Shown piece after piece: positions 1 to 40,702 of a stretch of DNA of 40,702 nt. Source of the stretch: a virus (lineage: Duplodnaviria; Heunggongvirae; Uroviricota; Caudoviricetes). The DNA lies in IMG/VR virus record IMGVR_UViG_2923350032_000005, positions 1-40,702 of that record. One strand, written 5' to 3'. Below the pieces are notes generated by a model. That model was not told the origin of the DNA and did no database searches. It saw only the letters and a list, made by a program, of their open reading frames with translations. Position 1 is the first letter of the stretch. The number at the start of each line of letters is the position of its first letter. The position numbers were made by a program, and so were the translations under genes.

Positions 1-354
1 ATGTTAGGAGCGATAGAAAAACGCTTTGGCGATAAAGTACCGGAACAGTCCATCCAGTGGCTGACAGATAACGGTTCAGCGTATAGAGCGCATGAAACAC
101 GGCAGTTCGCCAGAGAGTTGAATCTGGAGCCCTGCACAACGGCAATCAGCAGTCCTCAGAGTAATGGAATTGCAGAAAGGTTCGTGAAAACGATGAAGGA
201 AGACTACATCGCGTTCATGCCGAAACCGAATGTAAGAACGGCATTGCATAATCTTGCAGTGGCGATCGAACATTACAATGAAAACCATCCGCACAGTGCG
301 TTGGGTTATCGCTCTCCGCGAGAATATCGACGTCAGCGGGTAACGTTAACTTAA
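1..354 (+). mobile_element. IS3-family (IS2-group-like) transposase OrfB, C-terminal fragment running off the left window edge
   Basis: Translation ends ...[25 protein letters not shown]...[26 protein letters not shown]...[14 protein letters not shown], which matches from memory the DDE integrase-core C-terminus of IS2/IS3-family OrfB. The ORF is treated as a fragment because this is only the C-terminal part of a full OrfB; IS ends were not identified. Confidence 0.75.
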
Positions 355-395
355 GATACACCCCCTGTCTGGAAATAAGGGGGCAAGAACAATGA

Positions 396-1148
396 TCAGA
401 TTCCCTGGTGAGTAAGAATTTTACTTTCTGAACTCCTCTGAGAGTATTGACTTGGAGAAACACCAAAATAACGTCTAAATACATAAGTAAAGTATGAGAC
501 ACTGGCATAACCACAGACCTTAGCTACTTTACTAATAGGATAACAACGAGTGCTGAGTAAATATTCAGCCATTTGCATCCTCTCATCAAGTATGATCTTA
601 CTGAATGATACCCCCTCTTCTTTCAATTTCCTCTTTAGTAAACTTTCGCTGAGATATAATCTTGATGATATATCCTTAAGACGCCATGGTGCAGATAAAT
701 CCGTATGAATAATCGTTTTAACTTTAGCCCCTGTGCTTTTCAAACATCCAAACAGAAATACTCCAAATTGTTTTTCAGAAGAAAATGCAGAGAGACATGT
801 AAAAGCAATAGACTCATCAAAAATTTCTATGTATTCAGCACAGTGATTAGCCCAACTAATTAATCCTTTAATTAAACTGAAGTCAGCAAAGTTTATTTTT
901 AAATAAGATGGATATTCCCTACAATCAGAAATATCCCTTAAGTTATTAGCTTTCAAATAGCGACTAATAAACTCAGCGCCAAAATCCGCCACTATCACTC
1001 TTTCAGGATATGTCAGGAAAAAATCTCTAGAGCTAGAGTCGACAAGTACAGATGAACCTCTCTCCAGAAACACACTCTCTTTTCCGAAATAAACATCAAA
1101 GGACTCCAAAATCAATATAACTGAACATGTAGTTGCCATATCATCCAC
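396..1148 (-). CDS. AraC-family transcriptional regulator (C-terminal AraC-type HTH), in an AT-rich segment
   Basis: 250-aa ORF; C-terminal ...ISKVAKVCGYASVSYFTYVFRRYFGVSPSQY is the classic AraC/XylS second-helix signature. Surrounding DNA (about 400-1700) is visibly AT-rich relative to the prophage. The 3' end lies about 40 bp from the IS fragment. Confidence 0.6.
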   Translation of the reverse strand: MDDMATTCSVILILESFDVYFGKESVFLERGSSVLVDSSSRDFFLTYPERVIVADFGAEFISRYLKANNLRDISDCREYPSYLKINFADFSLIKGLISWANHCAEYIEIFDESIAFTCLSAFSSEKQFGVFLFGCLKSTGAKVKTIIHTDLSAPWRLKDISSRLYLSESLLKRKLKEEGVSFSKIILDERMQMAEYLLSTRCYPISKVAKVCGYASVSYFTYVFRRYFGVSPSQYSQRSSESKILTHQGI

Positions 1149-1721
1149 CCAATTTAACTGAAACCAGGATGAAGTATATGTATATAAAGTTCACTTTGCC
1201 AAACTTCAGTATAAAAAACCACTAAAAATAGGGTGTGATAAAAAATACCGTAACAATAAAGCAAAGGATTATAAATTCCGTTACAGTTACAAATGATACT
1301 CAAGAAACAATTCCTTAGGAAAAACTTATTTACAGCCAATAAGTAAGACACTTATATGATATCAAGTTTTCATAAAACATAACTAGGCTAAATAGCTGCG
1401 CCTAATACCGCTACACTTTTGCCAGCCCATGTTTGCCTCCGGGTATTGACCCCTTCTCTACGCAACTTCAGTTCCCACCACCAACTTTGCGGCAGCTTTG
1501 TAGGATCAATGTCTAAAAGAATAATGGTGACCGATAAGAAAACGACTGAATAACTGCAGATTTTCGCTCGAAACCTTCCTGTCAGATCCATAGCGAATCA
1601 AGTGCTGAATGTCACAGTATCGAACAGAAAACAGTGACGATCTAACCCTTCAAGAATATTCTACGATTGTTCTGTTTAGGAAAAGCAAGGCGGGAAGTCG
1701 GGAGATAAGTCATTGATAAAG

Positions 1722-1787
1722 TGGCGGAGAGAGGGGGATTTGAACCCCCGGTAGAGTTGCCCCTACTCCGGTTTTCGAGACCGGTCC
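1722..1787 (-). tRNA. Truncated tRNA-Ser (serU-like) 3' fragment, 66 nt from anticodon stem to CCA; no 5' half. Probable integration-site (att) remnant
   Basis: Reverse complement reads GGACCGGTCTCGAAAACCGGAGTAGGGGCAACTCTACCGGGGGTTCAAATCCCCCTCTCTCCGCCA, which matches the 3' two-thirds of E. coli tRNA-Ser(CGA) as I recall it. The upstream sequence does not continue into the D-arm or acceptor 5' strand. Confidence 0.65.
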
Positions 1788-1867
1788 AATCATCAAACGA
1801 AACATAAAATTAATTCACATTATGAGGAAAAGTATCTTTTTTGTACTATGTAAATTCAAAGACTTAG

Positions 1868-2737
<870 letters not shown>

Positions 2738-2797
2738 GTCTTTAAGTGATAAGCATAAACCGCAGCACGATCTTCTTGCATACGACGTGCTACGGTT

Positions 2798-3352
2798 TCA
2801 TTTATCTCCGACCGGAAACTTCTTATACAGTGTCGATATACCAACATCATAGATAATCGCCACCTTCTGGCGAGGAACGCCTGATGCAATTAATCGTCCG
2901 GCCTGCTCCCATTGTTCTGGTGTAAGTTTGGGGCGACGTCCACCAATTCGTCCCTGTGCGCGAGCTGCTTCCAGTCCAGCTTTTGTTCGTTCAACAATCA
3001 GTTCACGCTCCATTTCAGCCAGGGCACCCATCACATGAAAGAAAAAGCGCCCCATTGGGGTACTGGTATCAATTGAATCCGTCAGACTACGAAAGTTGAT
3101 GCCTCGTTCGCGCAACTCCTCCACCAGCACGACAAGATGCCGCATACTGCGCCCCAGTCGGTCCAGTTTCCAGACCACCAGCGTGTCACCTGCCGATAAT
3201 GTCCTGAGCAGCTTTTTCAGTCCTGGTCTGTCGGACTTTGTACCGCTTATCTTGTCTTCAAAAATCAGCTCACATCCTGCACAGTTCAGCGCATTACGTT
3301 GTAGATCGGTATTCTGGTCATTTGTTGATACACGTACATAGCCAATAAGCAT
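2798..3352 (-). CDS. pin: Serine-recombinase DNA invertase, Pin/Gin/Hin/Cin family
   Basis: Translation from the ATG at 3352: MLIGYVRVSTNDQNTDLQRNAL...DTLVVWKLDRLGRS...C-terminal HTH (GVPRQKVAIIYDVGISTLYKK). The ORF-track start at 3388 is an upstream extension. Adjacent to an invertible tail-fibre segment. Confidence 0.9.
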   Translation of the reverse strand: MLIGYVRVSTNDQNTDLQRNALNCAGCELIFEDKISGTKSDRPGLKKLLRTLSAGDTLVVWKLDRLGRSMRHLVVLVEELRERGINFRSLTDSIDTSTPMGRFFFHVMGALAEMERELIVERTKAGLEAARAQGRIGGRRPKLTPEQWEQAGRLIASGVPRQKVAIIYDVGISTLYKKFPVGDK

Positions 3353-3406
3353 GTTAAATCCCCCTGGTAAAAGCAGGAATGATGCCATTTGCTCGTTATT
3401 TCTGCA

Positions 3407-3432
3407 TTTTCATATACGTTGGTTTGGGAGAA
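3407..3432. repeat. Invertase crossover site (pix/gix-like), pin-proximal
   Basis: Inner half GGTTTGGGAGAA (3421-3432) is the exact reverse complement of TTCTCCCAAACC at 5154-5165; central dinucleotide TT at 3419-3420. The outer half matches only weakly. Confidence 0.55.
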
Positions 3433-3884
3433 GGCTCTGCATTACCTGTTGGTGTGCCTGTTCCGTGGCCCTCAGCCACTCCGCCAACAGGCTGGCTAAA
3501 ATGCAACGGAGCAGCTTTTTCTGCTGAAGAATACCCGGAACTGGCAAAGGCTTACCCGACAAATAAATTGCCTGATTTACGCGGTGAATTTATTCGTGGC
3601 TGGGATGACGGACGTGGAGTGGATGCCGGGCGACAATTATTATCTTCACAGGGGGATGCAATAAGAAATATTGAGGGATTCGCAGATGGCGGGATCGGCA
3701 TGTCTTTTGATGCAATCAGAGGGGCTTTTTACGATGCAGGAACACGATCAGCGAGAATGCCGAATAACACAACTGATATAGGCAAAACGATGACCTTGGA
3801 TTCGACGCCTCTCGTGTCGTGCCAACAGCTAATGAAAACCGTCCACGTAACATCGCCTTTAATTATATTGTGAGGGCTGCATAA
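3421..3884 (+). pseudogene. Alternate (silent-orientation) tail-fibre C-terminal cassette (Sv'-like, tail-collar type) with an apparent reading-frame break
   Basis: Frame continuous with the crossover site encodes GLGEGSALPVGVPVPWP...LPDLRGEFIRGWDDGRGVDAGR (tail-collar motif) up to about 3777. The conserved fibre C-terminus ...DDLGFDASRVVPTANENRPRNIAFNYIVRAA-stop is in the -1 frame (3777-3884) and its stop overlaps the next ATG as TAATG. Confidence 0.5.
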
Positions 3885-4476
3885 TGAAACCTGTTTTTGA
3901 TGAAAATGGGCTGGCTACAGTGCCGGGTGATATGCGTTGTTATTATTATGATGCAGTAACGTCTGAATATACGGGCTGGTCTGATGAATATATTAATACT
4001 GGCGTAAGTATGCCCGCCTGTTCCACTGGTATTGACCCGGGCGAATACATTCCGGGGCAAGTGGCAGTATTCACGGGTAAGGATGGAGCCATGAAGAAGA
4101 CCATCGCAATGAGACTGTTTACTCAACAGAAAATGGCGCAGCTGTTACAGTGGATTATATCGGTGCCATCAAAGACGGTTATGTCACGCTTTCACCGTTA
4201 ACGCCATATGATAAATGGGATGGTGAGAAATGGGTGACAGATACTGAGGCACAACACGATGCCGCAGTAGAAGCGGCAGAAGCACAGCGCCAGTCACTGA
4301 TTGATGCAGCAATGGCTTCCATTAGTCTGATTCAGCTGAAATTACAGGCCGGGCGGAAACTGACGCAGGCAGAAACAACCCGGCTTAACGCTGTGCTGGA
4401 TTACATTGACGCGGTGACGGCAACAGATACCAGCACCGCGCCGGATGTCATCTGGCCTGAACTGCCGGAGGCGTAG
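3884..4476 (+). pseudogene. Alternate tail-fibre assembly chaperone (tfa'), split by an apparent -1 frame break near 4081-4087
   Basis: ORF 3884..4201 gives the N-terminal part (MKPVFDENGLATVPGDM...GQVAVFTGKD) and ORF 4150..4476 the C-terminal part (...[15 protein letters not shown], the typical Tfa ending). The frame-1 sequence WSHEEDHRNETVY... opens right after a stop at 4078-4080 and continues the protein. Confidence 0.55.
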
Positions 4477-4879
4477 GCCATTCAATATCGGGTGCTGTTG
4501 AAGTATCAACACGCATCAGCAGCACACGGTATTTCTTCCATTCGGTGAGAGTTGAAGTTTCTTCATCAGTTGCGATATCAGCATCAACAGCATCCTGACG
4601 CCAGGATATTTCACTGTCAGCTTTTTCCCGTAATTGGGATTTTTTAACTTCAGCAATAGCTATTAATTCCTTTTTGGTCGGCTGAGGAATATCTATCAGT
4701 GCTGGTTTTCCATTCAGTGTTCCAATCTGTTTTCCTGGTGGAATATCCATAAATAACTTTTTATGTTCTTCCTCACTGACTATTACACCATCATCAGGCC
4801 ACAGACCTGATGCCTCAAATTTTTCTTTCTCCGATATGGGAAAAGCCATTTGCTTTAGCGCTCCATACGTACATATCAA
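4448..4879 (-). CDS. Tail-fibre assembly chaperone (Tfa), expressed orientation
   Basis: Ends ...[26 protein letters not shown], a typical Tfa C-terminus. The ORF-track start at 4879 is TTG; an ATG ([10 protein letters not shown]) lies at 4849. Directly follows the fibre gene. Confidence 0.75.
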
Positions 4880-4889
4880 TACCCCACCG

Positions 4890-5456
4890 CTATAATGTCC
4901 ACATTAAATCCTCCGGACCTGCCTGCCAGATGCTGGCCCCTGTTAATGATTTTGTTTGATGAACAACCGCCACATTTGCTGGCGATTGTGTTTCAGTTGT
5001 TACAGTACCGATATCATTCCAGTTAATTGAGATGGAATAGTTCGTTGTTGTAAACGACCGGGGAAAGTTATGTGTCTTACATTGGTGCCAATAGGAAATC
5101 CAAGATAAACACGCTGTTATCATTCCTCCAGGTAACATAACCCAGTTAGCACCTTCTCCCAAACCAAGGTTTTCGAGAGCCGTTTTCACCGTGCCGTCCG
5201 ATTTGATATCGCCAAACGGATTTTTGCGGCTTAACAGTAGCGCACTAAGCGCGGTAAGCAGCTGGTCGTGCCGCCCCTTCTCCAGGCTGGCACCGGATGC
5301 CTCCACCACGCCGCAAAGCTCCTCCTGCAACATGTCAAAGTAGTCATCATCCAGATCGGTGGCAGGTGTGCCGGTCTGGGGGTTACCACGGGTAAAACCG
5401 TTCTTACCCGCGCCGAACTTATCCTTCTGCGCGGTTTTCGTGTCTATACGATGCAT
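4890..5456 (-). CDS. Tail-fibre protein: constant N-terminal part fused through the crossover site to the currently expressed variable C-terminal part (StfP/StfE-like)
   Basis: Starts [21 protein letters not shown]... (conserved fibre N-terminus). The crossover site at 5154-5179 lies inside the ORF, encoding ...ENLGLGEG... ATG at 5456 verified on the sequence. Confidence 0.7.
5154..5179. repeat. Invertase crossover site (hix/gix/pix-like, 26 bp, imperfect palindrome), distal
   Basis: TTCTCCCAAACC-AA-GGTTTTCGAGAG closely resembles hixL (TTCTTGAAAACC-AA-GGTTTTTGATAA, from memory). Its inner half is an exact inverted repeat of 3421-3432. Confidence 0.7.
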
Positions 5457-5459
5457 GGA

Positions 5460-6044
5460 TTACTCCGGATATTTAAAAATTACGTAGGTATGCGACGGGC
5501 AGAGTTTGTTAAGCACACACTCGACAACGGTGTCGCCCCAGATACGCAGTGCGGAATCACAGGGATCGCCACATGTCATCCAGGTGGTGTTGGTGGCAGC
5601 TGGCATGTTGACCTGCCAGTAATACCGCCATTCCAGCGCATTCACTGCGTCAGTACAGGCCGATGAGCAGGTGAACGTGCTTTTATCGTATCGCGTGATA
5701 GTGGCGTCTGGTCTGCCCAGGGCAGCAAGCTGTGCAAGGTAAAAATCCTCATTGATGCCGCCCGCCAGATTAACCTTCGCATCCAGCCGTTGCTGACGCT
5801 GGCGAAGGGTCTGTGTCCCTGCGGGAATACATTCATCCGGCAGACCGCACAGACGCTCCCAGCGGTTTATCAGTTCAGTGGTGGTGCGCGGATCCAGCTC
5901 CCGCATCAGGGCATCCGCACGCTGATGAACGCGGGTTAATGACGGTGCCGCACCGGCAATCGCCGGATCGCTGACTGACCACGCCGGACCGGGCGGCAAC
6001 AGTGCCGACAACAGACGGATATAATCATCGTTTGTCACGTCCAT
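5460..6044 (-). CDS. Tail/baseplate protein, YmfQ / Mu gp48-like
   Basis: 194 aa, [22 protein letters not shown]...; position immediately upstream of the tail fibre; resemblance to e14 YmfQ family from memory. Confidence 0.6.
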
Positions 6045-7093
6045 GAAATCGTCCCCAGAACTGCCAGCTCATTTTTTGCAATGGAGATATTGTCTGCCGG
6101 TGCAAGCAACTGATGGCTGTATTCCCCGTTCGCACCGGAAATCGCTTCACTGATACGTGACACCTTCAGTTCTCCCTGCGGATAACCATCACGCAGCAGG
6201 AACGAACGCAACTCGGCGGTGATGGCAGCCCGTATTTCCGGTGTGTCCGGCGTCACGCGGATATGAAAATCCACTTTATGCGCCACCGGCCTGAATACAT
6301 ACAAATCAGAGCCTGCCACCGGGGCCAATGGCCCGATATGTTGTCTTGCCGCCGTTTCCGTTGACTCTTCCGGAATGGGATTAATCAGGTCACTGCTGGC
6401 AATCATCACACCGACAGTCCCCGTTCCCATCCAGTGTCGGTATGTCCATGCGCGGGTAATGCCGGGCACTTCTTTAGCCCAGACGACATAGTCCCCGTCA
6501 GCCCCGCCCTGAGGCGTCCAGTAATACCGCTCAATGACGCGGGCGCGCCACGTTTCCAGCTCTTCAGTATCAAATCCGCCTGTCAGGGTGTCAGCCACAC
6601 CGGAAGACGGCAGACCATTCACCGGCGTGACCAGGATTAATGCCGTACCGTCGTCAGCGTTACCGACCGCGCCTGCACTTGAGCAGGCGATCGGCACGCG
6701 CAGGACACCACCGGAGCTGGTTGCATCGGCAGTTGCCGTGTACTGAACCAGGTCATCGCGCTGAATCACGCTCCCGGCGGTCACTTTCAGGCCATCGCTG
6801 ACACCTTCCCAGCGCATATACCCGCTGGCAGCCGTGGCCCCCTTGCGCGGACACCGTTTCATCGCAGCATGTCGCGCCAGCCAGGACTCATCGCACAGGT
6901 CAGGCAGCATGTTCATTGCCAGATAATCGATGTAACCGTAAACCGTATGCAGCGCCGCCGCATACACCTTTGCCCGCACGTCTTCATCCATGCGCCGGAG
7001 CGTGTCGCTGACGTCCAGCCTGGCGAATAAATCGTTACGGAGCATACTGATATTTTCTGCCAGCGTCGGGCGCTGAAATTCACTGTCCGCCAT
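6035..7093 (-). CDS. Baseplate J-like protein (Mu gp47-like)
   Basis: 352-aa ORF in the conserved Mu-like baseplate gene order between gp46-like and gp48-like genes. Confidence 0.7.
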
Positions 7094-7508
7094 GCGTTAT
7101 CGCACTCCACAGATCATCAAAAGAAATCATTACCGGTCCGTCACGACGCCAGAGAGTGATACTGTTACCCAGTTCATTAATCCCGGTGCGGCGGATATCC
7201 AGATCAATACGGGACACCACGCCGTCATCAATCATCCATTGCAGGCATTCGCGGATATACCCCCTTACCGTCTGCACCAGCTGATTGGTCAGTTTGCTGC
7301 GCTGAAGCAGCCACAGTCGGGAGCCGTAACGGTCATTCTGTACCGCAGGCCAGGTATCCCCCCACCATCCCATCGGGACGTCGGCATTGTCATCAGGTTC
7401 AGCCCGCCGCCAGGTGAACAGGGAAATCACCACGGCACGGGTCAGCGGATCCAGCGGTGCGCTAGCGCAGGTGCGTTTACCGTTCACCGTCAGCCACAGT
7501 TCCATCAT
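7080..7508 (-). CDS. Baseplate protein, Mu gp46-like
   Basis: 142 aa; synteny within the Mu-type baseplate block; overlapping start/stop coupling with neighbours. Confidence 0.6.
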   Translation of the reverse strand: MMELWLTVNGKRTCASAPLDPLTRAVVISLFTWRRAEPDDNADVPMGWWGDTWPAVQNDRYGSRLWLLQRSKLTNQLVQTVRGYIRECLQWMIDDGVVSRIDLDIRRTGINELGNSITLWRRDGPVMISFDDLWSAITHGGQ

Positions 7509-8053
7509 GCCTCCATCGCTTTATCAGGTTTGTCGGTGTTACTGCCCTGACCGTTCTCTCTGTGACGATGCCCGTTATAGGCAAGCCGCATCGCTGACAT
7601 GGTGGTGCCGCTGGAGTCGCACAGGTCTTTCACCTGTCCGGTCACTTCCAGGTCCATTTCAAAACGAGCCTTAGGCGCATTGCGAAACGTGATCGTTTTA
7701 CCTGCACCGTCCACCACGATCCCCTCCCGGGTCAGCGTCACGGACTGCCCCTGATCGTCATAGACAGCCACCTCACCCGTCTGCAGCCCTTTCAGGCGGT
7801 AGCGCCGGTCCGACACCGTAACAACCACCGCATGAGAACGGTCGCCATCCGGAAACAACACCACCGCTTCCGCACCGCTGTTTGCCCTTGCGGTAAAACC
7901 GTAGGGTTCAAGATGTTCAACCCCGGCTTTGGGTTCACCGGCAATCAGAGACACATCCACGGTCTGACATTTCGTGGCGGCACTGATGCTTTTCACCACG
8001 GCCCGCCCAATCAGGCCGAGGAGTTGTCGCTGCATGGCTTCAATCGTCCTCAT
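7505..8053 (-). CDS. Baseplate assembly protein V / spike (Mu gp45-like)
   Basis: 182 aa; position and size typical of gpV-type spike proteins in Mu/P2-like baseplate modules. Confidence 0.65.
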   Translation of the reverse strand: MRTIEAMQRQLLGLIGRAVVKSISAATKCQTVDVSLIAGEPKAGVEHLEPYGFTARANSGAEAVVLFPDGDRSHAVVVTVSDRRYRLKGLQTGEVAVYDDQGQSVTLTREGIVVDGAGKTITFRNAPKARFEMDLEVTGQVKDLCDSSGTTMSAMRLAYNGHRHRENGQGSNTDKPDKAMEA

Positions 8054-9132
8054 CAGAACGGGTCCTCCTGTACTCTGGCTTTTTTCTTTTTTCGCGCGCC
8101 GGGGGCTTCGGGTTCAGGCAGATAAGCATCAGGTGGGCCGACACGGATTTCCGTCAGGGTGCCGTTCTGGTCCTGAGTAAACGTGACTTCCGAAACAAGC
8201 AGTTCGGTATTGTCGAAACCACAGACCGGATCAAAGACAATCACCCGCTGGTTGGGCTGCCACAGCGTACCGTTACCCTGTCGCCAGCCCTGCACCACAT
8301 AGGTGGTTTCATCCGTCCGCGCCGCCCGTTGTCTGGCTTCAAAGTCCGCACGGGCAATACAGCCTGCCCCCGTAGCCTGCCCTGTCTGCCTGATATACAT
8401 CGGACGGTAACGGGCAATAAATGCGTCCTCTGTGCGGGCCCGCAGCGCGGTGGTGGTGGCCTCACCGAAATCATCGTCGTTTCCGGCACGCTGCCCCGCC
8501 ACCTGGTAAACAGAAAACCGCTCCCGGATACTCTTCTCCGTATCACAGGAAAGGATGTTTTCCCCGAGTACCAGCGCAGTATGTGCCCGCGTTGAGCCAA
8601 TACCGCCAATCACCAGCCTGCCGTGCGGGTCGTCGTAAGCCAGTGCCTGCTGCTGACCGAGTATTTTGTTGATTACCTCAATCACCGTTTCACCGTGATC
8701 AGGCTGAACATCAGGAATAACACCCGACGGCGCACCGCTGTTCACCACCTCAATGCCGAAAGGCGCAGCAAGCGCCTGCGCAATCTGCACCAGCGAGCGT
8801 CCGTTAAACTGTGTCGGTTCGGCTGCACAGTCAATCAGGTCAGCCGTCAGACTACGTCCGGCAATACCGGTGCTGACCGAACGGGCATCGTAACGAACGG
8901 GCGTCGCCTCCACCCAGCCGGTGATCACCAGCTCATCACCAATCAGCACTTCCACTTTTGAACCGTTTTTAATGCGCGGCTGAAGCGTGGTGATACCCTC
9001 ATCTCCCGGCCACTGGCGGGTGATCTCCACACTGAAATCCCGCGCCAGCCGTTCAATACCGGCACCGATGCGCACCGATGTCCAGCCATTCCACTCCCGG
9101 CCATTTACCCGTAGCGTGACATTGTCGTTCAT
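8053..9132 (-). CDS. Tail protein, Mu P / P2 gpD-like (baseplate hub)
   Basis: 359 aa; follows the DNA-circulation-like gene as in Mu (N then P). Confidence 0.65.
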   Translation of the reverse strand: MNDNVTLRVNGREWNGWTSVRIGAGIERLARDFSVEITRQWPGDEGITTLQPRIKNGSKVEVLIGDELVITGWVEATPVRYDARSVSTGIAGRSLTADLIDCAAEPTQFNGRSLVQIAQALAAPFGIEVVNSGAPSGVIPDVQPDHGETVIEVINKILGQQQALAYDDPHGRLVIGGIGSTRAHTALVLGENILSCDTEKSIRERFSVYQVAGQRAGNDDDFGEATTTALRARTEDAFIARYRPMYIRQTGQATGAGCIARADFEARQRAARTDETTYVVQGWRQGNGTLWQPNQRVIVFDPVCGFDNTELLVSEVTFTQDQNGTLTEIRVGPPDAYLPEPEAPGARKKKKARVQEDPF

Positions 9133-10505
9133 TGCACTGGCACCTTCAGAGGGATCACCGGCACAAAGCCGGGATGCGTAATGGCATTACGCCGGATAAT
9201 GTCCGCGTCACGCGCCGCGTTATCAAACCAGGTCGCCGCCAGCACCAGCGCGGGTAAAACCTCATCCGGTGTGCGCTGAATGATCCGTGCAGACTGTTCA
9301 AGGCGCGTGTTGATATCCGCATTCAGATCTGCTTTCACCCGGCGCAGCGCCAGAAACAGCGCATCACTGGTTGTACGGGACAACTCCTTATCAATTGCCG
9401 TATTCAGTGTGTCGCGAATGTCAGTCAGTTCTTCCCACGTCGGCAGGTCAACCGTGTTTTTCACCGCCGGTGCATTGTTCAGTGCCGGATGCGTGACGGA
9501 AGGCCAGCCAGTGCTCTGCGCGGGTGTTGTTGCCTGCCCCACTGCGGAATTCTGCATCACCGCGGAAGTTGTTGGCGCAGGCAATCGGGTGACGGCATAC
9601 GCCACTTCGCTGATTGCGGTCGTACGAAGGGTGCTGGCAACCACGTTACGCTGCTGCGTCGCCGTGGCGGTGGTTTTACTGTCCGTTTTCCAGACGCCGC
9701 GCGGTTGCAGATCGCTGCCGAGGCTGACACCGGAAAGCGTTTTGATCATGGTAACCAGGTCGCTGGCGTTACCATAAAGGCGTTTCCCGGTACGCCACAT
9801 TTTCTGCACCTGCTCAACGAAATTTTTGCCTGACGATGGCGGCGGCAGAAGTACCGAGATATCCCCCTGCAACAGCCTGGCGGCATCCGATACGGCAGAA
9901 TCCACCACTTTCATCGCATCAGAAACATACCCCAGCATTATGCTGGCATTACCGATAACGTCGTTCTGCACGAAATCCGCCACACCATCGATACTGAAAC
10001 CGCTGAAGCTGTCACTAATGCAGTCATCCAGTGCAGAACAGGATGACATCAGCGTCTGCGCCGTCGCCGCACCTGATGTGGGGTAAGAGAGTTCTCCTGC
10101 TTCGACAAACTTCAGGTCAAAGCGGACAATACGCCCTTCACTTTTCGATGTGCTGACCCGAACTTCCCCGTCAACACAGACTTTCAGCTCACCATATGTC
10201 GGGTGGACAAGCGTGCCGGGACCGGGTTTATTCAGCGCTTCAATCAGGCGATCGCGCTGGTCAAAGCAGTCATCTCCCACCACATAAGCTGTGATGGACG
10301 GGCGGAAAGTGACTTTTCCCAGATCTTCGGTATAGGGCTTGTCGCGGTTCGGGTATTCATGTGTTTCCACACGGCGACCGGTTCCCGCACTTTCTTCTTC
10401 AACCTTAAACGGCACGCCGCGAAATGACGCGTCCTGAAGCCTGTCACGCCAGCCTGAAGACGACGAAAGTAATGAAGGTCGGGTGGGAAATGAGGATAAA
10501 TCCAT
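9129..10505 (-). CDS. DNA circulation protein-like tail protein (Mu N-like)
   Basis: 458 aa; located directly downstream of the tape measure gene as in Mu. Confidence 0.65.
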   Translation of the reverse strand: MDLSSFPTRPSLLSSSSGWRDRLQDASFRGVPFKVEEESAGTGRRVETHEYPNRDKPYTEDLGKVTFRPSITAYVVGDDCFDQRDRLIEALNKPGPGTLVHPTYGELKVCVDGEVRVSTSKSEGRIVRFDLKFVEAGELSYPTSGAATAQTLMSSCSALDDCISDSFSGFSIDGVADFVQNDVIGNASIMLGYVSDAMKVVDSAVSDAARLLQGDISVLLPPPSSGKNFVEQVQKMWRTGKRLYGNASDLVTMIKTLSGVSLGSDLQPRGVWKTDSKTTATATQQRNVVASTLRTTAISEVAYAVTRLPAPTTSAVMQNSAVGQATTPAQSTGWPSVTHPALNNAPAVKNTVDLPTWEELTDIRDTLNTAIDKELSRTTSDALFLALRRVKADLNADINTRLEQSARIIQRTPDEVLPALVLAATWFDNAARDADIIRRNAITHPGFVPVIPLKVPVQ

Positions 10506-10529
10506 AGACTGACCTCAAAAAGGACTGCG

Positions 10530-12437
10530 TTATCGTGGAAAACGAAAAGGGGAATACCCCACATCGTGCGTGATTTTCATCAGGGGATCGGCTTTTCCCG
10601 GTACATCAATTATCTTCATACCTGGCGGAGCATTCTCGAACGTGACTTTCAGCTCGCTGTGCTGTGTCATGGAAGAAGATGGATTCAACAGCGGAACATT
10701 GGGTTTGTACTGACTCAGGCTGGCCTGATACTGCTCGTACTCTTTACGATCAAAAAAAGGCGTCCAGTCTGAAGCCAGAAACAGCCCTTTATTATCCAGC
10801 CAGTTAACCGTATCTTCAGGAACAACACTTTCCAGAGTATCTTTAACCGGCTCATATATCAGGGTTCCCAGAAAACCATATACCCCGGCCTTCCCGATAA
10901 AGCCGCGGCCTTTCCCCATCAATCCCGTTTCTGCCGATACCTTCCCCAGCGTACGCATCTCTCTGGTCACTGCGGTAATGGATTTGGTAACGTCAGCAAC
11001 CCATTTGGTTGCCATAAACAGGGCAATCGCTTTCAGAACAGTTTCCCATCCCCCCATCGCCTGCGCCGTTTCATCCACCACGTGCCAGACTTTTTTTATG
11101 ACAGGACCTACGGTTTCCCAGTTATCAATAATGAGGTAAGCGCCACCAACCAGAAGAGCAATCAGCCCCTTAGCAGGCGTCATATTCATCACACCGCCGA
11201 GAACTTTCATAATTCTGGACAAAGAGCCTGCAGCGGCTCCCACCGTCAGTAAGGCCAGACCGATTTTAGCAATGGTCTTAACGAGCTCCGGGTTTTCACG
11301 GACAAACGTTCTCACTTCCTCAAGGAGCGGTTTTACCGCTTCAAGACCATCATTAACCTCAGGAAGAAACGTTTCCCCCAGCGTGGAAGAAATGGCATCA
11401 AGTTGATTTTGCAGAAGTAAAAGCTGGTTTTCCGTCGTCGCTGCCCTCGAAGCATATTCCTTCTGCATCGAACTGCCATATTGCTGGGAATCCGCAACCC
11501 GCCTGAAGTTGGTACGCAACAAATCAAGGTTAGTCAGCAGAGGTGCTATCGCGCCCAGAGACTCTTTCCCGAACAGGGCATTCAGCACAGCTGCCTGTTT
11601 TTCTTTAGGCACTTTAGCCATCGCATCCAGTACAGACAGCATGGTGCCCCGGGCATCTTTCTGCATATCAGTAGCTAATTTCTTCGGATTGATCCGCAGA
11701 AAACGCAATGCCTGTTTCTGCGATTTTGTCGCGGAATTTCCCGCGGTCAGGGAAAGCATGAAGTTCTTGATCCCTGTGGCGGCAATTTCTGACTCCACGC
11801 CCATCCCGGCAATGGTTGCCCCCATCGCCGCGATTTCGCCGGAAGCCACACCAGCAACACCACCTAAAGGACCAATACGCGTAACAATATCGGAGATTTT
11901 CTTCGCATTCGCCGGGCCGGTATTACCAAGGTAGTTGATTTTGTCAGCCAGCCCAGCCACTTCATCCTGTGTCATATTAAACGCAGTACGCCACTGGGCC
12001 ATCATCTGCCCGGACTCTTCAGCCGTTGTATCAAAGGCCACGCCCATCTTCACCGCATCAGTGGCAAACTGCATCAGTTCATCACGTGCAATCCCGGCCT
12101 GACCGCCAGCCGCCACAATTTCCGCGATCCCGTCTGCAGACATGGGAAGCTCTGTAGACAAAGCGCGTACCTGCTCCGTCATGGCCTTAAATGCATCCGG
12201 CGTATCCAGACCGTCCACCACTTTGCGGACATCAGCCATCTTCGATTCAAGGGTGATGGCTGATTTTACAGGGAGTGCCAGTGCCCCCATTATTGCAGTA
12301 CCAGCCCCGGCAGCGCCCAGAGCAAGGCTGGAGACTTCTTTCTGAAATCCCTTAAGCTGACGCTGCATACCTTTAAGCGGGCCGGATAGCCTGTCAACGG
12401 CGGTGATGATGGCTTTCAGCTGAAAATTATCAGCCAT
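10530..12437 (-). CDS. Tail tape measure protein
   Basis: 635 aa, Ala/Gly/Met-rich with predicted helical repeats (…AGGQAGIARDELMQFATDAVKMGVAFD…); lies between tube/chaperone and baseplate genes. Confidence 0.85.
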   Translation of the reverse strand: MADNFQLKAIITAVDRLSGPLKGMQRQLKGFQKEVSSLALGAAGAGTAIMGALALPVKSAITLESKMADVRKVVDGLDTPDAFKAMTEQVRALSTELPMSADGIAEIVAAGGQAGIARDELMQFATDAVKMGVAFDTTAEESGQMMAQWRTAFNMTQDEVAGLADKINYLGNTGPANAKKISDIVTRIGPLGGVAGVASGEIAAMGATIAGMGVESEIAATGIKNFMLSLTAGNSATKSQKQALRFLRINPKKLATDMQKDARGTMLSVLDAMAKVPKEKQAAVLNALFGKESLGAIAPLLTNLDLLRTNFRRVADSQQYGSSMQKEYASRAATTENQLLLLQNQLDAISSTLGETFLPEVNDGLEAVKPLLEEVRTFVRENPELVKTIAKIGLALLTVGAAAGSLSRIMKVLGGVMNMTPAKGLIALLVGGAYLIIDNWETVGPVIKKVWHVVDETAQAMGGWETVLKAIALFMATKWVADVTKSITAVTREMRTLGKVSAETGLMGKGRGFIGKAGVYGFLGTLIYEPVKDTLESVVPEDTVNWLDNKGLFLASDWTPFFDRKEYEQYQASLSQYKPNVPLLNPSSSMTQHSELKVTFENAPPGMKIIDVPGKADPLMKITHDVGYSPFRFPR

Positions 12438-12521
12438 GCTTCATCTCCTCATTTATACGGACGGCCTCTGCCTCCAGATCAGCAAAGTGAGAAATAGCCG
12501 TCCGGCGAAGTTCAAGGGGGT

Positions 12522-12845
12522 TTAATTTCCAGAACCACGCGACATTGTAGAATCGCTTCCGGAGGTCTCTTCCGTCTCCAAGCCGGTAAAAAAACGCATT
12601 ACAATCATGCCTGCCTTGAAAATATCCAGCTTCGTCATCTGCGCTGCAGACGAGCGCGGGATCCCGGCCAGAAGCGGGATATATTTCAGCGCCACCTGAC
12701 TGTCCATTTTCATACCACCATCAGGCGAAACAGAGAAAGGGAACCCCAGCGCCTCAATCTCGTCATACGTAGGCTCACGTATTTCCAACACATGCAGTGT
12801 TTCTTTGTGGGCGATGATCGGTTTTTTAAGTACAAGCTCAATCAC
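12522..12845 (-). CDS. Tail assembly chaperone (between tube and tape measure)
   Basis: 107 aa, positional call; an 84-bp gap separates it from the tape measure gene. Confidence 0.45.
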   Translation of the reverse strand: MIELVLKKPIIAHKETLHVLEIREPTYDEIEALGFPFSVSPDGGMKMDSQVALKYIPLLAGIPRSSAAQMTKLDIFKAGMIVMRFFTGLETEETSGSDSTMSRGSGN

Positions 12846-13198
12846 TGGTAATCCCCTTCTTCACCGTGAAATTCAATATCGACCGTGCCTTCTTCGGCAT
12901 TATGGTTCGCTTCACCGTGCAGCCAGGCAGACGACAATACATAGACCTGACCGTTCGCCAGCTCGGCAGTGATGGTCATCTCATCAGACGAGGTGATTTT
13001 GCTCACCGGAAAATTCTTCGGTACCTTGAAAGTCCCTTTGACATAAGGCGCACGGTGAGTTTCCTTGCGGTCCACTGAACCGTCCAGGCCGATGATGTCA
13101 TCATTGACCGTCCTGTTCATGGGCACCTCAATGCCGCCGGTCAGCGATAGCTGTTGACCGTCAATTTTGAAATAACAGGTTCCCCCGATACGGGCCAT
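12842..13198 (-). CDS. Contractile tail tube protein (Mu M-like)
   Basis: 118 aa; immediately downstream of the sheath gene with a 4-bp overlap. Confidence 0.7.
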   Translation of the reverse strand: MARIGGTCYFKIDGQQLSLTGGIEVPMNRTVNDDIIGLDGSVDRKETHRAPYVKGTFKVPKNFPVSKITSSDEMTITAELANGQVYVLSSAWLHGEANHNAEEGTVDIEFHGEEGDYQ

Positions 13199-14694
13199 TA
13201 TGCAGACTCCTCTGAATACTGAAGACGGAACTGGTTAACCACGGCAAAGACACGCAACTGGTTAACATAGTCAGGCGGGAACAGCGTGTTCAGGCGGTTC
13301 GGATCGCTGGCATCACGCTCCACAACCAGGTACTGCTTAAACAGTTCGTAGTTTTCCACGATCCCCGCACGCTCAAGCTGACGGTAGGTTGTCAGCAGTT
13401 CCCCTTTGATCACCGCCGGTGTGACAATCGCCTGACCGGGACCAAAGCGGGTACCGTCGCTGGCAAGCTTGTGACGCCCGTACTTACTGGTAATGACGGA
13501 TTTCAGTTTGCGCAGCACATACGCGCTGGTATGCAGCGTCTCGCTGTCGAGGTAGCTGTTATCCGCAACACCGTAAGCATTTTTCCTGTACGTGGTGACA
13601 TCACGCTGAATGCGCAGCACCCCGCTTTCGACATACGCCGTTGCCACGCCATGCGACAGCAGGGTCTGTTGTTCGGTCATCGTGAACCGTTTCCCCTTCG
13701 GCGCAGGCAGCATACCCACCAGCTCACCGGTCTGCGTGGGACGTGCCGGATCGTTGCGAATAAACACTGCTGCGCGGGCGGTACGGCTTGCCGCCAGCTC
13801 GTCGGCAGGCGTCGGGGTCTCTTTTTCGTATCCCGCCAGGGTAATGTGCTGCTGGTTAAACTGGTCACCTGCGGTCACCAGTTCTGACAGCGTGCCGATC
13901 TTTGCCGTATACACATGACCATACAGCTGACGCGCATAGCTCCAGCGACCGCTGGTATCGTTCATCTCGGTCACCAGCGTGTTAACGGAGGCCGTGTCGT
14001 TGAACGGCAGGCCGATATAATCAAACGGCTCATCCGCCATTGCAGCCACCGCGCCGGTGAGAACAGGAGCGCCCGTTCCAGCGGTACCCGTCGCCACGGC
14101 AATCTGTACGCCCGCTGGCAGCACTTCGCCCCCACCAAAGCCGTAGTAATTGAGGCTGACAGGAATTTCATTCCCGCAAAGCCCCTTATGACGCGCGGTC
14201 AGTGTGATCACGCCTGCCGAAGATGAGGCAGTAAACGGCAGGGTCGGAACGGCATTGATGGCATCTTTGATACTGCTGGCAATCGTCGCGACGTTATCGC
14301 CGTTGGTCACCGGTGCCTGCACGCGGGTACGTCCCACATAAACATTCACCGTGCCGGTTTCGGTTGCCGCTCCGGTCACCGTCAGCGTAACTGTTGCCGC
14401 CGCGCCCGTGGATTCAGGAACGGCAATCACATACAGTTCACCAAACGGGTCGGTCTGGCGATAAGCCTCGACCATACGCGACAACTGACTTCCCGCACCA
14501 CAAATCTGGCGTGCATAGTCTGCCGATGGCATCAGCACCAGACTGTTGGCAACAATCTCTGCACCGTTATTGGCATGACCAATCAGCAGCGATGCTCCGC
14601 TGTCCTGTGCAGTATTCGCCGCCGAGTTATCCATTTCCGCATAAAAAATCGGAACCAGCGTATTCGACGGAATGGAGTTAAAGCTTATCGTCAT
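13198..14694 (-). CDS. Contractile tail sheath protein (Mu L-like)
   Basis: 498 aa; size and position match the Mu-type sheath; ATG at 14694 verified. Confidence 0.8.
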   Translation of the reverse strand: MTISFNSIPSNTLVPIFYAEMDNSAANTAQDSGASLLIGHANNGAEIVANSLVLMPSADYARQICGAGSQLSRMVEAYRQTDPFGELYVIAVPESTGAAATVTLTVTGAATETGTVNVYVGRTRVQAPVTNGDNVATIASSIKDAINAVPTLPFTASSSAGVITLTARHKGLCGNEIPVSLNYYGFGGGEVLPAGVQIAVATGTAGTGAPVLTGAVAAMADEPFDYIGLPFNDTASVNTLVTEMNDTSGRWSYARQLYGHVYTAKIGTLSELVTAGDQFNQQHITLAGYEKETPTPADELAASRTARAAVFIRNDPARPTQTGELVGMLPAPKGKRFTMTEQQTLLSHGVATAYVESGVLRIQRDVTTYRKNAYGVADNSYLDSETLHTSAYVLRKLKSVITSKYGRHKLASDGTRFGPGQAIVTPAVIKGELLTTYRQLERAGIVENYELFKQYLVVERDASDPNRLNTLFPPDYVNQLRVFAVVNQFRLQYSEESA

Positions 14695-14848
14695 CGGTAT
14701 TCACCTTTTCATTCACGCGCCGGATATCACCCGCTGCTTCACGGCGCAGCCAGTAGTTGTTCTCATCAACATTTCGCCCCTCGGCGGGCAAAAGGTCGCC
14801 GCGGGCAGGGTCAGGAACTGACCGCCCTTTAACAGGTTTCACAAACAT
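14685..14848 (-). CDS. Small hypothetical protein (54 aa) overlapping the sheath start
   Basis: My own translation of the gap 14695-14856: MFVKPVKGRSVPDPARGDLLPAEGRNVDENNYWLRREAAGDIRRVNEKVNTDDKL. Below the ORF-track size cut-off; no family recognised. Confidence 0.3.
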
Positions 14849-14856
14849 GAAGATTC

Positions 14857-15417
14857 TCAGGAAGGAAGGGTTATTTCGGTGTGATGTTCGATATCGCCGT
14901 CAGGCCCGTTACCGGGATCGAGATAATCAACATCAATCGCCAGCGTTCGCAGTTCATCCAGACTGTTCAGATCATCCTGCTGGCGGGTATCGTCTTCGGT
15001 CAGCTCGCTGATGACCGAAAAATCGAACTGATAAATCAGCTCATGACGATTCAGATCCAGCAGCGTGCCACCGTCATAGGTAATCGGATTACCGCACGCT
15101 TCCAGGTTCCAGCCCAGCAGGGCCTTAAAGAGCATTTGCCGGACATCGTCCACCACATCATACGAGGCAAACTGACCGCGCTCATCACGCCCGTTACTCA
15201 GTATGACAACCACGGAGAAGCCCTCTTTCAGCTCCTGCCAGTAGTCGGTCTGGCTTTTGTTTTCTCCCGGAGAATCATCACCCGGTACAACATATGCCGC
15301 CGGGAGTCTCAGCTTTCCGACCTCCGGCAGATTTTTGAACTGTGCCGCGCCTGCCACCCGGTTTTCAAAATACAGACAGCGGGCACGCAGCGCAGCAATA
15401 ACAGGAGTCAGTTTCAT
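14857..15417 (-). CDS. Tail completion / head-tail joining protein (Mu gp37-like region)
   Basis: 186 aa; positional call between head-closure genes and the sheath. Confidence 0.45.
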   Translation of the reverse strand: MKLTPVIAALRARCLYFENRVAGAAQFKNLPEVGKLRLPAAYVVPGDDSPGENKSQTDYWQELKEGFSVVVILSNGRDERGQFASYDVVDDVRQMLFKALLGWNLEACGNPITYDGGTLLDLNRHELIYQFDFSVISELTEDDTRQQDDLNSLDELRTLAIDVDYLDPGNGPDGDIEHHTEITLPS

Positions 15418-15965
15418 GTTTTTTTCCTTCTTACAGGACGTAATGACCGCTGTAACTCACGGGACAGTAACTTTTGTGTCCAGTAACGACGCTGGTCGAT
15501 GACATCAGCCATAAAGTTATTACGTGGTGCCAGCCGCCAGCGGGATGAATGCTGCTTTTTCTGGCGCTTATCCTTTTTGCTCATCCCGTATGCGGCATGA
15601 CGCACACCGTAATACAGAAACGCCGGATAATACGCAGAACCTTCAGGAAAACGCCGGTTACCCTGCCCGTTTTTCTGGTTAGGGGAAATCCTGACCATCA
15701 GGCCAGAACGACGGGAGCTTTTACGGGGGACGTAATAACCTATAGAACGCGCAAGTCGTCCGGTCTGATAGCCGGGGTTTTCACCTGGAGCAGACCGACC
15801 ACGTCGCATCACCAGCCGCCGGGCATCACGCATATAGACACGCCCGATTTGAACAAATGCCCTTCGGAGCCTGGCACGGTTAAACTCCATCTCCTCCGGT
15901 TGTTTGAAATCAACGTGTAAAAATGCTGTCTGATCCACTGCGTCCTCCCATTTGTTCTTCGGCAC
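15414..15965 (-). CDS. HK97 gp10-like head-tail joining protein
   Basis: 183 aa, basic; position after the head-tail adaptor in an HK97-type head module. Confidence 0.5.
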   Translation of the reverse strand: MPKNKWEDAVDQTAFLHVDFKQPEEMEFNRARLRRAFVQIGRVYMRDARRLVMRRGRSAPGENPGYQTGRLARSIGYYVPRKSSRRSGLMVRISPNQKNGQGNRRFPEGSAYYPAFLYYGVRHAAYGMSKKDKRQKKQHSSRWRLAPRNNFMADVIDQRRYWTQKLLSRELQRSLRPVRRKKT

Positions 15966-16320
15966 CCAGTTCCGTACACTCCAGCAGCAGAAAGCGCCGC
16001 GCCCCGTTCAGATCACGCTGACGTTTCACCCGGTACACACGGTCATCACAGACCACCTCATAATCAGCAGTGATCCCCCGGCGGTAGCGAATGGTGATGT
16101 AATGGGTGATGGCGTCCCCGGTCTGCGCGGTTTCCTGCCAGGTGGTGGCACTGGTCTGGATAACCTTCGCCCATGTCCGGAACGTAACCGGGTATTGAGG
16201 CTCCACGCCAAAGTTATCCGCGGGCATATCCACCCGCTGGCGGATCAGGACGCGTTTATTCAGTTCACCGGGGTCCGGCAGAATGTAGGTTGCGCTGGTC
16301 TGCGCCTGACGAATTTTCAT
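15910..16320 (-). CDS. Head-tail adaptor / head closure protein
   Basis: 136 aa; position after the gp6-like connector. Confidence 0.6.
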   Translation of the reverse strand: MKIRQAQTSATYILPDPGELNKRVLIRQRVDMPADNFGVEPQYPVTFRTWAKVIQTSATTWQETAQTGDAITHYITIRYRRGITADYEVVCDDRVYRVKRQRDLNGARRFLLLECTELGAEEQMGGRSGSDSIFTR

Positions 16321-16640
16321 TGCGGAAAGTACCTGTACGGGCCGACAAGCCAGCCAAAACTCTGCGGCATGTCGAGTTTCTCCACTTCCGTAACCGACGA
16401 GCGGTTTTCGTAAAAATGGCTGATAAGCATCAGCATCCCCAGACGAATATCATCCGGCAGGTGCAGCCCGTCCGGATCGCTGTCCGGAATGGTTTCATCC
16501 GGTGCATAGAGCTTCCGGTTCAGATACGTTTCTGTCCGCTTTTGTGCCGCACAGGCCAGCAGTTGCAGATGGCGGTCATCAGCATCGAAATCCTCATCCA
16601 GCCGGAGTTGGGCTTTAATCTCTTCCATTGTCAGAAGCAT
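16317..16640 (-). CDS. gp6-like head-tail connector protein
   Basis: 107 aa, MLLTMEEIKAQLRLDEDFDADDRHLQLL...; typical of gp6-like connector proteins downstream of an HK97-type capsid gene. Confidence 0.65.
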   Translation of the reverse strand: MLLTMEEIKAQLRLDEDFDADDRHLQLLACAAQKRTETYLNRKLYAPDETIPDSDPDGLHLPDDIRLGMLMLISHFYENRSSVTEVEKLDMPQSFGWLVGPYRYFPQ

Positions 16641-16642
16641 AC

Positions 16643-16843
16643 TCAGCCCTCTTTACTGGTCGTGGCTTTTTTCTCTTTTGTCGCTTTATTGCTTTTTGCA
16701 CTGGTTCCGCGCTCTGCTAACCCGGCCTGAAGTGCAATCTCCTGCACCCGGGCAGGAAGCGCCCCGTCGTCATACTCACCGGCCCGAATGACCTCAACAC
16801 GCATACCGTCCGGTGACCATTTCAGATCTTGTTTCAGGATCAT
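16643..16843 (-). CDS. Small hypothetical protein downstream of the major capsid gene
   Basis: 66 aa with a Lys/Thr-rich tail; a stem-loop precedes it. Confidence 0.4.
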   Translation of the reverse strand: MILKQDLKWSPDGMRVEVIRAGEYDDGALPARVQEIALQAGLAERGTSAKSNKATKEKKATTSKEG

Positions 16844-16862
16844 GATTCTTCACCCGTCAGAA

Positions 16863-16886
16863 CAGGGGCGCGGTTCCGCGCCCCTG
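16863..16886 (-). other. Perfect GC-rich hairpin between the major capsid gene stop and the next gene (no U-tract)
   Basis: CAGGGGCGCGG-TT-CCGCGCCCCTG, an 11-bp inverted repeat seen directly in the sequence just 3' of the capsid stop (16892). Confidence 0.4.
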
Positions 16887-16891
16887 AGTGA

Positions 16892-18097
16892 TTACGCCAC
16901 TGCAATCTTCAGCAGTTTGATGGCCTGCGAATCGACCAGCATGCCGCCGGTGCGTTTGGTGGTATAAAAACCGACAAACGGTTTATTGGTGTACGGGTCA
17001 CGCAGAATGCGGGTGCCGATACGGTCAACGATGGTGTAACCCCGTTTGAAGTTACCAAATGCAATGGCTTTCGCATCAGCGGCGATATCCGGCATCTGTT
17101 CGTTTTCAGCGATACCGTAACCCGCCAGAGAGGACGGCTGCCCCAGCTCCAGCCCCGGACGCCACAGATAGTTACCCTCGCTGTCTTTCAGCAGACGTAT
17201 GGCAAACAGGCTGTTGTTGTTCATCATGAACTTCGCGCCAGTGCGGTGTGCCTTACGCAGCGTGTAAATCAGTTTGATAATGGCGTCTGCGGTCACCGCG
17301 GTCGCTTCGCCGGATACAATATGCTGAAGTTTGCCGAACGCCCGGACCTTGTCGGTTTCATCCGTGGATTCATACGCCAGGAACCCTTTCGGCTTCTTGG
17401 TGCCATTGCCTGAGGTAAAGGCAATTTCTTCCTGTTCGGCAAATTCGGTTGCCAGCTCGCTGTTGATCCAGGCCTCCACGTTGAAGAAGGCATCGTCCAG
17501 CATTTTCTGGGTAGCCTGCGGGTTGCCGTAGATTTCCCCCATGAGAGGTTCAATCAGCTCCAGTCTGGAGGTGGCAGTCTGGGATCGCGTATCCGTTTCC
17601 CCCACCCATCCGGAAGCCGTGCCGCCCAGATTCACCAGTTTTTTGTAGTCGGAACCGCCAACGGTGATCACCGTGGCTTCCTGACGCATCACCACTTCAT
17701 CTTTCAGCAGGTTAAGAATGTTGCGATCCAGTTCTTCCGGCACGGCGTAGCCACCGTCTTCATCGGTACCCACCTGCAATGCCTTACGCTCCAGATCGCG
17801 CAGACCGTCTTCACGGCCTTTACGCAGGAAGCCCACAAACGCCTCTTTATGCTCGGTGGCCAGTTTATTTTGCGCTCCACCTGCCGGACGTTTCAGCTCA
17901 AGCAGCTCTTTTTCAAGGTCGCTTTTGAGATTTTCCAGCTCGCTGAGTTTCCCGTTCAGGGTTTCCACCTGCCCGGCAAGCTTGCCTTTTTCCTGCTCAA
18001 TCGCATCCACGCGCTTGTCGTTCTTTGCTTTGAAGTCGTCAAACTTCTGCTGCAGCTCCTGCGCGACCTGTTCGACATCTTTAATATCAACCGCCAT
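16892..18097 (-). CDS. Major capsid protein, HK97 family
   Basis: 401 aa; N-terminal coiled-coil delta-like region (…EQVAQELQQKFDDFKAKNDKRVDAIEQEKGKLAG…) then capsid domain; follows the prohead protease as in HK97. Confidence 0.9.
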   Translation of the reverse strand: MAVDIKDVEQVAQELQQKFDDFKAKNDKRVDAIEQEKGKLAGQVETLNGKLSELENLKSDLEKELLELKRPAGGAQNKLATEHKEAFVGFLRKGREDGLRDLERKALQVGTDEDGGYAVPEELDRNILNLLKDEVVMRQEATVITVGGSDYKKLVNLGGTASGWVGETDTRSQTATSRLELIEPLMGEIYGNPQATQKMLDDAFFNVEAWINSELATEFAEQEEIAFTSGNGTKKPKGFLAYESTDETDKVRAFGKLQHIVSGEATAVTADAIIKLIYTLRKAHRTGAKFMMNNNSLFAIRLLKDSEGNYLWRPGLELGQPSSLAGYGIAENEQMPDIAADAKAIAFGNFKRGYTIVDRIGTRILRDPYTNKPFVGFYTTKRTGGMLVDSQAIKLLKIAVA

Positions 18098-18111
18098 CGT
18101 ATTTCTCCTGA

Positions 18112-18798
18112 TTAGAAGTTCAGATTTTTCAGTGCATTCAGTGCAGAGCCCACATCCTCAGCGTCGCGCAGGGACAGTGCGCCATAGCCCCCGGCCATGA
18201 ATGCTTTGGCCTGGGTACGGGAGAGTCCGACATCACGCAGGACTCTTTCGATTTTTTTCTGTTCGGGGATTTCCCCGCGGGCCAGTGCGTTCTTGACGTC
18301 GCTGATCCGCGCCTCGTCGTTAGACGGGAACGTCACCAGGCTGACTTCCCAGAGGTCGATTTCTTTCAGCAGAAAGGCTTCTTTGCTCCGGTCGTATTCC
18401 CAGTCTTTCAGGACGTACCCAATAGAAAGGCCGGTTAACGAACCGGCCTTCATGTGTGCATGTGCGCGTTTTGCGAGGGGATCATCATCAATAAGCAACC
18501 GTCCCCTGACGTAAAGCCCGACATCGTCTTCCTTCATTTCGGTGTAAACACCGATGGGTTCATCCATGCGGTGCTGCCAGAGCAGCGCAGGTAACGCTTT
18601 TCTGTCACTCCACGCCCGCAGGGAAGCAGCAAATGCCCCGGACATCACCACATCATCGTGGCTGTCCTTTACACCAAAGACGGAGCCATACCCTTCAAAC
18701 TCACCGGAGTCACTGACAGATTTCAGACTCAGCGGTACATCAAGACGTTGTTTCGTCTGCATTGGCGTTATCCTTCTGCTTACCGGCTTTACTGCCAT
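18112..18798 (-). CDS. Prohead protease, HK97 family
   Basis: 228 aa between portal and capsid genes; probable true start a few codons inside the ORF-track start. Confidence 0.8.
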   Translation of the reverse strand: MAVKPVSRRITPMQTKQRLDVPLSLKSVSDSGEFEGYGSVFGVKDSHDDVVMSGAFAASLRAWSDRKALPALLWQHRMDEPIGVYTEMKEDDVGLYVRGRLLIDDDPLAKRAHAHMKAGSLTGLSIGYVLKDWEYDRSKEAFLLKEIDLWEVSLVTFPSNDEARISDVKNALARGEIPEQKKIERVLRDVGLSRTQAKAFMAGGYGALSLRDAEDVGSALNALKNLNF

Positions 18799-19981
18799 CG
18801 GAGGGTTTCGTGGTCATGTTCATCGGTGTGAGATAGACATCACCACCGGGACGCGGATTCATATCTTCCAGGTCGCGGCAGTCATTGGGAGAGTAAATTC
18901 CCCAGTTGATCCCGGTGGCGTAGGCTTCAAAACGGGACTTCATATCCCCGCGCAGTAACGCCCCGGCGTTAAATTTGGCGTAATAAACGCCCTGCTTACT
19001 TTTTCGTACCAGTCCGGTGTTGATCCGCTGTTCGATGCGGGTCAGATACGGCACCAGTGAATAGTTGATAAATCCCAGCCCCAGCTCTTCGATATTGTTG
19101 AAGGTGGCGCGATCGGTGTTCTGCACCATGTGCAACGGCACCCGGAACAGACGACAGATTTCTTCAAGCTGAAACTTGCGGGTTTCCAGGAACTGGCTGT
19201 CCTCGGCGTTCAGCGCCATCGACTTCCAGTCCAGCCCCATCTCAAGGATCATCGGGCGGTGAGCATTGCCAAGCCCGGTGTGACGCTCCTCAAAATCTTT
19301 CTTCAGGCGCTCATAAGCCTGATCCGACAGCGTCTGCTCTGTACGCAACACACCGGACGTCACCGCACCATTGCTGAACAGTCTGGCCCCGTGCTCTTCG
19401 GTCGCAGCTGCCAGCGATATTGCCTCGCGGGCATAGGCGATGGGATTCAGCCCCACCAGACCGTCCAGCGTCAGCGTGCGCACATGCCAGATATCTTCCT
19501 GGCTCAGTACATCCGTGGAGCCGTCCGGGAATGTGACCTGATAGACCGGCTCCCAGCTACTGTTAAGCTTCGGTACCACACAGCCGGGATCGACGGGCAG
19601 CAGTTCAGCCACTTCGCCAAATGCTTTCACTTTGTAGGCGTAAAAGTTTCCCCGCAGGCACAGACAGGTGACCACCAGCTCCCAGAACTCCTGCGGCGTC
19701 ATATAGCCATTGGGATGCGTGGAGATCAGCTTATGCAGACGCTCGCCGGTGGCTCTCTGTTTCAGGCTGCCGTTCAGGTGATACAGATTGCAGGGCAACA
19801 TCCCGACCGACTCTGCCAGCACCCTGACGCAGGAAAAAACCGCCGTCAGTCGCATGGCCCGCTGGCTGCTGATCTGCTTTCCGGTATAGGTGTCGTAGGA
19901 CAACCCGATAGCATCCGCCAGCTCTGCTGGCGTGGTCACCGGTGCGTCACTTTTTCGTTGAAATAATCCCGAAAAGAACAC
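18740..19981 (-). CDS. Portal protein, HK97 family
   Basis: 413 aa; directly downstream of the large terminase region. Confidence 0.85.
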   Translation of the reverse strand: MFFSGLFQRKSDAPVTTPAELADAIGLSYDTYTGKQISSQRAMRLTAVFSCVRVLAESVGMLPCNLYHLNGSLKQRATGERLHKLISTHPNGYMTPQEFWELVVTCLCLRGNFYAYKVKAFGEVAELLPVDPGCVVPKLNSSWEPVYQVTFPDGSTDVLSQEDIWHVRTLTLDGLVGLNPIAYAREAISLAAATEEHGARLFSNGAVTSGVLRTEQTLSDQAYERLKKDFEERHTGLGNAHRPMILEMGLDWKSMALNAEDSQFLETRKFQLEEICRLFRVPLHMVQNTDRATFNNIEELGLGFINYSLVPYLTRIEQRINTGLVRKSKQGVYYAKFNAGALLRGDMKSRFEAYATGINWGIYSPNDCRDLEDMNPRPGGDVYLTPMNMTTKPSDGSKAGKQKDNANADETTS

Positions 19982-20163
19982 TATTTACCTCCGCCGACAG
20001 ACGACTGTGTACGGTCGAGATATCGCGCCACCAGCCACGACCAGAACAGGCACAACGCCCCGGCAACAACAAACCCCGCCGGGGGATAAATCAGCCAGGC
20101 ACCATACGCCAGCAAAAGCGCCCCCAGCACGCCCACCAGAGGCGCGAGAATCAGCATGATCAT
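19981..20163 (-). CDS. Small predicted membrane protein between terminase and portal
   Basis: 60 aa, strongly hydrophobic ([45 protein letters not shown]...). Confidence 0.35.
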
Positions 20164-20174
20164 AATTACCTCAG

Positions 20175-29045: not shown

Positions 29046-29728
29046 GCCGCCATCTCCCTGACCAGTTTTTCTGCCTGATGGCGAACCTGCGCCAGAAAGG
29101 CCTCACCACATGCCTCAAGTTCATCGCGCCCGATGTAGCTGATTGCCGGTCCCTTCCAGGTCTTGTCGAAAACAGCAATAGCACCAGCGAAGAAAGCGCC
29201 TGTCGGCACCTGCTTCTCATCCTTCGGGATAAACCAGGCAGGCAGTTCAAAACCAATACGCCCGCGAATAAAAGCAATATGATCTGCATCTTCCGGCCAC
29301 CACACTTCGCTGGTGGCAGCTTTGATCAGGAAAACATAGCGCCCGCCTTTATCACGCATGGCACTGGCATGCTTCATGATGTAACGCATGCCGGTGATGT
29401 ATTGCCCCTCATGCTGACTGGCGCGGCTGTATGGGGGATTACCAAAGGCAGCACCTTTAAGCTCCGCAAGGCGTTCTGACCAGTCATGCGCCAGCGCGTT
29501 GTCTTCCGCCGTGTAATACGCAGCACATTTGGCGTTATCACCGTCAGTGAACAGATCCAGAACAAACGGGCCAAACAGGGTGTTAATTCCCCAGAAAATG
29601 TTGTCCGGCGTGCGCCACTGATCGCCCACTTCCTTCAGTTCATGGGCTGGTTTGTTCCGCAGTTCCACCAGCGCCTGGCAATATTTATTACTCATTAAGC
29701 CCCCACGTAATTCCCTGAGAGATACCAC
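29042..29728 (-). CDS. Orphan DNA N6-adenine methyltransferase (phage Dam-like)
   Basis: 228 aa with ...GAAFGNPPYS... (DPPY-type catalytic motif); no adjacent restriction endonuclease. True start may be the internal ATG (MSNKYCQ) near 29695. Confidence 0.75.
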   Translation of the reverse strand: MVSLRELRGGLMSNKYCQALVELRNKPAHELKEVGDQWRTPDNIFWGINTLFGPFVLDLFTDGDNAKCAAYYTAEDNALAHDWSERLAELKGAAFGNPPYSRASQHEGQYITGMRYIMKHASAMRDKGGRYVFLIKAATSEVWWPEDADHIAFIRGRIGFELPAWFIPKDEKQVPTGAFFAGAIAVFDKTWKGPAISYIGRDELEACGEAFLAQVRHQAEKLVREMAA

Positions 29729-30189
29729 TCTTCACCTGATGCAGCCCGCTTACTGCTTTTCCGTAAACACCGTTCACGACGCGCCAGAAAATTGTTTCGT
29801 TCTGGCTGGGAGTGGCTTTCACGGAATGCCGCCATCCACACCGTTGCAGCACGACGGTATAAGCCCCTGGACTCCAGTTCTTCCGCCTGGCGGGTCAGGC
29901 ACAAAATCACCCGCGGGTCGTTAGTGCCGACATAGAAATTGCGCACAGGTCTGGTTTCACGAACTGGTTGCCGTTCCGCCTCCGGCGATATCTTTGTCTG
30001 GCGCGGGAAATGTCTGCGTGTATCCCCTTCACAACGGTGAGCCACACGCCCACTCTGACGTAACTTGCTTGCTGACTGCAGAACGCGCTGCCGTGAGTAA
30101 CCAGCAAAAGCATCCGCAATGTCTCCGGAAGTACACCCCGGATGGGCTTCAATGAATTTCTGAACTTCATTCAAAAGACTCATAATCAC
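29695..30189 (-). CDS. PerC-like domain protein (putative transcriptional activator)
   Basis: 164 aa; C-terminal half AEELESRGLYRRAATVWMAAF resembles the PerC/Pch signature as I remember it; identification tentative. Confidence 0.45.
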   Translation of the reverse strand: MIMSLLNEVQKFIEAHPGCTSGDIADAFAGYSRQRVLQSASKLRQSGRVAHRCEGDTRRHFPRQTKISPEAERQPVRETRPVRNFYVGTNDPRVILCLTRQAEELESRGLYRRAATVWMAAFRESHSQPERNNFLARRERCLRKSSKRAASGEEWYLSGNYVGA

Positions 30190-31127
30190 CCCCTGAATCC
30201 TGCCGGGATCTGGCTGTAGTCCACGTTGTCGTAACTGGATTTGAAGTACGGGTCTTCGCGTTTTTCGGTGTACGTGCTGACGGACGGCGATAAGCGCAGG
30301 GAAAGCTCATCCCATTTTTCCCGCAGCTTCGACGGGCTGAGCACGTTACGGCACCAGAACGGATCGCGGCTGACGCGGCTGTACATCTCGCAGATTTGTT
30401 TGTGAGTACGACCATCCTGCACACACATCAGGCGAATTTCGTTTGCCCAGGCTGTCCAGTTCGGTTCTTTGGGACGAACCACCTCGCCGTCACATTCGGC
30501 AGCCTGCTCGTACAGGGCGATGATTTTTTTCCAGAGCCACTGTGCGCAGGTCAAATCATCCTGCGTCCCCCACTGGCGCTTTTTAGGGCTGAATACAACC
30601 GCATCAGGATGGCGAGTTAAAAAATCCTGTTCATCCGTCTGCGTGTCCGGTTGCGAAGCGTCCGGACGAGAAGTTTTTTTATCTGACGGATCATGTTTTG
30701 ATTTTACTGACGGATCCCCGCCAGATTCTGACGGGTGAAAACCCGCTTTTTTGCCAGATTTCGACGCATCAAATTTTGACGGGTCAGATTTTGATGCGTC
30801 AGATTTTGACGGGTCAGAATCTGACAGTTGAGAAAATGCCGCTGCCTGAAGCTTCGCAACGTTAAGCTGATAAACATTCGACGCATTGCGGTTACCCTGG
30901 CGACGCGCCTTACGCGTTAACCAGCCTTCTGCTTCCAGCCGTGCGATAGCCGTTCTGACGGTACTCATCCCCGCGCCAATCTGGCGGGCAATGGTTTCAA
31001 TTGATGGCCAGCACACACCTTCGTCATTACTGAAATCAGCCAGGCGGGCCATAATTGCCACGCTGGATAATTTCATGCCTGATGCAGCGCAACCATCCCA
31101 TACATAGCCGGTTAATTTAGTGCTCAT
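30186..31127 (-). CDS. Replication initiator, O-like, with internal origin iterons
   Basis: 313 aa; N-terminal HTH region (…SIETIARQIGAGMSTVRTAIARLEAEGWL…); the central low-complexity repeat SDASKSDPSKFDASKS is encoded by the iterons. Confidence 0.8.
   Translation of the reverse strand: MSTKLTGYVWDGCAASGMKLSSVAIMARLADFSNDEGVCWPSIETIARQIGAGMSTVRTAIARLEAEGWLTRKARRQGNRNASNVYQLNVAKLQAAAFSQLSDSDPSKSDASKSDPSKFDASKSGKKAGFHPSESGGDPSVKSKHDPSDKKTSRPDASQPDTQTDEQDFLTRHPDAVVFSPKKRQWGTQDDLTCAQWLWKKIIALYEQAAECDGEVVRPKEPNWTAWANEIRLMCVQDGRTHKQICEMYSRVSRDPFWCRNVLSPSKLREKWDELSLRLSPSVSTYTEKREDPYFKSSYDNVDYSQIPAGFRG
30681..30827. repeat. Origin iterons: about eight direct repeats of a ~15-bp unit inside the O-like gene
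   Basis: Units such as TCAGATTTTGACGGG / TCAGATTTTGATGCG / CCAGATTCTGACGGG seen directly; a T-run at 30674-30680 flanks them. Confidence 0.65.
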
Positions 31128-31136
31128 GACCGACCT

Positions 31137-31475
31137 CTATTTCCCTGAATTTACGACGAAACTGTTCGAGCGGGCTGAAGCACTCATGCTCATAGCCTTC
31201 GCGGAGGTAGATAACTCGTTGTGTTTCCGGCTCCCAACGAATGACTCTGACGGGCACTCCGTAGTGATCTTTGAACCAGCGGTTAACTTGTCGCAAAGGA
31301 CTGTCTCCTTCTGCCGGTTGAAATCACCCACAGCCCACTCAGCAAAGCTGTGGGTTACAATTTCCCTGTCACCAGGTACATTAACTGCATAGCAATACTC
31401 CACCTTCGCTTTTCCACCCGGTACAGGAAGCGCAATCAGTTGCGAGCGACGGTAGTGTGTTGTTAAACTGTTCAT
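31137..31475 (-). CDS. Hypothetical protein (uncertain) between CII-like and O-like genes
   Basis: 112-aa ORF filling a 344-bp gap; contains an 8-bp inverted repeat (CCCACAGC...GCTGTGGG); could instead be non-coding. Confidence 0.3.
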
Positions 31476-32023
31476 GCGTTAGTTTCTCCACAGTCACGAC
31501 ACGCCACGGCGCCCGGAGCTGCACACTCGCGGGCGTCATTACTTTCTGAAATGCAAAAGATTTTGTAGACCAGTGCTGCATGCTCCTGCAGCTTCGAAAT
31601 TGAGAGATACAGCTCGTCGTTAATTGCTGTCTGCTCGTGTGGCTCCACTACCCCATCTTCGATTGCCGAACGAATCTGCTTTGAGTAACTCCCGATCTGT
31701 TCGATGACTTCCAGCAGGCGCTGGTTTATATCGGCGTTCTCTACTTCCTCAATTTCAGGAAGCGATACGAACACCCCACCAGCAGACTGTGCGACAGCAT
31801 CCGCAATGTAGTGAGTGCCAGCTGCGCGCTGTAAAACCATTGCCCATCCCAGCGGGAAAATCTGATCGCCATCGGCACGAAGGCGGTTAAATAATGCGTT
31901 CTCTGTTACATCCAGCCAGTCAGCAGCTTCAGCGTAACCACCCGGCAACGCCGCGATAGTTTTTCTGACAGCTTTCACGTACCACTTAGGCTGTTTTTCT
32001 ACTTTCCAGTGATGCTTACCCAC
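31472..32023 (-). CDS. CII-like / YdaT-like regulatory protein
   Basis: ORF track gives 31472..32128; the likely start is the GTG at 32023 preceded by AAGGAG, or the ATG at 32056. Follows the Cro-like gene as in Rac (ydaS-ydaT). Confidence 0.55.
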
Positions 32024-32045
32024 GGCTATCTCCTTAAAACTGTGG

Positions 32046-32294
32046 TTACTTTTCATCTGATGAATCTTTAATCTTTTGAAAAATATCTGGACGTAATTTT
32101 TCTTTTGATATGCCAGTGGTCTTTTCAATGAATATCGAGAGCTTTGCAGGGGGACGCTTTTCTCTGTTCAACCAGTTCCAGACATGTTGTTGCTTTACTA
32201 AATGACCGCTGCTGGCTGTGAGCTTCCGAGCCAATTCTGATTGACCACCAGCCAGAGCGATTGCCTCCGATAAGGCTAATTGCTCAGGTGTCAT
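32046..32294 (-). CDS. Cro-like / YdaS-like HTH repressor (first gene of the rightward operon)
   Basis: 82 aa, LALSEAIALAGGQSELARKLTASSGHLVKQQHVWNWL is an HTH of the YdaS/Cro type; divergent from the cI-like gene across an operator region. Confidence 0.75.
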   Translation of the reverse strand: MTPEQLALSEAIALAGGQSELARKLTASSGHLVKQQHVWNWLNREKRPPAKLSIFIEKTTGISKEKLRPDIFQKIKDSSDEK

Positions 32295-32429
32295 AGCTTT
32301 CTCCTTTATAGGTAGTTAAGTTGTTACGAGTTGCAAGAATACAACATTAACAACTTTTATCACAACTTTTAGGTGTTGGAAAGCTAAAACATAAAGTTGT
32401 AACCTCATCAAAAAAGAGAGGGATATGTT
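32295..32429. promoter_or_regulatory. OR-like divergent promoter/operator region between the Cro-like and cI-like genes
   Basis: Repeated ACAAC / GTTGT half-sites (AGTTGTTACGAGTTGC, CACAACTTTTAGGTGTTG, ATAAAGTTGTAACC); similar motifs recur at 34020-34173. Confidence 0.5.
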
Positions 32430-33116
32430 GTGAAAACACTGGCAGAACGATTAAAGATAGGTAGAGAGAAAGCTGGCATGAGCCAAGCTCAACTAGCTGA
32501 AAAAATTGGACTTTCACAACAATCTGTAGCCAAAATAGAGAATGGCGAAACTCTACAACCGCGCAAAATTAAAGAAATTGCAAAAGTTTTAGGTGTATCA
32601 CAAAAGTGGTTACAACTTGGTATTGAAGACAACGCATCCATACCTGATCTTGTTGTAAAAGAAGCAGAAAGCACCGCATTAGACCCCGATATTTTCGTAA
32701 ACATTCCTGTTTTAGATGTCGAGTTATCGGCAGGTAACGGATGTCTGGCTGAAATAGTTGAATCAGCTATTGACTGGTTTCCATTAAGAAGAGCAGATTT
32801 GAGAAAATCTGGCGTATGTGCATCTAATGCCAAGATCGTAAAAATATGGGGGAACAGTTTATTACCGGTTCTCAATAATGGAGATCTTGTTGCCGTTGAT
32901 ATTTCTCAAACCGTTCCTATTCGTGATGGCGATCTTTATGCCGTACGAGATGGTGTATTGCTAAGGGTTAAAATACTTATCAACTTACCTGACGGTGGCT
33001 TGATTCTTAGAAGCTTCAACAAAGATGAGTACCCAGATGAAATACTCACCTTTGAAGATAGACGAGCCAGAATTCATGTTATAGGTAGGGTATTCTGGTC
33101 ATCGCGAACTTGGTAA
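32430..33116 (+). CDS. cI-like repressor (HTH plus S24 LexA-like peptidase domain)
   Basis: 228 aa; GTG start with RBS; N-terminal HTH (MSQAQLAEKIGLSQQSVAKIENGE) and C-terminal S24-like region. Confidence 0.85.
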   Translation: MKTLAERLKIGREKAGMSQAQLAEKIGLSQQSVAKIENGETLQPRKIKEIAKVLGVSQKWLQLGIEDNASIPDLVVKEAESTALDPDIFVNIPVLDVELSAGNGCLAEIVESAIDWFPLRRADLRKSGVCASNAKIVKIWGNSLLPVLNNGDLVAVDISQTVPIRDGDLYAVRDGVLLRVKILINLPDGGLILRSFNKDEYPDEILTFEDRRARIHVIGRVFWSSRTW

Positions 33117-33989
33117 TGCATCGAAAAGCATTTCTTCAGAAATAATTTTAAGTTTTGCACCATTATCATCCCTATAAGATATAGCCTTTTCGATCTTCCT
33201 TCCGTGACTTGAGAATTTCCAATCACGGGAGGAAAGCGTCCCAATTACTAAAAAATCCAACTTTTGAGTAATTCCACTACTGATGTTCCCACCAGCATTT
33301 TTAATCAAATTTTCAACTACGGCTCTCTTTCCTGCAACAAAAGTGCCTGTAAGACAATAGGTTTTACCCTCTAACTCTATCGAAGCCCCTACATCAATAG
33401 GCAGCCTGGTCGCCAAACCATCCACCACTCCACTTTCCAAGTCACATCCTGTGAAGTCTACTAATGCCTTATGTAGAGTTAAACTCTCATCTTCAGTAAT
33501 AACACCATCTTTAAGAATTTCCTTTACAAGTGCATAAAGTTTTTTTCCTGGGTAGTTGTTCTTCAAAGCTCCATTTTGCTCAAGCCACCAATTAAGATAT
33601 CTTATTTCTTCTTGAGTTAAGTTCCGATCAGCAATTAATCCTTTACATAGTCCATTAAGTAAATGGACATCTACATCCTTGGAGTAAAAATCAATTTCAG
33701 GGATATCAAGAATTTCCCTCTGTATTTGGAGAAGGCTATTTTTAAGGTCATCACGTTCTTCTGATGTGATTATTCCATCCGCAAGAATATCCGACACCCG
33801 TGCTGATAGACTTTTTATAACTCCATTATTGATAATCTGCTTTGCTTCAAGTAACCATGTATCTAAGTAAAGAACCTCCTCTTCACGGACAACTCCATCT
33901 GCAATAATTCCATCAATGATGCTAATCAAGTTAGCAAATAACTTGTCCCGGTTCTGTGTGTAATTAAAAGCGTAAAGCGCGTCTTCCAT
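33099..33989 (-). CDS. Protein with four TerB-like ~35-aa repeats and a C-terminal BRCT-like domain, in the cI-to-PL slot
   Basis: Start taken at the ATG at 33989 (MEDALYAF...). Repeats of the form DG(V/I)(V/I)xxEE..L..WL; C-terminus LEGKTYCLTGTFVAGKRAVVENLIKNAGGNISSGITQKLDFLVIG resembles BRCT. Convergent with cI, 18-bp 3' overlap. Domain calls are from memory. Confidence 0.55.
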   Translation of the reverse strand: MEDALYAFNYTQNRDKLFANLISIIDGIIADGVVREEEVLYLDTWLLEAKQIINNGVIKSLSARVSDILADGIITSEERDDLKNSLLQIQREILDIPEIDFYSKDVDVHLLNGLCKGLIADRNLTQEEIRYLNWWLEQNGALKNNYPGKKLYALVKEILKDGVITEDESLTLHKALVDFTGCDLESGVVDGLATRLPIDVGASIELEGKTYCLTGTFVAGKRAVVENLIKNAGGNISSGITQKLDFLVIGTLSSRDWKFSSHGRKIEKAISYRDDNGAKLKIISEEMLFDALPSSR

Positions 33990-34019
33990 ACAACCTCCTT
34001 TTTTTGATAATCCTTGCAC

Positions 34020-34173
34020 TCCTTGGCTACTCGTTCAAACCACATAAAGTTGTTGACAACATTCAAAACCACAACTAAATTACAACTTAAAGGTGTTAAA
34101 ACAACGAACAGGCAGGACGCCCACGAAGTAGCCGCCGGTGGCGTATGAATGACCGGATGATTCGTTAAATACT
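34020..34173. promoter_or_regulatory. OL/PL-like divergent promoter/operator region
   Basis: Contains AAGTTGTTGACAACATT (TTGACA -35-like hexamer inside an inverted GTTG...CAAC) and ACAACTTAAAGGTGTTA, close copies of motifs in 32295-32429. Confidence 0.45.
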
Positions 34174-34395
34174 ATGTGTAAGAGAGCGCAAATGAACCGT
34201 TATTTCACATGCTCGTTTTGTGGCGCAAACGAGCTGCAGGCAAAAAAAATCATCGCCAAAGGCGGAAAAGATGAAGTTGCTATCTGCTCTGAGTGCGTAG
34301 TCTTGTGTGTCGGGGCATTAATCAATATCAGCACAACTATTCAGTTCACACCAAATGAGAATGCGCCTTTAGATGCGCGGAAATCTGGAGGTTAA
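34174..34395 (+). CDS. Small protein with ClpX-type C4 zinc-finger-like motif (first PL-operon gene)
   Basis: 73 aa; FTCSFCGANELQAKKIIAKGGKDEVAICSECVVLC versus the ClpX N-terminal zinc-binding domain (…[31 protein letters not shown]…, from memory). Confidence 0.55.
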   Translation: MCKRAQMNRYFTCSFCGANELQAKKIIAKGGKDEVAICSECVVLCVGALINISTTIQFTPNENAPLDARKSGG

Positions 34396-34403
34396 AGAAC
34401 AAA

Positions 34404-34679
34404 ATGAAAGTCCAGATTTTAAACAATAGTGGTGAAGTCGTTTGGTCATACGACATAGCCGCTCCTGTAGATCAGAGCGGCGATAGCTGGACCAATGGGA
34501 AACATCAGATTATGGCTGGAGTTGTGTTCTCTTTACGCCGTGCTTTAGAACAGGCTGAAGTCTTTCCATCAGACCCTGAATGGAAATGGCCTTTTTCTAT
34601 TTGTCCAAATTCGGAGAGTACATTTCAGAAAATTGGTCAGAAAGTCGCACTCGAAGAGCATCAGCCAACTGTTTCCTGA
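34404..34679 (+). CDS. Hypothetical protein
   Basis: 91 aa; GGAGG RBS before the ATG; overlaps convergently with the next ORF by 83 bp, so one of the two may be spurious or shorter. Confidence 0.4.
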   Translation: MKVQILNNSGEVVWSYDIAAPVDQSGDSWTNGKHQIMAGVVFSLRRALEQAEVFPSDPEWKWPFSICPNSESTFQKIGQKVALEEHQPTVS

Positions 34680-34842
34680 TTTTTTCAGGTAACTCGTCGG
34701 CATCGCAGAAACAACAACGCTCGATCATGTTGAAAGCCGATTCGTAGAACTGTTTTTGCTGAGTGTCGCTGAGACAGGAAAAGAGCGACGTTACGATGAT
34801 TTTATTAATTGCATTATCAAGTTCTTTTTCATCAAAAGTCAT
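34597..34842 (-). CDS. Hypothetical protein (opposite strand)
   Basis: 81 aa with an AAGGA-type RBS; contains CCFC; convergent overlap with 34404..34679. Confidence 0.35.
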   Translation of the reverse strand: MTFDEKELDNAINKIIVTSLFSCLSDTQQKQFYESAFNMIERCCFCDADELPEKIRKQLADALRVRLSDQFSEMYSPNLDK

Positions 34843-35096
34843 TTGATTTTCCTTTTATGTATACGGGCTTAAAAGGATACCACCGAGCCTGAAGTGGTGA
34901 AAAGACAGGCACATAACAGCTAAGTATTTTCAACCAGAGAGAATCCTTAGCGTTGTGGTGAATGCGGCTCAGCGCACGCGGGTTAAGGTTGAGGCTGACA
35001 GTCGACCTTCTGTGGATACCCACCCGTCTGGTGTGCAACCTTCGCCAGGCACCGGGAGGCACCCGGCACCACAACTTTATGCTGTGTGTAGTCCTG

Positions 35097-35142
35097 GCGG
35101 TACCAGTTTGTACCCTTGCTTCCGGCTGGTACCGTCCTTTTT
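35097..35142 (+). terminator. Intrinsic terminator candidate inside a structured non-coding stretch
   Basis: Stem CGGTACCAG (35098-35106) / CTGGTACCG (35126-35134) with a 19-nt loop, followed by CCTTTTT. Confidence 0.5.
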
Positions 35143-35279
35143 ACAAAACAGAGAAGAGCATCACCGGACGACGGGCTCATAACCCAATCCATCCGGGAGG
35201 CTGCCACCGCAGGTGTTCTTCTCTGTTTTGTGGAGAAACTAATCGGCCTTGCAGGGTCGATATGATGAGGAGCAGCAAA

Positions 35280-35642
35280 ATGGCTAGCGAACGCAGTACT
35301 GATGTGCAGGCATTTATCGGGGAGCTGGACGGCGGCGTATTTGAAACCAAAATCGGCGCAGTTCTCAGTGAAGTCGCTTCCGGTGTGATGAACACGAAAA
35401 CCAAAGGTAAGGTCTCACTCAACCTGGAAATCGAACCATTTGATGAGAACCGTGTGAAAATCAAACACAAACTCTCATATGTTCGCCCGACTAACCGCGG
35501 GAAAATTTCCGAAGAAGACACCACCGAAACGCCGATGTATGTCAATCGCGGTGGTCGCCTGACTATTCTGCAGGAAGACCAGGGACAATTACTGACTCTT
35601 GCCGGTGAACCTGACGGAAAACTCCGCGCAGCAGGTCATTAA
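35280..35642 (+). CDS. Hypothetical protein, YfdP-like
   Basis: ORF track 34962..35642 is an upstream extension over structured non-coding DNA; the ATG at 35280 (MASERSTDVQAF...) has GAGGAG upstream. About 120 aa. Confidence 0.45.
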   Translation: MASERSTDVQAFIGELDGGVFETKIGAVLSEVASGVMNTKTKGKVSLNLEIEPFDENRVKIKHKLSYVRPTNRGKISEEDTTETPMYVNRGGRLTILQEDQGQLLTLAGEPDGKLRAAGH

Positions 35643-35707
35643 TATCGTTCTTAATTAACTGATTATTTATCTCATCACTGAATATCTTTATATAGTGAGG
35701 ACTTATT

Positions 35708-36532
35708 ATGTCTCAGAACTTAGACGCAACCGCAATTAATCAAATCCATGCCCTTATTTCTGCTCAGGGTGTTAATGAAATTATCAGTAAGATTGGTGCC
35801 GATGCTGTGGCATTGCCTGAGAATTTCCGCATTCATGATTTGGAAAAATTTAATTTAAATCGCTTCCGTTTCCGTGGTGCGCTTTCCACTGCCAGCATCG
35901 ATGACTTTACCCGTTATTCTAAAGATCTTGCAGATGAAGGCACCCGCTGCTTTATCGATGCTGATAATATGCGTGCCGTCAGTGTGCTTAACCTGGGTAC
36001 TATTGATGAACCAGGTCACGCAGATAACACCGCCACTCTCAAACTGAAAAAGACAGCACCGTTCTCTGCTCTGTTGTCTGTTAATGGCGAGCGTAACTCC
36101 CAGAAATCACTGGCAGAATGGATTGAAGACTGGGCCGACTACCTTGTGGGCTTTGATGCTAATGGTGACACCATTCAGGCAACAAAAGCGGCTGCGGCGG
36201 TCCGTAAAATCACGATTGAAGCAAACCAGACCGCTGATTTTGAAGATAATGACTTCAGCGGCAAACGCTCCCTGATGGAGTCTGTCGAAGCGAAGACCAA
36301 AGACATTATGCCAGTGGCATTTGAATTTAAATGCATTCCGTTTGAAGGTCTGAAAGAACGTCCGTTTAAATTACGCCTCAGCATTATCACTGGCGATCGT
36401 CCGGTACTGGTTCTGCGCATTATTCAGCTGGAGGCGGTGCAGGAAGAAATGGCTAACGAATTTCGTGATCTGCTTGTTGAGAAATTCAAGGACAGCAAAG
36501 TAGAAACCTTTATTGGTACTTTCACCGCCTGA
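35708..36532 (+). CDS. DUF2303-family protein, YfdQ-like
   Basis: 274 aa, [20 protein letters not shown]...; resembles CPS-53 YfdQ from memory; good RBS (GTGAGGA). Confidence 0.6.
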
Positions 36533-36659
36533 TTTCATTACTGCAAATGCCCCTGCGGGGGCATTTATGGAAACGTAATTTACTCAATAATCGCCGGATG
36601 GTGAGGGATTCTTTTTACCAGAATTCAGCGCGGTGCAGCGCATATACGTGGAGAACAAA

Positions 36660-37196
36660 ATGTCATTTATTAAAACTTTTTCCGGGAAGCATTTTTATTA
36701 TGACAGGATAAATAAAGACGACATCGATATTAACGATATCGCGGTTTCCCTTTCAAATATCTGTCGCTTTGCCGGTCATCTTTCGCACTTCTACAGCGTC
36801 GCCCAACATGCGGTTCTTTGCAGCCAGCTGGTGCCGCAGGAATTTGCTTTTGAAGCGTTAATGCATGATGCAACAGAAGCGTATTGCCAGGACATTCCCG
36901 CACCACTGAAACGCCTTCTTCCTGACTATAAACAAATGGAAGAAAAAATAGACTCCGTAATCCGTGAGAAATACGGATTACCCCCAGTTATGAGTACGCC
37001 CGTGAAATATGCCGATCTCATCATGCTGGCAACCGAACGCCGCGATCTCGGGCTTGATGATGGCTCTTTCTGGCCTGTACTGGAAGGTATCCCGGCAACA
37101 GAGATGTTCAACGTGATTCCACTGGCACCGGGCCATGCCTACGGGATGTTTATGGAACGCTTTAACGAGTTATCGGAGTTACGCAAATGCGCATGA
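36660..37196 (+). CDS. HD-domain phosphohydrolase, YfdR-like
   Basis: Start at the ATG at 36660 (MSFIKTFSGKHFYY...); HD motif region ...AQHAVLCSQL...LMHDATEAY...; the ORF-track start at 36633 is an extension. Confidence 0.7.
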   Translation: MSFIKTFSGKHFYYDRINKDDIDINDIAVSLSNICRFAGHLSHFYSVAQHAVLCSQLVPQEFAFEALMHDATEAYCQDIPAPLKRLLPDYKQMEEKIDSVIREKYGLPPVMSTPVKYADLIMLATERRDLGLDDGSFWPVLEGIPATEMFNVIPLAPGHAYGMFMERFNELSELRKCA

Positions 37197-37549
37197 ATGT
37201 TTTCGAAATGGAAGGGTTTCTTCGTGGGAGATGTGTACCGCGAGATCTGAAAGTAAATGAAACAGATGCTGAATACCTGGTGCGTAAATTCGATGCGCTT
37301 GAAGCTAAATGTGCAGCACAGGAAAACAAAGTAATACCAGTGTCAACTGAACTGCCACCAGCAAATGAAAGTGTTTTGTTATTCGATGCTAACGGAGAAG
37401 GCTGGCTAATTGGCTGGCGTTCTCTCTGGTACACCTGGGGACAAAAAGAAACCGGAGAATGGCAGTGGACATTTCAGGTCGGGGACCTTGAAAACGTCAA
37501 TATCACTCACTGGGCAGTAATGCCAAAAGCACCGGAGGCTGGAGCATAA
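37187..37549 (+). CDS. Hypothetical protein, YfdS-like (DUF551-like C-terminus)
   Basis: 120 aa, ends ...ITHWAVMPKAPEAGA; overlaps neighbours by a few bp. Confidence 0.5.
   Translation: MRMNVFEMEGFLRGRCVPRDLKVNETDAEYLVRKFDALEAKCAAQENKVIPVSTELPPANESVLLFDANGEGWLIGWRSLWYTWGQKETGEWQWTFQVGDLENVNITHWAVMPKAPEAGA

Positions 37550-40702: not shown

Follow-up and report, generated by a model that had tools for sequence, protein, structure and literature searches.

A probable e14-type Pin/P inversion switch in the tail-fibre genes of an SfV-like prophage of E. coli

The fibre locus and its prophage

The window, by which we mean the whole 40,702-nucleotide stretch of DNA that was analysed (IMG/VR record IMGVR_UViG_2923350032_000005), holds a prophage of about 37 kb that is apparently complete. 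Its early genes are lambdoid, its head is of the HK97 type, and its contractile tail is Mu-like; it is integrated at a tRNA-Thr gene (window 39259-39334) beside proA. No exact att repeat of the thrW 3' end of at least 13 nt is found in window 1-3000; in the related genome OW968111, the partner att copy lies about 400 bp to the left of the window start. The part of the prophage of concern here runs from an invertase gene to the end of the baseplate operon and comprises the following features.

2798-3352, minus strand: pin, serine DNA invertase of 184 aa with the conserved active-site motif GYVRVSTNDQ (Resolvase and HTH_7 domains)
3263-3334, minus strand: predicted recombinational enhancer (sis), with a presumed function, at the 5' end of pin (coding nt 19-90)
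3379-3418, plus strand: start and 13-codon leader MMPFARYFCIFIYV of the pin-proximal open reading frame (ORF), outside the segment (from the ORF list)
3407-3432, minus strand: pixR, the pin-proximal crossover site, TTCTCCCAAACC-AA-CGTATATGAAAA, with the crossover dinucleotide at 3419-3420
3421-3884, plus strand: alternative fibre C-terminal cassette of the tail-collar type, currently facing pin (Pfam Collar, 1.2e-15)
3884-4476, plus strand: chaperone of the alternative cassette (Pfam Caudo_TAP on a 3' fragment)
4448-4874, minus strand: chaperone of the currently expressed cassette (Pfam Caudo_TAP, 1e-32; PHROG 188)
4876-5165, minus strand: fibre C-terminal cassette (Gp53-like_C), at present attached to the constant part
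5154-5179, plus strand: pixL, the crossover site within the fibre gene, TTCTCCCAAACC-AA-GGTTTTCGAGAG, with the crossover dinucleotide at 5166-5167
5168-5456, minus strand: constant N-terminal part of the tail-fibre gene, about 96 codons, in the last gene of the baseplate operon

The constant part of the fibre gene begins 3 nt downstream of a Mu gp48/YmfQ-like baseplate gene (5460-6044), and fibre residues 1 to 102 match PHROG tail-fibre families. As far as the crossover site, it is 95-96% identical to K-12 stfP and to SfV orf21, and there the homology ends. What follows in the present orientation is a tip whose intact version, in the E. coli genome GF75, matches Pfam Gp53-like_C just below the cut-off. 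The plus-strand chaperone is likewise intact in GF75, at 197 aa.

At the other end of the segment, the leader MMPFARYFCIFIYV forms an in-frame fusion with the cassette next to pin, whichever of the two that is. It is a homologue of K-12 stfE, the leader of which is MPFACYFFIFINVGLGEG, and in the genome GF8 it is fused to the Gp53-like cassette. When positions 3419-5167 are flipped in silico, the constant N terminus is joined to the tail-collar cassette in an unbroken reading frame. Read from its letters, then, the segment carries alternative fibre C termini with their chaperones on opposite strands, in frame both ways, although all four of these ORFs are frameshifted as assembled. The first-pass annotation had likewise described two tip-plus-chaperone cassettes on opposite strands. 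Their Pfam and ORF content agrees with that description, although as assembled the cassettes are not intact.

Crossover sites, invertase, and predicted enhancer

What marks the ends of the segment? The 14-mer TTCTCCCAAACCAA has exactly two copies in the window, in inverted orientation (3419-3432 on the minus strand and 5154-5167 on the plus strand), and even with up to two mismatches allowed only the two pix sites match in the 40.7 kb, against a chance expectation of 0.36. A repeat finder recovers the pair as a 19-nt inverted repeat (3416-3434 and 5152-5170; one mismatch, 95% complementary) with its arms 1,717 nt apart. The first-pass annotation had proposed two inverted 26-bp sites, at 3407-3432 and 5154-5179, with an exact inverted inner half in the partner. 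Sequence and inverted-repeat searches place them at just these positions, and the inner 12-bp halves and the central AA are identical in the two, whereas the outer halves agree at 6 of 12 positions. A GLGEG peptide is encoded across the site in either orientation (one reading is ...YVGLGEGSALP), and both the translations and the in silico inversion bear out the earlier claim of an in-frame swap. No third crossover site (14-nt core, up to two mismatches) is present in the whole window. A multiple-inversion system, like Min of p15B or the shufflons, was rejected on the grounds of these two core matches and a single AAACCNNGGTTT-type match in the window.

The sites have published namesakes. A table of Din-family sites lists those of the K-12 prophage e14 as pixL and pixR (PMC3241671); in K-12 MG1655, these are TTCTCCCAAACCAAGGTTTTCGAGAG within stfP and TTCTCCCAAACCAACGTTTATGAAAA beside pinE. 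The window pixL agrees with the published e14 pixL at 26 of 26 positions and the window pixR with the published pixR at 25 of 26. An earlier description of the fibre-gene site as very close to hixL is sound as far as it goes, with 20 of 26 positions matching (our own count; hixL from PMC3241671), but the closer identity is to e14 pixL. The exact pixL sequence is also found in K-12 e14, GF75, GF8, SKA5, and SfV, and the window pixR is identical to that of GF75, GF8, and OW968111. The central dinucleotide, AA, is that of the cix and hix sites, in contrast to the GA of gix.

Is the poorly matching outer half of pixR a defect? The degeneracy noted in the first-pass annotation is real. Its suggested effect on the efficiency of inversion is another matter, since GF75 and GF8 share the window pixR and yet differ by inversion, so the half-site is no block. 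The single extra change in the window pixR relative to the published site, GTTT to GTAT, is in addition found in the functional cixR and bixL sites (PMC3241671). A crippled site was ruled out for these two reasons, and the "degenerate" outer half is the usual form of pixR. The outer half of hixR, in the Hin system, is likewise a poor match.

Pin itself is readily placed. It matches Pfam Resolvase at 1.3e-51, along with HTH_7, and PHROG 125 ("DNA invertase") at 1e-97; compared with the crystallized Gin (PDB 3uj3), the E value is 1e-95, and the GYVRVSTNDQ motif is identical to that of Gin. It is 95.7% identical to K-12 PinE, 81.5% to P1 Cin, and 79.3% to Mu Gin, and in near-identical genomes the gene is annotated pinE in RefSeq. 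No NCBIfam equivalog matches Pin or the cassettes, and family assignment therefore came from Pfam, PHROGs, PDB, and direct comparison. On its domain content, Pin is a small serine recombinase of the Din family with a catalytic N terminus and a C-terminal helix-turn-helix. The gene is the sole invertase copy in the window. It starts 67 bp from the center of the left site, outside the segment, and is transcribed away from it, in keeping with the earlier placement of a serine invertase just beyond the segment's edge. A simple scan between pin and pixR detected no sigma-70 promoter; promoter-like sites there are fewer than in shuffled sequence.

Inversion by such enzymes also calls on an enhancer, and a candidate lies within pin. 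Two Fis-like 15-mers, TATCAACAAATGACC and GTGCAGGATGTGAGC, occupy 3316-3330 and 3268-3282 (pin coding nt 23-37 and 71-85), with their centers 48 nt apart, and the same two 15-mers are found at equal coding positions in pin, gin, and cin. In the P1 record, the Cin enhancer is annotated at cin coding nt 19-90, an interval within which the Fis-like 15-mers fall. The Hin enhancer has two Fis dimer sites with 47 bp between centers (PMC3798978), and the 5' end of pin would thus carry an enhancer with two Fis sites at a Hin-like spacing.

The Mu Gin and P1 Cin systems are also among the closest known ones. Their enzymes belong to the same family (79-82% identical to the window Pin), their 26-bp sites have the same architecture, and their enhancers also lie in the 5' end of the invertase gene. 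In both phages, as here, the crossover falls inside a tail-fibre gene and two tip-plus-chaperone cassettes are present, and the Mu invertase gene, like pin, is oriented away from its segment. They differ in scale: the segment is 1.75 kb here versus 3 kb for Mu G and 4.2 kb for P1 C, and the fibre is about 190-250 aa versus about 500-1000 aa in Mu and P1. The Hin system shares the central AA and the spacing of the enhancer Fis sites, but Hin flips a flagellin promoter and hin lies inside its segment, whereas here a coding sequence is swapped and pin lies outside.

Orientation in related genomes and deletions in the window

Complete E. coli genomes were searched both with the window sequence and with a construct inverted in silico. 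Full-length, single-piece matches to the window orientation, at 99.5% identity, are present in GF75 and CDF6, and the inverted construct is found at 99.5-99.7% identity and 100% coverage, again in one piece, in OW968111, GF8, and GF161. At a coverage of at least 80%, six of the complete E. coli genomes have the window orientation and nine the opposite one. One such pair is GF75 and GF8, which come from the same study and have 0 differences over 8,909 bp after a flip at the central dinucleotides. More distant pairs with opposite orientations are 20KM0223N with MEI148-20EC and Z1323HEC0067 with Z1323HEC0423. Inversion at these sites has occurred in nature, within the lineage, and the first-pass proposal of an invertible segment is borne out by near-identical prophages in both orientations with their breakpoints inside the sites.

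The copy in the window is, however, not identical to these relatives. Compared with GF75, it lacks 8 nt in six events, at 3788, 4082, 4840, 4916, 5063, and 5116. All six are inside the segment, and together they frameshift all four cassette ORFs relative to relatives that are 99.5-100% identical. These deletions went unremarked in the first-pass annotation. Their effects are as follows.

3788, plus strand, 1-nt deletion: tail-collar cassette, conserved ...RPRNIAFNYIVRAA end lost
4082, plus strand, 1-nt deletion: plus-strand chaperone, now two ORFs (3884-4201 and 4150-4476)
4840, minus strand, 2-nt deletion: minus-strand chaperone, ATG at 4874 out of frame
5116 (2 nt), 5063 (1 nt), and 4916 (1 nt), minus strand: expressed fibre tip, internal out-of-frame stretch and altered end

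As a consequence, the product of window ORF 4890-5456 departs from its GF75 counterpart over residues about 114-130 and again across its final 12 residues. The majority of the events trim short homopolymer runs (G, C, or A). How unusual is this pattern? Over window 1-8600, the 8 missing bases are the sole differences from OW968111 (flipped in silico), with no substitutions. Over 22.8 kb aligned to the same genome, six of eight gap events fall within the 1.75-kb segment (binomial P = 5e-6), and the ratio of indels to substitutions is 6:1 inside the segment and 2:40 outside (Fisher P = 1.3e-5). The alignment to GF75, about 38 kb long, contains no further coding indels. The frameshifted 188-aa fibre has no record by exact look-up in 153 billion gene positions, and no GTDB species representative contains an exact match to a 77-mer that runs across two of the deletions; the deletions are therefore without confirmation in any independent assembly.

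Readings of the locus

Do the deletions mean that the switch has decayed? One reading is that pin and the sites are relics and the six frameshifts real, so that fibre variation has been lost in this strain whether or not the segment still flips. Frameshifts in all four cassette genes as assembled are what it would predict, and the lack of the frameshifted protein and of the 77-mer from every other public assembly searched is compatible with private mutations. Natural decay would, however, look different from six indel events beside zero substitutions over the 8.6 kb compared with OW968111, and it would hardly confine coding indels to the segment in some 38 kb aligned to GF75 or place three separate deletions in a single 97-codon cassette. 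Moreover, pin, the two pix sites, and the enhancer region all remain intact, with sequences identical to their counterparts in inverted lineage members. We therefore regard a decayed or locked switch as quite improbable. Because substitutions are lacking over 8.6 kb, the deletions are most likely assembly errors, and a consensus or polishing artefact is, in our judgment, the very probable explanation of all six. A repeated region, or mixed orientation in the sequenced culture, may have been the source of error; many E. coli genomes have more than one copy of the region. Very little weight is left for two further ideas taken jointly. One is that the deletions are real and reflect local hypermutation of the segment or a slippage-type on/off layer atop inversion, in which case the switch would alternate non-functional fibre tips. 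The other is that the leader-cassette fusion, the analogue of StfE2, might be expressed and protect the host by blocking a receptor, a role already reported in K-12, in which case the switch would serve the host as well as the phage.

Two other readings concern what flips the segment. The shared repeat might be a mere conserved coding motif (ENLGLGEG) at a module boundary in SfV-like fibres, with the two orientations produced by homologous recombination or cassette exchange and not by Pin. SfV, which has no invertase, does keep an exact pixL in orf21, and homology between phages does break exactly at the site. At only 19 nt, on the other hand, the shared repeat falls below the length needed for efficient RecA recombination. 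The partner site adjoins the invertase gene, as in Mu gin, and the sole difference between GF75 and GF8 is a clean, reciprocal inversion. Experiments have, furthermore, established that a 96%-identical PinE inverts the same sites (PMC12529663; PMC4272514), and we give the coding-motif idea next to no credence. Somewhat different is the question of which invertase does the work. In K-12, qPCR, PCR, and whole-genome sequencing have shown that PinE inverts the segment and that PinQ does so in trans (PMC12529663; PMC4272514), and PinQ, encoded by prophage Qin, inverts the e14 P segment to 88%, versus 49% for PinE (PMC12529663). Related invertase/fibre modules are common, moreover: matching places number 2 per E. 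coli genome at the median and can reach 11-12. The segment might then be flipped mainly by a Pin-family enzyme of another prophage, with the adjacent pin in a minor role. K-12 pinE and pinE pinQ mutants are, however, locked in one orientation (PMC12529663), and the window has this one invertase only, so that a leading part for an enzyme acting in trans seems unlikely.

The preferred reading, in which we have high confidence, identifies the locus as the Pin/P-segment inversion switch carried by an e14/SfV-like E. coli prophage of the myovirus type, which lies at tRNA-Thr (thrW) beside proA. How would such a switch operate? By analogy with Hin and Gin, Pin dimers would bind the two 26-bp pix sites, while host Fis, judging from homology with Hin, Gin, and Cin, would bind the two enhancer sites, which are spaced 48 nt from each other within the opening 90 nt of pin. 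The three DNA segments would then assemble into an invertasome on supercoiled DNA. Pin would presumably cleave both sites at the central AA/TT dinucleotide, and half of the tetramer would rotate 180 degrees before the ends are religated, leaving the 1,747-bp segment (1,755 bp in intact relatives) flipped. Since the crossover lies within the fibre gene at the GLGEG codons, the 96-codon N terminus would be joined in frame to either tip. The choice would be between the Gp53-like and the tail-collar tip, each followed by its own assembly chaperone, and the two tips presumably confer two alternative host ranges, as the kinship with Hin, Gin, and Cin would suggest.

The system is already known: Pin, the pix sites, and their inversion have been described since the 1980s, and near-identical copies are annotated pinE. 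The K-12 e14 Pin/P segment (pinE, stfP-tfaP / tfaE-stfE) was reportedly treated by Plasterk and van de Putte in 1985 and by Mehta et al. in 2004. Gene order is the same in the two prophages, running from ymfQ through the fibre constant part, a cassette, tfa, tfa, and a second cassette to pin. They have in common the pin region, the stfE-type leader ORF, part of the tail-collar cassette (about 92% identical over window 3421-3661), half of tfaE, and the constant region. In contrast, K-12 stfP/tfaP is unrelated beyond the constant part to the expressed Gp53-like tip and tfa of the window (4510-5146), the segment is 1,747-1,755 bp here versus 1,797 bp in e14, and the gene beside pin is a GIY-YIG gene here versus mcrA in K-12. 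The settings also differ, e14 being a 15-kb remnant at icd, whereas the window prophage is full-length, about 37 kb, SfV-like, and located at thrW. Here the e14 switch can be seen in what is apparently a complete SfV-like prophage, the kind of element that gave rise to the K-12 remnant. For annotation, the fibre gene and its alternative tip are best treated as one invertible unit, and for quality control, the segment deletions need a check of the reads before the four genes are called pseudogenes.

The wider SfV-like group illustrates what the switch requires. The Shigella phages SfV, SfI, SfII, and SfIV share 96-97% identity with the window across the baseplate genes and the constant part of the fibre, and the homology breaks off precisely at pixL. 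SfV carries one fixed tip with its chaperone and retains the site in the absence of any invertase; the site alone therefore makes no switch, and a partner site and pin are needed. Escherichia phage SKA5, an isolated phage, has both an invertase and a two-cassette segment in the layout seen here, though its invertase is only 54% identical to the window Pin and the outer half of its proximal site differs.

Small deletions in the invertible segment

How far does the window depart from its closest relatives, and where? The Pin-type invertible segment, which carries two cassettes of fibre tip and chaperone genes, holds all six of the small deletions, 8 nt in total:

window 3788, 4082, 4840, 4916, 5063 and 5116: small deletions

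Most of them shorten short runs of G, C or A, and together they frameshift four of the four cassette genes. They account for every difference between window 1-8600 and E. coli OW968111. Against E. coli GF75, and leaving aside a divergent patch at 15836-15960, the only other indels are at 22920 and 22951: the window is missing a single GTAAT copy from a short tandem array and a single base from a T8 run. The six segment deletions are probably errors of assembly or polishing, arising in a region that is repeated or of mixed orientation.

Leader ORF, chaperone overlap and crossover site

On the side of the invertase gene pin, a short reading frame begins outside the segment:

3379-3418 (+): leader ORF of 13 codons (MMPFARYFCIFIYV)

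This leader joins in frame with either cassette, depending on which faces pin, and has a homologue in stfE of K-12. The K-12 chimera StfE2, the equivalent of the leader-cassette fusion, has been reported to block adsorption of phage T2 (PMC12529663). Within the segment, the two chaperone genes converge and overlap at their 3' ends by 29 nt (window 4448-4476), as do tfaP and tfaE of the K-12 cryptic prophage e14.

At the other end, the exact 26-bp sequence of the crossover site pixL is kept in Shigella phage SfV (U82619, 4002-4027), within orf21. It is retained there although this phage lacks an invertase and carries only one fibre tip. Between the window and phages of the SfV type, homology stops exactly at pixL, which therefore also serves as a module boundary.

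Mosaic structure and flanking genes

Sequence comparison shows a mosaic prophage, put together from two lineages of lambdoid or SfV-like type. The late half, encoding head and tail (window 1-22839), is 99.8-100% identical to the OW968111 prophage; the early/regulatory half (22840-37850) is unrelated to that prophage and resembles GF75.

From the left end of the window:

1-354: IS3-family transposase fragment, left of the prophage
396-1148 (-): AraC-family regulator, left of the prophage
1913-2737 (+): LEM-3-like GIY-YIG domain gene (PHROG 5356, function unknown), directly beyond pin

For the thrW 3' end (region 39241-39304), the window contains no att repeat. In OW968111 the partner att copy lies about 400 bp past the position matching the window's left end, and the IS3 fragment and AraC-family gene therefore fall within the att-bounded island. 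The position of the GIY-YIG gene may be a variable slot for cargo or defence, because K-12 e14 has mcrA, a type IV restriction gene, in that position.

Follow-up and report, generated by a model that had tools for sequence, protein, structure and literature searches.

The stretch of DNA analyzed here (the window; 40,702 nucleotides) is a complete e14-like prophage, in which the genes for capsid, tail, lysis, and regulation are intact and which is adjoined by tRNA-Thr(CGT) and proA. Positions 2798 to 5456 of the window contain the following features:

2798 to 3352, minus strand: Pin-type serine DNA invertase of 184 aa, beginning MLIGYV, with Pfam matches to Resolvase (1.3e-51) and HTH_7
3407 to 3432: left 26-bp crossover site, in reverse complement TTCTCCCAAACC AA CGTATATGAAAA, with the central dinucleotide at 3419 to 3420
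3421 to 3884, plus strand: silent fibre C-terminal cassette of the tail-collar type, with a Pfam Collar domain; one C missing at 3788
3884 to 4476, plus strand: silent tail-fibre assembly chaperone, 197 aa if intact, with a Pfam Caudo_TAP match; one G missing at 4081 to 4082
4448 to 4874, minus strand: chaperone of the currently expressed cassette, 142 aa if intact, with a Pfam Caudo_TAP match; two bases missing
4877 to 5165, minus strand: gp53-like fibre C-terminal cassette, currently joined to the constant part; three lesions
5154 to 5179: right 26-bp crossover site, TTCTCCCAAACC AA GGTTTTCGAGAG, with the central dinucleotide at 5166 to 5167
5168 to 5456, minus strand: constant N-terminal fibre part (MHRIDTK...ENLGLGEG), reading into the invertible segment

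The invertase is identical to PinE of the e14 prophage of Escherichia coli K-12 at 176 of 184 residues (96%), and relatives with identical invertase DNA carry the gene annotated as pinE (WP_000904961.1). Both crossover sites are marked by an inverted repeat of 19 nt (3416 to 3434 and 5152 to 5170) that is 95% complementary. Between these sites, the segment measures ~1.75 kb and comprises two convergent modules, each consisting of a fibre C terminus and a chaperone; the Gp53-like_C match that gives the cassette at 4877 to 5165 its name is slightly below the Pfam cutoff. Both orientations of the segment are found in nature. GF75 and CDF6 have it in the same orientation as the window, while E. 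coli isolate 602 (NZ_OW968111.1) has the same late region with the segment inverted between flanks that are 100% identical, and identity to isolate 602 flips from direct to inverted exactly at the left site. The constant fibre part is identical in the two states, as represented by GF75 (same orientation) and isolate 602 (opposite orientation).

Based on the invertase, the inverted 26-bp sites, the constant fibre part with its two cassette/chaperone modules, and the occurrence of both orientations, we assign the locus as an ordinary Pin-type host-range switch in a full-length e14-like prophage. In such a switch, the serine invertase flips the 1.75-kb segment between the two 26-bp sites, and flipping joins the constant fibre N terminus to either of the C-terminal cassettes, each with its own assembly chaperone. 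The same logic underlies the G segment of phage Mu and the C segment of phage P1 (with the invertases Gin and Cin, respectively), in which a serine invertase acts at 26-bp inverted sites and a constant N terminus is combined with two C termini and two chaperones. We liken the window locus to these systems by their known architecture; compared with Mu and P1, its fibre is much shorter (194 or 251 aa, depending on the cassette) and its invertase is of the Pin subgroup.

The closest system is the P segment of e14 in K-12 (PinE, stfP/tfaP, and stfE/tfaE), for which Plasterk and van de Putte (1985) and Mehta et al. (2004) are cited in PMC4272514. The half-site common to the window and the e14 P segment, TTCTCCCAAACC, is 12 bp long and identical at both ends. 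The gene order is also that of e14, i.e., ymfQ, the constant fibre part, a cassette with its chaperone, a convergent chaperone with its cassette, and pin, and the constant part together with the baseplate genes is 95.9% identical to the e14 counterpart. The segment is ~1.75 kb here versus the 1,797 bp reported for the e14 invertible segment (PMC12529663). Unlike the cryptic e14, the window prophage is full length and lies at tRNA-Thr/proA rather than in icd. Its cassettes are mosaic, with only a part of the silent fibre cassette and the chaperone end resembling stfE/tfaE (~92%), and its sequence as given is without eight bases, a difference from e14 that concerns us in the following.

Single-base lesions in the silent module

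When read from the left crossover site in the frame of position 3421, the fibre ORF reaches a stop codon at 3871 to 3873 and has an unrelated ending, ...TMTLDSTPLVSCQQLMKTVHVTSPLIIL. An earlier reading of the DNA, made from the sequence only, had proposed that the frame of this cassette changes near 3777 and that the conserved fibre ending is in the −1 frame. Both points were borne out. The ending DDLGFDASRVVPTANENRPRNIAFNYIVRAA, followed by its stop codon, occupies the −1 frame between 3783 and 3884, and alignment to intact relatives places the lesion at 3788, about 10 nt downstream of the proposed position, where CC is reduced to C (AAAACCGATG in intact relatives versus AAAACGATG in the window).

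The neighboring chaperone gene has a lesion of the same kind. Its N-terminal part is encoded by an ORF extending from 3884 to 4201, which then leaves the frame, while positions 4081 to 4476 encode the remainder of the protein, beginning GWSHEEDHRNETVY, in the −1 frame. The lesion, GGG to GG at 4081 to 4082, lies inside the interval 4081 to 4087 to which the frame change had been assigned. We also carried out the comparison with intact homologous cassettes that had been proposed as a check. In isolate 602, which we used as the reference and in which all four fibre and chaperone genes are intact, the corresponding two proteins are continuous, and re-inserting the two bases into the window sequence gives 100% identity to them.

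Additional lesions in the expressed module

Alignment to relatives uncovered four more lesion sites, with six missing bases, in the half of the segment that is now joined to the fibre gene. The chaperone has lost two bases, a G and an A, 10 codons past its start (GGGGAAAAA to GGGAAAA at 4837 to 4843). The fibre cassette has three lesions, i.e., GGG to GG at 4915 to 4916, GGGGG to GGGG at 5060 to 5063, and the loss of AA between 5116 and 5117. In total, eight bases are missing at six break sites, and all of them map between the crossover sites. As the sequence stands, the silent orientation is not alone in being broken; the expressed module is the worse off, with three frame breaks in the C-terminal part of the fibre and two bases lost near the start of the chaperone.

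This distribution bears on the proposal that the silent cassette is decaying next to a working inversion partner. The proposal was not supported, the expressed cassette being the more damaged one. The greater damage to the active fibre is by itself enough to dismiss a scenario in which decay affects the silent copy and the active one is maintained.

The two-base loss at 4837 to 4843 creates an in-frame ATG and thereby a 133-aa product (4448 to 4846, minus strand). This 133-aa chaperone has been deposited as ARM81132.1/WP_085704207.1 and is represented by a single contig in a collection of 15 billion proteins, from which the products of the other frameshifted ORFs are absent. Annotation pipelines call it a tail fibre assembly protein, and the database entry probably owes its existence to an assembly error.

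With the eight bases re-inserted, all four proteins agree at 100% identity with annotated, intact counterparts in isolate 602 or GF75. Specifically, the repaired silent fibre cassette exactly matches the C-terminal part of WP_023910274.1 (isolate 602), the repaired silent chaperone is identical to the isolate 602 protein, and the repaired expressed fibre (194 aa) is identical to the proteins of both GF75 and CDF6.

With all six sites in hand, we considered programmed ribosomal frameshifting or another form of recoding that would join the frames. There is precedent for this in phage tail genes, in which the lambda G/GT type is one classic programmed −1 frameshift. However, all examined homologues, close or distant, have one continuous frame at both silent-half sites, the missing base is all that sets the window apart from them, and six sites in four genes would need recoding. 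We regard this explanation as extremely improbable.

Differences from the closest relative over positions 1 to 22505 map to the invertible segment

We compared the window with isolate 602 both inside and outside the segment. The flanks (1 to 3434 and 5152 to 22505; 20.8 kb) align without a mismatch and without a gap. By contrast, the segment itself (3419 to 5170) aligns with eight gaps and one mismatch, which is the asymmetric base of the imperfect crossover repeat, so that there is no real substitution inside the segment. The segment makes up 7.8% of the compared length yet contains all six events (Fisher P = 2.2e-7). Each of the eight changes is a deletion, and in six cases a run of 2 to 5 identical bases has become shorter. 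For comparison, the right-hand 18.3 kb of the window is 99.4% identical to CDF6 and contains one 5-bp repeat-unit indel, i.e., natural divergence consists nearly entirely of substitutions.

We weighed these data against real decay, in which six independent small deletions would have inactivated both fibres and both chaperones, leaving no working fibre in either orientation. The lesions are present in the sequence as given, and prophage tail-fibre genes do decay, as exemplified by stfE, which is annotated as a pseudogene in K-12 e14. The pattern expected of decay was nevertheless not found: there are six indels and zero substitutions, all in 1.75 kb, while the 20.8 kb around them is base-perfect and the remaining structural genes of the prophage are intact and tightly packed. 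Moreover, a single hit suffices to inactivate a gene, and six are unnecessary. The e14 segment has a host-level role in blocking adsorption of phage T2 (PMC12529663), so real inactivation of such a segment would not be trivial. Overall, we consider real decay unlikely.

We also considered import of a block through recombination with a decayed paralogous cassette at another place in the genome. Prophages exchange cassettes, and the segment is mosaic relative to K-12 e14. But paralogues are 90 to 97% identical, and import would bring substitutions, of which there are none relative to isolate 602; this scenario is therefore very improbable.

Distribution of the lesions among relatives

We searched for the lesions in other sequences, including 5,426 complete E. 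coli genomes. Among the matches listed, ten are full length, and each of them exceeds the query by 8 or 9 bases. For the part of the silent half containing both lesions (3740 to 4130), eight genomes among the matches listed are identical to the window except for the two missing bases and none is 100% identical; each listed match spans two bases more than the part of the query that it covers. Similarly, for the part of the expressed half with the lesions (4800 to 5160), each listed match spans six bases more than the query, with E308 as the sole exception. The two alleles of the fibre lesion at 3788 (site 1) correspond to the k-mers TGATATAGGCAAAACGATGACCTTGGATT and TGATATAGGCAAAACCGATGACCTTGGATT; four metagenome contigs carry the intact allele, and none carries the deletion allele. 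Metagenome homologues with 92 to 96% identity retain both bases. At site 2, the chaperone lesion, neither the deletion allele nor the intact allele was found in a scan of species-representative genomes, which therefore has no bearing on the lesion. Genuine pseudogenes can be tested by inheritance, and in this test the silent-half lesions are common to no related genome among the matches listed, which counts against real decay.

In E308 (NZ_CP030281.1), the G5 to G4 change of 5060 to 5063 recurs, and the 4915 site has also lost one base, though a different one. Both lesions are located in a silent cassette beside an invertase in an unrelated P2-like prophage (2578 to 2900 of the examined locus), where no CDS is annotated. 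That a silent cassette has lesions at two of the same sites is a point in favor of real decay. The recurrence of the G5 to G4 change, however, could be read in two ways, as it fits a systematic error and fits a real slippage hot spot, too. We also note a 150-bp gap between the fibre gene of E308 and its chaperone (1423 to 1575 of the examined locus), which suggests that the active fibre of E308 is truncated as well. E308 may be another example of an invertible segment with clustered lesions; its segment as a whole is without a close intact relative.

If the deletions were real, they would imply either a mutational process tied to the segment or strong, repeated host selection against expression of either fibre. 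They would point to a process that specifically inactivates both states of a host-range switch, and the lesion shared with E308 would then mark a hot spot. To our knowledge, no mechanism specifically inactivates both states of such a switch. We are likewise aware of no mutational process that targets the interior of an invertible segment, since cleavage by serine invertases is, as far as we know, restricted to the central dinucleotide of each crossover site. We judge this possibility to be quite improbable.

A local consensus artefact as the most probable explanation

The frame breaks are very probably a residual consensus artefact of sequencing or assembly rather than gene decay. In support of this interpretation, all deletions lie inside the segment, there are zero substitutions, 20.8 kb of flanks are base-perfect, the relatives examined lack the silent-half lesions, and repair restores intact proteins. 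Biologically, the frame breaks are best treated as not being a real feature. The sequence-only reading had named two sequencing errors as the alternative to decay; the evidence favors errors as the cause, while the count is not two but eight bases at six sites.

The flanks contain 94 runs of at least 5 identical bases, up to 8 bases long, with zero discrepancies from isolate 602, which points to a local failure rather than to a generally poor assembly. Generally low assembly quality is ruled out by these error-free runs together with the intact other genes of the prophage.

As the most probable cause of such a local failure, we infer a mixture of segment orientations. The sequenced culture would have held both orientations, and reads from the other orientation would degrade consensus calling or polishing inside the segment only. 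The consensus would then have lost bases inside the segment only, for the most part where a base is repeated a few times in a row. In agreement with the first step, both orientations of the e14 Pin segment coexist in clonal cultures (PMC4272514); in agreement with the second, near-balanced mixtures of orientations give rise to polishing mistakes in the form of dense clusters of changes (PMC9980784). The window matches these expectations in that the errors are confined to the region with two orientations and are small deletions mostly in runs of identical bases. Three observations fit less well. First, at 5116/5117 a whole dinucleotide (AA) is gone and no long run is shortened, which is atypical. 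Second, runs of only 2 to 3 bases are not classic error sites. Third, short reads inside the segment map equally well either way, and the heterogeneity mechanism would therefore need long-read or pair-aware polishing.

There is a documented parallel for an artefact arising from mixed orientations. Wick et al. (2023; PMC9980784) reported a cluster of errors in long-read assemblies at the 314-bp fim promoter switch. As in the window, a dense cluster of small errors was confined to a region with two orientations while the rest of the assembly was accurate. Unlike the fim promoter switch, the region in the window is a 1.75-kb coding segment, and errors here consequently appear as frameshifted genes.

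Alternatively, the errors could stem from the multi-copy nature of the cassettes, in which case errors in genes with similar copies in other prophages would have been skipped by short-read polishing and remained uncorrected, and mixed orientation would be irrelevant. Fibre and chaperone cassettes recur within genomes, with a median of 2 and a maximum of 11 places in a genome, and short-read polishers fail in repeats (PMC9980784). Yet the lesion-bearing parts (3740 to 4130 and 4800 to 5160) are single copy in isolate 602, the closest relative, and the most widely shared part, the C-terminal halves of the chaperones (4083 to 4836), is without a lesion. For these two reasons, the multi-copy variant appears less likely than an artefact of mixed orientations; taken by itself, it is improbable.

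With the locus being a textbook Pin/e14 switch and the decay probably not real, the biological weight of these findings is small. Rather, they call for caution, as errors can concentrate locally in invertible segments even when a complete genome is otherwise accurate. The outcome here is four intact genes that look like pseudogenes and a spurious protein in the databases (WP_085704207.1). Anyone surveying the decay of silent cassettes, the domestication of prophages, or pseudogene load should leave such regions out or verify them in the reads.

Mosaic structure of the remaining prophage

Close to the gene for the terminase small subunit, at ~22506, identity to isolate 602 falls abruptly from 100% to divergent sequence and then to no match. 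From ~22506 onward, the window matches CDF6 and GF75 at 99.4%. Judged by these identity profiles, the prophage is a recent recombinant, with the late region matching one lineage and the early, lysis, and integration regions matching another. The sole indel relative to CDF6 in the ~18 kb with 99.4% identity is intergenic, at position 22906, where the window has one copy fewer of the tandem unit TAATG.

At the opposite end, positions 1 to 2737 contain a fragment of an IS3-family transposase gene (1 to 354), a gene for an AraC-family regulator (396 to 1148, minus strand), and a gene for a LEM-3-like GIY-YIG protein (1913 to 2737). K-12 e14 has mcrA at the corresponding position, and this part of the window looks like variable cargo at the prophage end. 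Between the AraC-family and GIY-YIG genes, positions 1725 to 1803 resemble the 3' part of a truncated type II tRNA on the minus strand. ARAGORN made no call here, and Rfam gave only a subthreshold match (tRNA-Sec model; 29.7 bits versus a cutoff of 47). This tRNA-like sequence may be a remnant of an older attachment site.

What the first reader, a model, noticed from the sequence alone, without database searches (positions are those of the whole stretch)
33099..34019. TerB-like-repeat plus BRCT-domain protein occupying the cI-to-PL exclusion slot
The gene sits between the cI-like repressor and the OL/PL-like operator region, the position where lambda carries rexAB. It is transcribed from its own divergent promoter, convergent with cI, with an 18-bp 3' overlap. 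The protein combines four ~35-aa repeats that look like TerB-type motifs with a C-terminal BRCT-like domain. I do not recognise this architecture as a characterised phage or defence function, which makes it the strongest candidate in the window for a new lysogen-expressed accessory or exclusion system.
Basis: partly seen in the sequence, partly recalled or inferred. Interest (0 to 1): 0.75.

Follow-up and report, generated by a model that had tools for sequence, protein, structure and literature searches.

The report
Uncharacterised BRCT protein beside prophage repressor
A prophage gene wedged between the repressor gene and the leftward early promoter encodes a soluble protein with two small acidic helical bundles and a DNA-ligase-type BRCT domain; the family is large and untested, and because relatives sit in phage lysogeny operons and next to known anti-phage systems, it is a reasonable but unproven candidate for a new phage-exclusion protein.

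Summary
The gene is real, but the likely start is the ATG at 33989, giving 296 aa (33099-33989, minus strand), not 306. It lies between an HTH+S24 cI and an OL/PL-like region, convergent with cI, with an 18-bp 3' overlap.

No strong promoter was found. A conserved weak one lies back-to-back with PL in a PRM-like geometry; this is inference.

The family is large (1,596 clusters at E<=1e-10) and I found no paper that tests it. In all 92 enterobacterial loci it is convergent with cI. In P2-like phages such as K139 (orf2) it follows cI in the lysogenic operon. More distant homologues sit beside Lamassu, SIR2-HerA, DRT, PDC-S37 and PDC-S20.

Best reading (0.4): a lysogen-expressed, non-enzymatic protein that binds DNA ends or nicks and excludes other phages. 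Rivals: induction modulator, Gam-like end protector, host repair factor. Interest 0.6.

The parts
33099..33989 (-). Coding sequence of the 296-aa BRCT-domain protein (stop at 33099-33101, ATG at 33987-33989).
   Evidence: (RefSeq WP_000389078.1, 100% identical).
33696..33968 (-). Acidic four-helix bundle 1 (aa 8-98, pI 4.4). It consists of two helix-'DG'-helix hairpins carrying the conserved pairs D31/E38 and D71/E78.
   Evidence: AF2 models; conservation; repeat test; charge.
33432..33695 (-). Acidic four-helix bundle 2 (aa 99-186, pI 4.9), a duplicate of bundle 1, carrying D121/E128 and D161/E168. This bundle plus the BRCT domain forms the module found in the short ~200-aa forms and in fusions to other domains.
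   Evidence: (P 6.6e-22).
33117..33383 (-). Basic BRCT domain (aa 203-291, pI 9.2). It carries T214-G215, R222 and K265 at the positions of the BRCT phosphate pocket, plus the family-specific motif GTLxSRDWxFSSHGRKIE.
32430..33116 (+). cI-type repressor (HTH_3 + Peptidase_S24, 228 aa), convergent with the BRCT gene.
33099..33116 (.). The 18-bp overlap of the 3' ends of cI and the BRCT gene. No convincing terminator lies between them.
   Evidence: Overlapping 3' ends are seen in 77 of 80 viral contigs and 12 of 12 genome loci.
34010..34038 (-). Candidate weak promoter of the BRCT gene: -35 TTGAAC (34038-34033), 17-nt spacer, -10-like AAGGAT (34015-34010). Inferred, not demonstrated.
   Evidence: TTGAtt/17/AAGGAT conserved from E. 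coli to Providencia and Rosenbergiella. Not picked up by the consensus scan.
33994..33998 (-). Shine-Dalgarno sequence GGAGG of the BRCT gene.
34042..34057 (.). Invariant block GTCAACAACTTTATGT. It contains an operator-like ACAACTT repeat and most of the PL -35 hexamer (34053-34058, opposite strand). Its centre lies about 43-47 bp upstream of the inferred BRCT transcription start, an OR2/PRM-like position.
34053..34081 (+). PL-like promoter (TTGACA / 17 nt / TAAATT) driving the rightward early operon. It lies back-to-back with the candidate BRCT promoter, with the inferred start sites about 85 bp apart.

Best explanation
The gene encodes a soluble, non-enzymatic, single-polypeptide accessory protein of the prophage immunity cassette.

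Shown:
- The architecture is two duplicated acidic four-helix bundles followed by a basic BRCT domain of the LigA/RFC1/PARP1 type, with the phosphate-pocket residues conserved.
- The family sits in temperate-phage lysogeny modules and in defence islands.
- The bundle-plus-BRCT module is naturally fused to DNA-processing enzymes.

Inferred:
- It is made in the lysogen. In P2-like phages it is co-transcribed with cI. Here it would use a weak promoter placed back-to-back with PL, so that repressor bound at the shared operator could shut PL while permitting or activating it, as at lambda PRM.
- The BRCT domain binds 5'-phosphorylated DNA discontinuities, meaning ends, nicks or gaps. Such discontinuities occur on injected or replicating foreign phage DNA.
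- The helical bundles would oligomerise, gate the BRCT domain, or recruit a host factor.
- The outcome would be a block on circularisation, ligation or replication of the incoming DNA, or delivery of a host nuclease to it. Either way the lysogen excludes other phages.
For: - The slot between cI and OL/PL is confirmed.
- K139 orf2 is 32.6% identical over 95% of the protein. It lies 26 nt after cI and before glo (an exclusion gene) and int, in an operon whose lysogenic promoter and start site are annotated. The same cI-BRCT-X-int order occurs in Aeromonas, Aliivibrio and other P2-like prophages.
- Distant homologues (32-39% identity) lie directly beside known or candidate defence genes:
  - LmuA/LmuC/LmuB (9e-120, 1e-50, 2.5e-165)
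  - SIR2 + HerA (2e-68, 3e-135)
  - RT_UG9 + RTasPolA + DEDDh (1e-238, 2.5e-173)
  - PDC-S37 (4e-148) and PDC-S20 (2.5e-73)
  - a GajB-like helicase, a type II methyltransferase, an Mrr nuclease, RhuM, resolvases and integrases.
- The bundle-2 + BRCT module is the C-terminal part of the PADLOC candidate PDC-S48 (DEDDh exonuclease fusion). It is also fused to HhH2-BRCT and to a 2042-aa SF1 helicase / MTES_1575 nuclease.
- From the literature: the BRCT phosphate pocket is S/T-G plus T/S-x-K (PMC10386641), and the isolated RFC1 BRCT binds recessed 5'-P DNA with Kd about 10 nM (PMC9293004).
- Intact in 47 of 47 E. coli genomes that carry it. The family has 1,596 clusters at E<=1e-10.
- The upstream promoter-like elements and their PRM-like spacing are conserved.
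Against: - No phenotype, expression or binding data exist.
- The protein has no enzymatic or membrane-effector domain and no TM segment. No partner is conserved. How binding would kill a phage or abort an infection is therefore unspecified.
- No sigma-70 promoter on the minus strand passes a simple consensus scan. If the promoter overlaps OL it could equally be repressed in the lysogen.
- Some homologues sit among housekeeping genes with no mobile or defence context (V. harveyi; L037/L044 and L034).
- Defence-island adjacency was counted on a small, hand-picked set without a genome-wide background.
- The tight co-inheritance with cI (r = 0.94) is expected for any gene lying inside the OL..OR immunity cassette, so it says nothing about function.
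- The NMR-based model of RFC1 BRCT bound to 5'-P DNA is disputed by cryo-EM of whole RFC.
Confidence: 0.4

Rival explanations
1. Lysis-lysogeny or induction modulator. The BRCT protein senses DNA damage (nicks, gaps) and tunes repressor stability, SOS induction or establishment of lysogeny. On this reading it is part of the switch, not a weapon against other phages.
For: - It is always next to the repressor: 92 of 92 enterobacterial loci are convergent with cI, and in P2-like phages it comes directly after cI and before int.
- In E. coli the cI allele and the gene occur almost one-to-one, in 48 and 47 genomes.
- Convergent overlapping transcription with cI offers a built-in regulatory interaction.
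- BRCT domains are classic DNA-damage modules. A 2026 preprint treats 'cI- or BRCT-based' cassettes as DNA-damage-responsive regulators, by inference only.
Against: - Many homologues have no repressor nearby: defence islands and housekeeping loci.
- One P2-like Aeromonas version follows an HTH-only repressor with no S24 domain.
- The K139 cI is not detectably similar to this window's cI, yet the BRCT proteins are 33% identical.
- Co-inheritance is explained by the gene's position inside the immunity cassette.
Confidence: 0.2
2. Phage-benefit protector of DNA ends or nicks, or a counter-defence factor (Gam-like), made early in lytic growth. Its promoter shares the OL operators and is repressed by cI in the lysogen. 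The protein would cap phage DNA ends or nicks against RecBCD and against end-sensing defences such as Lamassu or Gabija.
For: - The candidate promoter abuts the operator block that overlaps the PL -35, so repression is as plausible as activation.
- The BRCT domain is basic and of the DNA-end-binding class.
- There is no effector domain, which fits a shielding protein.
- The acidic bundles could be decoys.
- Homologues lie next to Lamassu and a Gabija-like helicase, which sense DNA ends. This is adjacency only.
Against: - In P2-like phages the gene is in the lysogenic operon with cI and int, not among early lytic genes.
- Chromosomal homologues lie co-oriented directly downstream of complete defence operons and in non-mobile loci. 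That would be odd for an anti-defence gene.
- Fusions to exonuclease and helicase-nuclease domains point to targeting DNA, not shielding it.
Confidence: 0.15
3. Host-type DNA repair or damage-tolerance adaptor carried as lysogenic conversion. The protein would recruit LigA, a clamp or an exonuclease to nicks and gaps and so improve host survival, with no role in phage-phage conflict.
For: - Standalone homologues occur in housekeeping neighbourhoods, and one lies next to fpg.
- Related modules are fused to LigA-like HhH-BRCT and to DnaQ-like exonucleases.
- The NCBIfam 'DNA polymerase III epsilon' PRK06195 shares the BRCT region.
Against: - The gene is rare and patchy: 47 of 5,426 complete E. 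coli genomes, always on a prophage.
- Its neighbourhoods include many mobile and defence genes.
- There is no catalytic domain.
Confidence: 0.1

Closest known systems
Vibrio phage K139 Orf2 (NP_536630.1) and its P2-like prophage relatives
   Same: Homologous over 95% of the length at 32.6% identity, with the same two bundles plus BRCT. It also lies next to the immunity repressor, inside the lysogeny module.
   Different: K139 orf2 is co-directional with cI and is followed by glo and int in one operon. Here the gene is convergent with cI and must have its own promoter. Orf2 has no assigned function; I found no experimental data in the papers available.
PADLOC candidate defence gene PDC-S48 (DEDDh exonuclease, helical repeats, BRCT)
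   Same: It shares the bundle-2 + BRCT module: E 2.4e-7, aa 119-251 against profile positions 239-377 of 411. Full-length members (P0306, P0336) also hit this family in phmmer.
   Different: The window protein lacks the N-terminal DEDDh exonuclease entirely and has a second helical bundle in its place. PDC-S48 is itself only a computational candidate; no paper was found.
Lambda RexAB, and other morons in the cI-to-PL slot such as HK022 Nun, Salmonella BTP1 BstA and 933W Stk (from my own knowledge of lambdoid phages)
   Same: Same genomic slot between cI and OL/PL inside the immunity cassette. The expected logic of expression in the lysogen is also the same.
   Different: There is no sequence relationship; the PADLOC scan returned only PDC-S48. 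It is a single soluble protein with no membrane partner. It is transcribed convergently to cI, not from PRM.
BRCT domains of NAD+-dependent DNA ligase LigA, of RFC1 (p140) and of PARP1
   Different: Only the roughly 90-aa BRCT domain is shared. None of the ligase or clamp-loader catalytic domains is present. NCBIfam LigA models score 20-30 bits against cutoffs of 369-1051. The family carries an extra invariant SRDWxFSSHG insert before helix alpha-2. The 'NAD-dependent DNA ligase' labels in databases are misannotations.
TerB / DjlA-N family (Pfam PF05099)
   Same: Helical hairpins with a D-G-x-(I/V)-x3-E motif and acidic character. Weak TerB hits occur in 13 of 60 relatives, best E 6.5e-4.

Membership tests
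BRCT superfamily (Pfam PF00533) | Score above the Pfam gathering threshold. | tested here: met
   29 bits against a cutoff of 21.3, E 1.3e-6, aa 206-290. 59 of 60 relatives match.
BRCT superfamily (Pfam PF00533) | Four-stranded parallel sheet flanked by three helices (b1-a1-b2-b3-a2-b4-a3). | tested here: met
BRCT superfamily (Pfam PF00533) | Phosphate pocket: S/T-G in the b1-a1 loop and a Lys at the N-terminus of a2 (definition from PMC10386641). | tested here: met
   T214 is nearly invariant; G215, R222 and K265 are invariant. TG and R align with RFC1. Actual ligand binding cannot be tested with these tools.
TerB (Pfam PF05099) | Score above the Pfam gathering threshold, or a significant profile match. 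| tested here: not met
   No hit at E<=1. 13 of 60 relatives hit sub-threshold, best 6.5e-4. hhalign of the N-domain profile against E. coli O157 TerB gives E 0.33 over 2 columns. A family-to-family profile comparison could not be run.
TerB (Pfam PF05099) | TerB fold as the closest structural neighbour. | tested here: inconclusive
PADLOC PDC-S48 | N-terminal DEDDh (RNase T / DnaQ-like) exonuclease domain. | tested here: not met
   The match covers only profile positions 239-377 of 411. True members hit positions 1-380 and also the DEDDh model. Pfam finds no RNase_T in the window protein.
NAD+-dependent DNA ligase LigA (the label some databases give this family) | Adenylation, OB, Zn-finger and HhH domains; NCBIfam equivalog score. 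| tested here: not met
   Only aa 203-255 align. Scores are 20-28.5 bits against cutoffs of 369-1051.
Lambda RexAB-type exclusion | Location between cI and OL/PL inside the immunity region. | tested here: met
Lambda RexAB-type exclusion | Co-transcription with cI, and a two-protein sensor plus membrane-channel design. | tested here: not met
   The gene is convergent with cI. The protein has no TM segment and no adjacent membrane partner in the window. K+ channel genes flank homologues in only 3 of 27 distant loci.
Anti-phage defence gene (operational definition: enriched next to known defence systems, and protects when expressed) | Neighbourhood enriched in known defence genes. | tested here: inconclusive
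   At least 8 of about 14 inspected non-enterobacterial loci have strong PADLOC hits within 1-3 genes. No genome-wide background was computed.
Anti-phage defence gene (operational definition: enriched next to known defence systems, and protects when expressed) | Protection against phage on expression. | not testable with these tools
   This requires plating and infection experiments.

The most novel reading that the evidence does not exclude
This would be the first member of a BRCT-based class of bacterial and prophage immunity. In that class a catalytically inert protein recognises 5'-phosphorylated ends or nicks of invading DNA through a ligase-type BRCT pocket. It acts alone or by borrowing host enzymes; in other lineages the same module is hard-wired to exonucleases and helicase-nucleases. 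In lambdoid prophages it would be driven by a second, PRM-like repressor-activated promoter at OL. Repressor occupancy would then switch off PL and switch on the exclusion gene.
Probability: 0.25. Interest if true: 0.8.

Novelty: new variant of a known kind. Interest (0 to 1): 0.6.

Why it matters
Prophage immunity regions are a proven source of exclusion and defence genes, rexAB, nun and bstA among them. This slot holds a widespread, intact and entirely untested protein family: about 1,600 clusters at 50% identity with E<=1e-10.

BRCT domains are the signature of eukaryotic DNA-damage signalling. A bacterial or phage immunity function built on one, with no enzyme attached, would add a new sensing principle. 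It would also give a function to K139 orf2, PHROG 3989, part of PADLOC PDC-S48 and thousands of proteins mislabelled 'NAD-dependent DNA ligase'.

The possible PRM-like promoter at OL would be a new piece of lambdoid switch architecture.

If the protein instead tunes induction, it still bears on how prophages read DNA damage. All of this can be tested directly with one plasmid, one deletion and a phage panel.

Tried and rejected
- **DNA ligase or Pol III epsilon identity.** Only the BRCT domain aligns, far below the cutoffs.
- **Membership of PDC-S48.** The exonuclease domain is missing.
- **A conserved partner gene.**
  - All-against-all clustering of neighbours in 27 distant loci found none.
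  - A DEDDh exonuclease is adjacent in only one locus.
  - K+ channels are adjacent in 3 loci.
  - The gene after the homologue in P2-like phages varies: Glo, a 232-aa coiled-coil protein, or a K+ channel.
- **Dependence on an S24 repressor.** Rejected: one homologue follows an HTH-only repressor and many have no repressor nearby.
- **Structured RNA or terminator.** None is evident in the PL leader or at the cI/BRCT junction. Rfam returned nothing and fold z-scores are about 0.
- **Relationship to the prophage's own CII/YmfL protein.** Suggested by weak NCBIfam and PHROG hits, but BLASTP is null.
- **Characterised viral structural homologue.** BFVD gives only ligase BRCT domains.
- **AFDB50 fold search.** Unavailable.
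- **Nesper 1999 and Kobayashi 2010.** Neither paper could be opened.
- **Literature.** Ten searches found no functional study.
Full report
**1. What is in the sequence**

The ORF listing gives a 306-aa ORF on the minus strand at 33099..34019, starting from a GTG. The sequence shows an ATG at 33989 with GGAGG (33998-33994) upstream of it. RefSeq annotates that 296-aa product (WP_000389078.1, 'BRCT domain-containing protein') in a 100%-identical E. coli prophage. Homologues from other genera begin at the same position. I therefore take 33099-33989 as the gene.

The neighbour on the left, 32430..33116 (+), is a cI-type repressor with HTH_3 (1.4e-15) and Peptidase_S24 (6e-15). Beyond it, on the minus strand, lie a Cro/YdaS-like gene, a CP76-type cII and a replication gene.

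On the right there is a strong sigma-70 promoter on the + strand (TTGACA 34053, 17 nt, TAAATT 34081). It drives a rightward operon that starts with a ClpX-zinc-finger-only protein and runs to the integrase and tRNA-Thr. Heptamers ACAACTT/AAGTTGT cluster in both control regions: 6 of the 10 copies in the window.

The layout is cro < OR > cI >< BRCT gene < OL/PL > early-left genes. The gene does occupy the rexAB slot. It is convergent with cI, and the two coding sequences overlap by 18 bp (33099-33116).

**2. The protein**

*BRCT domain.*
- Pfam BRCT scores 29 bits against a gathering cutoff of 21.3 (E 1.3e-6, aa 206-290). It is found in 59 of 60 aligned relatives.
- An AlphaFold2 model built on a 60-sequence alignment (31-89% identity) has mean pLDDT 85.

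*N-terminal region.*
- This part (aa 8-186) is a tandem duplication. The profile of the first half aligns to that of the second with hhalign P = 6.6e-22 (35% identity, 77 columns).
- Each half consists of two related helix-loop-helix hairpins.
- A separate model of this region (pLDDT 86.5, pTM 0.84) shows two four-helix bundles.
- Each hairpin carries a conserved Asp in the loop and a Glu seven residues later: D31/E38, D71/E78, D121/E128 and D161/E168.
- The bundles are acidic (pI 4.4 and 4.9) and the BRCT domain is basic (pI 9.2). There is no transmembrane segment.

*TerB.* 'TerB-type' is not established.
- There is no TerB hit at E<=1 for this protein.
- Hits in 13 of 60 relatives are sub-threshold, best 6.5e-4. 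SHOCT_2, GA_3 and EF-hand_5 hit about as often.
- A profile search of PDB sequences finds nothing.
- hhalign against E. coli O157 TerB is null.

The resemblance is a shared D-G-x3-E hairpin motif.

**3. The BRCT pocket**

The most conserved part of the family is CxTGxF...R (nearly invariant T214; invariant G215 and R222) together with GTLxSRDWxFSSHGRKIE (invariant S254, D256, W257, G263, K265). HMMER aligns the TG and R with those of human RFC1 BRCT.

According to a BRCT review, the phosphate pocket is an S/T-G in the b1-a1 loop plus a Lys at the start of a2 (PMC10386641). The isolated RFC1 BRCT domain binds recessed 5'-phosphate DNA with a Kd near 10 nM, although cryo-EM of whole RFC shows a different mode (PMC9293004).

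My assignment of specific RFC1 residues (T415, G416, R423, K458) is from memory; the primary paper could not be opened. That this protein binds 5'-P DNA is inference.

**4. The family and where it lives**

*Size and architectures.* An exhaustive phmmer search of 1.84 billion cluster representatives finds 2,857 clusters at E<=1e-3, 1,596 at 1e-10 and 137 at 1e-30. There are two main architectures:
- about 300 aa, with both bundles plus BRCT;
- about 200 aa, with bundle 2 plus BRCT. This is the form in Pseudomonas phages, where it lies near the integrase.

*Fusions.* The bundle-2 + BRCT module is fused to several DNA-processing domains:
- DEDDh exonucleases. This combination is what PADLOC calls candidate PDC-S48.
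- LigA-like HhH2 plus a second BRCT domain.
- A 2042-aa SF1 helicase / MTES_1575 nuclease / DUF3320 protein.

The window protein has none of these catalytic parts.

*Enterobacterial prophages.*
- In all 12 genome loci and all 80 IMG/VR contigs the gene is convergent with the S24 cI. In the 80 IMG/VR contigs the 3' ends overlap in 77. These span Escherichia, Citrobacter, Serratia, Providencia, Proteus, Rosenbergiella and others.
- The divergence of the gene tracks that of cI (r = 0.94 with the HTH part).
- In complete E. coli genomes the gene is in 47 of 5,426, always full length at 98.5% identity or more. The cI allele is in 48.
- This co-inheritance is expected for anything lying between cI and OL, because OL, cI and OR must travel together. 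It does not prove functional coupling.

*P2-like prophages.*
- In K139, Aeromonas, Aliivibrio and others the gene follows cI on the same strand and precedes the integrase.
- In K139 the record annotates the lysogenic promoter and its start site upstream of cI, with orf2, glo (phage exclusion) and int close-packed behind it.
- One Aeromonas version follows an HTH-only repressor.

*Elsewhere.* The gene stands alone, with no conserved neighbour. The neighbourhoods are nonetheless telling:
- L026: LmuA-LmuC-LmuB, then the gene.
- L027: SIR2-HerA, then the gene.
- L055: RT_UG9 + RTasPolA + DEDDh, then the gene, beside a 1977-aa DUF4011 helicase.
- L033: PDC-S37.
- L052: PDC-S20 KAP NTPase with a resolvase and an integrase.
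- L028: a GajB-like helicase.
- L030: an LmuB-like SbcC protein.
- L040: a type II methyltransferase.
- L042: an Mrr nuclease and an integrase fragment.
- L026 and L027: RhuM.

A minority lie among housekeeping genes (V. harveyi; L037/L044 and L034).

**5. Expression**

Nothing on the minus strand upstream could supply read-through, because all annotated genes there are on the + strand. The gene therefore needs a promoter within 33990-34175. The consensus scan finds none.

An alignment of the upstream regions from twelve loci shows three things:
- two invariant blocks that are the OL operators and PL hexamers on the other strand;
- then a conserved TTGAtt (here TTGAAC, 34038-34033), 17 nt, AAGGAT (34015-34010);
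- then an A-run and the Shine-Dalgarno sequence.

If this is the promoter, its start lies about 85 bp from the PL start, back-to-back. The operator block GTCAACAACTTTATGT is centred about 43-47 bp upstream and overlaps the PL -35. From my knowledge of lambda, this resembles the PR/PRM pair: starts 82 bp apart, with OR2 at about -42 activating PRM. It suggests a repressor-activated promoter, which would agree with lysogenic co-transcription in the P2-like phages.

This is inference. The same geometry could give repression instead. No terminator or structured RNA separates the convergent genes, so antisense or collision effects between the cI and BRCT transcripts are possible.

**6. Interpretation**

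The best-supported reading is a lysogen-expressed accessory protein that recognises DNA discontinuities through its BRCT pocket and so interferes with other phages. It might act alone or by engaging host enzymes. I put this at 0.4.

For it:
- the gene's slot in the immunity region;
- the K139 operon;
- the defence-island company its homologues keep;
- the reuse of the module on nucleases.

Against it:
- the protein has no effector;
- its expression is unproven;
- some contexts are housekeeping;
- my neighbourhood count has no background.

Rivals:
- DNA-damage-responsive modulator of the switch (0.2);
- Gam-like end protector or counter-defence protein made early (0.15);
- host-type repair adaptor (0.1).

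The remainder covers no function, or something not considered here.

**7. Comparison and novelty**

The protein is a true BRCT-superfamily member. It is not a ligase, it is not a PDC-S48 member, and it is not demonstrably TerB. It resembles RexAB only in address.

I found no experimental work on the family in ten literature searches. A 2026 preprint only remarks that some Roseobacter prophages carry 'cI- or BRCT-based' regulatory cassettes.

I rate it a new variant of a known kind, namely an accessory gene of a prophage immunity region, with interest 0.6. The candidate is concrete, widespread and cheap to test, but every functional statement is still inference.

Noticed in passing
window 34099-34167: A roughly 65-nt element just downstream of the PL-like promoter. 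It is 85-98% identical in 33 phage records (SfV, SfII, SfIV, ST64B, mEp460, YeP1-3, Kati and others) and matches about 1,400 E. coli genomes, yet it is unannotated. There is no Rfam match, and its RNA folds no better than shuffled sequence (z = -0.09). On the minus strand it contains a terminator-like hairpin (34124-34108). It may be a leader or antitermination site, or an insulator.
   Followed up: partly
window 34174-34395 (+): The first gene of the PL operon encodes a 73-aa protein that is essentially only a ClpX C4-type zinc finger (Pfam 1.4e-10). It could be a ClpX mimic or adaptor decoy.
   Followed up: no
window 32318-32400 and 34047-34088: Operator-like heptamers ACAACTT/AAGTTGT. Six of the ten copies in the 40.7-kb window fall in these two control regions. 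The 12-mer ACATAAAGTTGT occurs in both. The exact operator boundaries were not resolved.
   Followed up: partly
window 30755-30818: A 15-bp unit (CAGATTTTGACGGGT) repeated 4.3 times in tandem, inside the replication-initiator-like gene 30186-31127 (-). This looks like an iteron-type origin, as in lambda O.
   Followed up: partly
window 31472-32128 (-): The cII-like gene of this lambdoid prophage is of the 186/CP76 type (Pfam 1.9e-14). The same cI / Cro(YdaS) / CP76 set is seen in P2-like Aeromonas prophages that also carry the BRCT gene. The whole immunity cassette may therefore have moved between phage lineages.
   Followed up: partly
L041 4852-5604; L028 4877-5584; L033 3281-3931: Small Kv-like K+ channel genes (Ion_trans, TVGYGD filter, Arg-rich S4) lie directly next to BRCT homologues in three unrelated loci. 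One sits inside a P2-like lysogeny operon (cI-BRCT-channel-int), which recalls the RexB ion channel.
   Followed up: partly
L055 1-5882: A gene cluster consisting of a DUF4011 SF1 helicase / MTES_1575 / DUF3320 protein (1977 aa), RT_UG9_small, an RT-associated PolA, a DEDDh exonuclease and the BRCT protein; the last two overlap by 7 nt. It may be an extended DRT-type system in which the exonuclease and the BRCT protein form a split PDC-S48.
   Followed up: partly
L009 1675-2588: In one P2-like prophage the gene is split. A 101-aa ORF encodes bundle 1, and a 203-aa ORF that overlaps its end encodes bundle 2 plus BRCT. This is either a frameshift or a natural two-piece version.
   Followed up: no
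public annotations of the family: Many members are labelled 'NAD-dependent DNA ligase' or 'DNA polymerase' in GenBank, JGI and phage records, although only the BRCT domain is shared. This is a systematic misannotation.
   Followed up: yes

Follow-up and report, generated by a model that had tools for sequence, protein, structure and literature searches.

Introduction

Small RNAs of the STnc100 family are known from enterobacterial prophages, and two reports describe family members in E. coli O157 as expressed, confirmed by Northern blot and bound to Hfq (PMC5331693; PMC12711010). In the Qin prophage of E. coli K-12, the 72-nt DicF RNA arises when RNase III cuts the read-through transcript just past the dicF terminator (PMC5069750), and a longer DicF species of 190 nt also receives its 5' end from RNase III, at a place equivalent to the hairpin designated P0 below (bioRxiv 10.1101/2023.04.14.536235).

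Here, we analysed a 437-bp gap between two genes (34843-35279) in a 40,702-nt stretch of tailed-phage DNA (IMG/VR record IMGVR_UViG_2923350032_000005), which as a whole is referred to as the window. The gap is most likely a non-coding leader within the early-left operon of an SfV-like prophage, and very probably holds two conserved, structured non-coding RNAs split by a terminator, the first of which (element 1) is of the STnc100/dicF-locus kind. Currently, annotation pipelines label this DNA as a hypothetical or frameshifted protein, and the copy in the e14 prophage of K-12 is named ymfH; a reading as two RNA genes would correct a widespread annotation error. Moreover, it would link STnc100, PasD and the 190-nt DicF precursor as forms of one modular leader cassette, composed of core, linker, terminator and a second structured RNA.

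Genomic context and lack of a conserved reading frame

By sequence comparison the region is 99.5% identical to phage SfV, from the cI side to orf32/yfdP, and this DNA is present in 2,784 of the 5,426 complete E. coli genomes searched, the copy in E. coli GF8 and CDF6 being 100% identical. The GC content is 0.55-0.57 at 34900-35200 against 0.40-0.45 on either side, in agreement with the raised GC remarked on in a preliminary description of this DNA. That description had also taken the whole 437 bp as structured; two RNA elements were indeed found, but the left 75 nt (34843-34918) lie outside both of them. Its view that the gap has no convincing ORF is shared here, since no reading frame is conserved among relatives.

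In this context, it is extremely unlikely that the region encodes a protein, whether as a YmfH-like product or as a YfdP with a long additional N-terminus. One frame does stay open from 34962 as far as the stop codon of yfdP, PGAP places a hypothetical pseudogene marked as 'frameshifted' over 34955-35265 (6113-6423 of locus L007), and ymfH is a named gene in K-12. However, the 226-aa ORF at 34962-35642 is simply an open extension of yfdP, and the yfdP starts of ST64B, 118970_sal3 and Kp4866-6 each fall in a different frame when measured from the conserved nucleotides upstream. YmfH itself is a three-frame chimera, the K-12 ORF over the homologous DNA making use of each of the three frames that the window sequence offers. 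Furthermore, indel lengths are not divisible by three, substitutions compensate one another in the RNA, and 34955 and 34962 have no ribosome-binding site, whereas yfdP has a strong one of its own on the plus strand (Shine-Dalgarno GAGGAG at 35267-35272, ATG at 35280).

Element 1 and the STnc100 family

Element 1 runs on the plus strand from about 34919 to 35142 and consists of an STnc100-type core, a linker and a terminator. The covariance-model scan proposed in the preliminary description was performed with Rfam; at curated thresholds the sole match was a tRNA-Thr gene, and at E<=10 over the region the matches were STnc100, a weak DicF match and noise. The STnc100 model (RF02076) scored 41.2 bits, which is below its curated threshold of 47, with E=2.3e-7 in a 901-nt search and E=1e-5 over the whole window; this sub-threshold match is full-length, model positions 1-206 aligning end to end with 34922-35144. 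The architecture of the family, with a closing stem, five internal hairpins and a 3' terminator hairpin, is present, and the MFE fold gives the same helices. Likewise, the invariant blocks of STnc100, UGGUGAAU and CACCGGGAGGCACCCGGCACCA, both occur in the window and are common to 103 distinct phage copies, these being the distinct cores obtained by a pattern scan that found the P6 motif in >120 IMG/VR contigs. The same core was recognised in ST64B, 118970_sal3, phiES15 and the P1-like phages SJ46 and JL22, at 34-42 bits.

The structured core (34952-35075, plus strand, ~125 nt), as delimited by the Rfam STnc100 alignment and by covariation, is closed by P1 (34952-34960/35067-35075), after which come AAU (34961-34963), P2 (34964-34979, loop UCAGC) and P3 (34980-34982/35023-35025). 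P5 (35026-35033/35043-35050) carries in its loop the CAACCUU (35036-35042) that forms a pseudoknot with AAGGUUG (34985-34991), and P6 (35052-35066) reads CCGGG-AGGCA-CCCGG. Directly 5' of the core stands the P0 hairpin (34919-34951, GCUAAGuAUUUUC/GAGAAUcCUUAGC), whose 3' arm is a degenerate copy of a pyrimidine-rich UGCUCUY motif that relatives carry 2-4 nt before P1. By analogy with Qin, P0 is a candidate 5' processing site.

Compensatory changes, the search for which had been recommended earlier, were found in the helices of element 1 over 96 distinct variants, P1, P2, P3 and P5 being 74-100% paired with up to six pair types. Since MAFFT did not align the variable middle of the cores reliably, its alignment was replaced by an anchored structural parse with our own pair counts, checked with swap and shuffle controls. 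The parse itself picked the pseudoknot columns, and therefore the controls alone count as evidence for the pseudoknot, which reaches 6 bp or more in 80% of variants, compared with 13-18% under swapping or shuffling. P6 also covaries outside the search pattern, with GGUGG/CCACC in Kp4866-6 and CCUGG/CCAGG in Qin. In the mEp460 variant, the P2 loop and the P6 loop are complementary over 6 nt (GCUGAU/AUCAGC), and they may be in contact. In the e14 copy of K-12, a defective prophage, the invariant P6 and anticodon-like loops have decayed and the stems are kept. A terminator follows P1 at 40-65 nt in 38 of 51 representatives.

Element 1 thus belongs, as a divergent representative, to an already known family of prophage small RNAs of the STnc100/DicF type. 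It shares with the STnc100 and PasD sRNAs of lambdoid and Stx prophages the helix order, both invariant blocks, a P2 loop of the form U-N-N-G-C, the prophage location and a terminator placed after a 20-60-nt linker. Unlike theirs, its P2 is GCGGC/GCaCGC rather than CCCCC/GGaGGGG, its interior differs and its score is sub-threshold; moreover, the window copy belongs to the early-left operon before yfdP, whereas theirs belong to the late region and stand behind stx2B or close to Q.

A fold of this complexity, with a pseudoknot and with invariant nucleotides in its junctions and loops, could also belong to a ligand-sensing riboswitch, with the terminator or a ribosome-binding site as expression platform, and the same 'aptamer' does precede either a terminator or, directly, a ribosome-binding site and start codon. 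Such an aptamer with alternative platforms is the classical riboswitch signature. Nevertheless, we regard this reading as very improbable, because folds and inspection revealed no mutually exclusive pairing between either strand of P1 and the arms of the terminator, the linker is variable (20-60 nt), the downstream genes have no common metabolic theme and many copies lie before convergent genes. In addition, family members accumulate as stable Hfq-bound sRNAs (PMC12711010).

Relation of the element 1 slot to tRNA

Between identical flanks, the slot of element 1 holds 42 interior types, and some occupants of this same slot reach the Rfam tRNA threshold of 29 (43.9 bits in locus L222 and 29.5 bits in locus L216), their acceptor stem replacing P1 and their T arm replacing P6. 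In the window, ARAGORN predicted no tRNA in 34000-36000 and the Rfam tRNA model (RF00005) gave no match at E<=10 in 34600-35500; because neither program recognises either element as a tRNA, the relatedness is founded on the positional homologues and on the 14-nt identity of the second RNA (element 2) described below. Judged from these sequence comparisons, the slot is tRNA-related and the upstream 190 nt form a complex pseudoknotted, tRNA-related fold.

Both elements were compared with tRNA and with tRNA-like RNAs (the tRNA-like domain of tmRNA, the bacterial Y RNA YrlA, the thrS operator and viral tRNA-like structures). As in tRNA, the 7-9 bp closing stem of element 1 is stacked directly on a 5-bp hairpin beside its 3' strand, a 5'-side hairpin follows a 3-nt spacer, and positional homologues score as tRNA. 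Unlike tRNA, both window elements have no CCA, no T-loop/D-loop consensus and no cloverleaf, and in element 1 the pseudoknot sits in place of the anticodon arm. A pseudoknot or a tRNA relation is not mentioned in the accessible parts of three papers on the STnc100 family (10.64898/2026.05.13.724894; PMC12370729; PMC12711010). The fold of the STnc100 'sRNA', pseudoknotted and tRNA-related, is ignored by simple seed-pairing models.

Since 42 interior types between identical flanks are expected of a recombination hot spot, both elements could be decaying phage tRNA relics and mosaic recombination joints, with no function beyond the terminator; some slot occupants still score as tRNA, and lambdoid phages have tRNA arrays nearby. 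We consider such an origin without function decidedly unlikely, given that compensatory changes preserving the helices and the pseudoknot would be unexpected and that the loops are near-invariant across Escherichia, Salmonella, Klebsiella, Erwinia, Pantoea and others, precisely those invariant positions being mutated in the defective e14 prophage.

Terminator, linker and the parallel with dicF

Element 1 ends in an intrinsic terminator of the early-left leader (35096-35142, plus strand), in which a 13-bp G+C-rich stem (35096-35108/35124-35136, with a core of 9/9 pairs at 35098-35106/35126-35134) is directly followed by the U-tract CUUUUU (35137-35142). The strong hairpin with CCTTTTT that had been called terminator-like is thereby borne out, with an energy of -23.1 kcal/mol against -12.5 +/- 2.5 for shuffles (z=-4.2; 0/200 shuffles as good); a simple terminator scanner missed it because the loop is longer than 8 nt. 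Between core and terminator, the single-stranded linker UUUAUGCUGUGUGUAGUCCU (35076-35095, plus strand) occupies the place of the 5' part of DicF, and its portion GCUGUGUGUAGUC is conserved in the window, ST64B, sal3, phiES15 and Kp4866-6. The linker may act as a seed and is also a candidate RNase E entry site. Within the window, no linker targets stood above chance when compared with shuffles. A T-box-like pairing of the linker (UUAUG) with the CAU loop of element 2 was tried and rejected, the AUG not being conserved in ST64B and phiES15.

According to alignment and gene orders, linker and terminator of element 1 occupy the position of DicF in the Qin prophage of K-12, where the order is a core with the same P1 flanks, DicF (linker and terminator) and a second core of the window's type, which lies in the dicB leader and in our own reading is closed by a long stem. 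Here, as at dicF, the sequence in question is the 3' part of a repressor-controlled early-operon leader, ends in an intrinsic terminator and is followed by a kil/dicB-type gene, and processing would follow by analogy. Both loci have a CI-like repressor, small ORFs, a structured core with a GUUGUGG/CCACAAC closing stem, a linker and a terminator, the 5' arm of the latter being nearly identical (UGGCGGUACCAGUUU here and UGGCGGUAUCAGUUU in DicF), and then another structured RNA, with a long closing stem, and an early gene. They differ in the linker ('seed') and in the interior type of the core before dicF; furthermore, the downstream gene is dicB in Qin and yfdP in the window, and the second structured RNA is a second core in the former and an anticodon-arm mimic in the latter.

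The Rfam DicF match (RF00039, 35083-35137) is insignificant, with 15.7 bits and E=1.7 against a threshold of 48, and the relative at L216 reached 29.6 bits (E=0.004) with the same model. Pairing of the window RNA with ftsZ from -60 to +30 (RNAduplex) did not exceed that of shuffles (fraction 0.65-0.87), in a weak test where DicF itself reached only 0.12. The proposal of a small RNA ending at the terminator gains support from the end-to-end STnc100 alignment and from the position of dicF in Qin.

A strong terminator before xis and int implies some antitermination or leak mechanism. Element 1 might itself be a cis-acting processive antiterminator, put-like as in HK022 or composed of a nut-like boxA and a structured RNA, that promotes read-through of its own terminator; we find this unlikely. 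As with HK022 put and lambda nut, it is an RNA element of the early-left leader, upstream of a terminator that must be passed, in this case for expression of yfdPQR, kil/gam (phiES15) or xis/int, and it always lies between the repressor-side promoter region and the early genes in the same orientation. The core, without a terminator, is also found directly in the 5'UTR of tciA (P1-like phages) and of dicB (Qin), and a boxA-like UGCUCUY lies 2-4 nt before P1, an N-like gene not being evident. From crude gene calls, ~22/24 GCGG-type copies are co-oriented with the downstream gene, a figure that by our judgement treats eight antisense-of-yfdP ORF calls as artefacts; the ORF-based neighbour analysis over-called spurious ORFs, such as the yfdP antisense ones, and rough orientation counts alone were used from it. 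On the other hand, canonical family members often lie before convergent genes (55 co-oriented versus 41 opposed), the boxA-like motif of the window is degenerate and paired in P0, and processing explains the same arrangement in Qin, where read-through products past dicF were not detected (bioRxiv 10.1101/2023.04.14.536235). Moreover, put has ~70 nt with two stem-loops and copies downstream of both early promoters (PMC9378689), whereas the core has 125 nt, is multi-helix and pseudoknotted, and occurs in a single copy in the window, with none in the rightward operon. Fold and sequence are unrelated to those of put and nut, and homology with HK022 put was rejected because of the architecture.

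Element 2 and the anticodon arm of the initiator tRNA

Element 2 (35143-35231, plus strand) is a three-way-junction RNA. The 15-bp perfect inverted repeat reported previously is present and beats shuffles, ACAAAACAGAGAAGA at 35143-35157 being the exact reverse complement of 35217-35231, and it extends to ~20 bp (25-nt arms, 84% complementary). The 59 nt between the repeat arms were also counted correctly, but they do not form a simple loop; a basal stem (35143-35162/35212-35231) leads to arm A (CCGGA 35164-35168/UCCGG 35192-35196, capped by GGG-CUCAUAA-CCC at 35173-35185) and to arm B (35201-35212), all on the plus strand. The 89-nt fold has -41 kcal/mol against -22.1 +/- 3.2 for shuffles (z=-5.9; 0/200 as good). 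The search for compensatory changes, run on this element as well, found them in 7/30 pairs; the pairs were 98.8% paired against 94.1% in shuffled and 42-52% in slid controls, and the covariation score was 0.188 versus 0.105 (0/500 shuffles). A MITE or DNA-level palindrome was considered for the inverted repeat and rejected, because the changes are RNA-compensatory, including G-U, and every copy has the same context, either after a terminator or in a tRNA array.

The tip of element 2, CGGGCUCAUAACCC, is identical to the anticodon stem-loop of initiator tRNA-fMet, and the 14-mer at 35172-35185 equals nt 28-41 of the E. coli initiator tRNA-fMet (metZ), a match with a chance expectation of 0.01 per window. 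In 124 copies of element 2, collected without constraint on the loop, the CUCAUAA loop and the GGG/CCC pairs are almost invariant; the tip is near-invariant across Enterobacterales phages, and element 2 is absent from Rfam. Hence element 2 has the marks of an anticodon-arm mimic, its CUCAUAA loop of 7 nt sitting on three G-C pairs in a row and being kept in relatives. Three G-C pairs and a CUCAUAA loop are the initiator-specific features that are read in the P site. Element 2 is apparently a previously undescribed RNA that copies the anticodon arm of the initiator tRNA, and no prior description was found in the literature on its invariant sequences, on yfdP/ymfH or on initiator-tRNA decoys in phages. 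A short-stemmed version is found as the terminal unit in phage tRNA arrays, where its sequence ends GGCC(A/G)CCA; it resembles tRNA in its 6-7 bp stem followed by N-CCA as well as in its location within the array. Unlike tRNA, element 2 has no D arm and has a 20-bp basal stem.

RNase III substrates offer about two turns of duplex (at least 20 bp, near-perfect), and the covarying basal stem of 19-20 bp was counted as such; it could be extended by U-A and U-G pairs with the terminator U-tract. As at the RNase III sites of lambda sib and of the N leader, this long duplex forms only in read-through RNA, directly past an intrinsic terminator in a leftward operon, and it is therefore a plausible RNase III site. 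Cleavage is predicted here and, unlike at those sites, the duplex is the base of a conserved three-way junction whose tip is constrained in sequence, so that it is more than a cleavage site. The processing site considered in the preliminary description is supported by analogy, the covarying 20-bp stem sitting where RNase III cuts in Qin.

The thrS operator mimics the anticodon arm of tRNA-Thr to bind ThrRS. In a similar manner, element 2 could exert cis translational control of the downstream gene, its mimic being bound close to where yfdP starts, either by MetRS or by the 30S P site together with IF3. It is located ~50-100 nt before the start codon, ahead of a conserved small hairpin and a strong Shine-Dalgarno, and its G-C pairs and CUCAUAA loop are under strong purifying selection. 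This role is nonetheless improbable, since the downstream genes vary (yfdP-like and at least two unrelated N-termini), the short-stemmed CCA-ending version is a free-standing unit that closes tRNA arrays, where a terminator follows and no gene starts close by, and our own reading of the alignments gave no conserved complementarity of the loop with start regions. The yfdP leader itself (35232-35279, plus strand) contains GGAGAAAC, able to lengthen the basal stem of element 2 via the terminator U-tract, and a small hairpin (35242-35249/35254-35261), in whose place ST64B and Klebsiella phages have a different one.

Our best guess is that the anticodon-arm mimic titrates an arm-recognising protein, such as a VapC-type anticodon nuclease or MetRS. 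The enteric VapC/MvpT toxin cleaves tRNA-fMet in the anticodon loop. A wider proposal, which we hold as doubtful, is that both elements are early-expressed tRNA mimics, with element 2 as a free-standing decoy that would shield the initiator tRNA of the infected cell from an anticodon nuclease (such as enteric VapC/MvpT), or else capturing MetRS or the 30S P site; RNase III would free it here, and tRNA-processing enzymes would do so where it closes a tRNA array. If true, RNA-based factors of anti-defence or host takeover would gain a new class, and the STnc100, PasD and DicF-precursor RNAs would be recast as tRNA-derived scaffolds. The mimic is a clean, testable lead, which temperate phages of many Enterobacterales carry in a form packaged for excision. 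Should its target for titration be an anticodon nuclease, MetRS or the P site, an RNA decoy would join the known interplay of phages with tRNA-targeting defence.

A proposed route from leader transcript to small RNAs

With moderate confidence in the chain as a whole, we propose that the locus serves the early-left operon as a cassette for processing and termination from which small RNAs are released, the RNase III, RNase E and RNase P steps being carried over from Qin. Transcription would start at a repressor-controlled promoter ~0.9 kb upstream, for which TTGACA-17-TAAATT at 34053-34081, with operator-like repeats in our own reading, is the candidate, and would cross two small genes before element 1, with its tRNA-derived pseudoknotted core, 20-nt linker and strong terminator. 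Polymerase stopping at the terminator would give an STnc100-type RNA of ~190-225 nt, whose 5' end may be set by an endonuclease that cuts at the P0/P1 stems or immediately ahead of them, either RNase III as for DicF or possibly RNase P, since the acceptor/T-arm stack is tRNA-like. RNase E trimming could then yield a linker-terminator sRNA of ~60-65 nt, presumed to act in trans with Hfq. Polymerase that reads through would make element 2, whose basal stem of 20-25 bp abuts the terminator U-tract and would be a natural RNase III substrate; its cleavage would part the upstream sRNA from the yfdP-yfdQ-yfdR-xis-int mRNA and would also free a small RNA with the exact initiator-tRNA anticodon stem-loop copy at its tip.

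A leftward gene that appears to be real (34597-34842) separates the RNA from the proposed promoter, which counts against this best explanation. A stand-alone promoter for the RNA is not supported either, because a promoter scan recognised no adjoining sigma-70 promoter and inspection of the upstream alignments revealed no conserved plus-strand -35/-10. Outside both RNAs, a conserved upstream module, GGATACCACC..GCCTG-N14-CAGGC-ACATAAC (34875-34917, no strand assigned), recurs in the window, phiES15, sal3 and the loci L010, L072, L122 and L104. On its minus strand it has a -10-like TATCCT (TATACT in phiES15), which may be part of a promoter, and a weak terminator-like hairpin, and in several unrelated phages the module adjoins the start of a leftward gene.

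Genomic Setting and Coding Status

The window corresponds to an SfV-like temperate phage integrated beside a tRNA-Thr(CGU) gene (39262-39334, minus strand; Rfam search), and the 437-bp stretch at 34843-35279 in its early-left region carries two conserved RNA structures with a terminator between them, in synteny with the dicF locus of the K-12 prophage Qin. Shigella phage SfV matches the stretch at 99.5% identity, from the cI side to orf32, and it is present in 2,784 of 5,426 complete E. coli genomes. The gene order begins with a cI-like repressor gene (32430-33116) and a leftward BRCT-domain gene, followed by a ClpX-type zinc-finger ORF (34174-34395, plus), a 91-aa ORF (34404-34679, plus) and an 81-aa ORF (34597-34842, minus) with a strong ribosome-binding site, AAAGGAAAATCAAATG; downstream of the stretch lie yfdP (35280-35642), yfdQ, yfdR, xis and int, all on the plus strand. 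The 91-aa and 81-aa ORFs are convergent, overlap by 83 nt and match phrog_3195 and phrog_3311, respectively, each its own PHROG family. The 81-aa ORF is absent from the PGAP and SfV annotations, and unrelated leftward ORFs begin at the equivalent position in phage phiES15 and in three other compared records (L010, L072, L122).

A promoter-like TTGACA-17-TAAATT was read upstream of the zinc-finger ORF (34053-34081), surrounded by operator-like AAGTTGT/ACAACTT repeats (34045-34100), which occupy the space between cI and cro as well (32310-32410). Together they are probably the early-left promoter and operator, a candidate unannotated in the SfV record.

The preliminary description of the stretch as GC-rich DNA devoid of a convincing ORF was borne out, with a GC content rising to 0.55-0.57 and a reading frame that is not kept among homologues. 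Among the three homologues compared, the frame of yfdP with respect to conserved upstream nucleotides differs each time, and the ‘YmfH’ ORF over the homologous DNA of K-12 prophage e14 is pieced together from all three frames. The stretch is non-coding, which accounts for the PGAP call of a frameshifted hypothetical protein; a protein-coding reading, to which the annotated ORFs would point, fits less well.

An STnc100-Type Core Resembling a Remodelled tRNA

Element 1 (34919-35142) belongs to a known family, from which it has diverged, and is seen here as a tRNA-derived pseudoknotted fold. The whole Rfam STnc100 model aligns to 34922-35144 at a permissive threshold (41.2 bits, E=2.3e-7; curated threshold 47), and cores of this type reach 34-42 bits in two Salmonella phages, ST64B and 118970_sal3, and in phiES15 of Cronobacter. 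Scores were also obtained for the P1-like phages SJ46 and JL22, with the core 25 nt 5' of the tciA start and without a terminator. E. coli O157 lysogens express STnc100-type RNAs; EDL933 has 11 copies, one of them confirmed by Northern blot (PMC5331693). One copy after stx2B is the Hfq-bound EcOnc27/sRNA103 (PMC12711010), and PasD has been related to this family (bioRxiv 10.64898/2026.05.13.724894).

The closing stem P1 (34952-60/35067-75) encloses J1/2 (34961-63, AAU), P2 (34964-79, loop U-N-N-G-C), P3 (34980-82/35023-25) with a variable insert between its strands, P5 (35026-33/35043-50) and P6 (35052-66, CCGGG-AGGCA-CCCGG), which abuts the P1 3' strand; a pseudoknot joins 34985-91 to 35036-42 (AAGGUUG:CAACCUU), the latter inside the P5 loop. 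Scanning IMG/VR with the invariant CCGGGAGGCACCCGGCAC returned 141 copies from at least 120 contigs, amounting to 103 distinct cores of 106-142 nt, and two to four copies were frequent on single contigs. Such contigs include L017 (2331, 2998, 3253), L078 (4466, 4720, 5437, 8493), L027, L038, L013 and L031; the copies are often ~250-490 nt apart and differ from one another in interior and pseudoknot sequence.

Among 96 distinct rows, pairing in the core helices ranged from 74 to 100%, and single positions showed as many as six pair types. A pseudoknot of at least 6 bp formed in 80% of variants; in controls with loops shuffled or swapped between variants, the figure was 13-18%. The P6 sequence was fixed by the search pattern, and its covariation was judged from relatives found by other routes: Klebsiella phage Kp4866-6 has the stem GGUGG/CCACC and K-12 Qin has CCUGG/CCAGG, around a constant AGGCA loop. 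In the mEp460 variant (L128:2345-2500), the P2 loop AGGCUGAU is complementary to the P6 loop AGAUCAGCA over 6 nt, which hints at a tRNA-elbow-like contact between both loops; in the window-type element this pairing is limited to GC/GC.

The terminator-like hairpin noticed earlier proved sound (13-bp stem 35096-35108/35124-35136, then CUUUUU; -23.1 kcal/mol, z=-4.2). An intrinsic terminator follows P1 by 40-65 nt in 38 of 51 representatives, and about ten pass directly into a ribosome-binding site; neither a riboswitch nor a put/nut-like antiterminator fits as well as an STnc100-type RNA.

On the 5' side of the linker (35076-35095) and terminator (35096-35142), the flanks AGUGCUCU..CGUUGUGG and CCACAAC are kept across phages around 42 different interiors. 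Two occupants of this slot pass the Rfam curated tRNA threshold of 29 bits (L222, 43.9 bits; L216, 29.5 bits), matching the full-length tRNA model with a 60-64-nt insert. Their acceptor stem equals P1, the D arm stands at the place of P2 and the T arm at that of P6; the T arm of L216 (CCGGG-UUCGAGU-CCCGG) has a stem identical to the window P6. Given this positional match, the STnc100-type core looks like a strongly remodelled tRNA, with shortened T and D loops and a pseudoknotted domain replacing the anticodon arm. Neither the Rfam search nor the tRNA gene search recognized the copy in the window as a tRNA, and tRNA relics, which such likenesses might suggest, fit less well than a remodelled, covarying fold.

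Element 2 and Its tRNA-fMet Loop

The 15-bp perfect inverted repeat reported after the terminator was verified and extends to ~20 bp; the 89-nt unit (35143-35231) folds at -41 kcal/mol (z=-5.9) into a three-way junction closed by a 19-20 bp basal stem, with arm A (CCGGA/UCCGG, cap GGG-CUCAUAA-CCC) and a short arm B. Positions 35172-35185 form a 14-mer that exactly matches nt 28-41 of the E. coli initiator tRNA-fMet (compared with metZ), namely three G-C pairs plus the anticodon loop; the chance expectation is 0.01 per window.

A pattern scan found element 2 in at least 120 viral contigs, and in representative genomes hits fell in Escherichia, Shigella, Citrobacter, Enterobacter, Klebsiella, Raoultella, Kosakonia, Leclercia, Phytobacter, Mixta, Pantoea, Erwinia and others. 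Compensatory changes affected 7 of 30 pairs across 20 diverse copies, in which 98.8% of cells were paired, versus 94.1% after shuffling and 42-52% with partners slid; the covariation score (0.188 versus 0.105 shuffled) was matched in 0 of 500 shuffles. The loop and three G-C pairs are almost invariant, including in 124 copies gathered by a pattern without the loop.

The surroundings of this invariant tip set apart three types. Type I, as in the window, begins directly after a terminator U-tract, 5' of a gene start. In Klebsiella-type phages, type II comes last in tRNA arrays located downstream of Q, ~6-20 nt after tRNA-Arg, tRNA-Thr or tRNA-Asn, with a 6-7 bp basal stem and the 3' end GGCC(A/G)CCA. 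In type III, arm B is far larger. The type II unit (L130:1503-1582, L141, L142, L164, L170, L200, L203 and others) is a 71-nt D-arm-less tRNA-like structure with CAU in its anticodon-like loop and CCA encoded at its end, on which ARAGORN and the Rfam tRNA model make no call. Element 2 has no Rfam match and no prior description in the literature searched, and appears to be undescribed.

Synteny With dicF and Proposed Processing

In Qin, dicA, a CI-like repressor gene, is followed by ydfA, ydfB and ydfC, and then by a structured core with the P1 flanks of element 1 and an interior type as in Stx2c phages. DicF itself equals linker plus terminator (5' arm UGGCGGUAUCAGUUU versus UGGCGGUACCAGUUU in the window), and a window-type core closed by a long stem lies between DicF and dicB, in the dicB 5'UTR. 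Both cores, one just 5' of dicF with the closing stem of element 1 (L307:2240-2380) and the other GCGG-type and STnc100-like (L307:2448-2600), are unannotated in the K-12 record.

The dicF region has no internal promoter (bioRxiv 10.1101/2023.04.14.536235), and RNase III cleaves read-through RNA to a 72-nt form whose end lies beyond the terminator (PMC5069750); a 190-nt species fits core, linker and terminator. From this gene order and the published experiments, the window locus reads as the SfV-type counterpart of dicF, which would explain why a promoter scan and upstream alignments found no promoter adjacent to the element 1 RNA. The linker differs in sequence from the DicF pairing regions, with no complementarity to ftsZ or to the window above chance.

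By analogy, transcription would start at the repressor-controlled promoter and terminate at 35138-35142, yielding an STnc100-type RNA. Its 5' end would be trimmed by RNase III at the P0 hairpin (34919-34951), or possibly by RNase P where P1 and P6 form a tRNA-like stack, and RNase E would free a linker-terminator sRNA. In read-through RNA, RNase III would cut the element 2 basal stem, which can be lengthened by GGAGAAA pairing with the U-tract, separating the sRNA from the yfdP-int mRNA and releasing an anticodon-arm mimic. The interpretation first offered is largely supported, as regards a small RNA ending at the terminator and, by analogy, a processing site; a translational control structure is less likely.

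Candidate roles of the mimic are titration of an anticodon nuclease, binding to MetRS or the 30S P site, and cis control of yfdP translation. For titration, a candidate nuclease is the enteric VapC/MvpT toxin, which cleaves tRNA-fMet in the loop copied by element 2. In favour of a trans-acting RNA are the free-standing form found in tRNA arrays and the diversity of the genes that lie downstream.

The e14 Copy and ymfH

In the copy carried by the defective prophage e14, the element 2 loop is mutated to UUAAUAA and the element 1 P6 has lost its loop A, with stems surviving, as would be expected under relaxed selection on functional loops. The gene ymfH (b1142, L242:5070-5381) is drawn over the e14 copy of both RNA elements, homologous to window 34955-35265 at 91% identity. 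Since its ORF joins three reading frames of intact sequence, ymfH is probably not a protein gene; the reported triggering of the retron-Sen2 RcaT toxin by ‘ymfH’ over-expression (bioRxiv 10.1101/2020.06.22.160242) may therefore be an RNA effect.

Other RNA Features

The Hfq-binding sRNA isrK scored above its curated Rfam threshold of 50 in ST64B (L002:21-97, minus, 64.3 bits) and an Stx2c phage (L129:25-101, minus, 60.1 bits), where it belongs to the rightward early region and is ~2.4 kb away from the element studied. A further prophage-associated RNA family, IS009, gave a full-length, sub-threshold match at window 4497-4680 on the minus strand (54.9 bits versus 117, E=6e-10). Sub-threshold tRNA-type Rfam matches at 1725-1790 (minus) mark a partial tRNA-Ser gene, its 3' half, which spans the anticodon loop through CCA and resembles a relic of the attachment site of another integrated element.
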